Assembly: GCA_964388275.1 (NCBI GenBank)
Contig: CAYLZD010000010.1
Location: forward strand, 8,023 to 72,022
Source of the DNA: an uncultured Chromatiales bacterium
Lineage (GTDB): Bacteria; Bacteroidota; Ignavibacteria; SZUA-365
DNA: 64,000 nt
Direction: 5' to 3'
How positions within the stretch are numbered: position 1 is the first letter of the stretch; every line of letters starts with the position of its first letter. Shown piece after piece: positions 1-64,000 of this stretch. Position numbers and translations under genes: made by a program. The notes below the pieces were generated by a model. The model was not told where the DNA came from. It made no database searches and saw only the letters and a list, made by a program, of their open reading frames with translations.

Positions 1-1284
1 GTTCTCCATGTTCGCGGCCGTCGCCGCGTCGTTCTTGTAGTATCCCTTCATTACGCTCGGCCCTTTCGCCCATATCTCGCCGATGCCGTCCGCGTCGGGC
101 TCGTGGATGGCGATTTCCACGTTGCGCAGCGGCAGTCCGGCCGCATCGTCCTTGAATTGCTTCAACCGGTTCAGCGCGAGTATGGGCGAGGTCTCGGTGA
201 GTCCGTAACCCTGTATGAAGGTGAAGCCGAATTCGCGCAGGCCTTTGGCCACGAGCGGATCCGGCGCGGCGCCGCCGGCGATGAAAATGCGCACGGATCC
301 TCCGAAACGCTCGTGCATTTCGCTGAAGATGCGCCGCTTGGCGCCCTTCCATCCGATTTTCTCGAGCGCGTTGGTGATGCGCACGAGGGGCGGGACGATC
401 ACGGACTTGACCCTCTGTTCCTTGATCGATTTGTTTATGCGTCTGAACATCTTGTCGTACAACAGGGGAACACCGAGCATTATGGTGGCCTTCACACGCT
501 GTATGTCGTCCACTATGGTTTTAAGGGAACGGGCGTAATGCACGGACGATCCCATGTACATCGGGCATAGCAGCCCGCAAGTGCATTCGTATGTATGGTG
601 TGTGGGCAGAACGGATAGAAACCGGTCTTCCGGGTGTATCATGATCATGCTGACCATGCCCATCAGGTTAGAGACGAGGTTGCGCTGCGTCAGCTCGACT
701 CCCTTGGCGCGGCCCAGGGATCCGGAAGTGAAGACTATCGCCGCCGTGGCTTCGGGATCGACGGGCGGCAGAGCGTCCTCGCCGCTGCCGGTCTCGGGCG
801 CGATGAGCTGCGTCATGGAGTGGAAACCGTCGCGTTCGGCCGGGAGGTCCATGCTTATGTAATGCTTCAGCTTTTTCAGACCAGAGGCGCGATCGCGCAG
901 CATGTGCTCGAAGGTATCCGAAAAGACTATGGCTTCGGCGTCGGATTCATGAATGATGTTGAGGATTTCATTCTCCGAGAGATTCCTGTCCACCGGCACG
1001 GCAACATAATTGAAGCACTGCGCTGTGAGATAGGCGAGCGCCCACTGGGCCCGGTTTTCCGATAGCACGGCGATGTGGCTGCGCTCGCGCAGTCCGATGC
1101 CGTGCAGCGCCGCTCCGAAGCGACGAATGTCGCGCAGCAGCTCGGAATACGTGAAGCGCTGCATGGGAGTGTTCGCGAGGTCTTCTATCGCGAGTTTGCC
1201 GGGATAGAGCCGCGCCGTCCGGAGAATCATGTCCTGCAGGGACGTGATGGTCGGTACGTCGAATAAGGGTTCTGCCGTGCGCAT
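1..1284 (-). CDS. Long-chain-fatty-acid--CoA ligase (AMP-dependent synthetase/ligase). The 3' end runs off the window start; the start codon is at 1284.
   Basis: Reverse-strand translation from ATG at 1284 gives MRTAEPLFDVPTITSLQDMILRTARLYPGKLAIEDLANTPMQRFTYSELLRD. Further on it contains TSGSLGRAKGV (AMP-binding P-loop-like TSGTTGxPKG) and GYGLTET. The ORF has no stop before the window edge. The plus-strand ORFs at 103-1266 are antisense artefacts. Confidence 0.8.
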   Translation of the reverse strand, partial: MRTAEPLFDVPTITSLQDMILRTARLYPGKLAIEDLANTPMQRFTYSELLRDIRRFGAALHGIGLRERSHIAVLSENRAQWALAYLTAQCFNYVAVPVDRNLSENEILNIIHESDAEAIVFSDTFEHMLRDRASGLKKLKHYISMDLPAERDGFHSMTQLIAPETGSGEDALPPVDPEATAAIVFTSGSLGRAKGVELTQRNLVSNLMGMVSMIMIHPEDRFLSVLPTHHTYECTCGLLCPMYMGSSVHYARSLKTIVDDIQRVKATIMLGVPLLYDKMFRRINKSIKEQRVKSVIVPPLVRITNALEKIGWKGAKRRIFSEMHERFGGSVRIFIAGGAAPDPLVAKGLREFGFTFIQGYGLTETSPILALNRLKQFKDDAAGLPLRNVEIAIHEPDADGIGEIWAKGPSVMKGYYKNDAATAANMEN

Positions 1285-1560
1285 CGTGACACCCGATTTT
1301 TTTTGTTGGGGTTGCTGTATGTTGTAGAAAATACGTTGAATCATGGATAAAGGGAACCAGTGCCATGGGAATAAAATGCAGGATGCGTGAGTAAAATGCT
1401 AAACGCCGCAACTCTGAGAAAAATAAATCCGCCCGAAAATCAATGCATCTGAAATGGAGTCAGAAGTGAAGATAGGCACCGGGACGAGCGAAATAATTCA
1501 TCGGCATCGGTTGCCTGGAGACGTGCCGGCGGAATCGCGCGGCGACTTCCAGTCGCCGCA

Positions 1561-1629
1561 TTGACAATGAACGGGCTGTGCGTTATTTTGCTGTTGACAT
1601 CCGTCAACAACCCGTTCGTTAACGTTGAC
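1561..1629 (+). promoter_or_regulatory. Sigma70-like promoter (TTGACA-17nt-TATTTT) followed by a nested operator with three GTTGAC/GTCAAC hexamers.
   Basis: TTGACA at 1561-1566, a 17-nt spacer, then TATTTT at 1584-1589. A perfect palindrome GTTGAC-ATCC-GTCAAC sits at 1593-1608, a GTTAAC at 1618-1623 and a third GTTGAC at 1624-1629. GGAG at 1630-1633 is 6 nt before the ATG at 1640. Confidence 0.4.
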
Positions 1630-1639
1630 GGAGAATCGA

Positions 1640-1894
1640 ATGTCCCTTAGATGTCGTCACGAATCGAAAGAGGTGGAGAAAGCCATCAGATACGCCGAGG
1701 CACATGGATGGAGACGGAGGAAAACCGGACATTCGGCGCATGCATGGAGCCGGCTCTTCTGTCCCGGAAAAGGCAGGGATGGTTGTCAGATGTCGGTCTG
1801 GGGCACGCCGCGTTCCCCGGAGGATCACGCGAAACAGATTAGGAGGCAGGTGGACCGATGTCCTCACGCTTCAGGAGGCAGAAGTGACGCTTAA
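1640..1894 (+). CDS. Small HicA-like (YcfA-fold) putative mRNA-interferase toxin, 84 aa.
   Basis: MSLRCRHESKEVEKAIRYAEAHGWRRRKTGHSAHAWSRLFCP matches the HicA pattern of G(W/F)xxxRxxGSHh followed by a hydrophobic stretch and P. Its 3' end overlaps the downstream HTH gene by 11 nt. SD GGAG lies 6 nt upstream. Confidence 0.5.
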   Translation: MSLRCRHESKEVEKAIRYAEAHGWRRRKTGHSAHAWSRLFCPGKGRDGCQMSVWGTPRSPEDHAKQIRRQVDRCPHASGGRSDA

Positions 1895-2495
1895 TGATCG
1901 ATCAGAGCATCGGAGCATGAGAATGACCGGGAAATATGAATTCACGCTTGTACTGGCAGGCGTTGCCGATATCACGGAAGAATTGGAGGATTCGCTGTAC
2001 GAGGCAGGATGCGATGACGCTCTCCTGGGAAAAAGAAACGGAGCAGTATTTCTTGACTTCATTCGCGCTTCGACTTCATTCGAGGACGCAGTCATTTCGG
2101 CGATAAATCAAGTCGAATCATGCGGTGCCGGACTCGAAGTAGCCGGCGTCGAACCAGCCCTCCTCGTCAACCAGTCGGAAATCGCAAGACGCCTCGGAAT
2201 AACTAGAGAAAGTGTGAGGTTGATGTCTGAGGGAAAACGCAGGGCGGGAATGTTTCCTCCTCCCGTGACAGGCGTTAAGTCGAATTCCCCGCTTTGGAAT
2301 TGGGCTGTTCTTCTGACGGACATCGGGGAGGACATGGGAACGGATTTCACCGAACAACAGAAAGCCGCAGAACTGTCCGACATTATTCTTGCGCTCGATA
2401 TCCGGCGAAACAGGAATCGCCTGCATAGAGTCGCCTCGGTGCTTAAACGACTCGGCGTCCCAATCAAGCTACGGATTCATGGTGAACGGCTTTGA
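1884..2495 (+). CDS. HicB-like antitoxin / HTH DNA-binding protein. GTG start at 1884 with an AGGAGG SD 5 nt upstream; the alternative ATG is at 1917.
   Basis: AGGAGG at 1873-1878 and an in-frame GTG at 1884. The N-terminal about 100-aa domain reads YEFTLVLAGVADITEELEDSLYEAGCDDALLGKRNGAVFLDF. A helix-turn-helix follows (NQSEIARRLGITRESVRLM). The start overlaps the upstream toxin-like gene. Confidence 0.5.
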   Translation: MTLNDRSEHRSMRMTGKYEFTLVLAGVADITEELEDSLYEAGCDDALLGKRNGAVFLDFIRASTSFEDAVISAINQVESCGAGLEVAGVEPALLVNQSEIARRLGITRESVRLMSEGKRRAGMFPPPVTGVKSNSPLWNWAVLLTDIGEDMGTDFTEQQKAAELSDIILALDIRRNRNRLHRVASVLKRLGVPIKLRIHGERL

Positions 2496-2552
2496 GCAGG
2501 TCAGCCTGTTCACAGTGATCGAATGCAGGTGAACGGCGACTTGTCCATGTGC

Positions 2553-3275
2553 TCAGAGCATCGCAGTCGACGCTCCCAGTATGAAGAGCAATCCCAGGGT
2601 CACCCGGCGGAAAAGAACCTCATCGATATGCCTGCTGATGCGGACGCCGGCCGCGGTTCCGAGCACGAGCGCCGGAAGCAGGCCCGCCGAGGTCAGGACC
2701 TCCTCGGTTCCACACAAGCCGGCGGGAATCATTCCGGCGAGCGTCACGATGTTGAGCAGGAAAAAATACGCGCTTATGTTCGTGCGGAACGAATCCTTGC
2801 GCAGCCGCTCCATGGAGAAATAAGCGATGATCGGAGGTCCCGACAGCGATACGCTGCCGTTCAGCACTCCGCTCAGAAAACCGAAAACGTAAGGCCGGCC
2901 GAAGCGGGCGTTTCTCATGAATGAAAAATCGGCCGCGGCCAGGAGGGCGAACGCCGCTATCACCGCGCCGGCGGCGGTTTTGAGATGCCCGGCGCTGATC
3001 ACCGAGAGTATCCAGATGCCTGCGGGGACGCCGATGGCGGCGGGCAGAAGTATGGAAACGATGGTCTTGAAACGCAGCTCTTCCACATGATCCTTGGCCA
3101 CCCACAGGTTCGTGACGATGCTCAACAATACGAGCACCGGCACCGCCTCGCGCATGCCCAATATCATTCCCAGCAGCGGAAGAGCGAGCAGCGATATCCC
3201 GAATCCCGTGATCCCCTGAATGCAGGCCGCGGCAAGCAGCACCAGGCTGCCCGTCAGGATCTGTTCGGGTATCAT
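2553..3275 (-). CDS. TauE/SafE family sulfite/anion exporter (DUF81) membrane protein.
   Basis: 240 aa and polytopic. The translation has the internal duplicated halves and GxGxG-like motifs (QGITGFGISLLALPLL; GVLNGSVSLSGPPIIAYF) typical of TauE/SafE. The start overlaps the upstream gene stop by 4 nt. Confidence 0.85.
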   Translation of the reverse strand: MIPEQILTGSLVLLAAACIQGITGFGISLLALPLLGMILGMREAVPVLVLLSIVTNLWVAKDHVEELRFKTIVSILLPAAIGVPAGIWILSVISAGHLKTAAGAVIAAFALLAAADFSFMRNARFGRPYVFGFLSGVLNGSVSLSGPPIIAYFSMERLRKDSFRTNISAYFFLLNIVTLAGMIPAGLCGTEEVLTSAGLLPALVLGTAAGVRISRHIDEVLFRRVTLGLLFILGASTAML

Positions 3276-3772
3276 CCCGGTAAATCGTCGTCATCCCCCG
3301 CTTCGTAATCCACTTCGCGGACGCGTTTGGTGTCGCGCAGAATCTCGACGCTGCGCCTGATCTCGTCGCGCAGCTTCTCCACTTCGGGGATAGCCTGCAG
3401 TGTCACCACCGGTGTCGATCTGTCGGAGGTGTTCATTACGAGTATTCCCCGGCGGACGAGGCGGAGGGAGAATGGCGAGACTATGGAGTAATCCTTCACG
3501 CGGTACAGTTCGAGTTCCTGCGTTTTGCGCGTGAAGACTCCTGTCGAGATAATTATGCGTTGATTGCTGACGCTGTATTTCGTGAATTTCGTTTTGAACC
3601 AGCGCGCGGCCGCGAAAGGCAGAATAAGGGCGGGGATGGCGAAAAGATACCACCAGTATTCGAACCACGGCGAGATCGCGAAAGGCACGATGATGAAAAG
3701 CAGCAGGATGAAGTACCATCCGAAATTCAGCCAATGCGAGGGTGTGCCCGTCCAGATGTTATTTTCTTCCAT
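3272..3772 (-). CDS. Bacterial PH-domain (bPH_2, YdbS/YdbT-like) membrane protein.
   Basis: Two N-terminal TM helices, then LYRVKDYSIVSPFSLRLVRRGILVMNTSDRSTPVVTLQAIPEVEKLRDEI, which is typical of PF03703. The start is chosen at MEENNIW (3772); the longer ORF reaches 3808. Confidence 0.7.
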   Translation of the reverse strand: MEENNIWTGTPSHWLNFGWYFILLLFIIVPFAISPWFEYWWYLFAIPALILPFAAARWFKTKFTKYSVSNQRIIISTGVFTRKTQELELYRVKDYSIVSPFSLRLVRRGILVMNTSDRSTPVVTLQAIPEVEKLRDEIRRSVEILRDTKRVREVDYEAGDDDDLPG

Positions 3773-3989
3773 GGTATTCGGCTCCGATGATCCAGTGTGA
3801 TACCGCAAATGTACGCAACGGCTCGGTTATCGTAAACTGGGATCCCGGATGACCTGTTTTCCCGCAAAACACACGAAACAAGCGAAACAGGCTGGAAAAA
3901 ATGGAGAGTAAGGATGTTTCGTGTCCTTCGCCTGTTCCGCGGGGGATCGATGCGGTTAAACTGCTTGTGGAAGGACTTGTACACTCCCC

Positions 3990-4600
3990 GCGCAAACCAG
4001 CAGGCGTCCTCGCGGCGACCTGCACTGCCACTCGCGCAACCCAGCAGGCGTCCTTTTAACGGCTCGCACAAGTCCTTTTATCGGCTTGCACTGTTTTTCC
4101 GCCGTGCGCAGTGTCCTTCGCGGCGGCCTGCACGGGCGCTCATGACAACTTGCGAGCGTCCTCGTGAGGACCTGCACAGGCACTCGCGCGAACTTCCCGG
4201 CACTTTTTGCGCGCTGACGAGCACCGGAAGCAGACTTTCACGCGCTCTTACATGCTTGCATGGCACTTGATGTATATTCGCAGGCAGCTTTTACGCACTT
4301 GCGGGCGTCCTCGCGGCGGCCTGCACGGGCACTCGTGACAACTTGCGAGCGTCCTCGTTAGGACCTGCACAGGCGCTCGCGCGAACCTCCCGGCACTTTT
4401 TGCGCGCTGACGAGCACCGGAAGCAGACTTTCACGCGCTCTTACATGCTTGCATGGCACTTGATGTATATTCGCAGGCAGCTTTTACGCACTTGCGGGCG
4501 TCCTCGCGGCGGCCTGCACGGGCACTCGTGACAACTTGCGAGCGTCCTCGTGGGGACCTGCACAGTCACTCGCGCAATCTGCCCGGCACTTATCGCGCGC
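3990..4600. repeat. Hierarchical tandem repeat array. A 193-bp unit is present in about 2.5 near-identical copies (4098-4290, 4291-4483, 4484 to about 4595) plus a degenerate leading copy. Each unit carries two about 44-bp sub-repeats.
   Basis: Direct comparison shows 'ttacgcacttgcgggcgtcctcgcggcggcctgcacgggcactcgtgacaacttgcgagcgtcctcg' at 4291 and again at 4484, a period of 193. The sub-repeats have the consensus GCG(A/G)GCGTCCTCG..GACCTGCAC.GGCACTCGCG and contain the hairpin GTCCTC-GT-GAGGAC. Confidence 0.9.
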
Positions 4601-4665
4601 CGACGACGGCTTTTCGTATGGGGTGAGGTCGAATCCGATTCCTTCCGGTCGCGGTTCCGGCCCGT

Positions 4666-5100
4666 CTACAATTCTTTCGCCAGGTCCGCAATCTGCTTCA
4701 GTATCCCCAGGCGTTTTTCGAGCATGCTGATCTCGATCTGCACGGCCTCGAGGGATACGAAACCCGCGCTAGTGTCGTTCGGCGGAAATTCCAGCGCCTT
4801 GTCTTCCTTGGCGATCTTCACCGCATTGGTTACAGCGCTTTTGGGCTTCCTGCCCGGCTTCTTGCGCTCAATGGACGCCGTGGGGGCCGTTCCGCTCTTG
4901 AAACCGTTATAGTAGGATTGTATCGCCGAAAACACCTTGTCCGTGATTCTTTTTGAATCACCCTTGGCGATTTTTGAAACAGTGAGACTGTTGACTCCTG
5001 TGGCCCGCGCTATACCCGCAATGCTCAGCGATCCGCGCAGTTCGTCGACCATGCGTTCAGCCAGGAGAACCCGGTCTTCGTTTGGTTGTTTACTGCTCAT
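4666..5100 (-). CDS. Small DNA-binding protein with an N-terminal HTH, an AT-hook (KKPGRKPK) and a C-terminal coiled coil.
   Basis: 144 aa. SLSIAGIARATGVNSLTVSKIAKG is HTH-like. RKKPGRKPKS is a GRP-type AT-hook. The C-terminal IEISMLEKRLGILKQIADLAKEL is heptad-like. Confidence 0.6.
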   Translation of the reverse strand: MSSKQPNEDRVLLAERMVDELRGSLSIAGIARATGVNSLTVSKIAKGDSKRITDKVFSAIQSYYNGFKSGTAPTASIERKKPGRKPKSAVTNAVKIAKEDKALEFPPNDTSAGFVSLEAVQIEISMLEKRLGILKQIADLAKEL

Positions 5101-5348
5101 TTTTTCTCCAATGATGTGTGATGTTCCGGGATTGAATGTGCGAAATATGCTTATATTCGGAATAAATGCAACTCGATTCTCTGCAATCCGCCGAACGGAA
5201 TCCGGCGCACTCGAAACGAAGCGGTCGGCGTGTTACGATTACGTGGTTGGAGTGTCAACCTGGCATATCGCGCTTGTGCGTATAAATCCATGAGCGGTGC
5301 GCGCGGAACAATATACCGTTTATTACACGTCAAACCACATCCACCAAT

Positions 5349-7619
5349 GTGTGCATCATGAAGCATCTTATGTGTGTCACCATGCCCGCGGTTTTGCTCG
5401 CGTTTCAGGCGGTGGTGTTCCTCTTGCCTTCTCACGACGCCTTGGCTCAACCGACACTTCATTTCAACCGCATCGAGGTCAACTGGCCCCAGGTTGAGCT
5501 ATGGTTCTCGGTGGATTGCAACGGAATACCCAATTTCGACGTTTCGAAATTCGATCTTCACGTCCGGGAGAACGGCACTCCGGTCGGCAACTTCGTCGTT
5601 GATTGCGGGGATTCCAAGCCCCGTTGTCCGCTCTCGGCGGCGCTGGTGTTCGACGCCAGCGGCAGCATGACAGGCATCGGCATATTCGACGCCAAGGAGG
5701 CGGGGAAGGCTTTCGTGGACGCCATGGACCCCGCGAACGACGAGGCGTGCATCATCGCGTTCAGCAGTCAGGTGACGGTGCTGCAGACGATGACAAGTTC
5801 CAAATCGTTGCTCAACGCGGCCATCGATTCGATATTCGCACGGGGCGGCACCGCCTTGATAGACGGCGCCTACGCCGGCATCCACGAGCTTGCGTCGAAC
5901 GGAATCCGTCCATGTAAGGCGGTAATTGTCCTGTCCGACGGTGTGGACAACATGAGCAGGCGCCGAATCGAGGAAGCGACCGATTTTGCCGTGAGCGAAG
6001 GCATACGAGTGTACACCATCGGCCTGGGGGTCCACATCGATACCGCCATGCTTCGCGATATCGCCATGCGCAGCGGCGGGCGGTTCTTCCTGTGTTCCTC
6101 GTCAAGGGAACTCGTCGACGTTTACAGGGCGATCGCCATGCTCGCAACGCGCGACACGTTGGACTGCGTAATCCGCTACACGGGCAGCTGCATCGACGGG
6201 GGGGAGCGTATTGTGGATCTTGCGGTCCGCAATTACTGCGGAGGTTCGGACAGCGCCTCGCTCGTTTTCAGGGCGCCGGACAATATCGGCCGCTACAGGC
6301 CTCTGGCCCTCGGTCTGCGGGGTTCGACGACGGTGGAAACCTCCGCAGCCGGGGCGGCGGTGGACCTGCTCGACACACTGAGCGGAGAGCTCTTTCCGAC
6401 CTTGGATCTGCTCATCTCCTATGATTCGATGCTGCTCGGTGCCCCGGCGCTTTCAGGGGCCGGTTCACTCTTATCGCCGTTCGACGGAAGCGTGGCGCTG
6501 ATGCGGCCCGGATTGGCCCATGTGCGTCTCCTGGGGCCGCGCAGCGTATCGGGCGCAGGTCGGCTCTTCCGGCTGGAGTTCCCGGCCGCCGCGGTGAACG
6601 ACACGGTTTGCGCCGGAGTGGCGATCGCATATGCTTCTTTCGACGAGGGGTGCTTCATCCCTTCTCTCGATTCATCGCAGCTCTGCATTCTGCCCTGTCT
6701 TTTGTCGCCGACTGTCGAACCGTCGGGTCCTGTCGATTTCTGCGAAGGCGACACAGTGTCGTTGCGCACACAGCCGGGACATCCGCGCTATGCCTGGCAC
6801 AGAAACGGCCTGCCGCTTTCCGATACTCTTTCCGAGTTGCGGACCGGTTCGGGAGGCGAATATCATGTTCTGGTCGTCGACTCGCTAGGATGCGTCGCCG
6901 TGTCCGCGCCGGTCGAGCTCAAAGCGTTGTCGCGGCTGTCGGGCAGCGCGGGCAACGGGGACACGATCGTCGCGAAGCAGGGCGACATCATACCGGTTCC
7001 GATAAGGCTTCGACCTTTCATCGGCGCGGGCCGCCGCGTCACGGCCCGAATTACATTGACGTGGGATCCGTCGAAGCTCGAACTACTCGACGCATACAGA
7101 ATGCGCGGAAGCGAGTGGCCCGACAGCTCTTTCGTTCGAGCCGATCCCGGCCGGCTGGATGTCGGCATGTCTGACACCGCGTCGGGAGCTGGGGAGGACT
7201 TGTTTACGGCCGCTTTCCGGGTGAATGCCTCGCGTGTTCCGACACCGGAGCGGATCGTCTGCGAAGCGTCGATTTCCACCGGCTGCGACGGCGAATGGCG
7301 CGTCGAGCACCCGGTGATACTCGTCGACGGCTATTGCGAACCCTTGTTGACGAGGATCTCGACGCCTGCCGTATACAACTCGCCCAATCCGTTTTCAGAC
7401 GAGACCGCGATCACCGTCGAAAATCCTTCCGGCGGATTCTGCTCGCTGCTGCTGACCGACGCTTTCGGGCGTCTGCTCGAATGTCTGTATGAAGGAGAAA
7501 CCGGGAGCCGGGACCGGACAATCCGCTTCAAAGCCGGGTCTTATCCCGCCGGAACATATTTTCTCGTGCTGCGCACGCCGGATTCCGGCGCGGTGCGCGG
7601 CATGCATATTCTTCGTTGA
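5349..7619 (+). CDS. von Willebrand factor A domain protein with Ig-like domains and a T9SS C-terminal sorting domain.
   Basis: Signal peptide. The vWA MIDAS motif is VFDASGSMTG...GGTALIDGAY...LSDGVDN. The C-terminus NPFSDETAITVENP...GTYFLVLRTPDSGAVRGMHIL matches the T9SS CTD pattern. Confidence 0.85.
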   Translation: MCIMKHLMCVTMPAVLLAFQAVVFLLPSHDALAQPTLHFNRIEVNWPQVELWFSVDCNGIPNFDVSKFDLHVRENGTPVGNFVVDCGDSKPRCPLSAALVFDASGSMTGIGIFDAKEAGKAFVDAMDPANDEACIIAFSSQVTVLQTMTSSKSLLNAAIDSIFARGGTALIDGAYAGIHELASNGIRPCKAVIVLSDGVDNMSRRRIEEATDFAVSEGIRVYTIGLGVHIDTAMLRDIAMRSGGRFFLCSSSRELVDVYRAIAMLATRDTLDCVIRYTGSCIDGGERIVDLAVRNYCGGSDSASLVFRAPDNIGRYRPLALGLRGSTTVETSAAGAAVDLLDTLSGELFPTLDLLISYDSMLLGAPALSGAGSLLSPFDGSVALMRPGLAHVRLLGPRSVSGAGRLFRLEFPAAAVNDTVCAGVAIAYASFDEGCFIPSLDSSQLCILPCLLSPTVEPSGPVDFCEGDTVSLRTQPGHPRYAWHRNGLPLSDTLSELRTGSGGEYHVLVVDSLGCVAVSAPVELKALSRLSGSAGNGDTIVAKQGDIIPVPIRLRPFIGAGRRVTARITLTWDPSKLELLDAYRMRGSEWPDSSFVRADPGRLDVGMSDTASGAGEDLFTAAFRVNASRVPTPERIVCEASISTGCDGEWRVEHPVILVDGYCEPLLTRISTPAVYNSPNPFSDETAITVENPSGGFCSLLLTDAFGRLLECLYEGETGSRDRTIRFKAGSYPAGTYFLVLRTPDSGAVRGMHILR

Positions 7620-7664
7620 GGAACGCCAGCCGTTGCGCCTTGTCAAGGAAAAGGACGCGGCATG

Positions 7665-8630
7665 TCAGATTTTGTCCCCGAACAGGCGCCGCACCCTCTC
7701 CCTATGGAAGGCTTTTTTGCGGAGTTCGAGAGCTTCGAGCGTCTTTGAAATATGCGCGGCAGCCGTTGACAGCGAGCAATCCACCGCAATGCCTTCGGCT
7801 CGAGCGAAGTACGAGGCGGCCGTGTCGAGCACTTTTTCGTGCGGATTGCCGGTGAGAATGCGCAGAATGAGCTCATCGGCGAGGCCGGCGGTGCCGGCAT
7901 TGGAGCGGGAGAGCGGGCCGAGTATGGTTCGCGCGGCGTAGTTCAGCATGCCCCGCTCGAGGTCTTCGAGCATATCCTCCAGATCATCGATCATCTGCCA
8001 GGCGACGGCCAGCGCATCGCAGCATTCCGCGAGAGGCGAGGCGAGACGGGGCCGGCCACTGAGCTCGCAGGCGGCCTGAACGCCGATGCGCAGGGCGGAG
8101 TTTGTTCCCGCATAGAGGCGCGGCAGGCGTGACGGCGAGCTCCTGAAATTCCGTCCGGCATCGGCAATCCGCGCTATGCTTTCACAGCTTGCCACGATCA
8201 GCATTTCATAATTCCGCCAGAATGGAGCGCGCGATTCGAACAGCGTTCTGAAAGTCGCGGCGGCTTCCGAGTAGAAAAGTGTGGCGGCGAAAATGCCGTT
8301 TCTGTTCGCCGCCTGCCCGTCGTATACGTCATCCTGAAGCCGCAGCGCCAGGAAAATGCAGGTCTGAGCCCATAGAATCCCCCTCAGTTGTCTTTGACGC
8401 AGAGGCGCCGGCCGGCGTCTATCGTGCGCCGCCGTGTAAACCGCGGCCGGTATCACGGCCCAGTAAGGGCCCAGCCTGCCGGCGGAATCGACTTCTGCTT
8501 CGAAGTCCAGATACGTCCGAAGGCGGCGCAGATACGGCCTTATCGCCTCGCGCAGCGCAGGGGATTGCGCGGCGGTGAATTCCGCCATCCTCTCCAGAAG
8601 CGTCATCGCTCGACCGTGTCCAGGGAACAT
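7665..8630 (-). CDS. Polyprenyl synthetase (trans-isoprenyl diphosphate synthase) family protein, divergent and possibly ComQ-like.
   Basis: There are two aspartate-rich motifs about 130 aa apart: LRLQDDVYDGQAANRNG (FARM-like DDxxD...RxG) and AWQMIDDLEDMLEDLERG (SARM-like FQIxDDxxD). The protein is 321 aa, typical for this fold. Confidence 0.55.
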   Translation of the reverse strand: MFPGHGRAMTLLERMAEFTAAQSPALREAIRPYLRRLRTYLDFEAEVDSAGRLGPYWAVIPAAVYTAAHDRRRPAPLRQRQLRGILWAQTCIFLALRLQDDVYDGQAANRNGIFAATLFYSEAAATFRTLFESRAPFWRNYEMLIVASCESIARIADAGRNFRSSPSRLPRLYAGTNSALRIGVQAACELSGRPRLASPLAECCDALAVAWQMIDDLEDMLEDLERGMLNYAARTILGPLSRSNAGTAGLADELILRILTGNPHEKVLDTAASYFARAEGIAVDCSLSTAAAHISKTLEALELRKKAFHRERVRRLFGDKI

Positions 8631-8761
8631 TTCATTGGAGCCGATAAGCGGGTGTGGTCAACCGCCACGGCTGCGGCGCATGGAGCAGCCCATTTCGACA
8701 TGAACACCGGGACGGCCGCGGACACGGCCGCCCCGGTCCATCATTCCTCTGCAAGGTGAGA

Positions 8762-9040
8762 TCAGAGCACCCAACCGCCCCAGGGTGGTTTCGGCGCCCT
8801 TCCGATGACGATTTCGAGGCCCGCTTCGTTGAGCTGTGTGTAGCGGAACATGAATTTCAATCCGGTTTTCATGTCTTCGGACAGCTTCGGGATCGCTTCA
8901 TTCAGGTAGTTCAGCCCTTCCTCATCCAACTCCCAACCGGCTTTGCCGAGTGTGCCGTGTATGTCTATCAGGAGGTTTTCGAAGAAGGGCGGATTTGCGA
9001 AGCACGCTTGTATCACGTCCTTGAGTTTTACCTGCTCCAT
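8762..9040 (-). CDS. Nif11-like domain small protein (92 aa) with a Trp-rich C-terminal tail; candidate precursor peptide.
   Basis: MEQVKLKDVIQACFANPPFFENLL...LGKAGWELDEEGLNYL resembles the Nif11 leader family (..LKAFLEKV...AKEAGFxxxxEEL). The C-terminus is IVIGRAPKPPWGGWVL. A strong SD AAGGAG lies 5 nt upstream of the ATG. Confidence 0.6.
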   Translation of the reverse strand: MEQVKLKDVIQACFANPPFFENLLIDIHGTLGKAGWELDEEGLNYLNEAIPKLSEDMKTGLKFMFRYTQLNEAGLEIVIGRAPKPPWGGWVL

Positions 9041-9094
9041 ATTGACTCCTTTGTTGTTGCGTTGGTTTTCGTGAGCCGTGTTTCGGCTACTGGA

Positions 9095-11539
9095 TCATCG
9101 GTTTGCTTTCTTGTCCGAGCGTCCGGTTTCCCTGCCGTCGAGGATGAGACGCAGGGCCGCGATGCGTTTCCGGGCCTCGTAAGCGCGGAAGGATGTTGAG
9201 TCTGCCGCGGCGAAGGATAGATAGTCGGCCAAGGCCGCGCCGATCATCTCCTGATTGTTCTCGTAGAGCTGGGCGCGCTCGTAATGCGCCGCCGCATAGC
9301 CGGGTCGCAGCTCGACGGCCCTGCTGAAGGCTGTGTCGGCCTCGGCCGCGCGTCCCTGGGCCGAATATGCGCGGCCCAAACGCAGATAATGATCGGCCTT
9401 GTCCGGTTTCATGGAAACGGCCTTCAGCGCGATCGCTTCGGCTCTCGAGTGAAGTCCGGCGGCCGCGTAATGATCGGCCAGGCTGCCGTACGCCGAGTCG
9501 AGCGAAGCGAATCGTTCGAGACAGGCGGTAACGTATCTTTGTTCCCAGATCTCGGTGGTGTCGGCCCTCGATCGCCTGGCTGCGATGGCTGCTCGAGCCG
9601 CCGAACTGCCCGGGTAGGGGGAGCAGATGTCCCAGTTGTGCTCGATTATGGATGCGGCCTGTTCGACTCGGTCGAGCGCGAGAGCGCAGAAAGCGGCGAT
9701 AGGATAAACCGGCGCATATTTCCAGCGGGCTTGCACGCAGGGCATGGCGAGCCCGAGGGCTTTTTCGTAATCCCCCTGAGCGACCGCCAGTTCGGCGAGA
9801 TTTATCAGCAGCACGTGATTGCCCGGCGAATACTCCAGCGCGATTTCCAGGTACCGCTGCTGTTCCGGCTGTCTGTCGTCGATTAGAGCGCCGACGTATT
9901 GTATCATGGCCCGCTCGAAGGGATTCGCCAGGCGCTCCTGCCGGAGCAGAATTTTATATTGCCTGCGGGCTTCGTTCCGATTCGGTCTGTACAGAAGATT
10001 TGAGATCAGCCATATTCGCGCGCTGATAAACGTCGAGTCGTATCGGAGCGTCCGCCTCAATTCCTTCTCCGCGGATTCGCCGCGGTATATGATGCGTCTG
10101 GCTTCGAGAAAGGCGAGCTGGGCCTGCAGATTCCGCGCCTTGCCCGCGAGCCAGGGCTGTACGCTGCTGTCGGCCCTAACTTGTCCCGCTATCATGAAAT
10201 GATCGGCTATCTGGGACGCCATGCTCCTGACGGCCTCGGGCAGGGCGTTCTCGTTGGCCAGCGGCTGCGCGGCCGCGTATTCCACCTCGCCGTTTTCGTT
10301 TACCACCCTGGTCTGCATCAGATACCCGGTGGTAGTCCGCGATATCGAACCCGTGATCACGTTCAGTATGCCTTCTTCCTCCAGGAAATCCCTGAAACCG
10401 CTTTCCCTGAAATCCGGTTCAGTCGATCCGAAAGCCGCGTGTATTTTCGAGTTGAGACTCAACGGATCTGTCAGGACGAGCGCCCCGCGTCCCGTCAACT
10501 CATGCACAAGCATTTGCTGCACCAGTTCCGGTATGCCGTCGAGAGACGCTTCGCCTGTCTGATTCTCGAACGGGAAAACGGCAAGCCGCATCGAGTCGCC
10601 GCGGCCGGGCTTTACCGGCAGTATGTAAGGTTTCCACAACGGCCAGGCGATCGCTGCCAGGGCAGTCAAGAGCAGCGCGAACAACAAGCGCCGTTTCAAG
10701 GAGCCCGGACCGCCGCCCGCTTCGCCGATGGCCGCCTGCGGGGCCGGTTGTTCGATATATGCCGGCCTGTCGGCGGCCTGCTTCCGAAGACAGGCCGAAA
10801 TTAATTCCGCTGTGGCCCCGGACACATGTGGAAGGCGTGTTTTTACGTCGGCTTCCTCGTACTGGATGGAATAGCTCAATGCCTGCGGATAGTCTCCGGT
10901 GAAGGGCGGCGATCCCCCCAGCATTTCGAAAAGCACAACGCCGAGCGACCAGATGTCGCTTCTTCCGTCGGACGCTTCCCCCCGTATGCGCTCGGGCGAC
11001 ATGTACGACAGAGTGCCGGCCGTCATGTATTCGAAGGTATCCTCCGAATACGGCGCTTTCGCCAATCCGAAATCGAGTATCTTGACGCTTCCGTCGGGGA
11101 GGAGGAACAGGTTTTCCGGTTTTATGTCCCTGTGCACAATTCCTTTCTCGTGAGCCGCTTGCAGTCCCCGGCCCGCCTGGAAAAACATATCGAGGGCCTT
11201 TTTCTCGTCTATCGGTCCCCGGCCGATAAGGTCTCTGAGAGACTCGCCCTCGTGATATCCCATCGCTATGAACAGCTCGCCGTCGTCTGTTTCGCCCACA
11301 GTGTGGATGCTGCATATGTTCGGATGTTCCAGAGCCGATGCGGCGCGCGCTTCCTCCATCAGCCGCCGCCTCGCCGCAGCGTCGAGGCGGTCCCTCGCCT
11401 TGACGAATTTAAGCGCGACTATGCGTCCGAGCGTCTCATCCTCGGCTTTGTATATCTCTCCCATCCCGCCTTCGGCAATCTTCTCCAGCAGTCGGTAACC
11501 GGGAATGCTTCCGCGCGCGCTTCGGTCGTTTGCGTCCAT
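9095..11539 (-). CDS. Ser/Thr protein kinase with a TM helix, a periplasmic sensor-like region and C-terminal TPR repeats.
   Basis: Hanks kinase motifs are present: GxGxxG-like IAEGGMGEIY, VALK, HRDIKPENLFL, DFGLAK and SPE. One TM helix (LLFALLLTALAAIAWPLW). The long C-terminal TPR-like region is rich in A/Y/R repeats. Confidence 0.9.
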   Translation of the reverse strand: MDANDRSARGSIPGYRLLEKIAEGGMGEIYKAEDETLGRIVALKFVKARDRLDAAARRRLMEEARAASALEHPNICSIHTVGETDDGELFIAMGYHEGESLRDLIGRGPIDEKKALDMFFQAGRGLQAAHEKGIVHRDIKPENLFLLPDGSVKILDFGLAKAPYSEDTFEYMTAGTLSYMSPERIRGEASDGRSDIWSLGVVLFEMLGGSPPFTGDYPQALSYSIQYEEADVKTRLPHVSGATAELISACLRKQAADRPAYIEQPAPQAAIGEAGGGPGSLKRRLLFALLLTALAAIAWPLWKPYILPVKPGRGDSMRLAVFPFENQTGEASLDGIPELVQQMLVHELTGRGALVLTDPLSLNSKIHAAFGSTEPDFRESGFRDFLEEEGILNVITGSISRTTTGYLMQTRVVNENGEVEYAAAQPLANENALPEAVRSMASQIADHFMIAGQVRADSSVQPWLAGKARNLQAQLAFLEARRIIYRGESAEKELRRTLRYDSTFISARIWLISNLLYRPNRNEARRQYKILLRQERLANPFERAMIQYVGALIDDRQPEQQRYLEIALEYSPGNHVLLINLAELAVAQGDYEKALGLAMPCVQARWKYAPVYPIAAFCALALDRVEQAASIIEHNWDICSPYPGSSAARAAIAARRSRADTTEIWEQRYVTACLERFASLDSAYGSLADHYAAAGLHSRAEAIALKAVSMKPDKADHYLRLGRAYSAQGRAAEADTAFSRAVELRPGYAAAHYERAQLYENNQEMIGAALADYLSFAAADSTSFRAYEARKRIAALRLILDGRETGRSDKKANR

Positions 11540-11549
11540 GGAAGAATCC

Positions 11550-12893
11550 TCAGGGCGCGCTCCGGCGCCGTATTGCGACCGCTGTGAGGTCGTCGCGCTT
11601 GTATTCAGGACAGGAAAATGAATCCACCGCCGAACATACGGATTTCACGATCCCTGCCGCGGTCGCTTCGCGGGTTTTGTCGAGCAGATCGGAAAGCGCC
11701 TTCTCGCCGAACTGCGTTCCGCGGTCGTCCGCCGCCTCGGTTATGCCGTCCGTGAACATCAGGAGAGCGTCTCCGGGCGCAATAGCGACCGCGAGTTCCC
11801 TGTATTTCTGGTCGGGGAAAATGCCGAGCAGAAGTCCGCCCGGCCTCTCGAGCGATCCGACGCCGCCGCCGGCACTTATTAGCAACGGCACATCATGACC
11901 GGCGCTCGCATATGTAAAACTGTGAGCGGCCGGATCGAGCACGCCGTAAAGGATCGTGATGAACATCGCGTCAGCCGCCTCGCCGCAAAGGGCGTCGTTG
12001 AGCGCTTCGAGGCATGCTCCCGGACCTTTGTCCTTCCGCGCGAGCACGCGCATGAGAGTTCTCGCGACGGACATGAACATGGCCGCGGGAATGCCTTTGC
12101 CCGAAACGTCCGCAACCACGACTCCCCAGCGGCCGCCCGCGAGCGGTATGTAGTCGAAGTAGTCTCCTCCGATCAGTTGAGCCGGCACGTACGCGCCGGC
12201 GATCTCGTAACCGGCAATGCTCGGGGTATCGGCGGGCAGGAGGGACCTCTGTATCCCGGCGGCCATGCGCATTTCCTGCTGCAACAGCCGGAGCTCGGCC
12301 TCCTCCTCGGCAAGGCGCGCGCTTTCCAGCACCTGCGCTGATTGTGCGCCGATGATCGCCAGCAGCCGCTGGTCCTCTTCCGAAAAACCGCGGGCGCCGC
12401 ATTTGTTGTAAAGCGCCAGGACTCCAGTCATAGCGCCTTTGACCAGCAGCGGAACGGCGAGGAGGGAACTCACACCGGCATCCCAGACGATTCCCGGAAA
12501 ACGCGCATCCCCGTTTACAGTCTCGATCCGGAGCGGCGCCCTGTTCTTGATCATCCAACCTATCAATGCCTGATCGATGTGGTAGCTGGGTTGCTCCAAT
12601 TTAGTCAGCTTGCTGCGCACCAGGGTGCGCGAGTCCTGTCCGGTATTCCTCTCGACAAGTGTGATAGCGCCCTGTTCGGCGTTCAATCTCCGAGTCGCCT
12701 GCCGCACTATCACTTCGATGATTTCGGAGGTCGTGTGCATTCCTCCGATCTGACCGGCGAGAGTGTTGAGATACGACAGCTCGTCGAGCGAGCGTTTGAG
12801 GCGGTCGATCTCGAACGCCGCGGGAGTTTCCTGCTTGTCGGCTGCTGAAGGATCCATTTTGTCTTTGATATCCGGGCGATATATCGGCGGCAT
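11550..12893 (-). CDS. GAF domain-containing PP2C-type (SpoIIE/RsbU-like) serine phosphatase.
   Basis: A GAF-like region is followed by the PPM fold with a metal-binding GDYFD motif, VADVSGKG and FTDGITEA. The start is chosen at MPPIYRP (12893); the longer ORF to 13085 has a non-protein-like N-terminus. Its stop is 11 nt from the kinase start. Confidence 0.8.
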   Translation of the reverse strand: MPPIYRPDIKDKMDPSAADKQETPAAFEIDRLKRSLDELSYLNTLAGQIGGMHTTSEIIEVIVRQATRRLNAEQGAITLVERNTGQDSRTLVRSKLTKLEQPSYHIDQALIGWMIKNRAPLRIETVNGDARFPGIVWDAGVSSLLAVPLLVKGAMTGVLALYNKCGARGFSEEDQRLLAIIGAQSAQVLESARLAEEEAELRLLQQEMRMAAGIQRSLLPADTPSIAGYEIAGAYVPAQLIGGDYFDYIPLAGGRWGVVVADVSGKGIPAAMFMSVARTLMRVLARKDKGPGACLEALNDALCGEAADAMFITILYGVLDPAAHSFTYASAGHDVPLLISAGGGVGSLERPGGLLLGIFPDQKYRELAVAIAPGDALLMFTDGITEAADDRGTQFGEKALSDLLDKTREATAAGIVKSVCSAVDSFSCPEYKRDDLTAVAIRRRSAP

Positions 12894-13223
12894 TCCCGCC
12901 CGCCGTCGTCGTCCAAGCGCCTGAATCGTCCGTATCCGGCATGGAAGGAATCCGCCATTGCAATGCGCTCCGGAAAGAGTGTTTGCCGGTCCCGAACAGT
13001 ACGATTGAAACCGCGAAATGATAGGATTTCCGCAAGACAAAAGCAAGAATCGCGACTTTGTTCGGGGATTGCGGAGAGCGGTCAAGCGGCCGCCGTCGCT
13101 TCCACACCGGCCCCGTTACCCGCGCGGCGGACAAGCCGGCTCGTCGGGCGCGCCGATGAGATACGCCGATGTGCCGGGACCGGTCAAGGTTATCGGGAAG
13201 CCGTCAGTACCCGGCGCCTTCCG

Positions 13224-15251
13224 TCAAGGCACTTGTGTATTCCGCGTGTTCCCAGTGTTGACCCCTCCGATATTGCGCAGAATCACGGCGCGGTCGTTTC
13301 CCGCGCCGGAATACTGCGTGACGCCGTTCATGCCCGTGTCTTCGCGGTGGTACCCGGCTGCGGTTGCAGTGATGTCGCCGCTGCCAAGGCGCAGAAGGAT
13401 GAAGGACGGATCGTTGCCGGCGCCGGTGTACTTCAGCTGTCCATCCGCATTCGCATCACCGGACCACATTCCGAAAGGCGCTTGTCCCGCCGACAAACCT
13501 GTCATCGGCTCCGTGCCGTACGCCTGCGCCTGCGCCGTGGTGAAGTCGTACAGCGGTGTGGCCGCGTCGATGCGGATGGTATCGGAGCTCATGACGGCCA
13601 GGTGATTTCTGTGCCGGATCACCAGGTAATACGGTCCCGGGGTCAGCGCGGGGAAGGACACGGGGCTGCTTCCGTTCAGGTCGGTGATGCGGCCGTTCGC
13701 GTGCAGGAAGGCGGCCCTCCTCGCCGCGGATGTTCCTCCGGGCGTCGTTCGGAGTTCCAGCAGCAACCAGTCGACGATGGTGTTCGCGGGGATGGATCCC
13801 ACGCTTTCGGCGCCTGCGTAATTCCACGGCTGTGTATTGTAAGGTTGTGATAGAGGAAGCAGGCAGCCGCTTCCCAGAGAAACCGACATGCCGCCGGCCG
13901 GACCCGACCACGGGCCCTGCAGGAATATCTTGGCATCGACGATGCAGGCCGTCGCGGCGCCGGCCGAGTAACCCGTGAAATCGCCACCGAGCTGAACGCC
14001 GGTTGCGCTCAGTAGATTCGCGGCCGTGTCCGCTTTGTTCCGCTTGAACCACTGCGAGGCGATCCATTGGCCCGTGTGCATGTTGTCCTCTGGTCCGACA
14101 ATATCCGCATCCGTGTATTTGAATTGCGCGCTGCCGATACCGACGGAAGTGGACAGCACATCCACCGCCCAGTATCGATTGATGTAGGATGCCTGGCTCG
14201 TGTTCTGCGGGTGCTTGGCGTTCGCCACCCTCACGCCGGCGCCGTAGGTCCCGCTGATGTTGGTGAACTGAAGAACCGCAGGAGAATACTCGGCCGTTCC
14301 CGTCAGGTCGCCCAGCGGGTAAGTGTAGGCGCCGGCCGCGCTGAAACGTCTGATCAGCATGCCGGCGCCGGTGGTGGCTATCATGTCGTTTGCCGAGAAT
14401 CCGGCCGAAGTAGTAATTATCGAACCGGTGGTCCCGATTATAGCGTTCGAATCGCCGATCGAGAGAATCGCGCCTGACAGAGTTAAAATGCCGTTGGAAT
14501 TCAAGACTCCGGTCAGCGTCTTGGTGCTGGCGGACAGTATCAGATCGTCGTCATACGTGCCGCCCGGCAGATACTGTGCAGTTGTGGCATAGAATTCCAC
14601 GGCCCCCTGCCGCATCGGGAGATTCGAATACCAGCGCATCCCGGAAGGGAGCGGAGTCGGGCTCGTATTGGCGGTCCGCAGCTTGCCGCTCACCCAGGTC
14701 CAATCCGGCTTTCCCGACAGGCGGTAGACACCGAGATCGAAGACGGACTGATTGACGTTCGTGAAGCCCTCCACGTAGAGTTCGTGCGAGACAGAGATGT
14801 CTCCGCCGGCCGCGACTGTGCGTGTGGCGCCGGTGGCTTCGGTTTTCAACGAGTGATAAGTTCCCGCCGGCACGGTTTGAGCGCCCGCGGCGCTGAAGAA
14901 AACGTAACTTCCCCATGTTTTCCCGGAGGGCAGAGGCGTCGCCGAAGTGTTTTCCGTGTAAATGAAGCCGCTGTTGGCTACGGCGCCGCTGAAGACCAGT
15001 GCATATTGCTTCAGGAAGAGGTTGATGTTTGTGTTGACGGAGAGCGAAGCGAAGGAATATACGCCGATGTTCTCGTCAACGGTGCAATTAGCCGCGATCA
15101 CCACATCGTCTCCGTTGCCGGGTTTCTGGGCATTCTGCCAGTTCGTCGCGGTGCTCCAATTTCCGGCCGTCATGAAGGTGCGAACGGCGGCGTCGACGCG
15201 TACGGTCGTTAGTGCCGCGAAGATGGCGCAAATAAGCAAGCTTGTTTTCAT
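13224..15251 (-). CDS. Secreted repeat protein with a signal peptide and internal ~45-aa repeats; hypothetical.
   Basis: The signal peptide is MKTSLLICAIFAALTTVRVDAA. A repeated unit reads SATPLPSGKTWGSYVFF.AAGAQTVPAGTYHSL / TSPTPLPSGMRWYSN...AQYLPGGTYDD. A C-terminal Ca-binding-like GDANADGQLKYTGAGND is present. No canonical T9SS CTD. Confidence 0.65.
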   Translation of the reverse strand: MKTSLLICAIFAALTTVRVDAAVRTFMTAGNWSTATNWQNAQKPGNGDDVVIAANCTVDENIGVYSFASLSVNTNINLFLKQYALVFSGAVANSGFIYTENTSATPLPSGKTWGSYVFFSAAGAQTVPAGTYHSLKTEATGATRTVAAGGDISVSHELYVEGFTNVNQSVFDLGVYRLSGKPDWTWVSGKLRTANTSPTPLPSGMRWYSNLPMRQGAVEFYATTAQYLPGGTYDDDLILSASTKTLTGVLNSNGILTLSGAILSIGDSNAIIGTTGSIITTSAGFSANDMIATTGAGMLIRRFSAAGAYTYPLGDLTGTAEYSPAVLQFTNISGTYGAGVRVANAKHPQNTSQASYINRYWAVDVLSTSVGIGSAQFKYTDADIVGPEDNMHTGQWIASQWFKRNKADTAANLLSATGVQLGGDFTGYSAGAATACIVDAKIFLQGPWSGPAGGMSVSLGSGCLLPLSQPYNTQPWNYAGAESVGSIPANTIVDWLLLELRTTPGGTSAARRAAFLHANGRITDLNGSSPVSFPALTPGPYYLVIRHRNHLAVMSSDTIRIDAATPLYDFTTAQAQAYGTEPMTGLSAGQAPFGMWSGDANADGQLKYTGAGNDPSFILLRLGSGDITATAAGYHREDTGMNGVTQYSGAGNDRAVILRNIGGVNTGNTRNTQVP

Positions 15252-15270
15252 CCTGTCATCTCGCTCGATG

Positions 15271-16389
15271 TCATTTCGAAAATGCAGATCCGCGCCGACC
15301 GCCCGCCTCCGCTTTGAAACGGGTCACGGCCGTCGCTTCCGGCGTTCGCAGAAGCAGGAAATACACCCCGGGCACGAGACTTCCCGCATCGAAACCGAGA
15401 GTGTGAAATCCGGCGGGAAGTTCATGTCTCGCGATGATGTTGCGCACGGGCATCCCGAGAAGATTGAAAACGGCGGCCGAGACCGTGCCGGGCGCCGACA
15501 GCGAGAAGGAAAGGACCGCGCGTCCGGCGGCGGGATTCGGATGCACTGAGCAGTGTAATACCGGGGGCGGCCCGCCGACGATCATCACTTCCACGGTTTG
15601 TGAATATTCGAAAAGTCCGCCGGCGCCGCCGAAGCGCAATCTGTAGGCTACGATCGAGGCATCGCGGTCGCTTGCGACAAATGCGGCGGGGAAGGGATCG
15701 AGGAAACGGAAGTCCCCATGTTCGTCTCTGTCCATGCCGTCCACCGTGCCGACGCGTTTCCAGCCTTCGCTGTCACATCGGCGTTCTATCTCGAAGCCGA
15801 GTGGAGGCGCCGTGCCTTCGTATTTCCAGACGAGCAGCACCGCGCCGTCGTCCGGCACGGCAGAGAGCGACGACAGGGCGACTGGAAGCGGCACACTGCC
15901 GGCGTCCGGCTGGAAAAGGCTGCCGGTCTTGTCGAGACCGGCGATCTCCGCGTAGTATTCGCCGTTGTTTGCGGCGGTCCACGAGTCGTCGGCAAGCTCG
16001 AAGACGCCGCTTCCGCTTCCGGTTTGTCTGACGGGCACGGTGACGACGGATATCTGGGTGTTGGCGCTCCAATTGATGGTTTGCGCCGTGGCGGCTGCGA
16101 ATTTCTGGTATCGGTATACGCCGGAAGTCCGCTCGATGCCCTGCTTCTCTATCGAGTACGCGGCGGATGACGGATCGCCGAGACCGACGCCGTAAGCGTC
16201 GAGCCAGCGCACCGTGAAAACGATGTTCGAGAGCGGCAAGGCGGGCACCGTGTCGGAAGCCCGCAGCCGCACTTCGAGAGTGGAATCGCCGGCGTGGAAT
16301 ATACCGGCGGAGATCTGTTGCGCTTTCGAACCGGGAATCATCGGGCAGAGCAGGAATACTCCCGCGGTCACAGCGGCGATCGTTTTCAT
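15271..16389 (-). CDS. Secreted protein with a T9SS C-terminal sorting domain; hypothetical.
   Basis: The start at MKTIAAVTAGVFLLCPMIPGSKAQQ is a signal peptide, with GGAG upstream. The C-terminal HPNPAAGRAVLSFSLSAPGTVSAAVFNLLGMPVRNI...GVYFLLLRTPEATAVTRFK fits the T9SS CTD. Confidence 0.75.
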   Translation of the reverse strand: MKTIAAVTAGVFLLCPMIPGSKAQQISAGIFHAGDSTLEVRLRASDTVPALPLSNIVFTVRWLDAYGVGLGDPSSAAYSIEKQGIERTSGVYRYQKFAAATAQTINWSANTQISVVTVPVRQTGSGSGVFELADDSWTAANNGEYYAEIAGLDKTGSLFQPDAGSVPLPVALSSLSAVPDDGAVLLVWKYEGTAPPLGFEIERRCDSEGWKRVGTVDGMDRDEHGDFRFLDPFPAAFVASDRDASIVAYRLRFGGAGGLFEYSQTVEVMIVGGPPPVLHCSVHPNPAAGRAVLSFSLSAPGTVSAAVFNLLGMPVRNIIARHELPAGFHTLGFDAGSLVPGVYFLLLRTPEATAVTRFKAEAGGRRGSAFSK

Positions 16390-16948
16390 TTTCGACTCCT
16401 GTGCATATGGAACATACGTCCGGTATATCAGTGATCCCGACCGTTTTCCGTTTCCTTTGGAAGAAACAACAGTTGTTGGTAATAATAGAATTTGCGCCGG
16501 CCAAAAGCAATGAAAAATCAAATGGATTTTCCGATTCGTGGATATGGACTGCCCTAGTCCGCCAGAGATGGCGGTGTCGTCGGATGTAAATGTACGCCGC
16601 TGTTCCAGGAAGAAATCATCAGGAATCCGGCGCAGGGAAATAGGTTGAAAAATATCCGAATTTATATTGACTTTGTTCGCGGGGAAGAGTAGCTTTGATC
16701 TTCGTTTTTCATCAGCCCCACAAATCCTTCGAAAGGAAAATTATCGGTTTCACGAACGTGCGCACCTGACAGCTTCGGATGTCGTAGCAGGAGCAGTTGT
16801 ACCGCGGCTGCTTGTCTGTAGCGGAAGGATGACGCAAAAAGGCACGAATTCGGTTCGATGTGAACAACGAAGAGAATATCGCAGCGTCGCAAGGCGCGCG
16901 GTTGGAAGTCACTATACCATTCATCCCAATAATCAGGAGGACTGATTC

Positions 16949-17626
16949 ATGAAGTTAACCACGAGATTTCTCTCGTTCTTATCCCTGGTGGTCTTCACGG
17001 CAGTCGCATTGCAGGCGCAGTCGTTCACGATCCAGCCTACCGCATTGACGATAGCGCAGGGCGGTTCCGGGCAGATCACTCTGGAGAGCACGGTGGGCGA
17101 GCCGCAGGAGTGGAAAGTTGTGCAGCCGGTTTCGCCGAGCATAGCGGTGGCCCCGATGCAGGGCGCGCTTCCGGGCCATGCTCATGAAGCGGTGACGATC
17201 AAGGCGCTGGGCAAGCCGGGCGAGCGCGTAGGCCTTACCTTCACGAATGGAAAGGAAAAGGTCGGCGTGCGCGTGACCATCGGCAAGCCGGGAAGCGACG
17301 GAGTTGTGACAGGCGGCTGGAGTCTGTCTCCCATGGAGGGAGTATTCAGCGGCAAACCGGTTCAGGTGATTGTGAAGAACAGCACGAACAAACCGCTCAA
17401 TTTCACGGTCGGACGCATTCCCAAGACCATCAACGTCGCTCCGATGAGCGGCAATGTTCCGCCTATGGGCGAATTTCCGGTGAATATCGACGTCAAGATC
17501 GAAGGTTCGGTCTCGTCCACTCCGATATTGATTCCGTTCAACGCCTTGAAGGAGACGAAGAACTTCAAACTGACCATCAAGCCGCCTCCTCCTCCGCCGA
17601 ATCCGACGGATATCAAACCGAGATAA
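16949..17626 (+). CDS. Secreted protein with a proline-rich C-terminus (signal peptide MKLTTRFLSFLSLVVFTAVALQAQS); hypothetical.
   Basis: 225 aa. Two internal beta-rich repeats contain ...VAPMQG.LPG... / ...VAPMSGNVPP.... The protein ends KPPPPPPNPTDIKPR. Confidence 0.6.
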   Translation: MKLTTRFLSFLSLVVFTAVALQAQSFTIQPTALTIAQGGSGQITLESTVGEPQEWKVVQPVSPSIAVAPMQGALPGHAHEAVTIKALGKPGERVGLTFTNGKEKVGVRVTIGKPGSDGVVTGGWSLSPMEGVFSGKPVQVIVKNSTNKPLNFTVGRIPKTINVAPMSGNVPPMGEFPVNIDVKIEGSVSSTPILIPFNALKETKNFKLTIKPPPPPPNPTDIKPR

Positions 17627-17788
17627 ACCGGTCTTAAATTTTGCAGGCTGTTGTCGAAATATGTATTATCGACTTCGCCGGCTGTCTCAATCCGGCGAAG
17701 AACACCCGCATATTTCCTGAATCCCGGTCTGTCGATCGATATCCGCCGATAGATTTCTCCGGACGAGATCCGGAGTCATCTTGATCAT

Positions 17789-17842
17789 GGAACGCATCAC
17801 CGTCCGCGGAAAAGGCGGGCGGTGATGCGTTCCGATTTTTTA
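17789..17842 (+). terminator. Rho-independent terminator-like hairpin (13-bp stem) followed by a T-run, immediately upstream of the OMP gene.
   Basis: ggaacgcatcacc (17789-17801), an 19-nt loop, ggtgatgcgttcc (17821-17833), then GATTTTTTA. Confidence 0.5.
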
Positions 17843-17907
17843 TCCTCATCAATTCCCAAAATATGAAATGGACGAGCTTGCCGAAGCGGAACACGGCGTC
17901 GGCGCGT

Positions 17908-19632
17908 ATGCGATTCTTCCGGATTGTCCTCCCCGGGATGACGTTGCTTTGCTCTTTTTGCGTCTCCCTCTCTTACGGCCAGGAATTGGATAGACTGGAA
18001 GAAATACAGCCGTTTACATTGCAGGGCAATGTGAGCGGCACAACGACCGGCTACTCGATGTCGGGCATCGAGCGCAGGCAGACGCCGTTTTCATGGATGT
18101 TCAACGGCGCCGCGACGGCCACCGTTTACGACGTGGAAATGCCTTTCAGTTTCATGTTCGCCGAACGCGAGCGCGAGTTCCATCAACCGTTCAATGAATT
18201 CGGCATTTCCCCGAGTTACAAGTGGGTGAAATTGCATCTCGGATACAGGTCTCTTTCCTGGTCGCGCTACACGATGGCCGGGATGCGTTTCGCGGGCGCC
18301 GCCCTGGAACTGATGCCGCAGGACTTCCAATTCGCCGTCATGTACGGCCGGCTCGCGCGCGCCGTGGAGGAGGATCCCGACAACCCGCTGGCAGTGCCGG
18401 CTTACAAGAGAACAGGCGGCGGCGCCATGGCCAAGATCGGCAATGAAAACGGTTTCTTCCAGGTGTCTCTTTTCTGGGCGCTGGACGACACCGCCTCGCT
18501 CGCCCGTCAGCCGTCGTACATACTTCCGCAGGAAAACGTGGCCGCAGCCTTCGGCGCCTACTTCGTCGCCTTCGATTGGCTGACGGCGGAACTCGACGTC
18601 GGCGCCTGCTTCCTCACGAACAACCTTTTCTCGCCGGAACTGTCGGGCAGCGGACTCAGCGGCGGAAAGCAGCAGAGCCGCGTCAGGCATTTCAAGCGTT
18701 TCTTCGACTTGCGCACTTCATCCACGCTGTCTTTCGCGATGAAAACAGGCCTGCTGTTCCGCTTTCCCTGGATGAACGCGCGACTGGATTACGAAATAAT
18801 CGAACCGGAATTCACCGCCTTCGGCGCCTATTATTTCAACTCCGACATACAGAATCTCACGCTGGCCCCGAGTTTCCAACTCTTCGACGGCGCCGTGAGG
18901 GTGACGGCCTCCGGCGGCGTGCAGAGCGACAACGTGGGCAACACAAAGACGGCGACAACGACGCGCTTGATAACCTCGGCAAACATCGGCTGGTCGCCCA
19001 ACAACGTCTGGAATATCGACGCCATGTTCTCGAATTACGCCACCAGCCAGGCGGCCACACGCGAACCGCTCAACGATTCCATCAGGGTGCGGAACGTCAA
19101 TACATCCATCTCGCTAACACCGCGCATGATGCTGGAATCCGACGCGTTGAGGCATGTAGTGACACTCGCGGCCGGCACGATGGTCTACGACGACATGAAC
19201 ATCGTTACGGGCCGTTTTTCCGGATCTTCCACCACGACAACCTCGTTGTCGTACAACCTGGGATTCAAGGAAACCCCGTGGACCACCGGCGCCGCTATCA
19301 ACTGGTCCAACACCGAAACGGCGTTCGGAGTGACGAAAAATGTGGGCTTCGCAATCAACGGCGCCACATCATTTTTCGAAAGCGCGCTGAGTCTCAGCCT
19401 CACTATCGGATACTCCAGCATCACCGTCGGATCGGCGGACGCCTCGGGTGTGCTCACGCAGACTCTCGGAGTAGGATACCGGGCGTCGAACGACGACCAG
19501 TTCACGTTCTCACTTACCGGAAGCCAAAACGGAGGCGGTTCGGAAATCAATCCGGCCTATCGTGAATACACCGCCACCGTGAATTACAACAGAGCGATTT
19601 CCTGGACTCCCTCGGGGGCCGATACTCCATGA
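17908..19632 (+). CDS. Putative outer-membrane beta-barrel protein; hypothetical.
   Basis: The signal peptide is MRFFRIVLPGMTLLCSFCVSLSYGQ. Alternating hydrophobic beta-strand-like segments are rich in aromatic residues and G/S/T/N. The start is ambiguous between 17863 and 17908. Confidence 0.6.
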   Translation: MRFFRIVLPGMTLLCSFCVSLSYGQELDRLEEIQPFTLQGNVSGTTTGYSMSGIERRQTPFSWMFNGAATATVYDVEMPFSFMFAEREREFHQPFNEFGISPSYKWVKLHLGYRSLSWSRYTMAGMRFAGAALELMPQDFQFAVMYGRLARAVEEDPDNPLAVPAYKRTGGGAMAKIGNENGFFQVSLFWALDDTASLARQPSYILPQENVAAAFGAYFVAFDWLTAELDVGACFLTNNLFSPELSGSGLSGGKQQSRVRHFKRFFDLRTSSTLSFAMKTGLLFRFPWMNARLDYEIIEPEFTAFGAYYFNSDIQNLTLAPSFQLFDGAVRVTASGGVQSDNVGNTKTATTTRLITSANIGWSPNNVWNIDAMFSNYATSQAATREPLNDSIRVRNVNTSISLTPRMMLESDALRHVVTLAAGTMVYDDMNIVTGRFSGSSTTTTSLSYNLGFKETPWTTGAAINWSNTETAFGVTKNVGFAINGATSFFESALSLSLTIGYSSITVGSADASGVLTQTLGVGYRASNDDQFTFSLTGSQNGGGSEINPAYREYTATVNYNRAISWTPSGADTP

Positions 19633-19686
19633 TCTGTTTCCAAACCCTGCCGACGGACACCCGCATATTGTAAAAGGAAGCACCCC

Positions 19687-22600
19687 ATGAAAAGCATATC
19701 GAAGACTCGGCGCGCCTTGTTCGCACTGCTGTTTGCAGCTTCGCTGTCCGCACCGGCCGTTTCCCAGCCTTATCCGCTGCAGGTGACAGTGACTATTGTG
19801 CCGCCATACAGTCCTCTTCTGTCCGACTGGGAGGCGAATCCTGACCGCATACAACTCACGGTGCGCAATACGAGCGCGGGCACTCTTCAATTCCGGCTTT
19901 CCGGCACTCTCGAAAACAGCGACAAGTCCATACGCATCTGGACCAAGAACAACGCTCCGATGCAACCGTTCAACATCGGTCCGAACGGCATGCTTAATCT
20001 CAGCGGCCGCGATTACAACCTGTTCAATCAGAACCAGGTGGACGGGACAGGCGTGGACAGGGATCAGGTGGCGCGCAGCGGCCGCCTTCCCGAGGGATCG
20101 TACACGATCTGCGCGCAGGCGTTGGACTACGTGACTCTGGCGCCCCTGTCGGCGCCACCGCCCACGGGCTGCCAGTTCATCAACATACAATACGCGGAAA
20201 TTCCCCAGCCGATATCACCTCAATGCGCTTCCACAGTGCCGATGCGCACTCCGCAGTTGATCATGCTGCAGTGGACGGCGCCGGTGGCGGGCGTGCCGCC
20301 GGCCGAGCTCGGCAACATCCGCTACGAATTGATGCTCGTGCCCGTGGCGCCGGGCAAGACGCCTGAAGCTTCGATCGAGGCGCCGGGAGACCCGGCGCTG
20401 TTCGTTCGCCGCGATCTGACCTCGACCCTGTTCCAGTACGACGCCATGCTGCCCTTGCTCGTCAAGGGCAAGACTTACGCCTGGCGTGTGCGGGCTTATG
20501 CCGTCGGAGACAGGGTAGCATTTCGCAACGCCGGTAAAAGCATAGTCTGCTCATTCCTCTACGGCGAACCCGACAAGCGCACCAGCGCCCTGTGTTTCAC
20601 CTTGGATCCGGTGGAACCGAGGAGCGGCGGGGTGCTGACAAGCAGTCCCGTGCCGGTGTTCAAGCTTAAAGCGGCCCCGGACATTTCGAAACAAGGCATC
20701 AAGGGAGGGCGTCTCCGCATATGGCGCATGGTGAACAAGGACGAGAGCCTTGCCGCCGTGACCGTGCGCACGCCGGTGCACGACAAGGAATTCACCGGCA
20801 ACGCAGAAACCGATATCGCGTTGTCGCCCATGACCGGCGATTCGACGGCGATGGAGCTGAAATTCGCCGCGAAGGAGGATGCCAAATTCACCGCGACCAC
20901 GGAAATCTGGTATGCCTGGCGTTTCGACCTGCGGCACGACAGCGCCTCCATCCGCGCCGATTCGCTCGAATGTATACGCGGCGAAACCGCCAGCACACTG
21001 GGCACATTCAGCTGGGCGCCCTGCTTCGCCATGACAGCCGAGCAGCCAGTCCACAACGGGCGCTGGACGAGCGGACCGAAGCCCCTTTTTTCCGTGAAGG
21101 TGACTCCCGGCATCAATCACCTGTCCATCACCGGCGGCACACTCAACATTTGGAAGATAGACGATTCCACGAAGACGGAAATCGGAACCCGCTTCCCTGA
21201 CAGGCGCATCGTTTTCTCCGGAACTCCGTCCACCAATCTCGCACTCCGCACGGCGGCCGGAAGCGATACGATACTTGATCTGAAATTCGTCAATCACCCC
21301 GGGGCGACAAAGGAATGGCTGCCCGAGAACGGTGCGTGGTATTTGTGGGATTTCACGGCGGACTTCGACCAGTACGCCGTCCGTCAGGACAGGCAGCCCT
21401 GCACGGTGTCGAAAATCGTCAGCAGCAGAGGCGTCTTCCGTTATGATTCGACGGCCGCGAGGGATACCTCGAAACCCGCGGCCTGCGTCGGTCTCGAACC
21501 GGTCTCGCCTGAACAGAAAGGCGTCTGGTACAAGAGCAACAGGCCGCAATTCCGGTTGCACGCGTCGCCGGCCGTCGCGCAGGCGGGCATCAAAGGCGGC
21601 AACCTGAAAATCTGGGAAATGAACACCGCGAGCGAGGACACCTCCGTCGTGTTCGCCCGAGCGCCGGTGTACGACCGCAAGTTTTCCGGCAACAACACGA
21701 TCCATATCGAGACGAAACCCGATTCCGCCGGGGGCACTCCGGTGAACCTCGTGTTCATCAACGAGAACCGGAGTTCATCGACCGACATTTACAAACACGA
21801 CTTCACACAGGGCAAGTCCTATCTCTGGCGCTTCACGATGGGAGTGGACAGCGTGAAGATCCGCAAGGATTCCGTGCATTGCGCCGTGGCCGAGGTAGTG
21901 TCAACTCCCGGCATTTTCACTTTCGACACCACGTACAGGCCTGGCGACGTGCCGATCGCCGAGTGCGTGCGGCTCACTGCCCAGCAGCCGCCGGACCGCG
22001 GTTTCTGGAAAAAGGACTCCCTGCCGCTGTTCACGCTCAAGGCTGTGCCGGAAATAGTCACATCCGCCGTGCGTGGAGGCCGGCTGCAGGTCTGGCAGAT
22101 GAACAGTTCGCGCGAGGACACGACTCAGGTGCTCAAACGCGCTCCGGTGTTCGATCAGAGCTTCTCGGGCAGCGCGGCGGCTAACTTCGTTCAGAGGATG
22201 GATTCTACGGGCATGCCGCTGCTCGATCTCAAGTTCGTGAACTTCCCGGGAGCTGCGAAGCGATTCATTGCAATACAGAAGAAGAGCTATTTGTGGCGCT
22301 TCACGCTGGCGTTCAATCGTGCGACCATCAGGCGGGACAGCTCCTGCACGCGCGACACGGTTCGAAGCGTACTCGCCGTGTTCACCGCGGATTCCACCGC
22401 TACCGAGGGTTGCCTGGACGTCTGTTCCATCGCCGCGCCGGTGCTGCAAACGCCTGGAACGCAGCAATTCAAACCGAATGATTCGCTCCGCGTGGGCCGC
22501 TTCAGCATGAAACTGGTCACCGTAAGCGGTTCGCCCGCGGCGCTGAGCGGCACCGGACTGATACCGATTCCGTTCATGAGAACCGTGAAGATCGCGGTGG

Positions 22601-25569
22601 AATTTTTCGACATAAAGGTCAATGCCAACAACGAAGTCTACGAAGGCGATATCACGGCCCAGCAGGCCGAAGACGCCACGCTCACGAAGGAACTCGCCAA
22701 CGGACTCGGCGACGCCCTCGGCCTGACGGAAGAGCAGCTCAAGACGGTCTACGGCATCACAACCGACGCGGCGCGGCTGGTCAGCGCTCTGGCCGGACAG
22801 CCGGCGAAAATGCCTCTCGGTTTCGACAACGAGATCATGGGTCACAAGGTGGTGCTCGGCATAATAGGCATGGTGTTCAAGCCCACGGCGGCGTACATGA
22901 ACATGGTCATGTCCTACGCCATACCGGAATGGGGGCCGGAGATTGCCGTGGGCCTCGGCGCCCGCAAGATTTGCGTTTCGCCTTCCGGCATCGGCGGCGA
23001 CGGCAACGTGGAACTGTATCTGCCCGCCGACCTCGGCTACACGGCCAGCACAACCTGGAGCTTCAAATTCCTCGCGCCGAAGGGCGAGGAGCCCGGTTGT
23101 TATCTGGCGCTGGACTGCAAGGGCTTCAAGGAGCTGCATCTCAGCGCGCAGGTGGAATTCCCGCGCGCCTGGCTGAAACCCTTCCCGACCGACGACGGCA
23201 CGTCCAAAGTCAAGGCCAAGTTCCGCACTGCAATTTCCCGGGGAGGAAACTTCCTCGCCGCGGCGAGTCTCGACCGCTGTGAAATCGCGGGAGTTCCAGG
23301 CCTGGTTCTCGAAGTGCAGGAAATGAGCATAGACAAATCCATCGAGGCGAACCCCAACGGCATCTTCTTTCCTGACGGTTATGTGGGTGTGAAGGACAAC
23401 ACCTGGCAAGGCTTCTTCATCAAAAGGGCGAGCATTTCGCTGCCGCCCGCCCTGCGCACCTTCGACGCGAGCCAGCCGCCGCAGTTGGCGGTTCAGAACC
23501 TCCTGATCACGAAGGCGGGCATCACCGGAAGCTTCAGGGGCGAGAACGTGTTCCAGTATCCGACCGGCAACTTCGGATCCTGGGGCGGCAGTCTCGACAC
23601 GATCGGCGTGGAGATCGTCAGCAGTTCGCTCAAATCCGGCTGGTTGAAGGGTAGAATTCAGATGCCGATATCCGATTCCCCCTTCAAATACTCCGCCACG
23701 CTGTCGCGTCCTCTCGCAACCGACACGGCGAAGTCTCTGCGCATGGCCTTCGTCATACAGCCGGCCGACACTTTCCAGGCCAACATCTGGATGGCCTCGA
23801 TCAAGCTGTTTTCGACGTCCAGCATAACTCTCGGCAACGACAATCCGCAGCGCCAGTTCAGGGCGGTCGCCATACTCAACGGGAGCGTGTCCATAGCGGG
23901 GACGGTCGGCAACGTGCCCGGCGTGAACCTGCTCGGCATCGGCTTCCAGAACATGAAGCTGCAGAGCGTCAAGCCCTATTTCACGAAAGGCACGTTTAGC
24001 TTCGCCAGCCCGCAGAAAGGCCTGGCTGGATTCCCGATCTCAATATCCAACATCAACATGGAGAACAAGACGGTCTCCAACAAGGACCTGACGGGAATCA
24101 AGTTCACAATAAGCGTCAACTTCGCTCCGGGTTCCACGGCCATTGGAGGGAGCACGACGCTCACAATCTGGGGTGAACTGGATGTTAGCGGGGGCGGACA
24201 GAAGTTCAAATACAACAGCATCGAACTGAACCAGATCACGGTGAACGCCGACCTGGGGCCGGTTTCGATAGTCGGGTCGATCACCTTCTACAGGAACGAC
24301 CCGGTGTTCGGAAACGGCTTCCGTGGGGCCGTGCAGGCGAAAATCATCCAGATGATAGACGTCACGGTGACCGTGCAGTTCGGCAAGGTCAGCACGTACC
24401 GGTACTTCTACATTGATGCCAAGGCCATATTCAGCCCCGGCATCCCGATCGGCGCGGGACAGTTCCAGACGGGAACCGCATTCTACGGCTTCGGCGGCGG
24501 TTTCTGGTGGAACATGCGCAGGGAAGGACCGGGAACGCCCGGAGTGCCGACTTCCTCGGCCGTCGCCGGATCGACCCCCGGCGCGACGGTCTCCGGCTTC
24601 CGCTTCGTGCCGTCCGAGGGCGTTTTCGGCTTCAAGGCGATGGTGGTGATGGGCACATACCCGTCGTCCGCCGCTTTCAACGCCGATGTCATTCTTGAAA
24701 TCGAGCTGATTCGCAACACGAGCACCGGCGGCATTTCCATGGGCCGCATCACGCTGCAGGGCAACGGTTACATGATGGCGGAAGTGACCGCGAGGCAGAA
24801 CGCGAAAGTGACGATGTTCTGCGATCTCACCTTCTATTTCCCGCAGAAGATGTTCCACGGGATATTCACCGTGAGCATAAGCGCCACACCGGTGACGGGC
24901 GGCGGCACTGCCGTGCTTCATATCGAGGCGGGCAACTGGTACTTCAAGATCGGAGAACCGAGCAGCCGCATGCAGATCCGCCTCGCCTCCTGGCTCGGGC
25001 AGGTGGGCGCTTATCTGATGATGGGCAAGAATCTTCCACCGCCACCTCCTCCGCCTGAAAACGTGCGCCGGATAATCGGTTCGCCCACGTCGAGCCGCAA
25101 CACGAACATCGCGGCCGGGAACGGTTTCGCCTTCGGAGCGGATATCTCCTTCGATACGGGACGGCAGACTTGGGGAATCTTTTACGGGCGCTTCGCCGCC
25201 GGCGGCGGCTTCGACATAGCGGTGCTGAAACAGAATAATTGCACCGGCATCAACAAATGGCAGGCGCAGGGACAGCTCTATGCCTATGTGTCCGGCTCTG
25301 TCGGCTTGTACGTCGATATCAGCGGCCATCTTTGGAAGCCCTGCGGGCCTTGGTACTGCAAGATTTGCAAGTGGTGCAAGTGCTGTTACTTCGGTTACAA
25401 GGGTGAATTCCAGATCCTCGGCATCAACGCGGCCATGCTGCTCGAAGCCGGAGCTCCCAATCCGCTCTGGGCGAAGGGAACGGTGAGCGGCAATTACAAT
25501 ATCCTGGGGGGTTTGGTCAAGGGACATTGCACTTTCAAGTTCTCCAAGGGCACGGAGTGCAGAATATGA
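19687..25569 (+). CDS. Giant (1960 aa) secreted protein with 4-5 tandem ~160-aa N-terminal repeats, a large beta-rich C-terminal region and a Cys-rich tail; hypothetical.
   Basis: The signal peptide is MKSISKTRRALFALLFAASLSAPAVSQ. Repeats start at CFTLDPVEP, CFAMTAEQP, CVGLEPVSP and CVRLTAQQP. Each contains (L/F)KaxPxIxxxGIKGGxLxIWxM. A PPPPPPPE linker is present. The tail reads CGPWYCKICKWCKCCYFGYKGEF. Confidence 0.85.
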   Translation: MKSISKTRRALFALLFAASLSAPAVSQPYPLQVTVTIVPPYSPLLSDWEANPDRIQLTVRNTSAGTLQFRLSGTLENSDKSIRIWTKNNAPMQPFNIGPNGMLNLSGRDYNLFNQNQVDGTGVDRDQVARSGRLPEGSYTICAQALDYVTLAPLSAPPPTGCQFINIQYAEIPQPISPQCASTVPMRTPQLIMLQWTAPVAGVPPAELGNIRYELMLVPVAPGKTPEASIEAPGDPALFVRRDLTSTLFQYDAMLPLLVKGKTYAWRVRAYAVGDRVAFRNAGKSIVCSFLYGEPDKRTSALCFTLDPVEPRSGGVLTSSPVPVFKLKAAPDISKQGIKGGRLRIWRMVNKDESLAAVTVRTPVHDKEFTGNAETDIALSPMTGDSTAMELKFAAKEDAKFTATTEIWYAWRFDLRHDSASIRADSLECIRGETASTLGTFSWAPCFAMTAEQPVHNGRWTSGPKPLFSVKVTPGINHLSITGGTLNIWKIDDSTKTEIGTRFPDRRIVFSGTPSTNLALRTAAGSDTILDLKFVNHPGATKEWLPENGAWYLWDFTADFDQYAVRQDRQPCTVSKIVSSRGVFRYDSTAARDTSKPAACVGLEPVSPEQKGVWYKSNRPQFRLHASPAVAQAGIKGGNLKIWEMNTASEDTSVVFARAPVYDRKFSGNNTIHIETKPDSAGGTPVNLVFINENRSSSTDIYKHDFTQGKSYLWRFTMGVDSVKIRKDSVHCAVAEVVSTPGIFTFDTTYRPGDVPIAECVRLTAQQPPDRGFWKKDSLPLFTLKAVPEIVTSAVRGGRLQVWQMNSSREDTTQVLKRAPVFDQSFSGSAAANFVQRMDSTGMPLLDLKFVNFPGAAKRFIAIQKKSYLWRFTLAFNRATIRRDSSCTRDTVRSVLAVFTADSTATEGCLDVCSIAAPVLQTPGTQQFKPNDSLRVGRFSMKLVTVSGSPAALSGTGLIPIPFMRTVKIAVEFFDIKVNANNEVYEGDITAQQAEDATLTKELANGLGDALGLTEEQLKTVYGITTDAARLVSALAGQPAKMPLGFDNEIMGHKVVLGIIGMVFKPTAAYMNMVMSYAIPEWGPEIAVGLGARKICVSPSGIGGDGNVELYLPADLGYTASTTWSFKFLAPKGEEPGCYLALDCKGFKELHLSAQVEFPRAWLKPFPTDDGTSKVKAKFRTAISRGGNFLAAASLDRCEIAGVPGLVLEVQEMSIDKSIEANPNGIFFPDGYVGVKDNTWQGFFIKRASISLPPALRTFDASQPPQLAVQNLLITKAGITGSFRGENVFQYPTGNFGSWGGSLDTIGVEIVSSSLKSGWLKGRIQMPISDSPFKYSATLSRPLATDTAKSLRMAFVIQPADTFQANIWMASIKLFSTSSITLGNDNPQRQFRAVAILNGSVSIAGTVGNVPGVNLLGIGFQNMKLQSVKPYFTKGTFSFASPQKGLAGFPISISNINMENKTVSNKDLTGIKFTISVNFAPGSTAIGGSTTLTIWGELDVSGGGQKFKYNSIELNQITVNADLGPVSIVGSITFYRNDPVFGNGFRGAVQAKIIQMIDVTVTVQFGKVSTYRYFYIDAKAIFSPGIPIGAGQFQTGTAFYGFGGGFWWNMRREGPGTPGVPTSSAVAGSTPGATVSGFRFVPSEGVFGFKAMVVMGTYPSSAAFNADVILEIELIRNTSTGGISMGRITLQGNGYMMAEVTARQNAKVTMFCDLTFYFPQKMFHGIFTVSISATPVTGGGTAVLHIEAGNWYFKIGEPSSRMQIRLASWLGQVGAYLMMGKNLPPPPPPPENVRRIIGSPTSSRNTNIAAGNGFAFGADISFDTGRQTWGIFYGRFAAGGGFDIAVLKQNNCTGINKWQAQGQLYAYVSGSVGLYVDISGHLWKPCGPWYCKICKWCKCCYFGYKGEFQILGINAAMLLEAGAPNPLWAKGTVSGNYNILGGLVKGHCTFKFSKGTECRI

Positions 25570-27752
25570 AGCAGCGCACGATACTCCCAATCGGATCGAC
25601 GAAAACGAAAATGATGAACAACTCCTCTTTCTTCGTGAAGCGCGGGAAGTCGCTCCGCCGCCTGCTCGGCGTGCTGCTTCTTTCCGGGCCCGTGCTGCCG
25701 GCGCAGACGACTACGGAAGCGCCGTCGCGCACCGTGCCGCACGATCCCGGCTTCGCCTCCATACACCTGCTCGCCCGCGCTTCTTCTGATTCCATAATAC
25801 TGCGCTGGGCGCCGGGCACACCTCACGCATGGCGGCTCTGCAACCGCATCGGATACACCGTCAAGCGGCGCTCCGCCTCGGGCGGGACCGTGACCCTGAC
25901 GCAGGAACCCCTGCTCCCGTGGGATCCCGATCAGCTGAAGGACGCGTTGGACGCGGCGCCTCAAAACCGATATATCGGCGTGGCCGCACTCGCTCTCTGG
26001 AGCGACACGACTCTGATCGGCATCTCCGACAGTCTCGGCCTCGATACGCTCGAAGCCAACGCCGAGCGCAACACGCTGCTCTACGGCTACGCGTTGTTCA
26101 GCGCCGATAACGATCCGAGCGTGGCCGGCATGACGGCGCTGCGTTTCGTCGATCGCTCCGTGCGAGCCGGCGAGACCTACACGTACATCGTCTCGATGAG
26201 CGAAGCGCGGGATTACCGGATCATCCCGGGCGAGGTGACGGTAGTCGCGGGACCGGACGCCACCGTCCTGCCGCCGCCGAAGGATTTAACCGCGGAGGGA
26301 TCCGACGGCCGCATCGACCTGGTCTGGTCGGCCCCTGAATACCCGTACACGGGATATGAGGTGCTGCGCTCCGACGACGGAGGCCGAACCTACCGGGCTC
26401 TCACCGTCACTCCCATCGTCATTCTTCGCAACGAGAGCGGAAATCCGACGCCCGGGTCGTTCCGGGATACCGCCGTCGTCAATTACCGGGTTTACGGATA
26501 CAGGGTGAGGGGCATCGATGCTTTCGGCATGACCGGCCCCCATGCCGAGGCGAGCGCCTCGGCCCGCGATCTGACACCGCCGTTCACCCCCTTCGTGCGG
26601 AATCCCGAACAACTCGGCAGCGACAGGATCAAGCTCTCCTGGGAGGTGCCGGAGGCGGTTCCGGATCTGGCCGGCTTCCACATCTCGCGCAGCGCCTTGT
26701 CGGACAGCGGATTCAGACGCATAACGGACAAACCGCTCCCTAAATCGGCGCGTTCCTTCACCGATGACAAGCCAGACGAAGCCGAGCCGTTCTACATCGT
26801 TTCCGCTATCGACACGGCGGGAAATATCGCGAATTCGCTGCCGCTTTTTGGTTTTGTGCTCGACACGCTGCCGCCGGCCGTCCCGACAGGCCTGACGGGC
26901 GTAATCGACAGCAGCGGCATCGTCACGCTGCGCTGGAACGCGAACCGCGAGCGCAACCTGCTGGGTTACAGGGTCCTCTGGTCGAATGCGCTCGACCACG
27001 AATTCTCGCAGCGCACCGGGCAGGTGTGGAAAGACACGGTGTTCACGGATACGGTGGAGGTGAACACTCTGACTAAGCATGTGTATTACCAGGTTGCGGC
27101 CCTGAACTGGAACTACAACCACTCGCTGCCTTCCGAGCCGCTGGAAATCCGCAGGCCCGACGTGGTCCCGCCCGAAGCGCCGGTGTTCACGGACGTGCTC
27201 GCCAGCGACTCGTCGGTGCTTCTCCGTTGGGTGCCTTCCGGCAGCGGCGACCTGCGCGAGCATGTCTTGCTCAGGCGCGTATCCGGCGAAGACAAGTGGA
27301 TGCCGCTGGCAACGCTCGCACGCGGTTCGGATATGTACGAGGACCGGTCCGCGCGGACGAGCGTGATGTACGAATACCAGATCGAGGCCGTTGACAGCAG
27401 CGGACTGCGCGCCATGGCCGATGTGCCGGTGCAGGGCCGTCCTTACGATACCGGGCTGAGGCCGGCGCCTGCCGGCCTCCGGGCCGTCTACGATGAACGC
27501 AGCGGCGCCGTCACTATCGAGTGGCGTTACTCTCCGCGGCCGGATGAAGCCGTCTATTACGTGATTTACAGATCGTTCGAGGACGCTCCCATGATCGCCC
27601 TCGTCTCGGCGGAACTACCGGAAAACCGCTACACGGACAAGATGCTGGTGGGCGACGGCGATTATTCATACGCCGTCAGAGTGATGACACGCGGCGGCGC
27701 GGAGTCTCCGATGAGCGGCCGGGTGTCGGTGAAGGTGGGCGGATCGCGTTGA
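25566..27752 (+). CDS. Fibronectin type III repeat protein, translationally coupled (ATGA overlap) to the giant protein.
   Basis: A signal-like N-terminus. At least four FN3-like modules carry PP.xP..L signatures (LTPPFTPFVRNPEQLGSDRIKLSWE; LPPAVPTGLTGV...LRWNAN; PPEAPVFTDV...LLRWVPS; PAPAGLRAVYDE...IEWRYSP). Confidence 0.8.
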   Translation: MKQRTILPIGSTKTKMMNNSSFFVKRGKSLRRLLGVLLLSGPVLPAQTTTEAPSRTVPHDPGFASIHLLARASSDSIILRWAPGTPHAWRLCNRIGYTVKRRSASGGTVTLTQEPLLPWDPDQLKDALDAAPQNRYIGVAALALWSDTTLIGISDSLGLDTLEANAERNTLLYGYALFSADNDPSVAGMTALRFVDRSVRAGETYTYIVSMSEARDYRIIPGEVTVVAGPDATVLPPPKDLTAEGSDGRIDLVWSAPEYPYTGYEVLRSDDGGRTYRALTVTPIVILRNESGNPTPGSFRDTAVVNYRVYGYRVRGIDAFGMTGPHAEASASARDLTPPFTPFVRNPEQLGSDRIKLSWEVPEAVPDLAGFHISRSALSDSGFRRITDKPLPKSARSFTDDKPDEAEPFYIVSAIDTAGNIANSLPLFGFVLDTLPPAVPTGLTGVIDSSGIVTLRWNANRERNLLGYRVLWSNALDHEFSQRTGQVWKDTVFTDTVEVNTLTKHVYYQVAALNWNYNHSLPSEPLEIRRPDVVPPEAPVFTDVLASDSSVLLRWVPSGSGDLREHVLLRRVSGEDKWMPLATLARGSDMYEDRSARTSVMYEYQIEAVDSSGLRAMADVPVQGRPYDTGLRPAPAGLRAVYDERSGAVTIEWRYSPRPDEAVYYVIYRSFEDAPMIALVSAELPENRYTDKMLVGDGDYSYAVRVMTRGGAESPMSGRVSVKVGGSR

Positions 27753-27860
27753 TACGAAGCAAAAAAATCCGATAAATTCATCTGCTGTTTGCGGACAGCC
27801 GGGGGCGCTGTCGCGTCGCCGGCTGCAGCCCTTGTGTCCGGCAGTGGAACGCGAGACCGC

Positions 27861-29165
27861 TCAATGACCGGCCGGTGTCGGCTTGGCGTTCCAGAGCTTG
27901 AGCATTAGCACAGCGCCTATCACCGAAAAGCCGATCATGCTTGGACCCCATGCGCCCCAGCCGAAATTATCAAGCAGCCAACCCATGCCGATGCCGACAG
28001 CCGCGCCGCCGATATACTGCATGCCATCGAACATTCCCGCCGCCGTCGCTGCCGCCTTCTGGCCGCCGAAATCCATGGAGGCCGTGCCCGACAGCATCGA
28101 GTGAACCATGGATATGGCAAGGGAATTGACGATGAAAGCGGCTATCACGAAGTTGAGATCCAGCGACAACCAGACCACCGCCAGCGCCGCTATCTGCAGC
28201 ATGTAACCGATGAAGGCCACGGGCGTGCGGCGTGACGAGAAGAGCCAGTCCGACATGGTGCCCGCGAGGAAGGCCCCGGCTATGCCCGCCGCCACCACCG
28301 CGAAAGCTCCTTTCTGAAAGACTCCCGAGTCCAGAGGAAGATGCTGCGCTTCCTGCATGTACCGCGGGAACCACTGCTCGAAACCGTGCCGCACGAAGCC
28401 CGTGCAGAACTCCGCGACGGCTATGGTGATCGTTACAGGATTCGTGAACACCCTTTTGAACACGAAGCGGAAATCCACCTTCCCCTTGTAGTCGCTCGTC
28501 GCGTCGGCCGTGTTCAGCGGGGCCAGTCCAGCTTCCTCCGGCACATTGCGCACGTACAGGTACGTGAGCAGCGCCATTATGCCCACTATTCCGGCGGGTA
28601 TGAAGAAGACCCATTGCCACGGGAGCAGCGTCACTATGACTCCGCCGATGAAAAAGATCAGCGCCCGGCCGCTTTGAATCATCGAGCCGAAAATCGCGGA
28701 AAACACCCCCCTTTCCCTGACGTGGAACCAGCCGGAATTCACCTTTATCAGAGCCAGCGCGCTGAAGGACTGGAAATAACTGTTCAGCGCCCAGACGGAA
28801 GCGAAATATGCGAGCAGAAAAGGTCCCGTTCCGAAAAATCCGAGATAAGCTCCCAGACCGAAAAACACGTTGAAGATCATTGCGCCGGTGGCGCCGATTA
28901 TCATGGCGCGCCTTCCGCCTATACGATCAGCGATAGGGCCGTTGAATAATGCCGCGAAACCGTATAGCGTGAGTGCGGCTGTGATTATGGCGCCTATCTC
29001 GGTCTTGTCCCAGCCATAGGAGTCCGACAGCGATTTGTTGGCGAAGGACAGGTTGTAGCGCGCCATGTACATCACCGCGTATGTAAATCCCAGAGTCAGC
29101 CAGTTGACGCTTCGTCGCCTGCGGAATTCAGGCGGGTGATTCAACGGATTGCGTGTGAATTTCAT
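27861..29165 (-). CDS. MFS transporter, organophosphate:Pi antiporter (OPA; GlpT/UhpT-like) family.
   Basis: 434 aa with 12 predicted TM helices. The OPA signature YMARYNLSFA near TM1 matches the GlpT-type YxxRxNxxxA. Confidence 0.8.
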   Translation of the reverse strand: MKFTRNPLNHPPEFRRRRSVNWLTLGFTYAVMYMARYNLSFANKSLSDSYGWDKTEIGAIITAALTLYGFAALFNGPIADRIGGRRAMIIGATGAMIFNVFFGLGAYLGFFGTGPFLLAYFASVWALNSYFQSFSALALIKVNSGWFHVRERGVFSAIFGSMIQSGRALIFFIGGVIVTLLPWQWVFFIPAGIVGIMALLTYLYVRNVPEEAGLAPLNTADATSDYKGKVDFRFVFKRVFTNPVTITIAVAEFCTGFVRHGFEQWFPRYMQEAQHLPLDSGVFQKGAFAVVAAGIAGAFLAGTMSDWLFSSRRTPVAFIGYMLQIAALAVVWLSLDLNFVIAAFIVNSLAISMVHSMLSGTASMDFGGQKAAATAAGMFDGMQYIGGAAVGIGMGWLLDNFGWGAWGPSMIGFSVIGAVLMLKLWNAKPTPAGH

Positions 29166-29369
29166 CGTGCTCGTTGTTGGAATGTATGGTCAGGTGGCGG
29201 ATGAGGGAGAAGAGGCTGCGATGAAAATAGGATTTTATGGAGCAACGAGGAAAATCCCATGCCATTCTCACGGCGGGAATCACGATGACCAGAGCGGGAA
29301 GCATTCGCGGGACTAACTTCACAAACGGTGGACGAGGGATGCGTCACCTGTCCATTGACCGCCTGCTGC

Positions 29370-29398
29370 TTGACAGTGATGTTCCCGCAATGTAGTTT
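29370..29398 (+). promoter_or_regulatory. Sigma70-like promoter candidate for rsgA (TTGACA-17-TAGTTT).
   Basis: TTGACA at 29370-29375, a 17-nt spacer, then TAGTTT at 29393-29398. It lies 34 nt upstream of the rsgA ATG. Confidence 0.35.
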
Positions 29399-29431
29399 GT
29401 CCCCGAGGATGCAATTCGACAACGCAAGACG

Positions 29432-30559
29432 ATGAACAAGTCCGACGACCCGAATTCCGGCGATGCTCCACAGGACGCCCGGCAGGACGACGACGCGCCT
29501 CGGCGGGTTGAAAAACGCAAAAACCTGGAGAAACTTTGGCGCAAAGGGGATCTTCGTTGGCGTTTCAGCGGTGAGGAAGAGGGTGAGCACGATTTCATCG
29601 CGCGCAAAAGGGGAGGTCCTCGGAGGCATCAACTCGTAAGACCCGAAAACGAGAGAGACGCGCTTGTGGTTGAAACCGGCGGTCCCTCGGTCGTCCTGCT
29701 CGATGGAGACGAAGAGCTGCGCGCCCGCCCGAGACGGTCAACGACCACCGAAAATCCGAATTCCACACTTCTTGCCATCGGCGACCGAGTCAGATATATC
29801 GGCGCGGGGCCGGGTGACGCTGTGATATCGCATGTATATGAAAGGCGCACGGCCCTGCTGCGCAGTTCGGTGTCGTCGCGCGGCGCTGCCGCCGTGCTGG
29901 TCGCGAATCTCGACCGCATCGTCATCGTGGCCGCCGCCACGAACGAGCTTCTCAAACCGGGCCTGATAGACCGCTACCTGATCGCCACGGTCATGGGAGG
30001 CATGGAACCGCTGATCTGCATAAACAAGATGGATCTGGTGGATGAAGAGGACTTGGCGTTGGTGGACGATACGGCCGGCATGTACAGGACAGCCGGCTAT
30101 GAAGTGATCTATACGAGTTGCGTGAGCGGAGAAGGTCTGGACGAACTGGCCAATATGCTTCATGATTCCATATCCGCTTTCTCGGGTCATTCCGGCGTGG
30201 GAAAAACCAGCCTGCTGAACATCCTCGTCCCGCTGGCGGGCGGCAAAATAGACGAACTCAGCGAGCAGAGCCGGCGGGGCATGCATACGACCACCAAGAG
30301 CGTTCTCTATGATCTTCCCAACGGCGGCTACCTCGCGGATACGCCGGGCATCCGGGAATTCGGGCTCTTCCATTTCGATCCCGCCGGACTGCGCGCCTAT
30401 TACCCGGAATTCGTGGCCGTCGCCGACAACTGCCGCTTCCCTTCCTGCACGCATGTCCACGAACCGGGCTGCGCCGTGATAGAAGCGTTGGAAGCGGGAG
30501 CGATTCATGCGGTGCGGTACAGGAATTACCTTCAGATACTAGCCAGCGAGGACGAGTGA
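29432..30559 (+). CDS. rsgA: Ribosome small-subunit-dependent GTPase A.
   Basis: A circularly permuted GTPase: NKMDL (G4) precedes GHSGVGKTSLLN (G1), which precedes DTPG (G3). The C-terminal zinc-finger-like CRFPSCTHVHEPGCAV is present. The N-terminal extension is charged. Confidence 0.85.
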   Translation: MNKSDDPNSGDAPQDARQDDDAPRRVEKRKNLEKLWRKGDLRWRFSGEEEGEHDFIARKRGGPRRHQLVRPENERDALVVETGGPSVVLLDGDEELRARPRRSTTTENPNSTLLAIGDRVRYIGAGPGDAVISHVYERRTALLRSSVSSRGAAAVLVANLDRIVIVAAATNELLKPGLIDRYLIATVMGGMEPLICINKMDLVDEEDLALVDDTAGMYRTAGYEVIYTSCVSGEGLDELANMLHDSISAFSGHSGVGKTSLLNILVPLAGGKIDELSEQSRRGMHTTTKSVLYDLPNGGYLADTPGIREFGLFHFDPAGLRAYYPEFVAVADNCRFPSCTHVHEPGCAVIEALEAGAIHAVRYRNYLQILASEDE

Positions 30560-30698
30560 GCGATCCCTTCCGTTCGCGTCGCGCTGTCTCGTAGCCAGCC
30601 TGTCGGCATCCGGAAGCAATTCTTTGCACCGTCGCATAGCATACCATTTCCTGTATTCGTACATTTCCGGAGTAGTTATGCCATAACCCGGAGGGTAT

Positions 30699-33600
30699 AT
30701 GTTCACCCGAATCTCCGCGCTTCTTCTGTTCATTTCCATTTCGCTTCCCACCGCGGGCAACGACGCGGCCGGACGAGCGGGAAACAGCGGAGCGCCGAGT
30801 TTGTTGATGAATCCTTCATGGTCGCGATCCGGCGCGGCGCCTGCCGCCGACAGTATCTCCGGAGTCATCAACATATACGCGCGGCTTCTTGCATTCACAC
30901 CCTGCCCGGAAAAAGTGATCGTGTCGAGCAGCGCCGGCTTCCGTCCCAAGGATCTGGCATTGGTGATGCAGATGACCGGCGCGAAGGTGCGGAGACCCAA
31001 CACCACGAACTACGGTCAGATCACAGACACGGCCTCGGCCGGAGTCTTCGAATTCGTCCGAATCAAACGCGTCGAGACGCAGGAATTGGTGTTCGAGACG
31101 CCGCTGCAGCGCGTCTACGATCTTCGCGAAGCAGTGCAGGTGATACGCGTGCCCGAATACGGTGATGTGACCATAACTTCGGACGTGACCGCGCCGCCAT
31201 GGGACGGGTCGACGGGCGGCGTGATCGCGCTGGTGAGCAACGGGACTGTGACTCTGCGCGCCGACATAGACGCAACCGGCACGGGTTTTCCGGGAGGAGA
31301 TCCATCGGTCAATGCCAGTTTCAACAGTGTCACCGATTATGTGCATGCGACCCTTTCCGGCAGATCCGGCTTGAAGGGCGCCGGCATTGCCGCGGCCTTG
31401 CCCGACTCCAACGCGGGCCGGGGCGCTCTGGCCAACGGCGGCGGCGGCGGCAACGGCCACAATGCCGGCGGCGGCGGCGGAAGCAACGCGGGCACAGGCG
31501 GCAGAGGCGGCAATCAGCATAACGGAGCTTCACCAATGGAAATAGGAGGAATCGGCGGTTGGGCGCTGCCATACGGAGCGCAGCCGCCGCGCGTGTTCCT
31601 AGGCGGGGGAGGCGGAGGCGGTCATCAGAATGACGGGCTCGGTGTTAAGGGAGCTCCGGGAGGCGGCATCGTTATGATCAAAGCGGACAGGATCCTCAGT
31701 CCGCTCGGAAGAGTCATCAAAGCCGACGGCGCGGCCCAGACACGCCGCGCGGGCAATGATGGAGGCGGCGGCGGGGGCGGCGGAGGCGCCATCCTGACTG
31801 ACGTGCGCGAATTCGGAAACCGCGTCACATTGTCGGCCAGGGGAGGCAAGGGCGGCGACGTCGACAACGCGGGAAACAGAACTCAATGCCATGGATCGGG
31901 CGGCGGGGGCGGAGGCGGTGTCGTATGGATTTCCGGCGCGGTCTTCACTCCCAACATGCTGCCCATTGTCACAGGCGGAGCTCCGGGACTCAATGTAATT
32001 ACCGGACCTTGCCGCGATCAGCCATACGGTGCGCTGGAAGGCGATACCGGTCTAACGCTCACCGAACTGCGAATCGAGTGGAACGGCGGGACTCCGCGCA
32101 GCTTCACGGCCACTTTGCCGGATACCATAAGAATCTGCGAAGGCGACTCCGTCTGGTTGAATCCTCGCGTCAACGGCGGCTTCCGGCCGCTCCGCTATGA
32201 ATGGCGCCCTCCAATCGATCCTTCTGCCGTGGTCCGGCCGCCTGTCTCCACGACATACACGCTGATCGTCACCGACATCTGTGACGACACCGCAATAGCA
32301 TCGGTGCGGGTGGAGGTCATTCCGCTGCCGACCGCTGCCCTCCAGAAAAAATGCGACTCGCTTTTCGCCGAGCCTCCAGGGCTCAAGTACGAATGGTACC
32401 GCGACGGTTTCAGGCTCTATGGCGATTCGCTCGACCGCATCGAAGCTCGTATCGACGGCGTGTACTCGGTGCGTGTGGAAACTCCCGAGGGCTGCGGCTC
32501 GTTGTCGCCATCGCTCGAGGTACGGCTTCTCTCGGCCACTCCTCCACCCGGTCCCATCACAATTTGCGAGGACTCCTGCGTGACGTTGAGGCCTCTTGTC
32601 GGCGGCGGAACGGCGCCGTACACTTACTCGTGGATTCCGCAGGAAGGGATGATCCCTCCGCCGCATGCGCCCACGGTGTGCCCCGACAGCAGCACTACGT
32701 ACGTGCTGACTGTAGTGGACGCATGCCTGGATACGGTGAGACTGCAGATCCCGGTCACCGTATTCCCGCGTCCTCTCGCGGCGATCAGCCGGTCCGGCGA
32801 TACTTTACGCGCCGAACCGCCCGGCATGACGTACCAGTGGTTCAGAAACGACACGCTGCTGCCGGGCGCCAGGTCAAGGACTATAGTGCCGGACATTCCC
32901 GGCTTCTATTCAGTGGAAGTCACAAGCCTGGAAGGATGCCGGGCGATGTCGCCTCCCGAGAGGATCTTCCGCTTCGCGGCTTTTCTGCCTGCTTCATTGG
33001 CCGTCTGCCCTGATTCCTGCACAGTCTTGCCCTTGCTGGTGGCCGGAGGCCGTAAACCGTTCAGCTTCGCCTGGTCTCCCGGCGGTTCGCTGACGCTGCC
33101 GTCTGATTCGACTCCCGTCGCCTGTCCGGACAGCACGACCCTGTACACGGTGATAATCACCGACAATAATGGAGATACCACATCGGCATCCGTCAGGGTT
33201 CGCGTTCATCCTCGAATTTCCGCGATCATTCACAGAAGCGGCGACACGTTGACCGCCGATCCGGAAGGAGCGTCCTACCGCTGGTTCAGGGATGGAGTCC
33301 CTATCCCGGGCGCGGACCGCCGGCAGCTGATTACAGATGTCGACGGATTTTACACGGTCGAGATCATATCTTCTGAAGGCTGTCCCGCGCTGTCCCCGCC
33401 CGAGAGGCTCAAGAAGTACCTGTTGAGGATGCCCGGTGCTCCCAGTATCTGCCGTGATTCCTGCGTTTTATTGAGCCCCGAGGTTATAGGCGGCTCAAGA
33501 CCTCTGAGCATGTTCTGGCGGCCGTCTGCGGGATTGAGTTTCCCGAGCGACTCCACGGCGCTGGCCTGTCCCGACTCCAGCACGACCTACATGCTCACCG

Positions 33601-34988
33601 TTATCGACTCGGAAGGGGATACGGTCGCTTCCGCGGTCGCGGTGCGAGTGGTTCCGCCGCCGCCGGCCGCAATTCGGAGAAGCGGAGACACGCTTATTGC
33701 GTCTCCGCCGGGCATGTCGTACCGTTGGTACCGGGATGGCCTGCTGTTGCCCGGGGAAAACGCGGACCGTCTTCTTGCACCGGCCGCCGGCGCTTACACG
33801 GTGGAAGTGACATCGCTCGAAGGTTGCCCGGCACTCTCGAATCCGCTTCGAATAATCCGGATCGTGCTGCCTCCGTCCATCGGCGTCTGCCCTGATTCCT
33901 GTGTGCTGCTTCAGCCCTCGATCATGGGCGCGCAGGGACCCAGCACTTTTCTATGGACTCCGGCCGCCGGACTCTCCTCGGACGCCGACTCCACACCGGT
34001 CGCCTGCCCGTTGTCGACAACGAGGTACCGGCTGCTGCTCATCGATGCGCTCGGCGACAGCGTTTCGGCCGAAATCGAGGTCGTGGTCCACGCTGTGCCT
34101 GCTGTGACGATAAACCGCATTGGCGACACGCTGTACGTTTCGCCGCCCGGTCTGCGGTGCAGGTGGTTTCTCGACGGGAGCGAGATTCCCGGCGCAACGG
34201 AGGAGCGCATTCATGCGCATGCCGACGGCATCTACACCGTTAATGCGCTTACACCCGAGGGATGTCCGGTCGAAAGCTCTCCTTACGACGTCAGGCGTCT
34301 GCCAGCCCTGGTTTCATTGCGTTGTCCGCCGCCGCGCCGTTACCGTCCGGGCGAGAGAGTAGAGGCCGTGTTGTCGCTGACTCTTCCCGAGGGGCCGCGT
34401 GTTGAAGGACCGGGCTCCGCCGCGGCGCACTTGCGGCTGAAGGCCGGCGTATTGGCCCCGTTGCCCGGCACTGCCGACAGCGTGATCATCGAGCGGCCCG
34501 ATATGCTCATAGTGCGTTCGATCGGCGGCATCCCCGCCGGCGCGGCCGAGCTTTCGCTGCCCTTGAACTTCATAGCCACACTCGGCAGCGGCGAGTGCAC
34601 CGAAATCGCTCTCGACTCCCTCAAATGGATAGGCGGCGATATGCCCATTCTGTACTCGGGGATATCCTGCGAAGTCTGCGTCGAGATCTGCCGCGAGGGA
34701 GGCGAGCGGTTATTCGACGACGGCGTCGGACATGCATATCTGCGCAATCACCCGGATCCATTCAACTCGACTACGATAATCGAATACGGTCTGATCGAGG
34801 ACGGCCCGTATGATCTCTTCGTCGTGGACGTTCTCGGCCGGCGCGTTGCGGATATTGCAGGCGGCCGGGGTGAAAGAGGCGGGCACAGGGTGGCTTTCGA
34901 GCGGTCCGGCCTCGGATCCGGAGTATATATCGCCGTTTTGGCCACGGAGAACATTTTCCTGCGCAGCAAGATGATAATCGTGGAGTGA
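30699..34988 (+). CDS. Giant (1429 aa) T9SS-secreted adhesin-like protein with a glycine-rich beta-helix-like region and about 8 tandem Ig-like (CxDSC... SprB/CHU_C-type) repeats.
   Basis: Signal peptide. Gly-rich tracts (GGGGNGHNAGGGGGSNAGTGGRGGNQHNGAS; NDGGGGGGGGGAIL). A repeated module reads ICxDSCV.L.P...GG..P..(F/Y)xWxP...L / RSGDTLxAxPPGMxYxWxRDG.LLPG...R. The C-terminal T9SS CTD is HPDPFNSTTIIEYGL...GVYIAVLATENIFLRSKMIIVE. Confidence 0.85.
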   Translation: MFTRISALLLFISISLPTAGNDAAGRAGNSGAPSLLMNPSWSRSGAAPAADSISGVINIYARLLAFTPCPEKVIVSSSAGFRPKDLALVMQMTGAKVRRPNTTNYGQITDTASAGVFEFVRIKRVETQELVFETPLQRVYDLREAVQVIRVPEYGDVTITSDVTAPPWDGSTGGVIALVSNGTVTLRADIDATGTGFPGGDPSVNASFNSVTDYVHATLSGRSGLKGAGIAAALPDSNAGRGALANGGGGGNGHNAGGGGGSNAGTGGRGGNQHNGASPMEIGGIGGWALPYGAQPPRVFLGGGGGGGHQNDGLGVKGAPGGGIVMIKADRILSPLGRVIKADGAAQTRRAGNDGGGGGGGGGAILTDVREFGNRVTLSARGGKGGDVDNAGNRTQCHGSGGGGGGGVVWISGAVFTPNMLPIVTGGAPGLNVITGPCRDQPYGALEGDTGLTLTELRIEWNGGTPRSFTATLPDTIRICEGDSVWLNPRVNGGFRPLRYEWRPPIDPSAVVRPPVSTTYTLIVTDICDDTAIASVRVEVIPLPTAALQKKCDSLFAEPPGLKYEWYRDGFRLYGDSLDRIEARIDGVYSVRVETPEGCGSLSPSLEVRLLSATPPPGPITICEDSCVTLRPLVGGGTAPYTYSWIPQEGMIPPPHAPTVCPDSSTTYVLTVVDACLDTVRLQIPVTVFPRPLAAISRSGDTLRAEPPGMTYQWFRNDTLLPGARSRTIVPDIPGFYSVEVTSLEGCRAMSPPERIFRFAAFLPASLAVCPDSCTVLPLLVAGGRKPFSFAWSPGGSLTLPSDSTPVACPDSTTLYTVIITDNNGDTTSASVRVRVHPRISAIIHRSGDTLTADPEGASYRWFRDGVPIPGADRRQLITDVDGFYTVEIISSEGCPALSPPERLKKYLLRMPGAPSICRDSCVLLSPEVIGGSRPLSMFWRPSAGLSFPSDSTALACPDSSTTYMLTVIDSEGDTVASAVAVRVVPPPPAAIRRSGDTLIASPPGMSYRWYRDGLLLPGENADRLLAPAAGAYTVEVTSLEGCPALSNPLRIIRIVLPPSIGVCPDSCVLLQPSIMGAQGPSTFLWTPAAGLSSDADSTPVACPLSTTRYRLLLIDALGDSVSAEIEVVVHAVPAVTINRIGDTLYVSPPGLRCRWFLDGSEIPGATEERIHAHADGIYTVNALTPEGCPVESSPYDVRRLPALVSLRCPPPRRYRPGERVEAVLSLTLPEGPRVEGPGSAAAHLRLKAGVLAPLPGTADSVIIERPDMLIVRSIGGIPAGAAELSLPLNFIATLGSGECTEIALDSLKWIGGDMPILYSGISCEVCVEICREGGERLFDDGVGHAYLRNHPDPFNSTTIIEYGLIEDGPYDLFVVDVLGRRVADIAGGRGERGGHRVAFERSGLGSGVYIAVLATENIFLRSKMIIVE

Positions 34989-35116
34989 AGCCGCCGCGCG
35001 GGGGTGTAAGAATCGCGTAAGTTTTTAGTGAGCGCCGCGTTTGCTAGATTGCGTTAACGGGAAACAGGCCAGCCTGATCCCGACCCGCCATCAAAAACAA
35101 GCTCAAGGCCGTCACT

Positions 35117-35740
35117 ATGAAATTCCTGCGGAATATACTGCCAAAGGAAGAGAAGTATTTCGAGCATTTCAACGACATCATCTCCCATATCGGTGAGATG
35201 GCGAAATTGACCCATCAGTACTTCTCCGAGCTGCCTTACGCCCCCGACATACTGTTGACACTGAAACCGCTGGAAAAGCGCTGCGACGAAATAACCAACA
35301 AGGTCGTCAAGCAACTCAACAAGACTTTCGTGACGCCGTTCGACCGGGAAGACATTCTGCAGCTCATTCAGCGGCTCGACGACATCAGCGACACCCTGCT
35401 GGGCGCCTGCCTGCGGGTGGAGATATTCAAGCTGAACGATCACATCGACGGCGCGGAGAAACTCATGCGCATCGTTTCACTGCAGATCCAGGAATTGGAG
35501 AAGGCCATACGCGGCATCAAGGAAAAACGCGACACGCTTGCCGAATGCAAGGCCGTCAAAGACCTGGAACGGGAAGCCGACGTGGTTTACCAGACGCATA
35601 CGACGCGTCTTTTCGAGGAAGAGCGCGACGCCATCACATTGATCAAGAAAAAGGAAATACTCGAGATACTCGAAAATGCCTCCGATCGCTGCCAGGTCGT
35701 GGCGAACATGGTGATGTCCATCGTAATCAAGAACGCGTGA
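35117..35740 (+). CDS. DUF47 (PhoU-like, TIGR00153) protein partnering the PiT transporter.
   Basis: 207 aa and helical. MKFLRNILPKEEKYFEHFND...CDEITNKV is characteristic of the DUF47 family found upstream of pit genes. Confidence 0.8.
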   Translation: MKFLRNILPKEEKYFEHFNDIISHIGEMAKLTHQYFSELPYAPDILLTLKPLEKRCDEITNKVVKQLNKTFVTPFDREDILQLIQRLDDISDTLLGACLRVEIFKLNDHIDGAEKLMRIVSLQIQELEKAIRGIKEKRDTLAECKAVKDLEREADVVYQTHTTRLFEEERDAITLIKKKEILEILENASDRCQVVANMVMSIVIKNA

Positions 35741-35745
35741 TAGCC

Positions 35746-36747
35746 ATGGCGGCGGTTATAGTCATCATCGCGCTGGCACTCATATTCGACTTTTACAACG
35801 GGATGAACGACGCGGCGAATTCCATTGCCACCGTCGTTTCAACCCGCGTCTTGACTCCTCTGCAGGGTGTCATCTGGGCCGCGTTTTTCAACTTCATCGC
35901 GGCCTTTTTTTTCGGCGTTCACGTGGCGACGACCATCGGCAAAGGGCTCGTGGATGTTTCCATAGTCGACAACACCGTCATACTCGGCACCCTGCTCGGC
36001 GCGATCGCGATGACCGCCGCGGCCACGCATCGCGGCCTGCCCATCAGCGTTTCGCACGCCATCATCGGGGGTTACGGCGGCGCGGCAGTGGCGAAAGCCG
36101 GACCCGGAGTCCTGATTGTGGCGGGCTACACGAAGGTGCTGGCTTTCATCATCGCCGCGCCTTTTCTCGGCCTTTTAGTCGCCTACCTGTTCTCGGTCGT
36201 TACAATGTGGATAGTCAAGGACAAGGCTCCTCGCGGTGTGGACCGCTGGTTCCGGCATCTGCAGCTCGTTTCCGCGGCGTGGTACAGTCTGAGCCACGGC
36301 GCCAACGACGCGCAGAAAACCATGGGGATAATCGCCCTCGTGCTGTTCACAAACGGCCTGCTCGGCACGGAATTCTACGTGCCGTTCTGGGTGATAATGA
36401 CCTGTTATGCGTTCATCGCGCTCGGAACACTGGTGGGCGGATGGAAAGTCATCAGGACGCTGGGCATGCGCATGACCAAGCTCACTCCTTTCGGAGGATT
36501 CAGCGCGGAGTCCGGAGCGGCCATTACCATAATCGGCGCCACCTTGTTCGGCATACCGGTGAGCACGACGCACACCATAACCGGCGCGATAATCGGAGTC
36601 GGCTCGGTGCGCGGCGTTTCCGCGGTCCGCTGGGGCGTCGCCCGCAACATCATGTGGGCCTGGATACTCACGATTCCCCTTTCGGCGGGCTTCGCCGCGT
36701 TGGCGTACACGCTCGTGGACATGATCAACAAGGCGTTTTTACTCTGA
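35746..36747 (+). CDS. pit: Inorganic phosphate transporter, PiT family.
   Basis: GMNDAANSIATVVSTRVL (GxNDxAN) is at the N-terminus and HGANDAQKTMGII is the second repeat signature. Polytopic. The start is 5 nt after the DUF47 stop. Confidence 0.9.
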   Translation: MAAVIVIIALALIFDFYNGMNDAANSIATVVSTRVLTPLQGVIWAAFFNFIAAFFFGVHVATTIGKGLVDVSIVDNTVILGTLLGAIAMTAAATHRGLPISVSHAIIGGYGGAAVAKAGPGVLIVAGYTKVLAFIIAAPFLGLLVAYLFSVVTMWIVKDKAPRGVDRWFRHLQLVSAAWYSLSHGANDAQKTMGIIALVLFTNGLLGTEFYVPFWVIMTCYAFIALGTLVGGWKVIRTLGMRMTKLTPFGGFSAESGAAITIIGATLFGIPVSTTHTITGAIIGVGSVRGVSAVRWGVARNIMWAWILTIPLSAGFAALAYTLVDMINKAFLL

Positions 36748-36852
36748 GGCCGGAAATCGCCGCCTGACGCCGTCTCGCGCGGCAGCATGCGCGGGGCGGC
36801 GATGTTTCGTATGTTGCAGCCGGTACGTACGACAATTAAGGAGACGGATGCC

Positions 36853-38706
36853 ATGTTGAAGAAAGTCGCTTTCTTCGGAATCACCATTCTCACATTCCTT
36901 CCCGCCGTGGAAACAACCGCCCAGGATGCCCGGCGGCAGGCCGGCGAAGCGGTCAGGGAAATCATCAGGGAGAAACTGAAGATTCCTGAAGCGGATTTCG
37001 CGCGATTGCTGGCAGGCGAAAATCCCGGTGTCCGGCATCGGCCGCTTCCAGACGCATCGGTGAATGCGCCGGATGAAACGACGGTCAGCGGGGATCCTCT
37101 TCCGGAATCGGAAGTCCACGCGCTCATCAATCCCGCCGATCCTTCCAACATCGTTGTCTCGGCCATGCGCCTGAACTCCGGAAATCCCCAGGAAGCTTTG
37201 CTCTGCCCGATATATGTGTCCAAGGATTTCGGGCGGACCTGGATGAAAAGTTCCTTCCGCAACCTCCCGACCGAACCCGGCGCCATGGTGGCGGGCGGCG
37301 GCGATCCCATCTTTGCCGCCGACGCGGACGGAAAACTGTATTTCTCCTGGATAAATCTTTACCTCGCCGGCGGTTTCCGCCTGTACATGGCCATGTACTG
37401 GGCATGGTCGACCGACGGCGGCATCACCTGGCAGAGGGAGAAGAACGACGCGATAGGGAAGGTCGTCATGACCGATCCGATGACGGTCGAGGAGGCCTTC
37501 GACAAGCAATGGCTGGCGGTCGACCGGTCTGCATCGCAATGGCGCGGCACCCTCTACGCGGCTATGTTCCATCCGGATACCGCGGGTATCAAGGTGGCGG
37601 TCAGGCGCAAACCGCCGGACTCCGCAGCGTTCATTCAACAGTCCGTCCGCGTTTCTCCACCCGGACTCAAGCAGGTGCAATTCACGAGCATAGCCGTCGA
37701 CGGCGAGGGGGGCGTGCATGTGACCTTTTTCGCTTCCGAGGACAGCGCCGTGTATGCCATGTATCATGCCCGGTCCACGGACGGCGGTGTTTCCTTCGCC
37801 GCGCCCGTGAAGGTGTCGGACATCAACGTGCCGCGCTTTTCCGCGAACGACCGCAACGGCGGCATACCGGGCATTCAGGACAGACGGATTTACCCGGCCC
37901 CTCATCTCGTCGCCGATGTTTCCGGAGGATCCCGCAACGGTTGGCTCTACCTCGTCTGGGCCGCGAACGGAATAGCGGAGAAGGGCGCGAGCGGCATGGA
38001 TGTTTGGCTCAGCGTATCCTCCGACAATGGCGCGACCTGGCGCAATCCGAAGGTGGTCAACGACGATCAACCCGGCCTTCCTGTGGATCAGTTCCATCCC
38101 AGCATCGCGGTTAACGAGGACGGCATTCTCGGAGTGAGCTGGTACGACCGGCGCGAGGATCCGACCAACATCAGCGGGCGCTATTACTTCGCGGTTTCCA
38201 CGGACGGCGGGGAAACATTCTTTCCCAACAGACCGGCCGCGGGCATGCCCATGGATTTCACGCGGGCAGGCGCAGCCAACGGCGGTTTCGCCATCGGCGA
38301 ATACAATCAGCTCCTAATGAACAAGGAATACCTGATACCCGTCTGGGCCGACGGGCGGAACGACGACGGCAATCTCGACGTGCTCGCGGCATTCATACCG
38401 ATCTCGTCGGCCGCCGGCGCCGAGCGGGTGTGCACGGTCACGCCGTCGTTCTCCCTGGGCGCCAATCACCCGAATCCTTTTTCCGCCTCCACTCTGATTC
38501 CTTACAAACTTGCAGCGCCCGATTGGGTCCGCATCACCGTCTCAGACGCTCTCGGGCGAATCGTCGCCGAACTTGAGGACGCCAGGCTGGAGGCCGGCGA
38601 GCATACGGCGACCTTCGATGCCTCGGCGCTTCCGAGCGGGACGTACAACGTCGCGATGCATACCGGCTCGGGCAGAGCGATGCGCGCCGTCACAGTGGTG
38701 AAATAA
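36853..38706 (+). CDS. BNR/Asp-box repeat (sialidase / glycosyl-hydrolase-like) beta-propeller protein with a T9SS CTD.
   Basis: The SD AAGGAG lies upstream. Asp-boxes are WSTDGGITW, STDGGVSF, SSDNGATW and STDGGETF. The C-terminus NHPNPFSASTLIPYKL...SGTYNVAMHTGSGRAMRAVTVVK is a T9SS CTD. Confidence 0.8.
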   Translation: MLKKVAFFGITILTFLPAVETTAQDARRQAGEAVREIIREKLKIPEADFARLLAGENPGVRHRPLPDASVNAPDETTVSGDPLPESEVHALINPADPSNIVVSAMRLNSGNPQEALLCPIYVSKDFGRTWMKSSFRNLPTEPGAMVAGGGDPIFAADADGKLYFSWINLYLAGGFRLYMAMYWAWSTDGGITWQREKNDAIGKVVMTDPMTVEEAFDKQWLAVDRSASQWRGTLYAAMFHPDTAGIKVAVRRKPPDSAAFIQQSVRVSPPGLKQVQFTSIAVDGEGGVHVTFFASEDSAVYAMYHARSTDGGVSFAAPVKVSDINVPRFSANDRNGGIPGIQDRRIYPAPHLVADVSGGSRNGWLYLVWAANGIAEKGASGMDVWLSVSSDNGATWRNPKVVNDDQPGLPVDQFHPSIAVNEDGILGVSWYDRREDPTNISGRYYFAVSTDGGETFFPNRPAAGMPMDFTRAGAANGGFAIGEYNQLLMNKEYLIPVWADGRNDDGNLDVLAAFIPISSAAGAERVCTVTPSFSLGANHPNPFSASTLIPYKLAAPDWVRITVSDALGRIVAELEDARLEAGEHTATFDASALPSGTYNVAMHTGSGRAMRAVTVVK

Positions 38707-38824
38707 TAAGAAGCGTACCCGGATCCCGGCTCCCGCTTTCAAAGCGGCGCGGTTTTGCACTGTGCCGCTTCCGCATTATCTTAAATGCAAACATCTGTCG
38801 CACACCTGCACATCGGAGGTTCCC

Positions 38825-39289
38825 ATGCCCGCACAGCGGTTGAAGGAATATCTCGACGACAACGGCGTAAAATATGTCGCCATCAAGCACTCGCCCGCAT
38901 TCACCGCCCAGGAAGTGGCGCAGACGGCTCATATACCGGGCGACGAAATGGCGAAGACCGTCATCATCAGGATTGACGGCGAACCGGCCATGGCTGTTTT
39001 GCCTGCATCCTATCTCGTGGACTTCGAGTCGCTGAAATCCGCGATTGGCGCGTCGTCGGTGTCTCTCGCGACGGAGAGCGAATTCCGGAGTCTCTTCCCA
39101 GAATGCGAGCTCGGAGCGATGCCGCCTTTCGGCAATCTTTACGGCATCGATGTCTACGTCGCCGAACGCCTTGCCTCGGACGAGATGATCGCGTTCAATG
39201 CATGTTCGCATCACGAGGTCTACCGCCTGGCTTACAAGGATTTCGCACGGCTCGTTCAACCGAAAGTCATACGCTTCGCGACGCGCTGA
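38825..39289 (+). CDS. YbaK/ProX-like aminoacyl-tRNA deacylase domain protein.
   Basis: 154 aa. AIKHSPAFTAQEVAQTAHIPGDEMAKTVIIRIDGEPAMAVLPASYLVDF...GAMPPFGNLYG is the YbaK-like editing-domain pattern. GGAGG lies 5 nt upstream. Confidence 0.7.
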   Translation: MPAQRLKEYLDDNGVKYVAIKHSPAFTAQEVAQTAHIPGDEMAKTVIIRIDGEPAMAVLPASYLVDFESLKSAIGASSVSLATESEFRSLFPECELGAMPPFGNLYGIDVYVAERLASDEMIAFNACSHHEVYRLAYKDFARLVQPKVIRFATR

Positions 39290-39369
39290 AATCGTTCCAT
39301 AGGCCGCTGCCGGTTTTCACGAAGTCATCCGGCGGCTTACATTTGGGGACATTCAAGAAGGGTCCACCG

Positions 39370-40305
39370 ATGCCGAGATATTTTACACATTACTGGAACA
39401 ACGCGATCGTCGAGTATGCCATGGACTCGGAAGAGGAGGAGTCGCCGCTCGAGGTTACAGCCGGCGACGGTCTCACCCACTCCGGCGTCGCGGTAGGCGA
39501 CGTCGTTTACATTATCAACGTCTTGAAAGGCGACCTGTTCCTGATCGGGCGCATGCGCGTGGGAGAGATCCTGCGCGGCCGCAGCAGCGCGTGGCGGCGG
39601 TTGAAGCATCGCGCGTGGGCGGCCGAGGAACATCTTGTAGCCGCGCGGGGCTCCGGAACTCCGCAGTATTTCTCGCGCGCCGTGACGGCGGCGGCACTGC
39701 GCAATCTCAGTTTCCTGGATCCCAACGGCCCGGTTCAACCGACATTTTCGGCCGGAGAACGGGTGGAGAAAAGGTCCGTTCGCGGCTTCCGTGAAATCGA
39801 CGATGCTACGGCGCGGCTGTTCGACGAAATCCTTGCGCAGCCCATTTCCGACGATCGAGACTACGACGATGAAGAATACGATGAGACAGAGGACGGCGAC
39901 GGCCTGTCGGACAGCGATCTGAAGGATATTCAGGAAAAATACGACAATGCCGAACTGGTCGAACGCGTCGCGGATGCGGCCGCGGCTGCGACGGCGCGCG
40001 AACTCGAGGCGCAGGGTTACCGCTTCATCGGCAAGACCGATTCCTCCTCCGCTGGTTTCAACCTGCGCTTCCTGGACGGGGAGGACGTGGCGCATGTGAT
40101 AGTGAAGGGCGTCGTAGACAGCGAACCCGCCTTCCTGATCACCGAACGCGAGATCGCCACCCTCGAGTCCGAGCACTCCGCGATGCTTTCAGTTGTTTCA
40201 TCCGCTCTCTCGCGTTCGCCTGCCGTCGCAATCTGGACATCGGAGGATTTCTTCGACGAATTCGCCGTGCGGCCGGTGTTGTATGCCGCCAGGCGTGTGG
40301 ATTGA
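39370..40305 (+). CDS. Hypothetical protein with an N-terminal PUA/EVE-like beta-barrel region, an acidic linker and a C-terminal DUF3883-like domain.
   Basis: The N-terminus is MPRYFTHYWNNAIVEY...GDVVYIINVLKGDLFLIGRMRVGEI. An acidic tract DDRDYDDEEYDETEDGDG follows. The C-terminal GYRFIGKTDSSSAGFNLRFLDGEDVAHVIVKGVVDSEPAFLITEREIA resembles DUF3883 (GxDI...IEVKGT). Confidence 0.5.
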   Translation: MPRYFTHYWNNAIVEYAMDSEEEESPLEVTAGDGLTHSGVAVGDVVYIINVLKGDLFLIGRMRVGEILRGRSSAWRRLKHRAWAAEEHLVAARGSGTPQYFSRAVTAAALRNLSFLDPNGPVQPTFSAGERVEKRSVRGFREIDDATARLFDEILAQPISDDRDYDDEEYDETEDGDGLSDSDLKDIQEKYDNAELVERVADAAAAATARELEAQGYRFIGKTDSSSAGFNLRFLDGEDVAHVIVKGVVDSEPAFLITEREIATLESEHSAMLSVVSSALSRSPAVAIWTSEDFFDEFAVRPVLYAARRVD

Positions 40306-40405
40306 GGCGAAACGACCGGCTTCCGCCTCTCCGGGCACATTCCTGCGCTCGCACCGTAACGGATGCAGGTCTTATATTCGCATGGCACATAGAAAAAGGA
40401 CCGGC

Positions 40406-42289
40406 ATGTTTAAAATTCCAATCTCGATCAGCATCTTCTTCGTGATTTCTCAGTGCGCCGGCGCGGCGCCGAAATCGCTCGCGACGTTCACCCCCGACAA
40501 ACCCGAACGCGGCGCCGTCATCAAGGTCGTATATAATTCCACGCATCCTAAGGCGAAACTTCTCGGCGCCGGGACGGCCACGCTCGAAGTCCTAATCATG
40601 AGGAATGGCGAAGAACCTTTGCTCAAGGAGCTTCCACTCGACCGGAAAAGTTCAGCATGGACCGCATCCTTCAAACTCGAGGAGAGCGAGGCGCTCGTTT
40701 TGCTTTACAGGTTCGTATCGGATGACAAAACCGACGACAACGGACAGAACGTGTGGGCAGCCATGGTGCATGACCGTGGGAAGCCCGTTCGCGGAGCAGG
40801 ACTCAGGATGGCTCAGCTGTTGCGCAGCGGCGGTTGGAGCGATTTTATGCTGAAGAAGAACACTGATGAAGCGAAGAAACTTTTGGCGAACGAAATCCGG
40901 AACCACCCGGACGACTGGGAAGCCCGCGCGGCTTTGTGGTCCATGCGTCTCAGAGAGGAACCGGGAGAGGAGACTCGCCGGCTCATCGCCGAGGAAGTCG
41001 AGAGTGTTTACGCCGCTCACACGGGAGATGAAAAAACAGTGGCCGCCCTGCTGCCCTGGTTCGAGCGGGTAGAAATGAAAGAACGGGCGGAAGCCATACG
41101 CGCAGAGCACATCGGCGCGAATCCGCGCGGGAAAGTGGCCGAGGCATTGTGGCGCGCCGAACTGTCGAAAGAAAAGGACCAGGCGAAACGGATGGGGCTC
41201 ATCGACGGTCTATTGAACCAGTTCGACCTCGCGGAGAAAGACCGCGCTGCGCTGCAGGCGATGTACATAAACGCATGCACGCAGGCCGGGCAATTCGAAA
41301 TGGCGATTCAACTCATCGAAACGGCCCGCATCCCGGATCCGGCTCAGATGAATTCTGTCGCCTGGAAAATGATCGAAAGCGGATTCGACCTGGAACGCGC
41401 GATTGAGATATCCCGCCGCGCGGCGGATTTCGCAAATGCGCCGGAGCCTGAGAGGAAGCCCTCGCACATGAGCGAGAGGGCATGGAAAAAGCAAACCATT
41501 TCACAGCTCGCGGCAATACAACACACGCTCGGCACGGGCCTGTTGAAGGGAGGACGTCCTGAAGAAGCCCTGATGGCCATGGAGGAGGCCTACCGTAACT
41601 CCCGAGGAGAAAACGCGGAAATAACCGAGGGCTACCTTGAAGCGCTGGGCAAATCCGGGCGTCTCACGGAAGTGCCGGACGCCGCGGCCGAAGCAGTGCG
41701 CAAGGGAAAAAGCAGCGAAAAGATCATCGAACTATATCGCGGCGCTTACAAGGAAATACACGGGTCGGAAGACGGATTCGAAGCGGAACTGGCCTCCGCC
41801 CGCGAAAGCGCGCGACTCGCCCTGCGAAAAAAACTCGAAACCGAAAAATTGGATCTGCCGGCGCCGGCCTTTAAACTCAAAGCTCTCGACGGCTCGACGG
41901 TGTCCCTCGCCGATCTGAAAGGGAAAGTCGTGGTCGTAGACTTCTGGGCTACCTGGTGCGGGCCCTGCAAGGCGTCCTTCCCCTCGCTGCAAAAAGTGTA
42001 CGATGCATGGAAGAACGATGGCCGCGTCAGCATACTTGCCCTGAATACATGGGAGAATGAAAAGGGCGAAAAACGGGAAGAGCTTGTCCGGAAGTTCATG
42101 CAGGACAATTCGTACTCCTTCCCCGTGCTGTACGATGAAAGGACCGTGGATGCTTACGGTGTAGCCGGCATACCAACGAAATTCGTAATCGGTCGGGACG
42201 GCCGCGTGCGCTTCAAGAGCGTCGGTTTCAACAGCGCCGGGGAAATGGAAACGGAACTCGACCTCCAGATCCGTATGCTGCTGGAGTAG
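40406..42289 (+). CDS. TlpA/ResA-like thiol:disulfide oxidoreductase (redoxin) with a long N-terminal helical/TPR-like periplasmic domain.
   Basis: The signal peptide is MFKIPISISIFFVISQCAGAAP. The C-terminal thioredoxin fold carries FWATWCGPCKASFP (CxxC) followed by the LNTWENE...YSFPVLYDE pattern. Confidence 0.75.
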   Translation: MFKIPISISIFFVISQCAGAAPKSLATFTPDKPERGAVIKVVYNSTHPKAKLLGAGTATLEVLIMRNGEEPLLKELPLDRKSSAWTASFKLEESEALVLLYRFVSDDKTDDNGQNVWAAMVHDRGKPVRGAGLRMAQLLRSGGWSDFMLKKNTDEAKKLLANEIRNHPDDWEARAALWSMRLREEPGEETRRLIAEEVESVYAAHTGDEKTVAALLPWFERVEMKERAEAIRAEHIGANPRGKVAEALWRAELSKEKDQAKRMGLIDGLLNQFDLAEKDRAALQAMYINACTQAGQFEMAIQLIETARIPDPAQMNSVAWKMIESGFDLERAIEISRRAADFANAPEPERKPSHMSERAWKKQTISQLAAIQHTLGTGLLKGGRPEEALMAMEEAYRNSRGENAEITEGYLEALGKSGRLTEVPDAAAEAVRKGKSSEKIIELYRGAYKEIHGSEDGFEAELASARESARLALRKKLETEKLDLPAPAFKLKALDGSTVSLADLKGKVVVVDFWATWCGPCKASFPSLQKVYDAWKNDGRVSILALNTWENEKGEKREELVRKFMQDNSYSFPVLYDERTVDAYGVAGIPTKFVIGRDGRVRFKSVGFNSAGEMETELDLQIRMLLE

Positions 42290-42314
42290 ACGCGGCGGAA
42301 CGAGACGTCCCGGA

Positions 42315-43172
42315 TCAGCCGCGGTAGTTTCTTAAACTGCCCTCGGCGATGGCTATCACCTTGTCCCGCAGCGCCTCCGGCGAGATCACGGCGACCCCCT
42401 CTCCGCGGCTCACGACCCAGGTGGCTATTTCATCGAGCGAGTTCACGGTGGTCTCGAAAATCACACCGCCGTCCCTTTCCTCGCCGACAATCTGCGACTC
42501 GAAAAGCAGATGCGGTTTGAGACGCTTCACCCATGTCGCCGACAGGCGTATCCGCACCCTGTGCGTTTCCGTGCCTATCCAACTCCTGAACGAGTGCCTG
42601 AACATCGCGTCCCTTTCCTCCGACGTCGGTGGAGCGAAGGTCTTCGCAGTGGCCCGGGCGTCCTGTATTTTATTGAGGTGATACTGTTTGATGATCCCGT
42701 CGTTGACTGCCAGCACGCGCCACAGCCCTTCGCTTTGAAAAAGCATCAACGGGCATATGGCGCGGTTCCGCTCCGTCTCGCCTGCTTCCTTCTCGTAATC
42801 GATCACGACCATCCTTGAGTCCTCGACGCAGCGCTGCAATGTGACCACGAGCGTGAGGGCGCGGTTTCGGAGCCGGCGCACCATGGCTGCGGTGGCTTTG
42901 TCCACCATCTTGTCGGATACCGTCATGCCGAGGTACTGCATAATGTATTCCTGAAGCCGCTTATTGTCGGGCTGTGTCGAGACCTGCACGCCGCGGCCCC
43001 TGCTCGAGTGTATGTCTATTCCTGCGGCCCTGAGCTCTTTCAGGTCGCGTTTTATGGTCAATTCCTCGCAACCGAACATGTCCGCCAGCTCGACGATCGA
43101 AGGCCCTTTCTTGCCAGGGCAGAGCCCGAGAATTTCTATTTGCCTCTTGAATTTGGACAGTTGTTCGAGCAT
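42315..43172 (-). CDS. WYL domain-containing transcriptional regulator (N-terminal DeoR/HTH_11-like wHTH, then WYL, then a WCX-like C-terminus).
   Basis: The HTH is SIVELADMFGCEELTIKRDLKELRAAGI. The WYL-like core is RAICPLMLFQSEGLWRVLAVNDGIIKQYHLNKIQDARATAKTF, matching R.i.P........yl.a.......r.frl.RI......F. Confidence 0.75.
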   Translation of the reverse strand: MLEQLSKFKRQIEILGLCPGKKGPSIVELADMFGCEELTIKRDLKELRAAGIDIHSSRGRGVQVSTQPDNKRLQEYIMQYLGMTVSDKMVDKATAAMVRRLRNRALTLVVTLQRCVEDSRMVVIDYEKEAGETERNRAICPLMLFQSEGLWRVLAVNDGIIKQYHLNKIQDARATAKTFAPPTSEERDAMFRHSFRSWIGTETHRVRIRLSATWVKRLKPHLLFESQIVGEERDGGVIFETTVNSLDEIATWVVSRGEGVAVISPEALRDKVIAIAEGSLRNYRG

Positions 43173-43341
43173 GCCTACCCCGCTGAATGTTCTTGATAAT
43201 GCCGGCTGAAACGGGGTTCACTTCCGGTCCGCGTTGCCGGGATCCGATAAACATTTGTACGGATTGAAAAAGTATCATCGGATGATACCGATAGGAGAGT
43301 CGCGGACCCGTAGATTGCCGGGGAATAAAAAGGAGGAACGC

Positions 43342-44268
43342 ATGAACATCACGCCCGTCGATTTCCGTTGCATCCGCGCTCTCGGTGTGGCGCAGTTCTC
43401 TACGGAATCGCACGACACTTTTCAATATATCAGCGTCGGCGTTGCGATGAAAGACGAACTGATCAAATTGCGCGAAGTCGGGGACGCCGGAAGCGTCAAC
43501 CACATCCTGGTGCTCAACGATTCGGAGTTGCCGGTGTTCATAATGGACGGCGATATACTCCTGGGCGCAAAACAGAATCGAGTGGTCAACACATCCATCC
43601 TCCTGACGCCGAAATCGAAGACGACCATTCCGGTGAGCTGCATAGAAAGCGGCCGCTGGCGGAACGTGTCGCCTTTCTTCAGCCCGTCGTATTTCGCCGC
43701 CCCGATGTCCCTGCGGTCCTCCAAGTCCAGACAGGTGTCGGACAATCTGTACCGCCGCCGCGGGCATACTTCGGATCAGGGCATGATATGGAACATGGTG
43801 TCCGAACTGCACGAAACGCATAAGACCAGTTCTCCCACCGAATCTCTCAGCGATCTTTTTGACAGCCGGGAAAGCGAGTTCACGTCCTTCGTGGAGGGAT
43901 TCACCGCCTCGGCTGACGCCAACGCCCTTGCGATTTTCGAGGGACATGAACTGCTCTCCTTGGACATATTCAACCGCAGGGAAGTTTACGCGGAGTATTT
44001 CGGAAAAATTCTGCGCGGCGCGGCGGTGGACTTGTATTCGGCTAAACGGGAAGGAGCGGCGCCGGGAGAGGCGGAGGCGTTCTATAAAGCCGCGGAGAAT
44101 CTGGACACGCTCGAAGCCCTGCCGCGCGACACCCACGCGGGCGTCTCGATGGGCACTGAACATCGCTTCTCCGATGACGCGCGGGTCGGCTTCTCGCTGT
44201 ACTGCGAAGAGCACCTGATTCACTTCAGCGCAGTCCGCAATGAAAAGGACAAACACATCTGCTCGTGA
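43342..44268 (+). CDS. Conserved hypothetical cytoplasmic protein (309 aa), divergently transcribed from the WYL regulator.
   Basis: A perfect SD AGGAGG lies 5 nt upstream. No signal peptide. A conserved-looking block reads HILVLNDSELPVFIMDGDILLGAKQNRVVNTSILLTPKSKTTIPVSCIESGRW. I cannot assign a family by eye. Confidence 0.7.
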   Translation: MNITPVDFRCIRALGVAQFSTESHDTFQYISVGVAMKDELIKLREVGDAGSVNHILVLNDSELPVFIMDGDILLGAKQNRVVNTSILLTPKSKTTIPVSCIESGRWRNVSPFFSPSYFAAPMSLRSSKSRQVSDNLYRRRGHTSDQGMIWNMVSELHETHKTSSPTESLSDLFDSRESEFTSFVEGFTASADANALAIFEGHELLSLDIFNRREVYAEYFGKILRGAAVDLYSAKREGAAPGEAEAFYKAAENLDTLEALPRDTHAGVSMGTEHRFSDDARVGFSLYCEEHLIHFSAVRNEKDKHICS

Positions 44269-44329
44269 CCGGGACTTCCGTCAGTCCGGCCGCAGCTCCG
44301 GCGGGGAGGCAACGGAGCGGCTCGGCCGG

Positions 44330-44420
44330 GTTCACGAACCGGCCCGCGTTTCCCGTGAACTTTCACAACATGTTTGTGAATCGAATTCACGCACCGACAT
44401 CCGTGAACCGGTCCTGCCGG
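44330..44420. promoter_or_regulatory. Cluster of GTGAA/TTCAC-type palindromes in a 525-bp untranslated gap upstream of the membrane-protein operon.
   Basis: GGTTC-ACG-AACC, GTGAA-CT-TTCAC, GTGAAT-CGA-ATTCAC and a further CCGTGAACCGG lie within about 80 bp (cccgtgaactttcacaacatgtttgtgaatcgaattcacgcaccgacatccgtgaaccgg). Confidence 0.3.
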
Positions 44421-44794
44421 ACGGTTCCGGATAAAAAAGGGAATTCCGCATCAGTTTCGGATGTTAATATGGATATAGACCGGACTTCAATTGGCACGCT
44501 TATTGGAGTTAAATATTCAGACACAGGAATTCCGGCGGATTTTCGGTACACGATTACGGACGCCACGAAGCCGGCCGGGCCATTTCTCAACAAAGACGAG
44601 AGTCTCATGAAAACTTGACACTTCCCGATACTGCAGCCGCATTGCGGTGCGGGAGCGGCGCGCGAAGCGTCGTATCGAACCCGGGATGCGCGGAGAGCGG
44701 CTCCCCGGCATCCGACAACCGCTGAACGACCGGCGCCCGGCAAGGGCGACCGGGGAAACAGATCCCGGAATGCAGTATCAAAAAGGAGGTCGTC

Positions 44795-45655
44795 ATGAAA
44801 ATCCTACCCGCCGCGTTTGCGGTATTGCTCTGTTGCGCAGCGGCAGCCGCGCAGCAAACCGAGACGCTTCCGACACTCAAAGCCCGCATAGCCGCCGAAC
44901 AGCCGCGGCGCGACCTCAGCCGCCTGAACGTGGATGAACTCGAACGGCTTCAGGCCTCGCCCGGCGGCGTGTCCGGCAATCTCTGGTCGCCGGAATTCGT
45001 CCTCAAAGTCGGCTCCTCCACTTTCATTGTGAACATGAGGCGGATCTCCGCCGTCGCGGCCGTCTGCGCGGCTGTAGTGCTGCTGTATTTCACTCCGCTC
45101 GGATTCGTGCTTTTCAGAGGACGCGCCCATACGCTGCTCGGGAACATACTCGCCGGCACGGGCCTGGCCCGCGAATTCGGCGAACACTTGAAACGTGAAC
45201 CCAAGCTGTGCCTTTCCCGCGCCGGCGGCGCACGCATGGCGTTCGTCATGTACATGCGCTCGCATTTCATCGCCGAGTATAAAAACAACGTGACCGCCGC
45301 CGCGTTTCTCGGAACAGCCTTCCTCATCATGGTGATCGGACTTCGCGGGATCAAATTTCTGACTCCGCATCAACCCGATCTGGTGATCATCGCCATCATG
45401 GTGGAAATGTCGGTGCTGTGCCTGCTTGGCCTGACGACTTGGTATGAGAAGTCCGGCTCGCCTGCCGGCACGACGGCCGTCGCAGTGGAAACAATCGGCG
45501 AGCTGAGCTTCGATCAGTTCAAGCAAACTCTGCTGCAGTTCATCGACGAGTGGGAGACCCGGCAGCGCGCCGCGCAGGGACCCGGCGCGGCGACGGCCGG
45601 ATTCACCGGACGCTCGACATCGGATTTGTTCGGGTCCGGGAGGGAACGGTCATGA
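44795..45655 (+). CDS. Membrane protein with ExbB/TolQ/GldL-like topology (TM1, a cytoplasmic loop, then a TM2-TM3 hairpin) and a Glu inside the last helix.
   Basis: Hydrophobic segments are 4-19 (signal-like), 85-107, about 165-182 and about 194-214. The last helix is IIAIMVEMSVLCLLGLTTW, with an embedded acidic residue. Its stop overlaps the next gene's ATG (ATGA). Confidence 0.6.
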   Translation: MKILPAAFAVLLCCAAAAAQQTETLPTLKARIAAEQPRRDLSRLNVDELERLQASPGGVSGNLWSPEFVLKVGSSTFIVNMRRISAVAAVCAAVVLLYFTPLGFVLFRGRAHTLLGNILAGTGLAREFGEHLKREPKLCLSRAGGARMAFVMYMRSHFIAEYKNNVTAAAFLGTAFLIMVIGLRGIKFLTPHQPDLVIIAIMVEMSVLCLLGLTTWYEKSGSPAGTTAVAVETIGELSFDQFKQTLLQFIDEWETRQRAAQGPGAATAGFTGRSTSDLFGSGRERS

Positions 45656-47121
45656 ACGCCCCGGCTGCTTCGAGGTATCAGGTGTATTTCTTCCTGTATC
45701 TCGCCGTCATCTGCGAATTGCTCATCATCATCGTCGAACGCGATGACGCGGAGTCGATTCTTCTCCGCGAACAGATCCGCCTGAAAACCCTGAACGAAAA
45801 AGTTCTTCACGAACTTGTCAACAGCCTGCCCACCGCGGCTGCCGCAGGGAGCACTATGATGAAAACCGGCGAGACCCGGACCTTCACGTTCACGATCTCC
45901 GGTCTCAATACGGCGGATGAGGTGACCACGGGACCTTATGTGCGCGTGCTGCGCGGCGGCGATACGGTGATGCGTCTCGCGTATCCGGCCACCATACGAG
46001 ATTCGGTGCTGAGAGACGAGCACGGGCGCCGTATCTTTGCTTTTGAATTCAGCGCTCCCGCGCCGGGGAGCTACCGCTTCGTCGGACAGACGGGCACGGA
46101 TTTCGTAAACGTGGTCAACCAGGATTCGATTAAAATCGGACACATGCTGATTTCCATCAGGGATTTCGAGTCGATCACTCAACGGCCGATGGAGGACTTC
46201 CTCAAACAAGGGGAGGATATAAGCAGCAGCATGACCGTGGAAGTCGTATCCGACCTGGATCCACTCGTCCTGCGTGTGCCGAACGTTGAAACCGCCGCCG
46301 GATATGAAGCCGCCGCGCCGGTGCAAGTTTCCGGCACGACGTTCGACAGGGTCAGCGCCTTTGCCGACATCGGCGCTGTCGGCGTCCGCGAAGGCGGTTT
46401 GCTATGGACCGGCTCCTTCAGCGAGGCCGGCGTTTATACCGTCACAGTCAGCGCCCGCGACAACAGGGGCGCGGGCGCGCGGAGTTCGGCATCCACCTCT
46501 TTCACGGTGACCGTGCGTGACGGAGCGGCCGGCCGAATTCCCGCTTCAGTCTACGCCAACGAGACGTTTCGCTTCAACGTGTCGGTGACCGGACTGCCGC
46601 GCGTCAACCTCTACAGCTGGAGGATAACGCAGGGCGACCGGACGCTGGAATCCGGAGACGGTCCCGTAGTCGAATACAAGCCCGCCGGGACGGGCCGTCT
46701 CACCGTGCACGCCGCCTATGACGGAAAGCCCTATGCTGTAAAGGGAGGTGCTCCCTCCGTTTTCAACCTGGCCGTGGAAGCCGTTCCTTACCGGATTGAC
46801 GAAAGGTCGTTCGCGAATGGCGGTGAATATCCAATATCGCATAAATTCGAAGTTGAGATCTCGCGTTACGGAAGACGGCCGAGCGAGTACTCGATGCCGG
46901 TGCAGCCGGGCGAAATCCGCATAGACGCGGAGGACGAAAACGGCAGAAACCTGCTGGAAGGTCTGGATGTGCGAACGGTTTCGGATCGCACTATCGCCGC
47001 ATTCCACCTGCGCGGGATAGTGCGTGGAGACGGCATGCCGGTCGATATCAGAGTCGCGGCAGGTCCTGTCGTGCAGCACTATAAGATCACACTGTACAAA
47101 GATGAAGGAGTGAACAAGTGA
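45652..47121 (+). CDS. Single-pass membrane protein with a large Ig-like periplasmic domain, GldM/PorM-like or ExbD/TolR-like, with an acidic residue in the TM helix.
   Basis: The N-terminus SRYQVYFFLYLAVICELLIIIVERDD aligns by eye with GldM PRQKMINLMYLVFIAML; both share the R and the YL.(V/A)(F/V) pattern. The helix contains Glu (CELL). The periplasmic part has Ig-like repeats (YTVTVSARDN...SFTVTV). GGAGGG SD. It is coupled to its neighbours by ATGA and GTGA overlaps. Confidence 0.6.
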   Translation: MNAPAASRYQVYFFLYLAVICELLIIIVERDDAESILLREQIRLKTLNEKVLHELVNSLPTAAAAGSTMMKTGETRTFTFTISGLNTADEVTTGPYVRVLRGGDTVMRLAYPATIRDSVLRDEHGRRIFAFEFSAPAPGSYRFVGQTGTDFVNVVNQDSIKIGHMLISIRDFESITQRPMEDFLKQGEDISSSMTVEVVSDLDPLVLRVPNVETAAGYEAAAPVQVSGTTFDRVSAFADIGAVGVREGGLLWTGSFSEAGVYTVTVSARDNRGAGARSSASTSFTVTVRDGAAGRIPASVYANETFRFNVSVTGLPRVNLYSWRITQGDRTLESGDGPVVEYKPAGTGRLTVHAAYDGKPYAVKGGAPSVFNLAVEAVPYRIDERSFANGGEYPISHKFEVEISRYGRRPSEYSMPVQPGEIRIDAEDENGRNLLEGLDVRTVSDRTIAAFHLRGIVRGDGMPVDIRVAAGPVVQHYKITLYKDEGVNK

Positions 47122-47999
47122 CGGGTCCGGATTTCCAGAGGACTGCGGCGCTCGCATGTCCGAGCGCGGCCGGAAACGCGGATGCGGCGGGAAGCGGACG
47201 CGTGTTTCCGCCGCGTCCGGTATTGTTCTCGCGCGGATGCGTGGCATTTCTGATATTGGCGGCCGTCGCGACGGCGGCCGCCGAATCGACTGCGCAGACG
47301 CTGCCTCCATGTTCCGCGGGCCTTCTCTCTCCGTCACGCGTCCGCGCCGCGTATTCGAAGAAGGACACCACGCTCAGGAGACTGTGCGCAGAGGCCGCTG
47401 TTGCATACCCCCCGCGTTCGGTTTTTCTGCGCATTTTCAAATACGAGGGTCAGCTTGGAGAACTTGAACTGTGGGCAGGCGACGGCGGGGGATACAAGCT
47501 TCTCGCCACGGTCCCTGTCTGCGGCTCATCGGGAGGACCCGGACCGAAATCCTCCGAAGGGGACGGGCAAATCCCCGAAGGCTTCTATCGAATTGCGCGC
47601 TTCAACCCCTGGAGCAGTTATCATCTTTCCATGAAAATCGACTATCCCAACGCGGCGGACCGCGCCCGCCTCGGAAGAACCCGCGGCCTCGGCGGCGACA
47701 TCTTCATACACGGTGAATGCGTTACGATCGGCTGCATCACCCTCTCCACCGACGACATAAAACTCGTTTATCTGGCCTGCGCTCTGGCGTACTGCAACCG
47801 CGGAAGTGCCATCCAGGTCCACATTTTTCCGGCGCGGATGGACGGCGACCGCTATCGCGTGCTGCGACAGCAGTTGATGGATGACAAGGAACTGCTCAGA
47901 TTCTGGGACAACCTCGAAGAAGGGCACAAGGCGTTCGAGAGCACGCGGAGGATTCCGAGAATTACGGCGGGCAGGAATGGGAGGTATGTGGTCGGGTGA
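47118..47999 (+). CDS. L,D-transpeptidase (YkuD-like) domain protein; GTG start overlapping the upstream stop.
   Basis: The catalytic motif is GGDIFIHGECVTIGCITLS (H...G.C). A hydrophobic N-terminal anchor is present. Confidence 0.7.
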   Translation: MTGPDFQRTAALACPSAAGNADAAGSGRVFPPRPVLFSRGCVAFLILAAVATAAAESTAQTLPPCSAGLLSPSRVRAAYSKKDTTLRRLCAEAAVAYPPRSVFLRIFKYEGQLGELELWAGDGGGYKLLATVPVCGSSGGPGPKSSEGDGQIPEGFYRIARFNPWSSYHLSMKIDYPNAADRARLGRTRGLGGDIFIHGECVTIGCITLSTDDIKLVYLACALAYCNRGSAIQVHIFPARMDGDRYRVLRQQLMDDKELLRFWDNLEEGHKAFESTRRIPRITAGRNGRYVVG

Positions 48000-48045
48000 A
48001 GGGTGAAGGGTGAAGGGTGAAGAGTGAAGAGTGAAGAGTGAAGAG
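47994..48045. repeat. Heptanucleotide microsatellite: (GGGTGAA)x4 then (GAGTGAA)x3 plus GAG, beginning inside the stop codon of the L,D-transpeptidase gene.
   Basis: Read directly: gggtgaa gggtgaa gggtgaa gggtgaa gagtgaa gagtgaa gagtgaa gag. The TGA stop at 47997-47999 lies in the first unit. Confidence 0.9.
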
Positions 48046-48287
48046 ACATGCCTCTCGGTGGCTTTGAACGGCGCGGAGCATAGAGGGCTCGTACTTACCG
48101 CCGGGTCGGCCGGTTCGGATTTCCGGTAGTGTATCGTAATTTGTGCGGGCAGAGAGGTGATTCGTTCCGGAGTGTGTATTCACGCAGTGCCCGTCGAATC
48201 GCAGAGGCAATGGGGCGCCGCGGATAAGCCCCCGGAAACAGACTTCCTAAACCATTGGCCGAGCGCCGTTTACAAGGATTTGCGCAA

Positions 48288-48695
48288 ATGTTGATCAGAT
48301 ATTTTCTCGCATGGTTCGGTCTTATGATACTGGCCGTTTTGAACGGAGGTTTCAGGGAACTGGTCCTTAAATCGGCCATCGGTCCGCGCGCCGCACATTT
48401 GGCATCCACGGCTCTGCTTCTCTTGCTGATCGCCGTTTATCTTTATTTTCTCATTCGTCGTTGGAGCATCCGGTCGATTGGAAAGGCGTGGATGATCGGC
48501 GTAATGTGGCTCCTGATGACGCTGGCTTTCGAAACCATAATGGGCCGCTGCATCAACGGCCATCCCTGGCCGGTCGTATTCGCGGACTACGACATCACTT
48601 CAGGAAGGATGTGGGTGTTGATTCCGCTCTGGACGCTCTTTGCGCCGGTACTGTATTTCAAATCCGGTATCGGAAAAAGCCGACTGCGCGCTTGA
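48288..48695 (+). CDS. Small integral membrane protein (136 aa); hypothetical.
   Basis: Four hydrophobic helices (MLIRYFLAWFGLMILAVL...; ALLLLLIAVYLYFLI; MIGVMWLLMTLAF; MWVLIPLWTLFAPVLYF). Confidence 0.5.
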   Translation: MLIRYFLAWFGLMILAVLNGGFRELVLKSAIGPRAAHLASTALLLLLIAVYLYFLIRRWSIRSIGKAWMIGVMWLLMTLAFETIMGRCINGHPWPVVFADYDITSGRMWVLIPLWTLFAPVLYFKSGIGKSRLRA

Positions 48696-48792
48696 TCCGT
48701 CCAGCCGATTCAGTCTATTCCGCTTATTTGTCTGTCAACAAATATTCCCCATAAATGATCCATTTCTCGAACCATCCAGAGTCCACTTGTCC

Positions 48793-50079
48793 ATGAACAT
48801 CCTCGTCATCGGCGGCGGAGGCCGCGAACACGCCATCTGCTGGAAGCTCGGCAAAAGCCCCACGGCCGGCAAAATTTATTGCGCACCCGGCAACGGAGGC
48901 ACGGCCCGCGTTGCTGAAAACATCCCGATACAGGCCACCGACGTGCCGGCTTTGCTGGACTTCGCTCTCACGCATGGAATCGCGCTCACGGTAGTAGGAC
49001 CCGAAGCCCCGCTGGCGGCCGGACTTGCGGACGTTTTCCGTGAGCACGGGCTGCGCGTCTTCGGTCCGTCACGGACGGCCGCGCAGCTCGAGACGAGCAA
49101 GGCCTTCGCAAAGGACTTCATGCGCAGGCGGCGTATCCCGACGGCGGAATACAGGACTTTCAACGCTGAACAGGTCGATCTCTTGCGCGATTTCCTCCGG
49201 GACGCGCGATATCCGCTTGTGCTCAAGGCCGACGGTCTGGCGGCAGGCAAGGGAGTGCTCATCGTCAACGAATACGGCGAGGCGTTCGCGGAGGCCGAAT
49301 CGATGCTCAACGGCGACGCTTTCGGCGAAGCCGGGCGCACCGTCGTCGCGGAGGAGTATCTCACCGGCATAGAGGCCTCGGTTTTCGCGCTCACCGACGG
49401 AAAACGCTTCGCCACGCTGTCTCCAGCACAGGATCACAAGCGCATACTCGACAACGACGAGGGCAGAAACACCGGCGGCATGGGCGCCTATGCGCCCACT
49501 CCGTTCGTTGGTACCGAGGTGCTGGCGGAAATCAAAATCAGGATCATCAAACCCGTCATAGACGGCATGCTGGCCGAAGGAAATCCGTACAACGGAGTTC
49601 TTTACGTCGGCGTCATGCTTACCGGCGACGGTCCGAAAGTGCTGGAGTTCAATTGCCGTTTCGGCGATCCTGAAACACAGGTAGTGCTGCCTCTCGTCGA
49701 CGAGGATCTCGCCGCGCTCCTCCACGATATAGCGGGAGGAGAACTTCGCAGCACACGTATTAAGCTGCATGATGCGAATGCAGTTTGCGTGATCATGGCC
49801 TCCAGCGGGTATCCGGATTCCTATGAAACCGGGAAAGTGATATCAGGATTGGAGAGCATAGACGAAGAGAACGAGGGAGTGCTGGTATTCCATTCAGGAA
49901 CGCGTCACAGTGGAAACTCGGTGCTTACCGCCGGCGGACGCGTGCTGGGCGTGACCGCGCTCGGCGAAGGACTCGACCTGCGCCCGACCATCAGCCGCGC
50001 ATACAGCGCCATTCAGCGCATACGCTTCGACGGAGCATATTACAGAACGGACATCGGAAGGAAAGCGCTGGAATACTGA
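48793..50079 (+). CDS. purD: Phosphoribosylamine--glycine ligase.
   Basis: MNILVIGGGGREHAICWKL...APGNGG is the PurD N-terminus. The ATP-grasp middle has KADGLAAGKGV and the C-terminus has VFHSGT...LTAGGRVLGVTALG. Confidence 0.9.
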   Translation: MNILVIGGGGREHAICWKLGKSPTAGKIYCAPGNGGTARVAENIPIQATDVPALLDFALTHGIALTVVGPEAPLAAGLADVFREHGLRVFGPSRTAAQLETSKAFAKDFMRRRRIPTAEYRTFNAEQVDLLRDFLRDARYPLVLKADGLAAGKGVLIVNEYGEAFAEAESMLNGDAFGEAGRTVVAEEYLTGIEASVFALTDGKRFATLSPAQDHKRILDNDEGRNTGGMGAYAPTPFVGTEVLAEIKIRIIKPVIDGMLAEGNPYNGVLYVGVMLTGDGPKVLEFNCRFGDPETQVVLPLVDEDLAALLHDIAGGELRSTRIKLHDANAVCVIMASSGYPDSYETGKVISGLESIDEENEGVLVFHSGTRHSGNSVLTAGGRVLGVTALGEGLDLRPTISRAYSAIQRIRFDGAYYRTDIGRKALEY

Positions 50080-50444
50080 GCGGCGCGCCGGATCGCACAT
50101 CGACCCGGCGGGGCTGCGCGGGTATTTGCCGCGATTGCCGGCTTTGCCTGACTTTATTCGGATAAATGTCTATACTCGCTCCATAGTAGGCCAAACCTTC
50201 ACAAAATGGAGGAAAAAGGAAGGTATGTGTATCCTGATTACAGGTATTCATTCCTGCACGGACGTTTAACCGTCCGGATGAAGCAAGTAAAAGTCAGTTA
50301 ATCCGGCATAGCCGGGAAGTATTCCCGAATTGATAAAACAGTCGATTCAACGGGGATATGAAATCAGACAATGAACATTGCTCATTGATCGAGGAAAAAC
50401 AGCGGCATGTACGTCGCTAAGAAAAGGCGCCGAAGAAATGCTAA

Positions 50445-51547
50445 AATCGGCTGTTCACTATAGGTTACGGCAGCGCCGCGGTTAACGAAGCATTACTGAC
50501 GGAGCTTGCGCGCGAATCAGGGGCAAAATATTTCCGCGTATTCGGCGCTGCACAGCTCGCTGAAGTATTCGCGTCGATTGCATCCGAAATTACCTTTCCC
50601 GGCTGCATAATTCGATGGCAGGCGCCCGACTGCATGGACAGTGTGCGATTCATTCATATGGAGGCCTTGGTATGGCGAAATACGGTTGTGTGGGATAGTC
50701 TCGTTCGCTTTCCCAACAGGCCGGACACTCTGGAACTGCGCGTAGAAGCGCCGTCGGAAATAACGCCCGGCGGTTTCGCGATAGCATACATCAGACTGCT
50801 CCCGCGTATCCATACCGGTCTCCTGGTATCCTTCAGCTTTCTGTTCCGATCATAGCGTGGATTGCGGCGCCCTCAGAAGTTTCAACAGGGAATGACTTCC
50901 AGTGCGATGTCTATTTACTCGATACTGCAAATTCCACTATTCCGATGGTGCGATGCGTCTTTGGACTATGATGCCTCGTTGCTGGAGGTTGCTTCGGTAA
51001 GCGTCGGCAACGCGGACGCAGCGCGTGCAGGTCTGCTTTGGGACCTGCCTCACGGCGGTCGTTTGCGCATTCGGTCGTCGGTATCGTTCCCTGCTCTTAC
51101 TCAACCGGTAGCCCTTCGTGTGCTGTTCAAATCACGAATGAAAAAGGACCCGCGCCGATCGAATTGATCCTGCCTCACGTCAATGCATGGTCGCGCTGTT
51201 GCACCGGTCAACACTCCGATACGGCGGCGCGATTTCTGTTGGACGGGTACTGCACGAAAGTGATGACGCGCCTCGGATCTCTATGGCTCGACGGGAGCAT
51301 ACCGCATCTCATGAAGGACCGGGGCAACATACGGTTCCGCATTCCTGAAGTCATGGACGGCGGCGAGGCCCTGCTCATCCTGTACGACCTGCGCGGCGCA
51401 GCACAGCGCGTCCTTTACAGAGGAGCTGTTTCGGCGGGCGAGTATATAGCCGAATTCGACGCTTCCTCACTCGAACCCGGCGCCTACGTTTGCGCCCTGC
51501 ACGCCGCTGGTCAGACAACAGCGCGCATGCTGTTGATTCGACGATGA
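50445..51547 (+). pseudogene. Decayed paralog of the vWA-domain T9SS cargo gene (compare 5349-7619). It has a 5' truncation, an in-frame TAG at 50853 and a frameshift before the CTD-encoding end.
   Basis: The frame from 50445 encodes FTIGYGSAAVNEALLTELARESGAKYFRVFGAAQLAEVFASIASEI...C.IRW, homologous to VYTIGLGVHIDTAMLRDIAMRSGGRFF...VYRAIA of the intact gene. The same frame continues after TAG to 51167. A different frame (51038-51547) encodes a T9SS CTD (EALLILYDLRGAAQRVLYRGAVSAGEYIAEFDASSLEPGAYVCALHAAGQTTARMLLI). The N-terminal half of the vWA domain is absent. Confidence 0.55.
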
Positions 51548-51625
51548 AGAAAGGAGGAAAGCAGAAAGTTATATTGAAATCACCAATTCCCTGGTTCCCG
51601 GCGCCCAGGTCCCGATTCCCGGTCC

Positions 51626-52006
51626 CTATTCTCCACCCCCTCTCCTCACGCAATCGAACAAACTGCCGAGCAGCGTTATGACGCCGAGAACCAGCACGGC
51701 GATTATCCAGCTTCGCACGGCCGTGTTGTACTCGTAGTTCCCCCAGATGTGTGCCGCGTGCCACGGCGAATTGAAGCCCAGCCAAATCAGACCGAGAAAG
51801 AGCAGGGCTGTGATCGCGACGTGGAGGCCCATGAGCAGATATCTCGTGCGCCTCGTCAAGCGGGCGGTGATCTGGTACTTGTAGAGAAATATGTAAAAAA
51901 TAATCAAGCCCAGTATGCCGACCGATACCGCTATGAGTCCGTTGATGTCGGGGAAGCCGGCTATCGGCGGGATGAGGGACAGGAGCCGGAGCGCCGCCGC
52001 GGTCAT
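51626..52006 (-). CDS. Small membrane protein (about 126 aa); hypothetical.
   Basis: Three to four TM helices (MTAAALRLLSLIPPIAGF...; LIAVSVGILGLIIFYIFLY; LLMGLHVAITALLFLGLIWLGF; IIAVLVLGVITLLGSLF). The start is chosen at an internal Met to avoid overlap with the convergent ALDH gene. Confidence 0.45.
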   Translation of the reverse strand: MTAAALRLLSLIPPIAGFPDINGLIAVSVGILGLIIFYIFLYKYQITARLTRRTRYLLMGLHVAITALLFLGLIWLGFNSPWHAAHIWGNYEYNTAVRSWIIAVLVLGVITLLGSLFDCVRRGGGE

Positions 52007-52113
52007 CGGCAGAATACCGATAATCACCAAGGGATAATACCCCAGAAGCTTCCCATGCCGGGGATCCCGTCCCGTGCGGGATTGCGGAGTTGATGAAATG
52101 TTATTCACGTCGT

Positions 52114-53478
52114 TCAAGCTATCCAGACCGTCTTTATGTTCACGAACTCGCGTATTCCGTATGTTCCCAATTCGCGCCCGAAGCCGGATTTCCTGATTCC
52201 GCCGAACGGGAGCCGAGGATCCGATTTTACCAGACCGTTGATGAAAACGCTTCCCGCCTCTATGCGCGCGGCCAGCGCCTCGGCGCGCGCCGTATCGGCG
52301 GTCCATATGCTGGCGCCGAGTCCGAATTCCGTGGCGTTCGCGATGTCGATAGCGTGATCCTCGTCACGCGCGCGTATCACGGCTGCCGTTGGTCCGAACA
52401 ACTCCTCGCTCCAGGCCGGCATGCCGGGCGATACTTCGTCCAGCACGGTCGGAGGATAAAATGCGCCCCGGTCCGGCAGGCGCTCGCCGCCAAGCAGCAG
52501 CCGGGCGCCGGAGGCGACGGACGCTTTCACTTGCGCATCGAGCTCGAGGAGCAGATCTTCACGCGCCAGCGGACCGATATCGACGGCCGGATCCAGCGGA
52601 TCGCCCACCCGTTTCGCGCTCATGGCGGAGACGAAGCGATCGATAAAAGCGCCTGCGGCGCCGGGCGTGACTATGAAACGCTTCGCGGCGATGCAGCTCT
52701 GCCCGCCGTTTATGCAGCGGGCCGTTGCGGCCGTCGAAGCGGCCGCCTCCATGTCCGCGTCGTCGAGCACTATGAATGGATCGGCGCCGCCGAGTTCCAA
52801 TACGCACTTTTTGACGACGGAACCCGCGGCGGAAGCCACGGCGGCGCCCGCTGCTTCGCTGCCCGTCAGAGTCGCCGCCGCAACGAGAGGATTGCGGATC
52901 ACAGACTCGACGGCCGCGGACTCTATCGGCAGAGTCCGGAAGGCGTTTTGCGGGAATCCCGCCCCGCTGAAAGTCTCTTCAATGTTCAACGCACAGCGGG
53001 TCACGTTGGACGCATGTTTCAACAGCGCGGTATTCCCGGCCATGAGCGCAGGCGCGGCGAAGCGGAAAACCTGCCAGAACGGAAAATTCCATGGCATTAC
53101 CGCCAGAACTGGGCCGATTGGATCGAAGCGCACATAGGCCATGCTGCCGTCTGATGACGCGGATTCGGGCGCCAGCATGCGTTCCGCATGCTCTGCGTAA
53201 AAATCGCATACCCGGGCGCATTTGTCGATTTCAGCGGCGCCTTGGGCCACGGGCTTTCCCATTTCCTTCGCCATCGTGACCGCATGGCGCTCCCGGTCCC
53301 GCCTCAGCAGATCGGCGGCGGCGCGCATCCTGTCTGATCTCTCGGTGAAAGCCGTCCTCCGCCATATTTTGAACGCCTCGTATGCTTCCTGCACCGCGAG
53401 GGCGATTTCATCCTCATCGTAAGTTCTGAACCGTTCTATTTCCTTGCCGCTGGATGGGTTGATGGAGATGAGACTCAT
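52114..53478 (-). CDS. NAD(P)-dependent aldehyde dehydrogenase (succinate-semialdehyde dehydrogenase-like).
   Basis: ALDH signatures are present: VLELGGADP (the ELGG Glu active site), GQSCIAAKRF (the catalytic Cys) and FGPTAAVIRARDEDHAIDIANATEFGL. AGGAG lies 6 nt upstream of the ATG at 53478. Confidence 0.85.
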   Translation of the reverse strand: MSLISINPSSGKEIERFRTYDEDEIALAVQEAYEAFKIWRRTAFTERSDRMRAAADLLRRDRERHAVTMAKEMGKPVAQGAAEIDKCARVCDFYAEHAERMLAPESASSDGSMAYVRFDPIGPVLAVMPWNFPFWQVFRFAAPALMAGNTALLKHASNVTRCALNIEETFSGAGFPQNAFRTLPIESAAVESVIRNPLVAAATLTGSEAAGAAVASAAGSVVKKCVLELGGADPFIVLDDADMEAAASTAATARCINGGQSCIAAKRFIVTPGAAGAFIDRFVSAMSAKRVGDPLDPAVDIGPLAREDLLLELDAQVKASVASGARLLLGGERLPDRGAFYPPTVLDEVSPGMPAWSEELFGPTAAVIRARDEDHAIDIANATEFGLGASIWTADTARAEALAARIEAGSVFINGLVKSDPRLPFGGIRKSGFGRELGTYGIREFVNIKTVWIA

Positions 53479-53670
53479 GATCTGCTCCTGATACGGCGTG
53501 ATGCGAAGGATTTTCCTGAAAATCCGCATTATCAACAAGCTATGCAAGCGTCTCGCCGCTACCGGTTCTCCCGTAAAGCCGCGGACCGGCCTGCGGGTTG
53601 TCCTTGCGCCTGTATTGCACAGTTTCCGGATTCATGTATTTTCGGTCGATCCTCAACTCGCGCAAGAATT

Positions 53671-55362
53671 ATGACAGATAACCTTTCATTCCATCTCGCC
53701 GGGGACGGCACGCTGGAACGCGTCGAAAAAGCGCGCTCAATGCCCGGGTACGAGCCCGGCCTGCAGCATCCGAACATAGCTTCGCTGCTTCATGACAGGG
53801 CCGCGGAGCACGGCGCCAAATCGTGGCTAATCTTCTACGATGAGAACGGAGAACGCGTCGAAATATCCTTCGGGCGCTTTCACGGACTGGTCCGCCGCGC
53901 GGCGCACCTGCTCGAAACGCGCGGCATCAGCCGGGGCGACCGCGTGTGTATCGTCGCGCACAATCATCCCGGAACCGTGGCGCAATGCTTCGCGGCCTGG
54001 TATGTGGGAGCGGCGGTGGTTCCGGTGAATGTTGGCGAAAACGACAATCGGATCGCTCATATTGTCGAGCATTCCGGAGCAAGGCTGGCATTCGTCCGCT
54101 CCCGCTACATCGAGCGCTTCAGGCACATAGCGAACGCGATTCCTTCGCTCGGGATGATCATAGAGGCCGGGACCGACGTTTCTGGCAGTTTCCCCTCCTT
54201 TCATGAGGAACTGGACCGCGCTGATCCGGATTTTGAACCCCGAGAGCCGGCCATATTTTCGGACGATGCCCTCATCGTGTATACATCAGGCACCACGGGG
54301 GCGCCTAAAGGAGTTGTGCTGGACCAGGGCAATCTTCTCTCCGACGCCTGCGAAATCGCAGTCCGGCACCGCATCGACCAGGACCAGCGCATGATGTGCG
54401 TCCTGCCTCTGCATCACGTCAACGGCATCGTCGTGACACTGCTCACGCCGATGGTCGCCGGAAGCGGGGTGCTGCTGGAACGGAAATTCAGCACCGGAAA
54501 ATTCTTCGAGAGGATCGAGGCGGAGGACGTTCGTGTCGCCAGCGTGGTTCCCACGCTGCTGCAATACTTGTTGCACGACGCGCCGGATCGCCGCGGTTAC
54601 GACCTGTCTCGTTTCCGGCATGTCATTTGCGGCGCGGGGCCTCTGACCTGCGAACTCGCGGCGCGTTTCGAGCAGCGTTTCGGCATACCTGTCATCCACG
54701 GGTATGGGCTCTCCGAGACCACATGCTACTCGTCTTTCCTGCCTGTCGATCTTGCCCGGTCCGAACACGACCGATGGATGCAGTCTTACGGTTTCCCGTC
54801 CATCGGAACTCCCCTTCCATGCAACGAGATGGACATACATGGTCCCGGCGGTGTAACCATGCCAGCCGGCGAGCGCGGCGAGATCGTCATCCGCGGCGCC
54901 AATGTGATGAAATACTATTTCGGCGACCCGGGTGCGAACACTGAGGCCTTCGCACACGGATGGTTCAGATCGGGTGATGAGGGTTTTTTTCTGAACGATG
55001 AAAAAGGCGAAAGGTATTTCTTCATCACGGGACGAATAAAGGAATTGATAATCCGGGGCGGGGTGAATATCGCTCCGCTTGAAGTGGACGAAGTTTTGAA
55101 TTCCTGCCAGGGTGTCAAAGCCGGCATAGCCGTCGGTTTCGAAAACGACTGGTACGGAGAGGAAGTCGGCGCTCTTGTGATCCGCGCGGATCCTTCGATT
55201 ACCGAACAGCAGGTGCTGTCTCACTGCTCGTCCCTTCCAGCGCCGAAACGCCCAAAAGTGGTCCTGTTTGCAGAAGAACTCCCTGTCACATCAACCGGCA
55301 AATACCAGCGCGGCAAGGTGAAGCATCTGTTCGAGCAATGGAAATCAGTACAGTTTCATTAG
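53671..55362 (+). CDS. AMP-dependent synthetase/ligase (acyl-CoA synthetase family).
   Basis: YTSGTTGAPKGV (the AMP-binding P-loop), GYGLSETT, and a C-terminal GRIKELIIRGGVNIAPLEVDEVL...GKYQRGKV. Confidence 0.85.
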   Translation: MTDNLSFHLAGDGTLERVEKARSMPGYEPGLQHPNIASLLHDRAAEHGAKSWLIFYDENGERVEISFGRFHGLVRRAAHLLETRGISRGDRVCIVAHNHPGTVAQCFAAWYVGAAVVPVNVGENDNRIAHIVEHSGARLAFVRSRYIERFRHIANAIPSLGMIIEAGTDVSGSFPSFHEELDRADPDFEPREPAIFSDDALIVYTSGTTGAPKGVVLDQGNLLSDACEIAVRHRIDQDQRMMCVLPLHHVNGIVVTLLTPMVAGSGVLLERKFSTGKFFERIEAEDVRVASVVPTLLQYLLHDAPDRRGYDLSRFRHVICGAGPLTCELAARFEQRFGIPVIHGYGLSETTCYSSFLPVDLARSEHDRWMQSYGFPSIGTPLPCNEMDIHGPGGVTMPAGERGEIVIRGANVMKYYFGDPGANTEAFAHGWFRSGDEGFFLNDEKGERYFFITGRIKELIIRGGVNIAPLEVDEVLNSCQGVKAGIAVGFENDWYGEEVGALVIRADPSITEQQVLSHCSSLPAPKRPKVVLFAEELPVTSTGKYQRGKVKHLFEQWKSVQFH

Positions 55363-55433
55363 ATGATGATTTTCAGCACGTGCGGCCGATCGCAGAATGA
55401 CGAATAGACCCTTCCATTGCTCAGCAACTGAAA

Positions 55434-57011
55434 TCACCTTTTAACGCTCATCATCCTCGTCTCGACCGATCCTCGTGACTCCAGCCGGTACAAGTAAGTT
55501 CCGCTCGCGAGCCGGCCGGCATCGAAGACGGCTTCGTGTGTGCCGGGCGCAAGGTGCGCGTCCAGAACGACAGCCGCTTCACGTCCCAGAACGTCATAAA
55601 CGCGCAGCGACGCGCGGCCGCCCGGCACAGTGAACCTGAACCTTGTAACGGCGCCGGATGCGAGTGAAACGGGATTGGGATGGTTCTGTTCCAGGTTAAA
55701 ACCAAGCGCCGGCGCTTTTCCGCTTCCGGTCGCCTGCTCCTCGAAAATGGACAGGGCCGGCCATTCGCCTTTCAGCACCAAAGAGGCGTCCCCAGCGCCG
55801 GCGCCGAACCATTGCCGCAGGACGCTCGCATAGGCGCTCTTGAAATCGAATTCGTGAGTGATATCGCCCTTCACGAGGTTGGCGAGATCCGGATCGCGCC
55901 CGATCACTCCGCCGCGCACCTTCGGCCCGATGAAGAACATCGGCGCCGCAGTGCCGTGATCCGTGCCTTCCTTGCCTGAACCCATGCTGTTGGCCTGGGC
56001 GCGCCGTCCGAACTCCGACACTGTCATCAGGGCCGTGCGGTCGGCTGCTCCCAAAGCGGCCAGATCCTGGAAAAACGCCGCGATTCCGTCGCTCATGTCC
56101 GTCAACAGTTTCAGATGCCGGGGTTTCTGATCCGAATGCGTGTCATAGCCGCGCTGAGTGATTATGTACAGCGGCGTCTCAAGACCGCCTGCAATTAGAC
56201 GAGCGACGAGCTTGAGTTGAGTTGAAACCGTTCCGGCGGGATAGGTGACGGCATTCGGGAATTTATTGTATGCGTCGCGCACGGGGGTCGCGTAGGATAT
56301 CGCTTCGGCGGCGATGCGTTGAATGTAGTCGAGTTCCAGCCCGGCCGGCGTGGATAGGTCCGGCTGACCGGCGCCGCTGATGTCCGTGCCCGAAATGATG
56401 CGGTAGAATTGTTCCGGATCGTTCACCGCCATTCCCATGGGATAAACCGGGCCTTGCAGCATCAATGCCGTGGTCGTGCCGATCTGAAGCGCCATGGGGT
56501 GCGCCGGCGCTTTGTCCGGATATTCCGGGAAGCGCTGCTCCAGGTAGCGTCCCAGCCAGCCGTCGTAGAGGTAGGTGTCCGCATCGGGCGGATTGCTGTT
56601 GTTGCTCGCGGTGAACCAGATATCCGTTGAGCGGAAGTGAGAGCGGTTCGGATTGTTATAGCCCACGTTTTGCACCACCGCCACATCGCCGGAGTCGTAC
56701 AAGCTCTTGATGCCGCTCATGCCGGGATTCAGGCCGAGCGTCGAATTCAGCGGCAGCGAGTCGTTGATCGCGAGGGCGCCGCGGAATTGATGATACAGCG
56801 GATCGGTGTGCGGAACCACCGTGTTCAAACCGTCGTTTCCTCCGTCCAGTTGCAGAACCACGAGCACCCGGTCGCCGGCTGCCGCTGCAAGACGCGCGAG
56901 CAGGGCCGTCCGTCCGTATGCGCGGGCCGAGTACCTGCCGAGAATGGGTATCACCGCTCCTGCGCAGAGTCCCGCCGCTGCGCTCTTCTTGATGAAAGAT
57001 CTGCGTTTCAT
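55434..57011 (-). CDS. DUF1501 (sulfatase-like) protein with a TAT-type signal peptide and a C-terminal T9SS sorting domain.
   Basis: The N-terminus is MKRRSFIKKSAAAGLCAGA (twin-arginine). The DUF1501 core is SEFGRRAQANSMGSGKEGTDHGTAAPMFFIGPKVRGGVIG. The C-terminus NHPNPVSLASGAVTRFRFTVPGGRASLRVYDVLGREAAVV...GTYLYRLESRGSVETRMMSVKR fits a T9SS CTD. Confidence 0.8.
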   Translation of the reverse strand: MKRRSFIKKSAAAGLCAGAVIPILGRYSARAYGRTALLARLAAAAGDRVLVVLQLDGGNDGLNTVVPHTDPLYHQFRGALAINDSLPLNSTLGLNPGMSGIKSLYDSGDVAVVQNVGYNNPNRSHFRSTDIWFTASNNSNPPDADTYLYDGWLGRYLEQRFPEYPDKAPAHPMALQIGTTTALMLQGPVYPMGMAVNDPEQFYRIISGTDISGAGQPDLSTPAGLELDYIQRIAAEAISYATPVRDAYNKFPNAVTYPAGTVSTQLKLVARLIAGGLETPLYIITQRGYDTHSDQKPRHLKLLTDMSDGIAAFFQDLAALGAADRTALMTVSEFGRRAQANSMGSGKEGTDHGTAAPMFFIGPKVRGGVIGRDPDLANLVKGDITHEFDFKSAYASVLRQWFGAGAGDASLVLKGEWPALSIFEEQATGSGKAPALGFNLEQNHPNPVSLASGAVTRFRFTVPGGRASLRVYDVLGREAAVVLDAHLAPGTHEAVFDAGRLASGTYLYRLESRGSVETRMMSVKR

Positions 57012-57042
57012 GTCGGCCTCCTGTTCGGCGCTCTGTGTGGAA

Positions 57043-58662
57043 TTAAACCAGTTCCGCTTCGTTGCTCCGGAGAATGGCCTTCAGCAGGCCTCGTATTCTG
57101 TCCGCGGCGCCGGGATTTGTGATATCCCATTCATAATCCCGCCATCCATTCAGAAGTTTTTCAAAGAGGATGTTCGTCTGATACTCGTTCAGGGGCAGGT
57201 CGCAGAATAGCTCGATAAGATCCTGCGTGATCCTGCGGGGATCCGCCGGATCGGTTATTTTCGTGACGAAAGCTACCGGATCGAAGGGATATTTGGGCTT
57301 GGATTTCTTGGAGTCGTCCACCATGGTGTCGCAGGCCGACCAGCGGCTGCTCAGTCGACTTGCGGATATCCATGTCCGGTATTCCGGCCAGCCCTTTACA
57401 TTGGGCGGTTGCAAGAGCTGCAATCCCAGCGTGGCGCAGACGTTGTAGACGTCGAGCATGTTTGTCGGATTAATTTCGAGGGTTCCGACGGCGCCGGCAT
57501 AGTATTCGAGAGGCGATGTGATGTGCGCGCCGATATTGACCTCGTCGAAGAAATGGGCGCTTTTCAGCAGCGTAGCCACCACCGGTCTTAGTTCCCAGTT
57601 GCTCGAAACGAGCACTCGCGCGAGTTGGGATACGATCGCCTCGTCGGCGATTTCGTATACGAATTGCCGGTAGAGTTTCCGGCAGATGAATGTGGAAACC
57701 TCCGTCCGTCTCTCATCCAGGATAAGGTCGATGATATCGCCGTGCTTCCAGTTGCCGCTCCGTCCCATGAATGTTTTCTCGCCGGCGTCATGATTGTTCG
57801 AGACGAAAGCTGCTTCGTACGGGTGGTACTGCTGCTTTCCGCTCGGCAGGGGGCCCATAGTCTTGAGCGTCCAACCCGTGAGTCCTCTCGCCGCGGCCTT
57901 GACGTCGTCCTCCGTGTATCCGATGCCTTCTCCGAGCGTGTGGAGTTCCATAAGCTCGCGGGCGTAGTTCTCGTTGGGACGCGATCTGGTGTTGTAGCGT
58001 CCGTCGAGATAGATGAGCATCGCGGGTGAGAGAGTGACTTCAAGCAGCATCTGCCTGAAGTTGCCCAGGTAATTCCTGCGGAAATTGTCCAAAAGCCAAT
58101 AGTTGAAATGCGGCTGCGGAACATCGGAGGCCTCGGTCGACCAGTGATCGTGCCAGAACCACACCATCTTTTCCCGTATAGAAAATCTGCCCGTCAGAAT
58201 CTCTTTCATCCACCACTGCCTCAGGTCGCTGAGCCACTGCCGGTTGTCGGCGTCGTTGTCGTCGTTGCGGTTATACACGTAATTCTCGTTCACCCAGGAC
58301 CCGGGCGGATCAGGCGGTTGAGTCTGCTTGAGCAACTCGTCCACGGCTGCGTCGGGCGTCAAGGACATGGCGCGGTCGACGTCCTCCTTGGTAGCGCCGA
58401 AACATGTGCGCCTCAGCAGGTACATCGCGCGCCGCCTGTTCCATGGTTCGGAGGGGGACGGAGTGTACGGTCCGAGACCGGAGCTGGTGCGGCGTGGAAG
58501 TGCGATCGGCTCTGGAAGGCCTTTCAGGCTGCCCTTTCGTTCCAACAGAGCTTTTTGAATCCGCTCGTCTCCCGCCGCGGCGGCGCGGGGCGGCATGCTG
58601 AAACCGGGCTCTGCATGGGCCACCTTCGGTAGCGTGGACGTCAGAAATCGTCTCCTGTTCAT
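57043..58662 (-). CDS. DUF1800 family protein, the usual partner of DUF1501.
   Basis: A TAT-like start MNRRRFLTSTLPKVAHA. The family-typical length and the WFWHDHWSTE / HTLGEG region are present. It lies directly upstream of and on the same strand as the DUF1501 gene. Confidence 0.75.
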   Translation of the reverse strand: MNRRRFLTSTLPKVAHAEPGFSMPPRAAAAGDERIQKALLERKGSLKGLPEPIALPRRTSSGLGPYTPSPSEPWNRRRAMYLLRRTCFGATKEDVDRAMSLTPDAAVDELLKQTQPPDPPGSWVNENYVYNRNDDNDADNRQWLSDLRQWWMKEILTGRFSIREKMVWFWHDHWSTEASDVPQPHFNYWLLDNFRRNYLGNFRQMLLEVTLSPAMLIYLDGRYNTRSRPNENYARELMELHTLGEGIGYTEDDVKAAARGLTGWTLKTMGPLPSGKQQYHPYEAAFVSNNHDAGEKTFMGRSGNWKHGDIIDLILDERRTEVSTFICRKLYRQFVYEIADEAIVSQLARVLVSSNWELRPVVATLLKSAHFFDEVNIGAHITSPLEYYAGAVGTLEINPTNMLDVYNVCATLGLQLLQPPNVKGWPEYRTWISASRLSSRWSACDTMVDDSKKSKPKYPFDPVAFVTKITDPADPRRITQDLIELFCDLPLNEYQTNILFEKLLNGWRDYEWDITNPGAADRIRGLLKAILRSNEAELV

Positions 58663-58807
58663 GATGAGTTCCTGGCTGCTTCGTGATAGAGCCCGCCTTC
58701 GCCGGCGCGGCCGCGGAATGAATTGCCGGGAATAACTTATACAATCACTGACAATTATCCGAATACCGGCGCCGCTTCGTTCGGATGTCGACAAACGTGT
58801 TCCCTGC

Positions 58808-58840
58808 AAATAAAAAAGGTGTTTCTGTTCGAAACACCTT
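58808..58840 (-). terminator. Rho-independent terminator of the HU gene.
   Basis: On the minus strand: AAGGTGTTTC-GAACA-GAAACACCTT followed by TTTTTATTT. It lies 26 nt downstream of the HU stop. Confidence 0.6.
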
Positions 58841-58865
58841 GTCAGGATTCAGAGCGGGATCGCGC

Positions 58866-59165
58866 TTACTTCTTGACTCCGAGAACTGCGTCCTTCGCCT
58901 GCTTCGCGATGCGGAATTTCAGCGTCTTCTTCGCGGGAATCTTGATGCTCTCGCCCGTCGCCGGGTTGCGGCCGGTGCGCGCCTTGCGGTTGACGATGAC
59001 GAGCTTGCCGAGACCCGGCATGGTGAACGACTTCTTCGCTTCCTTGCATGCCAGCGACGTGTACTCGGTGATGAATTGCTCGGCGACCTTCTTCGGCTGA
59101 TTCAGCTTGTCGGCCAGAAAGTCAACGATCTGTTTCTTGGTCATCGGCTTTGCTTCCTTTGCCAT
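58866..59165 (-). CDS. hup: HU family DNA-binding protein.
   Basis: MAKEAKPMTKKQIVDFLADKLNQPKKVAEQFI...GKLVIVNRKARTGRNPATGESIKIPAKKTLKFRIAKQAKDAV shows the HU/IHF arm motif RNP.TGE. The SD AAGGAG lies 5 nt upstream of the ATG. Confidence 0.85.
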   Translation of the reverse strand: MAKEAKPMTKKQIVDFLADKLNQPKKVAEQFITEYTSLACKEAKKSFTMPGLGKLVIVNRKARTGRNPATGESIKIPAKKTLKFRIAKQAKDAVLGVKK

Positions 59166-59405
59166 GTTTTCTCCTTGTTGTGTGATATGATATTGGAACA
59201 GGAATAATGCCGCGGGAAACATAAGCAAATTTTCGCCAAAGGCAAACGAAAAAATCGCCGTCGACAAGGATTTCGATCAATGTTTGCAGGGCTGTGGGGA
59301 TTCATGCCGCCGGGGCGGAGGCGTGAGGTGAAACGGAAAGCGCGCTGCTCCGGCCGAGGGCGGGAGGCAGCGCGCTCGAAAACGCGCGTCGAATGCGGAA
59401 TCCGG

Positions 59406-59846
59406 TCAGTGTATCGCCGCTGCTATCGCTACCGTATCGGCCTTTTTGCTCCAGCAATGCGCCACGTTCGCGCAATGCCGGGCCACGCGGCAGTTGCCGT
59501 CATAAAGGGCGCGCCTTGAAACGGCGTAACGAGCGATCGCGGAATCGAAACGATACAGGGCGCAAGCGGCCAGTATGCGGATCTCGGGCACTTCGTCGCT
59601 TTTCAGGACTCTCAACAGCGGCACGATGATTTCATCGAGTTCGATGTTTTTGTAGGTGTCTTTGAGTTCCATGACCAACAGTAACGTGGACTCGCGAATG
59701 CCGACCGACCTGTCCTTCAGATTGGCGGTGATGCTGGTTTTGATTGCCCTGAGCTGCTTGGGCGGGAATGGCGCGTTGTCTTGCGCCGATGCCGGTACTG
59801 ATACGGCTGCAAAGAGTAAAACAATCACGGCAAGAGCGGTTTTCAT
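59406..59846 (-). CDS. Secreted HEAT/armadillo-like repeat protein; hypothetical.
   Basis: The signal peptide is MKTALAVIVLLFAAVSVPASAQ. Helical repeats follow (...VPLLRVLKSDEVPEIRILAACALYRF...). Confidence 0.5.
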   Translation of the reverse strand: MKTALAVIVLLFAAVSVPASAQDNAPFPPKQLRAIKTSITANLKDRSVGIRESTLLLVMELKDTYKNIELDEIIVPLLRVLKSDEVPEIRILAACALYRFDSAIARYAVSRRALYDGNCRVARHCANVAHCWSKKADTVAIAAAIH

Positions 59847-60008
59847 AACTCCTCCTTTATTCGGTAATCCGTCGTCTTATGCGCAATACATGGACGTGTA
59901 CGCCGCCGGAGCGCCGGATGTTTCATGCCCTTTGGAAAATATTTTTCTATTGCGATTTTCGATGAAAACGGGAATTTTATGTCATCAGAGAACAACAACA
60001 GGTAGGCA

Positions 60009-60815
60009 ATGTCATACGACGTAAATGATTTCGAAATCGAAGTAATAGAACGCAGCCGGACTTTGCCCGTCGTTGCGGACTTCTGGGCGGAATGGTGCGC
60101 CCCTTGCAGGATGCTCGGACCCGTGCTGGAGAAGCTGGAAGCCGAAAGCGAAGGCGCGTGGATGCTGGCGAAGGTCGACACGGAGAGCATGCCGGAAGCG
60201 GCGATGCGATACGGGGTGCGAAGCATTCCCGCGGTGAAACTCTTCGTGAACGGCGAAGTGACCGCGGAGTTCGTCGGCGCCCAGCCGGAGCATGTCATCA
60301 GGCAGTGGCTGTCGACCAATGCTCCGCCTCAGCGGGCGAAGATCGTGGATGAAGCCGGACTCATGCTTGCACGCGGCGACGTGAAGCGCGGCCGTAAACT
60401 CTTGAGACAGGTGTTGGATGAGGACGCGACAGACGAACGCGCCCGCGTGATGCTCGCACAGTCCCTTGCGCTGGAGTCTCCGTCAGAGGCGGCGGCTCTG
60501 GTTGAGCCGATCGAAGCGGGCTCGAGCTTCGACGACGTCGCGGAAGCGCTGAGGAATTACGCGTCCCTGCTGGCAGTGGATGCCGCCTCTCTGCCGGACG
60601 GCCGCGCCCGCGACCTCTTCGCTTCGGCTCTCGATGCGATCCGGGGCGGGGACTTCGATGCGGCGCTCGGATCTCTGATCGAAGTGATACGCCTCGACCG
60701 ATGGTATAACGACGATGCCGCGCGGAAAGCCTGCCTGGCTCTATTCAAAGCGCTCGGCGAGGGACACGAGGTGACACTGCGGCACCGGAAGGAATTCAAC
60801 AGGGCTCTGTATTGA
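60009..60815 (+). CDS. Thioredoxin domain protein with a C-terminal TPR-like domain (YbbN/CnoX-like).
   Basis: PVVADFWAEWCAPCRMLGPVLEKL (a WCxPC thioredoxin motif), followed by a helical repeat region. Confidence 0.85.
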   Translation: MSYDVNDFEIEVIERSRTLPVVADFWAEWCAPCRMLGPVLEKLEAESEGAWMLAKVDTESMPEAAMRYGVRSIPAVKLFVNGEVTAEFVGAQPEHVIRQWLSTNAPPQRAKIVDEAGLMLARGDVKRGRKLLRQVLDEDATDERARVMLAQSLALESPSEAAALVEPIEAGSSFDDVAEALRNYASLLAVDAASLPDGRARDLFASALDAIRGGDFDAALGSLIEVIRLDRWYNDDAARKACLALFKALGEGHEVTLRHRKEFNRALY

Positions 60816-61025
60816 CGGCGTGAACGCCGCCGGAACGGCGGAGCGGCGAAAAAAAAACTCCGGACTATTGACTCCGGCGCTCCGTACCGTTATATTGCGG
60901 ATAAGTTATATCTTAAAATCTTTTTCCGTCAACGCAGGAGCCGGATTTCCGGAACCGGACTCCGGACGATCCGCAATTCAAGCCCCGGAAGGGGAATCAC
61001 AACAACAACATAATTGGAGGAATCC

Positions 61026-62225
61026 ATGATAAAATACAACCGTATCGCATCCGCGCTGTTCGCGTTCGCGCTGCTTGCGTCCTCATCCGCGGTGTCGCAG
61101 ATCGTATTCGACGGAACACCCGGAGTTTCGGCCCCGCCTTCGACTCTGGGACCATTCACTATGGCGCCCTTCGGAGCTGATCCCGGCCCATTGTTTGTCG
61201 ATGTCACGACGGCGCCGGGTCCGAACGGCGACGTCGTTTTTTCCACTGGGGTGAATCATCGGAAGGTAGGAAGCGGGTGGGCGACCTGGAGCCACGGCTA
61301 TGCCGGTGACGTCTACTTCGCGACGGGCACCCAGCTGGTCATGACAATGCCGGCGAATACCCAGGCATTCTACTTCTATGCCGAGCCGAACAGCCTCAGC
61401 ACGTACACCATCACCGCGACGTCGCAGGACAACACCAGTTCCGGGCCTATCCCGGTGGTCGGCAATGCCGGCGCCAAATATTTCGGATTCTTCTCGACCA
61501 ACGGCGTGGGTCTGGCTACTATCACTGTGGATGTCCCCGCGGCGGCAAGCGGATTCGCGGTGGGTGAATTCGGAATTTTCCAGTGTGAAGCGCCTGGAAT
61601 AGCGGTTTCGCTTTCTCCCTCGATGCTCTGGCCGCCGAATCATACAATGGCAAATATCAGCGCGTCGGTTACGGTGACCGGAAACTGCGGCGGTGAAATC
61701 GTCACGCTCGAGTCCGTTTCTAGCAATGAACCCGACAACGGCGACGACGACGGCAATACCGTCGATGATATCCAGGGTGTAACACTGGGTGTTGCGGACT
61801 ATCAGTTCAAGGTTCGTCGCGAGCGTTCAGGCATAGGCACGGGCCGCGTCTATACGGCCACATACAAAGTGACGGATCAGTACGGCAACTGGTCGACCGG
61901 TTTCGGCACGGTAACGGTACCGCTGAATATGAGCAAGACGGGCCCCGTCGCCTCCGCGCCCGCTATGATCGAACTCGAACAGAATTATCCCAATCCATTC
62001 AATCCCTCCACGACGATCCGTTACGGAGTGCCCGTCGACGGCCACGTGAAACTCGCGGTCTACGACATGATGGGACGTGAAGTGTCGGTCTTGTCCGATG
62101 AGGCGCATCAGGCAGGCACTTACTCCGTGGCTTTCGATGCCGCTGATCAGCCCAGCGGAATGTACATCTACCGTTTGACGATGGACGGAGTGAGCACTTA
62201 CCGCACGATGACCTTGTCGAAGTAA
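61026..62225 (+). CDS. Secreted protein with a T9SS C-terminal sorting domain; hypothetical.
   Basis: A GGAGG SD lies 5 nt upstream. The signal peptide is MIKYNRIASALFAFALLASSSAVSQ. The C-terminus NYPNPFNPSTTIRYGVPVDGHVKLAVYDMMGREVSVL...GMYIYRLTMDGVSTYRTMTLSK is a canonical T9SS CTD. Confidence 0.75.
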   Translation: MIKYNRIASALFAFALLASSSAVSQIVFDGTPGVSAPPSTLGPFTMAPFGADPGPLFVDVTTAPGPNGDVVFSTGVNHRKVGSGWATWSHGYAGDVYFATGTQLVMTMPANTQAFYFYAEPNSLSTYTITATSQDNTSSGPIPVVGNAGAKYFGFFSTNGVGLATITVDVPAAASGFAVGEFGIFQCEAPGIAVSLSPSMLWPPNHTMANISASVTVTGNCGGEIVTLESVSSNEPDNGDDDGNTVDDIQGVTLGVADYQFKVRRERSGIGTGRVYTATYKVTDQYGNWSTGFGTVTVPLNMSKTGPVASAPAMIELEQNYPNPFNPSTTIRYGVPVDGHVKLAVYDMMGREVSVLSDEAHQAGTYSVAFDAADQPSGMYIYRLTMDGVSTYRTMTLSK

Positions 62226-62413
62226 GGCAAATCATCCTCCTGCGCAAAACGGGCGGTGGTGACACCGCCCGTTTTCGTTCGTATGATGCGTGCCTGGGAA
62301 CATAATTCGAGAAAACCTGCCGGCGAGTCGTCGGTCATCGATGCGAGGGCTTCGCATATCCGGCAGAAACATTCATCGGGTCGCATGGAACCCGGCCATG
62401 GCGCGTTTCCTAA

Positions 62414-63436
62414 TCAGAACTCGATGAAAGAGATTGATACCACCTGGGAATCCATCAGTCCGGCATACCGCCATGTGGCGCCGGAGTCCTCGCTGCGGAA
62501 AATGCCTCCCCAAATGGTTCCGGCGTACATGCGGCGGGAATCCGCCGGATCCACGGCCAGCGCATGAACCGTGGGCACATTCAAACCTGTGCTTCGATTG
62601 TCCCAGGTTTCGCCCAAGTCGGTTGAAAGATGCACGCCTGCCTCGAAGCCGCCGATATAAATGCTTGAGTCGGCGTCCGGCACGAATGCAACCGCGTAAA
62701 CGGTTCCGACATCGCCTGACGCGGGGCGCTTTGCCCAGTTCATGCCGCCGTCGGTGGAGACGAACATCCCGTCTTCTTCCGTGCCCGCGGCCAGCAGATC
62801 GGATCTGCGGGGATGGCGGGCGATTGTTCGCACGCCCCGTGGAACGCTCACGGAGAGTTCCCATCTCGATCCGCCGTCCACGCTGATGTATATGCCGTCC
62901 TCCGCCGAACAAAGCAAACGGCCTGGAACTGCAGGGTCGTAGAGAACCGTCGGGGTGAACGGCGGAAAACGGCGGCCGGTGTTGCATTCCAGCCAGTTTT
63001 CACCGTCATCGGTCGAACGGAATACCCCGTACGCCGTTGCGATGGCCATGCTCCCGAGATTGTGCGGATCCAATGCGATCCCGAGCACTTCGGTAACGCG
63101 CCAGCCCGTCAGCAGTCTCCATGTCGCGCCGGCATCCTTCGAGCGGAGCACGCCGTTGCCCGACGCTATGTAAACCGTTTCCCCGCCGCTCCTGGGGTCG
63201 ACCGCAAATCCGTTCGCCCTGATTCTCTGCGGACCAGTATGTATCCACGTCGTATCGTCGGTTTCGGCTTTGTGGAAGAGGCCCGTGCCGGCATTCGCCG
63301 CGCCCACAATGAACTTCCCCGATGATATCACCGACGCGTAAACGCGTGTTCTCTGCGCGACGGACGAGGGCGCGTTTCCCAGCAGCATGATTGCCGTGAA
63401 CAGCAATATCCGCGTCGCGACTGCTTCACTTCTCAT
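62414..63436 (-). CDS. BNR/Asp-box repeat beta-propeller protein (Ycf48/glycosyl-hydrolase-like), secreted.
   Basis: A signal peptide. Asp-boxes are SKDAGATW, STDDGENW, SVDGGSRW, STDGGMNW, STDLGETW and SEDSGATW. Confidence 0.8.
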   Translation of the reverse strand: MRSEAVATRILLFTAIMLLGNAPSSVAQRTRVYASVISSGKFIVGAANAGTGLFHKAETDDTTWIHTGPQRIRANGFAVDPRSGGETVYIASGNGVLRSKDAGATWRLLTGWRVTEVLGIALDPHNLGSMAIATAYGVFRSTDDGENWLECNTGRRFPPFTPTVLYDPAVPGRLLCSAEDGIYISVDGGSRWELSVSVPRGVRTIARHPRRSDLLAAGTEEDGMFVSTDGGMNWAKRPASGDVGTVYAVAFVPDADSSIYIGGFEAGVHLSTDLGETWDNRSTGLNVPTVHALAVDPADSRRMYAGTIWGGIFRSEDSGATWRYAGLMDSQVVSISFIEF

Positions 63437-63442
63437 GGAAAA

Positions 63443-64000
63443 TCATCCGATTGCGATCCGATGTCCGCTTTCAGCCGCTTCCTGCATGGCAAGCACCGCC
63501 TGCAGAGCCTTCAGCGCGCTTTCGCCGTCGGTCTCGGGTCTTGTGCCGTGCAGAACGCAATCGCCGAACTCGCGCATCTGCTCGATGAAACTCGATAACC
63601 CTTCCTCAGGAAACCCGATCGAACGCTTTCTTTCCGTCAGGACGTGCTCTACGGTGAGACGTTCCGCTTCGCAGGTGATTATGCCGTCGGTCCCGTATAT
63701 CCGGAAAAAAAAAGTATCGAGCGTGCTGTACGATGCAAGGATGGAAACGGGAAGACCCGGTTCCATCAACAGGACCGCATTAACGGTGTCGCAGGAGGAC
63801 TCCCGCATCGCGCGGCTCGACGCCTCTGCCTGTAGGTAACGGATATCGCCGAAGAAATACCTCGCCGCGTCCACGAAATGTATGCCGAGCTGCGACATCG
63901 GCAGGAGAATGCACAGATCGGGATCGCCCTTCCAGCCCGGCATGCCGCCTTCAATGCCTGCGCGCCGCGAAAGGTTCGCCTCTGCCCCGACCGGCGTTCC
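63443..64000 (-). CDS. Gfo/Idh/MocA family oxidoreductase, C-terminal part. The 5' end lies beyond the window.
   Basis: The minus-strand ORF is open to the window edge. The C-terminal domain pattern is ...TLDTFFFRIYGTDGIITCEAE...ALKALQAVLAMQEAAESGHRIAIG. Confidence 0.65.
   Translation of the reverse strand, partial: GTPVGAEANLSRRAGIEGGMPGWKGDPDLCILLPMSQLGIHFVDAARYFFGDIRYLQAEASSRAMRESSCDTVNAVLLMEPGLPVSILASYSTLDTFFFRIYGTDGIITCEAERLTVEHVLTERKRSIGFPEEGLSSFIEQMREFGDCVLHGTRPETDGESALKALQAVLAMQEAAESGHRIAIG

Follow-up and report, generated by a model that had tools for sequence, protein, structure and literature searches.

We describe a conserved cassette of three genes, which encode an outer-membrane β-barrel, a giant protein with an N-terminal TANFOR domain, and a protein with an array of FN3-like domains. 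Based on sequence comparisons and structure models, these three proteins may well constitute a self-contained, dedicated outer-membrane module for the export or anchoring of the giant. The cassette is part of a 64,000-nucleotide stretch of DNA (the window), and its genes are numbered 2–4 according to their order in the locus.

Organization of the locus

The locus comprises four co-directional ORFs (Table 1), which had originally been predicted to form one four-gene operon. Only genes 2–4 are conserved together, and the conserved unit is three genes (barrel, giant, and FN3 protein), not four. Gene 1, correctly described as Pro-rich and secreted, falls outside this unit, because a terminator-like hairpin separates it from gene 2 and because 88 related loci, among them that of an 81%-identical relative, yielded no homologue.

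The strong hairpin that had been noticed just 5′ of the barrel gene is present, with a U-run after its stem, and delimits the conserved unit on its upstream side. It has a folding energy of −41.7 kcal/mol (z = −7.8), and none of 200 shuffled sequences folds equally well. We found no support for the hairpin being a conserved leader or attenuator element in the cassette: it does not match any Rfam family, no equivalent was found 5′ of the barrel gene in locus L001, and L010 has only a weak and different hairpin at this position. On the 3′ side, the FN3 gene is followed by a convergent gene for an MFS transporter.

Table 1. Features of the locus (positions in the window; aa, residues of the giant)
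Feature	Position	Strand	Description
Gene 1	16949-17626	+	Signal peptide, weak Ig-like/ASH matches, C-terminal PPPPPP run
Terminator-like hairpin	17789-17833	+	19-bp perfect stem, 7-nt loop, then U-run to ~17842
Gene 2, barrel partner	17863-19632	+	589 aa from ATG 17863; signal peptide, then bare predicted barrel
Gene 3, giant TANFOR-domain protein	19687-25569	+	1960 aa; Sec-type signal peptide aa 1-25
TANFOR domain, aa 32-165	19780-20181	+	First half of conserved N-terminal module
Second domain of N-terminal module, aa 170-295	20194-20571	+	FN3-like look; YAWRV motif (alignment A4)
Putative stalk repeats, aa 296-908	20572-22410	+	Four tandem repeats, ~150 aa each, conserved Cys pair
β-Rich core, aa 909-1960	22411-25566	+	Predicted all-β meander, long antiparallel strands (AF2; alignments A2, A3)
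GFGGGFWWN motif, aa 1601-1609	24487-24513	+	Within nearly invariant YGFGGG.W core signature
Cys cluster CGPWYCKICKWCKCC, aa 1886-1900	25342-25386	+	C-x4-C-x2-C-x2-C-x-CC
Gene 4, FN3-array partner	25566-27752	+	728 aa from ATGA start; signal peptide, ~six FN3-like domains

Conservation of the cassette

When TANFOR genes served as seeds, the barrel gene was located directly upstream on the same strand in 61 of the 70 genome loci whose upstream sequence was long enough; it was found elsewhere in the locus in five and was absent from four. No barrel was found within 10 kb of the TANFOR gene in L077, L079, L083, and L087. In most loci the FN3 partner comes next, and all three genes occur together in 52 of the 56 loci that are evaluable on both sides. 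The reciprocal scan of metagenomes was seeded with a nine-sequence barrel alignment, the full barrel alignment being too diverse, and yielded a TANFOR ORF directly downstream in all but one of the 61 loci with at least 1 kb of sequence beyond the barrel gene. A fourth conserved gene of the cassette was not found; pairs of two-component regulators recur in 23 loci only.

Pairwise distances among the barrels and among the TANFOR modules correlate with r = 0.958 over 49 triads, a value uncorrected for the species tree and with the reservation that a high mirror-tree coefficient is expected anyway for genes inherited together. The corresponding coefficients for pairings with the FN3 partner are 0.85. 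Two-way synteny and co-divergence of the barrel with the N-terminal module of the giant strongly support the prediction of an outer-membrane partner dedicated to a giant surface or toxin-like protein. Homologues of the giant seldom lack the barrel and the FN3 protein, and the barrel does not qualify as a generic porin. The cassette is widespread in the FCB group, in Bacteroidota, including Ignavibacteria-like lineages, in Zixibacteria, Fibrobacterota, and Marinimicrobia, and also occurs in WOR-3. Published supplementary tables contain domain-less proteins of 548–593 aa directly upstream of TANFOR proteins; the cases are Chitinophaga deaminase and BaCT toxins and a Tannerella forsythia giant without a recognized toxin domain. 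In Chitinophaga pinensis DSM 2588, the gene upstream of the deaminase toxin WP_012790431 encodes 581 aa. The toxin-bearing relative P0022, with ART/ADP-ribosyltransferase and CdiA_C, also has a barrel directly downstream (E = 9e-152) and an FN3 partner in the cluster.

The outer-membrane barrel

The AF2 model of the gene 2 product is a confident β-barrel (pLDDT 92, pTM 0.84), as had been surmised from the sequence, and features 25 long strands and one short strand (∼26 in total) without a POTRA domain, a plug, or a periplasmic domain. Translation may start at Met-16 (position 17908) rather than at the first ATG, giving a protein of 574 aa; we favor this start because the length of the resulting signal peptide matches the rest of the barrel family.

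The barrel does not match any Pfam or NCBIfam family, including PorP/SprF and other T9SS families, and the PorP/SprF models also failed to match six members of the barrel family. Its structural matches are generic. An assignment to Omp85/TpsB or to the ushers was ruled out by the lack of a family match, of POTRA domains, and of a plug. We also rejected DUF5723, a label that UniRef attaches to the Pedobacter barrel homologue P0074: neither P0074 nor five other members match any Pfam family at E ≤ 1. In Brachyspira, a described DUF5723 protein forms a barrel of 16 strands. The family of the cassette barrel comprises 4015 representative clusters, lacks a Pfam family and a solved relative, and no description of the barrel partner was found in the searched literature.

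The giant TANFOR protein

The giant starts with a signal peptide (MKSISKTRRALFALLFAASLSAPAVS, followed by QP), as judged by eye from the sequence. Residues 32–144 match TIGR02542 of NCBIfam (E = 1.1e-11) with 44.8 bits, a score that lies below the curated NCBIfam cutoff of 67 and passes the criterion of Jana et al. (E < 1e-7 over at least 90 aa). The LPEG.Y motif of the domain is invariant (alignment A4), the homologue P0009 carries the JGI name TANFOR protein, and the N-terminal module aligns with TANFOR giants of Pedobacter and Flavobacterium. On this sequence evidence, the giant is a member of the TANFOR-domain protein class (Jana et al. 2020), which the original prediction had not recognized. 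The size of the protein is as stated there. In the second domain of the module, the YAWRV motif shows a weak match to titin FN3. The complete module of ∼295 aa is common to all giants, whereas the body that follows is kept only within a subfamily.

The four tandem repeats behind the module share 30–37% identity, with C8 and C134 invariant, and differ in number between relatives. This region is likely a disulfide-bonded stalk. The Cys pairs conserved in the stalk repeats and in the core fit an extracytoplasmic, disulfide-bonded giant.

The core was modeled by AF2 with a pLDDT of 80 and a pTM of 0.44. Its all-β architecture agrees with the β-rich C-terminal half that had been proposed, and the G/F/W motif singled out there is present. 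The core was found in 18 of the 111 TANFOR giants examined. Superposition with known structures gave weak and local matches to the walls of large barrels (LptD, SlpA, and TonB-dependent receptors) and to the β-belt of ApoB, all with low TM-scores, indicating that the core could itself be membrane-associated. The TamB/AsmA-like, β-helix, and toxin folds that had been suggested for this half are not among the structural matches. Comparison by hhalign with the bodies of giants from Pedobacter, Rikenellaceae, Lentimicrobiaceae, and Chitinophagales gave weak, collinear matches to the C-terminal part of the core (best, 69% probability), which are no more than suggestive of homology.

The Cys cluster had been taken for an unusual tail. 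The cluster exists, but it does not form a tail domain: in the AF2 model it sits at the tip of the longest β-hairpin (core residues 979–1006 and 1017–1044), and it is a lineage-specific insertion missing from P0004, P0006, P0010, P0012, and P0017.

The FN3-array partner

The FN3 partner matches Pfam fn3 (E = 1.6e-16), shows uniform, moderate conservation over its whole length, and has homologues that adjoin the giant in related loci. Its ATG at position 25566 overlaps the TGA of the giant gene. This ATGA overlap is kept in two relatives; its conservation is ambiguous, because the same bases encode the last codons of the giant. The overlap and the FN3 domains are as predicted; translation could just as well begin 15–16 codons further on, at 25611 or 25614.

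A proposed module for export or anchoring

We see about even chances that genes 2–4 encode a dedicated module, which would work as follows. All three proteins would cross the inner membrane via Sec, as suggested by the signal peptides in their sequences, and the ∼560-aa protein would insert into the outer membrane as the bare ∼26-strand barrel of the AF2 model. So wide a barrel without a plug of its own would need an occupant. The N-terminal TANFOR module of the giant would dock in or at the barrel, which would make the barrel the conduit and/or the anchor of the giant. The variable remainder would then be displayed on the cell surface, in the window copy as the four stalk repeats with their disulfide bonds and the β-sheet core of 1050 aa, in relatives as other bodies and sometimes as C-terminal toxins. 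The FN3 rod might serve as an accessory escort or strut, which is the weakest step of the model. In Tannerella forsythia, the TANFOR giant has been detected in the outer-membrane-vesicle proteome. Several points count against the module: the barrel offers no periplasmic domain that could recognize and recruit a substrate, the core weakly resembles the walls of large outer-membrane barrels and could be membrane-associated itself, T9SS genes frequently accompany TANFOR genes (see below), and a few TANFOR genes (the four loci named above) are without a barrel.

More tentatively, the cassette could represent an unrecognized, T9SS-independent secretion pathway of the FCB group, in which the barrel recognizes the TANFOR module and exports or anchors giants, including polymorphic toxins. 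Functionally, such a pathway would correspond to type Vb/CDI systems while being built from unrelated folds.

Alternatively, following a hypothesis of Jana et al., the giant may be exported by the T9SS via a non-canonical signal, and the barrel may provide only surface attachment or an adaptor function similar in logic to PorP/SprF. Jana et al. report a T9SS in over 95% of the genomes that encode TANFOR proteins, and an enrichment of genes for SprB and CTD cargo near TANFOR genes (PMC7073777). SprB-type cargo also adjoins the cassette in L008 and L089, and the window itself encodes T9SS cargo. We nevertheless consider this route unlikely. As predicted, none of the four proteins of the locus, and therefore neither barrel, giant, nor FN3 protein, carries a T9SS CTD at E ≤ 0.1 (Pfam and NCBIfam; type A, TIGR04183/PF18962; type B, TIGR04131), whereas CTDs of other proteins in the window are picked up by these models. 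The barrel lacks a match to PorP/SprF or any other T9SS family, and with ∼26 strands it is much larger than PorP/SprF-like adaptors. Judged by taxon alone, the presence of the cassette outside Bacteroidota (Zixibacteria, Marinimicrobia, and WOR-3) also argues against this route.

A resident envelope complex that is neither a secretion nor an adhesion device seems rather improbable. Modeled on LptD/LptE, TamA/TamB, or MtrAB, this explanation would have the core, e.g. as a membrane-embedded or lipid-binding element, act together with the barrel in transport or envelope biogenesis.

It is more doubtful still that the window giant is itself a weapon, in which the core and its long hairpin with the Cys tip would act as a pore-forming or membrane-piercing toxin, making this a true polymorphic-toxin locus. 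Membership in the TANFOR class speaks for a weapon, as do the nuclease, deaminase, and ART toxins of relatives and the 28-residue strands that form the very long hairpin of the all-β core. The window giant, however, matches no toxin family in Pfam or NCBIfam, no pore-forming toxin fold occurs among its structural matches, and its downstream neighbors, the conserved FN3 partner and the MFS transporter, leave no candidate for an immunity gene. Moreover, the giant stops exactly where the core stops, and ∼20 close relatives terminate at this very residue, indicating a conserved and not a polymorphic C terminus. The C-terminal 500 aa of ten diverse cassette giants were also free of toxin domains, with only CarboxypepD_reg repeats in one of them, and the C-terminal extensions of P0004, P0006, P0009, P0010, and P0012 gave no toxin family and only weak, sub-threshold Ig-like matches. 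Since the window copy has no toxin, it is most likely a surface adhesin or a structural fiber rather than a weapon. Many other TANFOR giants are likewise without a recognizable toxin, which suggests that the class is broader than polymorphic toxins.

Finally, a chance adjacency of a generic porin and unrelated surface-protein genes, for which the generic structural matches of the barrel could be cited, is effectively refuted by the reciprocal adjacency (60/61 and 61/70) over several phyla and by the co-divergence of barrel and giant (r = 0.958).

The near-obligate pairing with the barrel and the FN3 protein provides a concrete, testable candidate route for TANFOR export, on which no follow-up was found in the searched literature. 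Tractable carriers of the cassette include Flavobacterium johnsoniae, Chitinophaga pinensis, and Tannerella forsythia. Should the barrel be the translocon, the cassette would represent a novel mechanism of secretion across the outer membrane and a novel means by which Bacteroidota of gut, oral, and environmental habitats deliver antibacterial and anti-eukaryotic toxins. With a barrel that serves as an anchor only, the cassette would still define the conserved machinery that surrounds a large family of giant surface proteins.

Comparison with known systems

TANFOR proteins were proposed to be a widespread class of polymorphic toxins of Bacteroidetes, whose export route was left open with speculation on the T9SS (Jana, Salomon & Bosis 2020, PMC7073777). 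The locus shares with this class the Sec signal peptide followed by an N-terminal TANFOR domain, the very large size of the protein, the enrichment of FN3-domain genes alongside, the taxonomic range, and the ART/CdiA_C toxins in relatives. In contrast to TANFOR polymorphic toxins, the window copy ends at its β-rich core without a C-terminal toxin or an immunity gene. A co-encoded barrel is not mentioned in the text of Jana et al. (PMC7073777), whereas here it is the most constant neighbor of the TANFOR gene.

SprB/SprF also combines a giant surface protein of Bacteroidota with a dedicated outer-membrane β-barrel encoded beside it, and loci of this type often adjoin TANFOR loci. The cassette differs in that its giant lacks a CTD and its barrel (∼560 aa, ∼26 strands) does not match PorP/SprF. 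The chaperone-usher systems employ 24-strand barrels with an internal plug (FimD and PapC); the cassette barrel has neither a plug nor the N- and C-terminal periplasmic usher domains, no match to a PapD-like chaperone family was found, and the substrate is a single giant chain instead of polymerizing pilins. LptD/LptE and MtrB/MtrA compare well in that the 26-strand size class fits, the partners are co-encoded, and a protein occupant of the barrel would be needed.

The two-partner secretion systems of type Vb (TpsB/TpsA and CdiB/CdiA) resemble the cassette in gene order, with the outer-membrane protein gene preceding that of the giant. In both, the N-terminal address of the giant is conserved and its C terminus is variable and sometimes toxic, with CdiA_C present in one relative, and orphan genes for giants are found at other sites of the same genome. 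TpsB belongs to Omp85 and has 16 strands and two POTRA domains, in contrast to the ∼26 strands of the cassette barrel, which has no POTRA domain; the giant is devoid of a TPS domain (Haemagg_act, Pfam), a β-helix, and FHA repeats, and the FN3 protein is an additional, obligatory partner. No homology in sequence or fold was found between the two systems, and the module would be analogous to two-partner secretion in its logic.

The giant is a TANFOR-domain protein

The product of gene 3 is a TANFOR-domain protein and hence belongs to a known class. Residues 32–144 match TIGR02542 of NCBIfam (E 1.1e-11), below the curated cutoff, yet satisfying the threshold of the defining paper. The first 295 residues, which align with giants of Pedobacter, Flavobacterium, and Saccharicrinis and represent the part conserved across relatives, comprise the TANFOR domain and an FN3-like domain bearing a YAWRV motif. 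This N-terminal module is followed by a likely stalk of four tandem ∼150-residue repeats (30–37% mutual identity), each with an invariant Cys pair, and the 1050-residue core (residues 909–1960).

The core is common to about 45 relatives and is present in only 18 of the 111 TANFOR giants examined; profile comparison gives hints of a distant likeness to its C-terminal part in other giant groups. Its YGFGGG.W motif (GFGGGFWWN in the window copy) is nearly invariant, and Cys residues are conserved too. The AF2 model of the core (pLDDT 80, pTM 0.44) is all-β with long antiparallel strands, including a hairpin of two 28-residue strands with the Cys cluster at its tip. Structural matches are walls of large outer-membrane barrels and the ApoB β-belt; the TamB/AsmA, β-helix, or toxin folds proposed for the giant were not among them, nor was an Rhs or pore-forming-toxin fold. 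The Cys cluster insertion is confined to the Ignavibacteria/Kapabacteria-like subfamily and missing in more distant relatives, and its spacing resembles a metal-binding knuckle or disulfide knot. The 698-residue ResA/TlpA-like protein of the window may have a bearing on a disulfide-rich envelope proteome.

Features of the window
Feature	Position	Strand	Remarks
Ser/Thr protein kinase with TPR repeats and GAF-SpoIIE (PP2C) phosphatase	9095–13085	−	upstream of cassette
T9SS type A sorting domain protein	15271–16521	−	TIGR04183 23.6 bits (cutoff 23); directly upstream of gene 1
Gene 1, secreted 225-aa orphan protein	16949–17626	+	signal peptide; PPPPPPNP at C terminus
Hairpin	17789–17833	+	perfect 19-bp stem, then U-run; 160 nt past gene 1 stop codon
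Gene 2, barrel	17863–19632	+	alternative Met at 17908
Gene 3, giant, 1960 aa	19687–25569	+	
Cys cluster C-x4-C-x2-C-x2-C-x-CC	25342–25386	+	giant residues 1886–1900; insertion, tip of longest predicted β-hairpin
Gene 4, FN3 partner	from 25566	+	possible start ATG, overlaps TGA of giant
1429-aa protein	30699–34988	+	N-terminal region like gliding protein AgmC (NF047640, E 2.6e-68, below cutoff)
T9SS type A sorting domain protein	36787–38706	+	TIGR04183 23.1 bits (cutoff 23)
698-aa protein	40193–42289	+	C-terminal ResA/TlpA-like thiol-disulfide oxidoreductase domain
T9SS type A sorting domain protein	55434–57011	−	TIGR04183 21.1 bits (cutoff 23)

Barrel, giant, and FN3 partner form a conserved unit

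The cassette is a conserved, co-inherited three-gene unit. Seeding with the TANFOR module, one genome per species, yielded 80 loci from Pedobacter, Flavobacterium, Chitinophagales, Bacteroidales, Ignavibacteria, Zixibacteria, Fibrobacterota, WOR-3, and Marinimicrobia. All-against-all clustering of their ORFs gave only three families common to most loci, namely those of the barrel, the giant, and the FN3 partner. In 61 of the 70 loci evaluable on the upstream side, the barrel gene directly precedes the TANFOR gene, on the same strand; 5 others have it at another position in the locus, and 4 lack it. Where both sides are evaluable (56 loci), the three genes occur together in 52 and in the canonical adjacent order in 42; the order giant, FN3, barrel is also seen. 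With the barrel as seed in metagenomes, 60 of 61 evaluable cases with at least 1 kb downstream carry a TANFOR ORF directly downstream. Pairwise distances of barrel and TANFOR module correlate across 49 cassettes (r = 0.958), and each correlates with the FN3 partner at 0.85. The supplementary table of Jana et al. (PMC7073777) places domain-less proteins of 548–593 residues directly ahead of deaminase and BaCT toxins in Chitinophaga, and also ahead of the T. forsythia TANFOR protein. The latter giant was detected in an outer-membrane-vesicle proteome.

The original prediction was a four-gene operon, and all four ORFs are present at the predicted positions and in the same direction; gene 1, however, falls outside the unit. 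No homologue of it occurs in 88 related loci, including one with an 81%-identical giant. The hairpin (−41.7 kcal/mol, z −7.8; 0 of 200 shuffles as stable) matches no Rfam family and, in the two closest relatives, has no conserved counterpart ahead of the barrel gene. Because gene 1 lacks homologues in related loci, the hairpin is not conserved, and only three families are shared, we read the hairpin as the terminator closing the gene 1 transcription unit; gene 1 appears to possess its own terminator. Its protein gives two weak Ig-like/ASH-type (PapD/MSP-like) matches (Cep192_D6, E 2e-7, below cutoff). The overlap of gene 4 with the giant is kept in two relatives; the same bases encode the last residues of the giant, and a start 15–16 codons further on is equally possible.

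Some genomes carry an orphan giant in addition to a full cassette. On Saccharicrinis CBDDLL010000001.1, the orphan L079 has neither a barrel nor an FN3 gene within 10 kb, and a complete cassette (L072) lies ∼0.5 Mb off, recalling orphan cdiA or rhs genes. Loci L082 (1813–15349, Ignavibacteriales MAG) and L084 (223–13759, Melioribacter MAG) show the order giant1, FN3, barrel, giant2, FN3; since the barrel gene is flanked by two giant/FN3 pairs, a single barrel may serve two giants. In other lineages, the cassette is often flanked by two-component systems instead of the kinase/phosphatase pair seen in the window; 23 of the 80 loci carry a LytTR response regulator together with a TPR histidine kinase.

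Predicted structure of the barrel

The alternative Met would give the barrel a signal peptide of family-typical length. The confident AF2 model, built from 102 homologues (pLDDT 92, pTM 0.84), consists of the signal-peptide helix followed by 25 long strands and one short strand, with no POTRA, plug, or any further domain. The barrel has no sequence relative in Pfam, NCBIfam, or PDB; Pfam does not confirm the label DUF5723 that UniRef gives to one homologue. An exhaustive HMM search returned 4015 representative clusters, and among the matches listed almost all are ∼560 residues long. A JGI metagenome contig of 2621 bp encodes a protein (P0030) 100% identical to the window barrel; as this contig is separate, either the same organism or one almost identical to it was also sampled elsewhere. 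Among genomes, the closest are the MAGs labelled Bacteroidota bacterium A05DMB-I-19 (GCA_029907355) and Ignavibacteria bacterium.

Toxin-bearing and toxin-less giants share their partners

In the definition of Jana, Salomon and Bosis (2020; PMC7073777), TANFOR proteins are a Bacteroidetes polymorphic toxin class. The window giant, possessing neither a toxin domain nor an immunity gene, is not a polymorphic toxin in the functional sense of the term and is most likely a surface adhesin or structural fibre. Like its close relatives, it terminates exactly at the core end. More distant relatives carry 450–750 further residues with weak Ig-like matches only and no toxin-family match, and P0022 extends beyond the core with ART and CdiA_C toxin domains. 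The same partners accompany giants with and without toxins, and P0022 has both barrel and FN3 partner in its own cluster.

At L089 (422–21590), the toxin-bearing TANFOR giant of 3255 residues (ART/ADP-ribosyltransferase and CdiA_C) lies within a larger cluster in the order FN3 partner, SprB-repeat T9SS cargo, two small genes, 456-residue PKD-repeat protein, giant, barrel. PKD lipoproteins of ∼450 residues are also listed upstream of marine-flavobacterial TANFOR genes (Jana et al., PMC7073777). The 1429-residue window protein, whose C terminus looks T9SS CTD-like by eye, weakly resembles the SprB-type gene adjoining the L089 cassette.

A proposed dedicated outer-membrane route for TANFOR giants

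Jana et al. (PMC7073777) found FN3, SprB, and CTD genes enriched near TANFOR genes and offered T9SS export as speculation; their text does not mention a barrel partner, and no subsequent study of how these proteins are exported turned up in the literature searched. In the main alternative, the giant would leave by the T9SS and the barrel would be an adaptor. The three type A sorting-domain proteins of the window indicate that the organism uses the T9SS, and the genomic co-occurrence of TANFOR genes with it favors this alternative. Two absences argue against it: the barrel has no PorP-like signature, and a T9SS C-terminal domain is missing from all four proteins, as the original prediction had noted. 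Other proteins of the window do have such a domain.

We favor the barrel as a dedicated outer-membrane conduit and/or anchor of the giant. A barrel of ∼26 strands without its own plug would need an occupant, much as in LptD/LptE, MtrB/MtrA, and the plugged ushers, and the TANFOR module is probably the element always co-encoded and co-diverging with it. This module may serve as address or plug, with the variable body of the giant presumably exposed on the cell exterior and the FN3 rod as a putative accessory. The dedicated outer-membrane partner proposed for the giant is supported by synteny, for three genes rather than four, and the underlying observation was largely real. The giant is of known class, and its near-obligate barrel partner is apparently undescribed in the literature searched. 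Such a partner makes TANFOR export a directly testable question. Although the cassette is not a member of the two-partner secretion/CDI family, as none of the defining features tested was found, it probably resembles these systems in the way it works.
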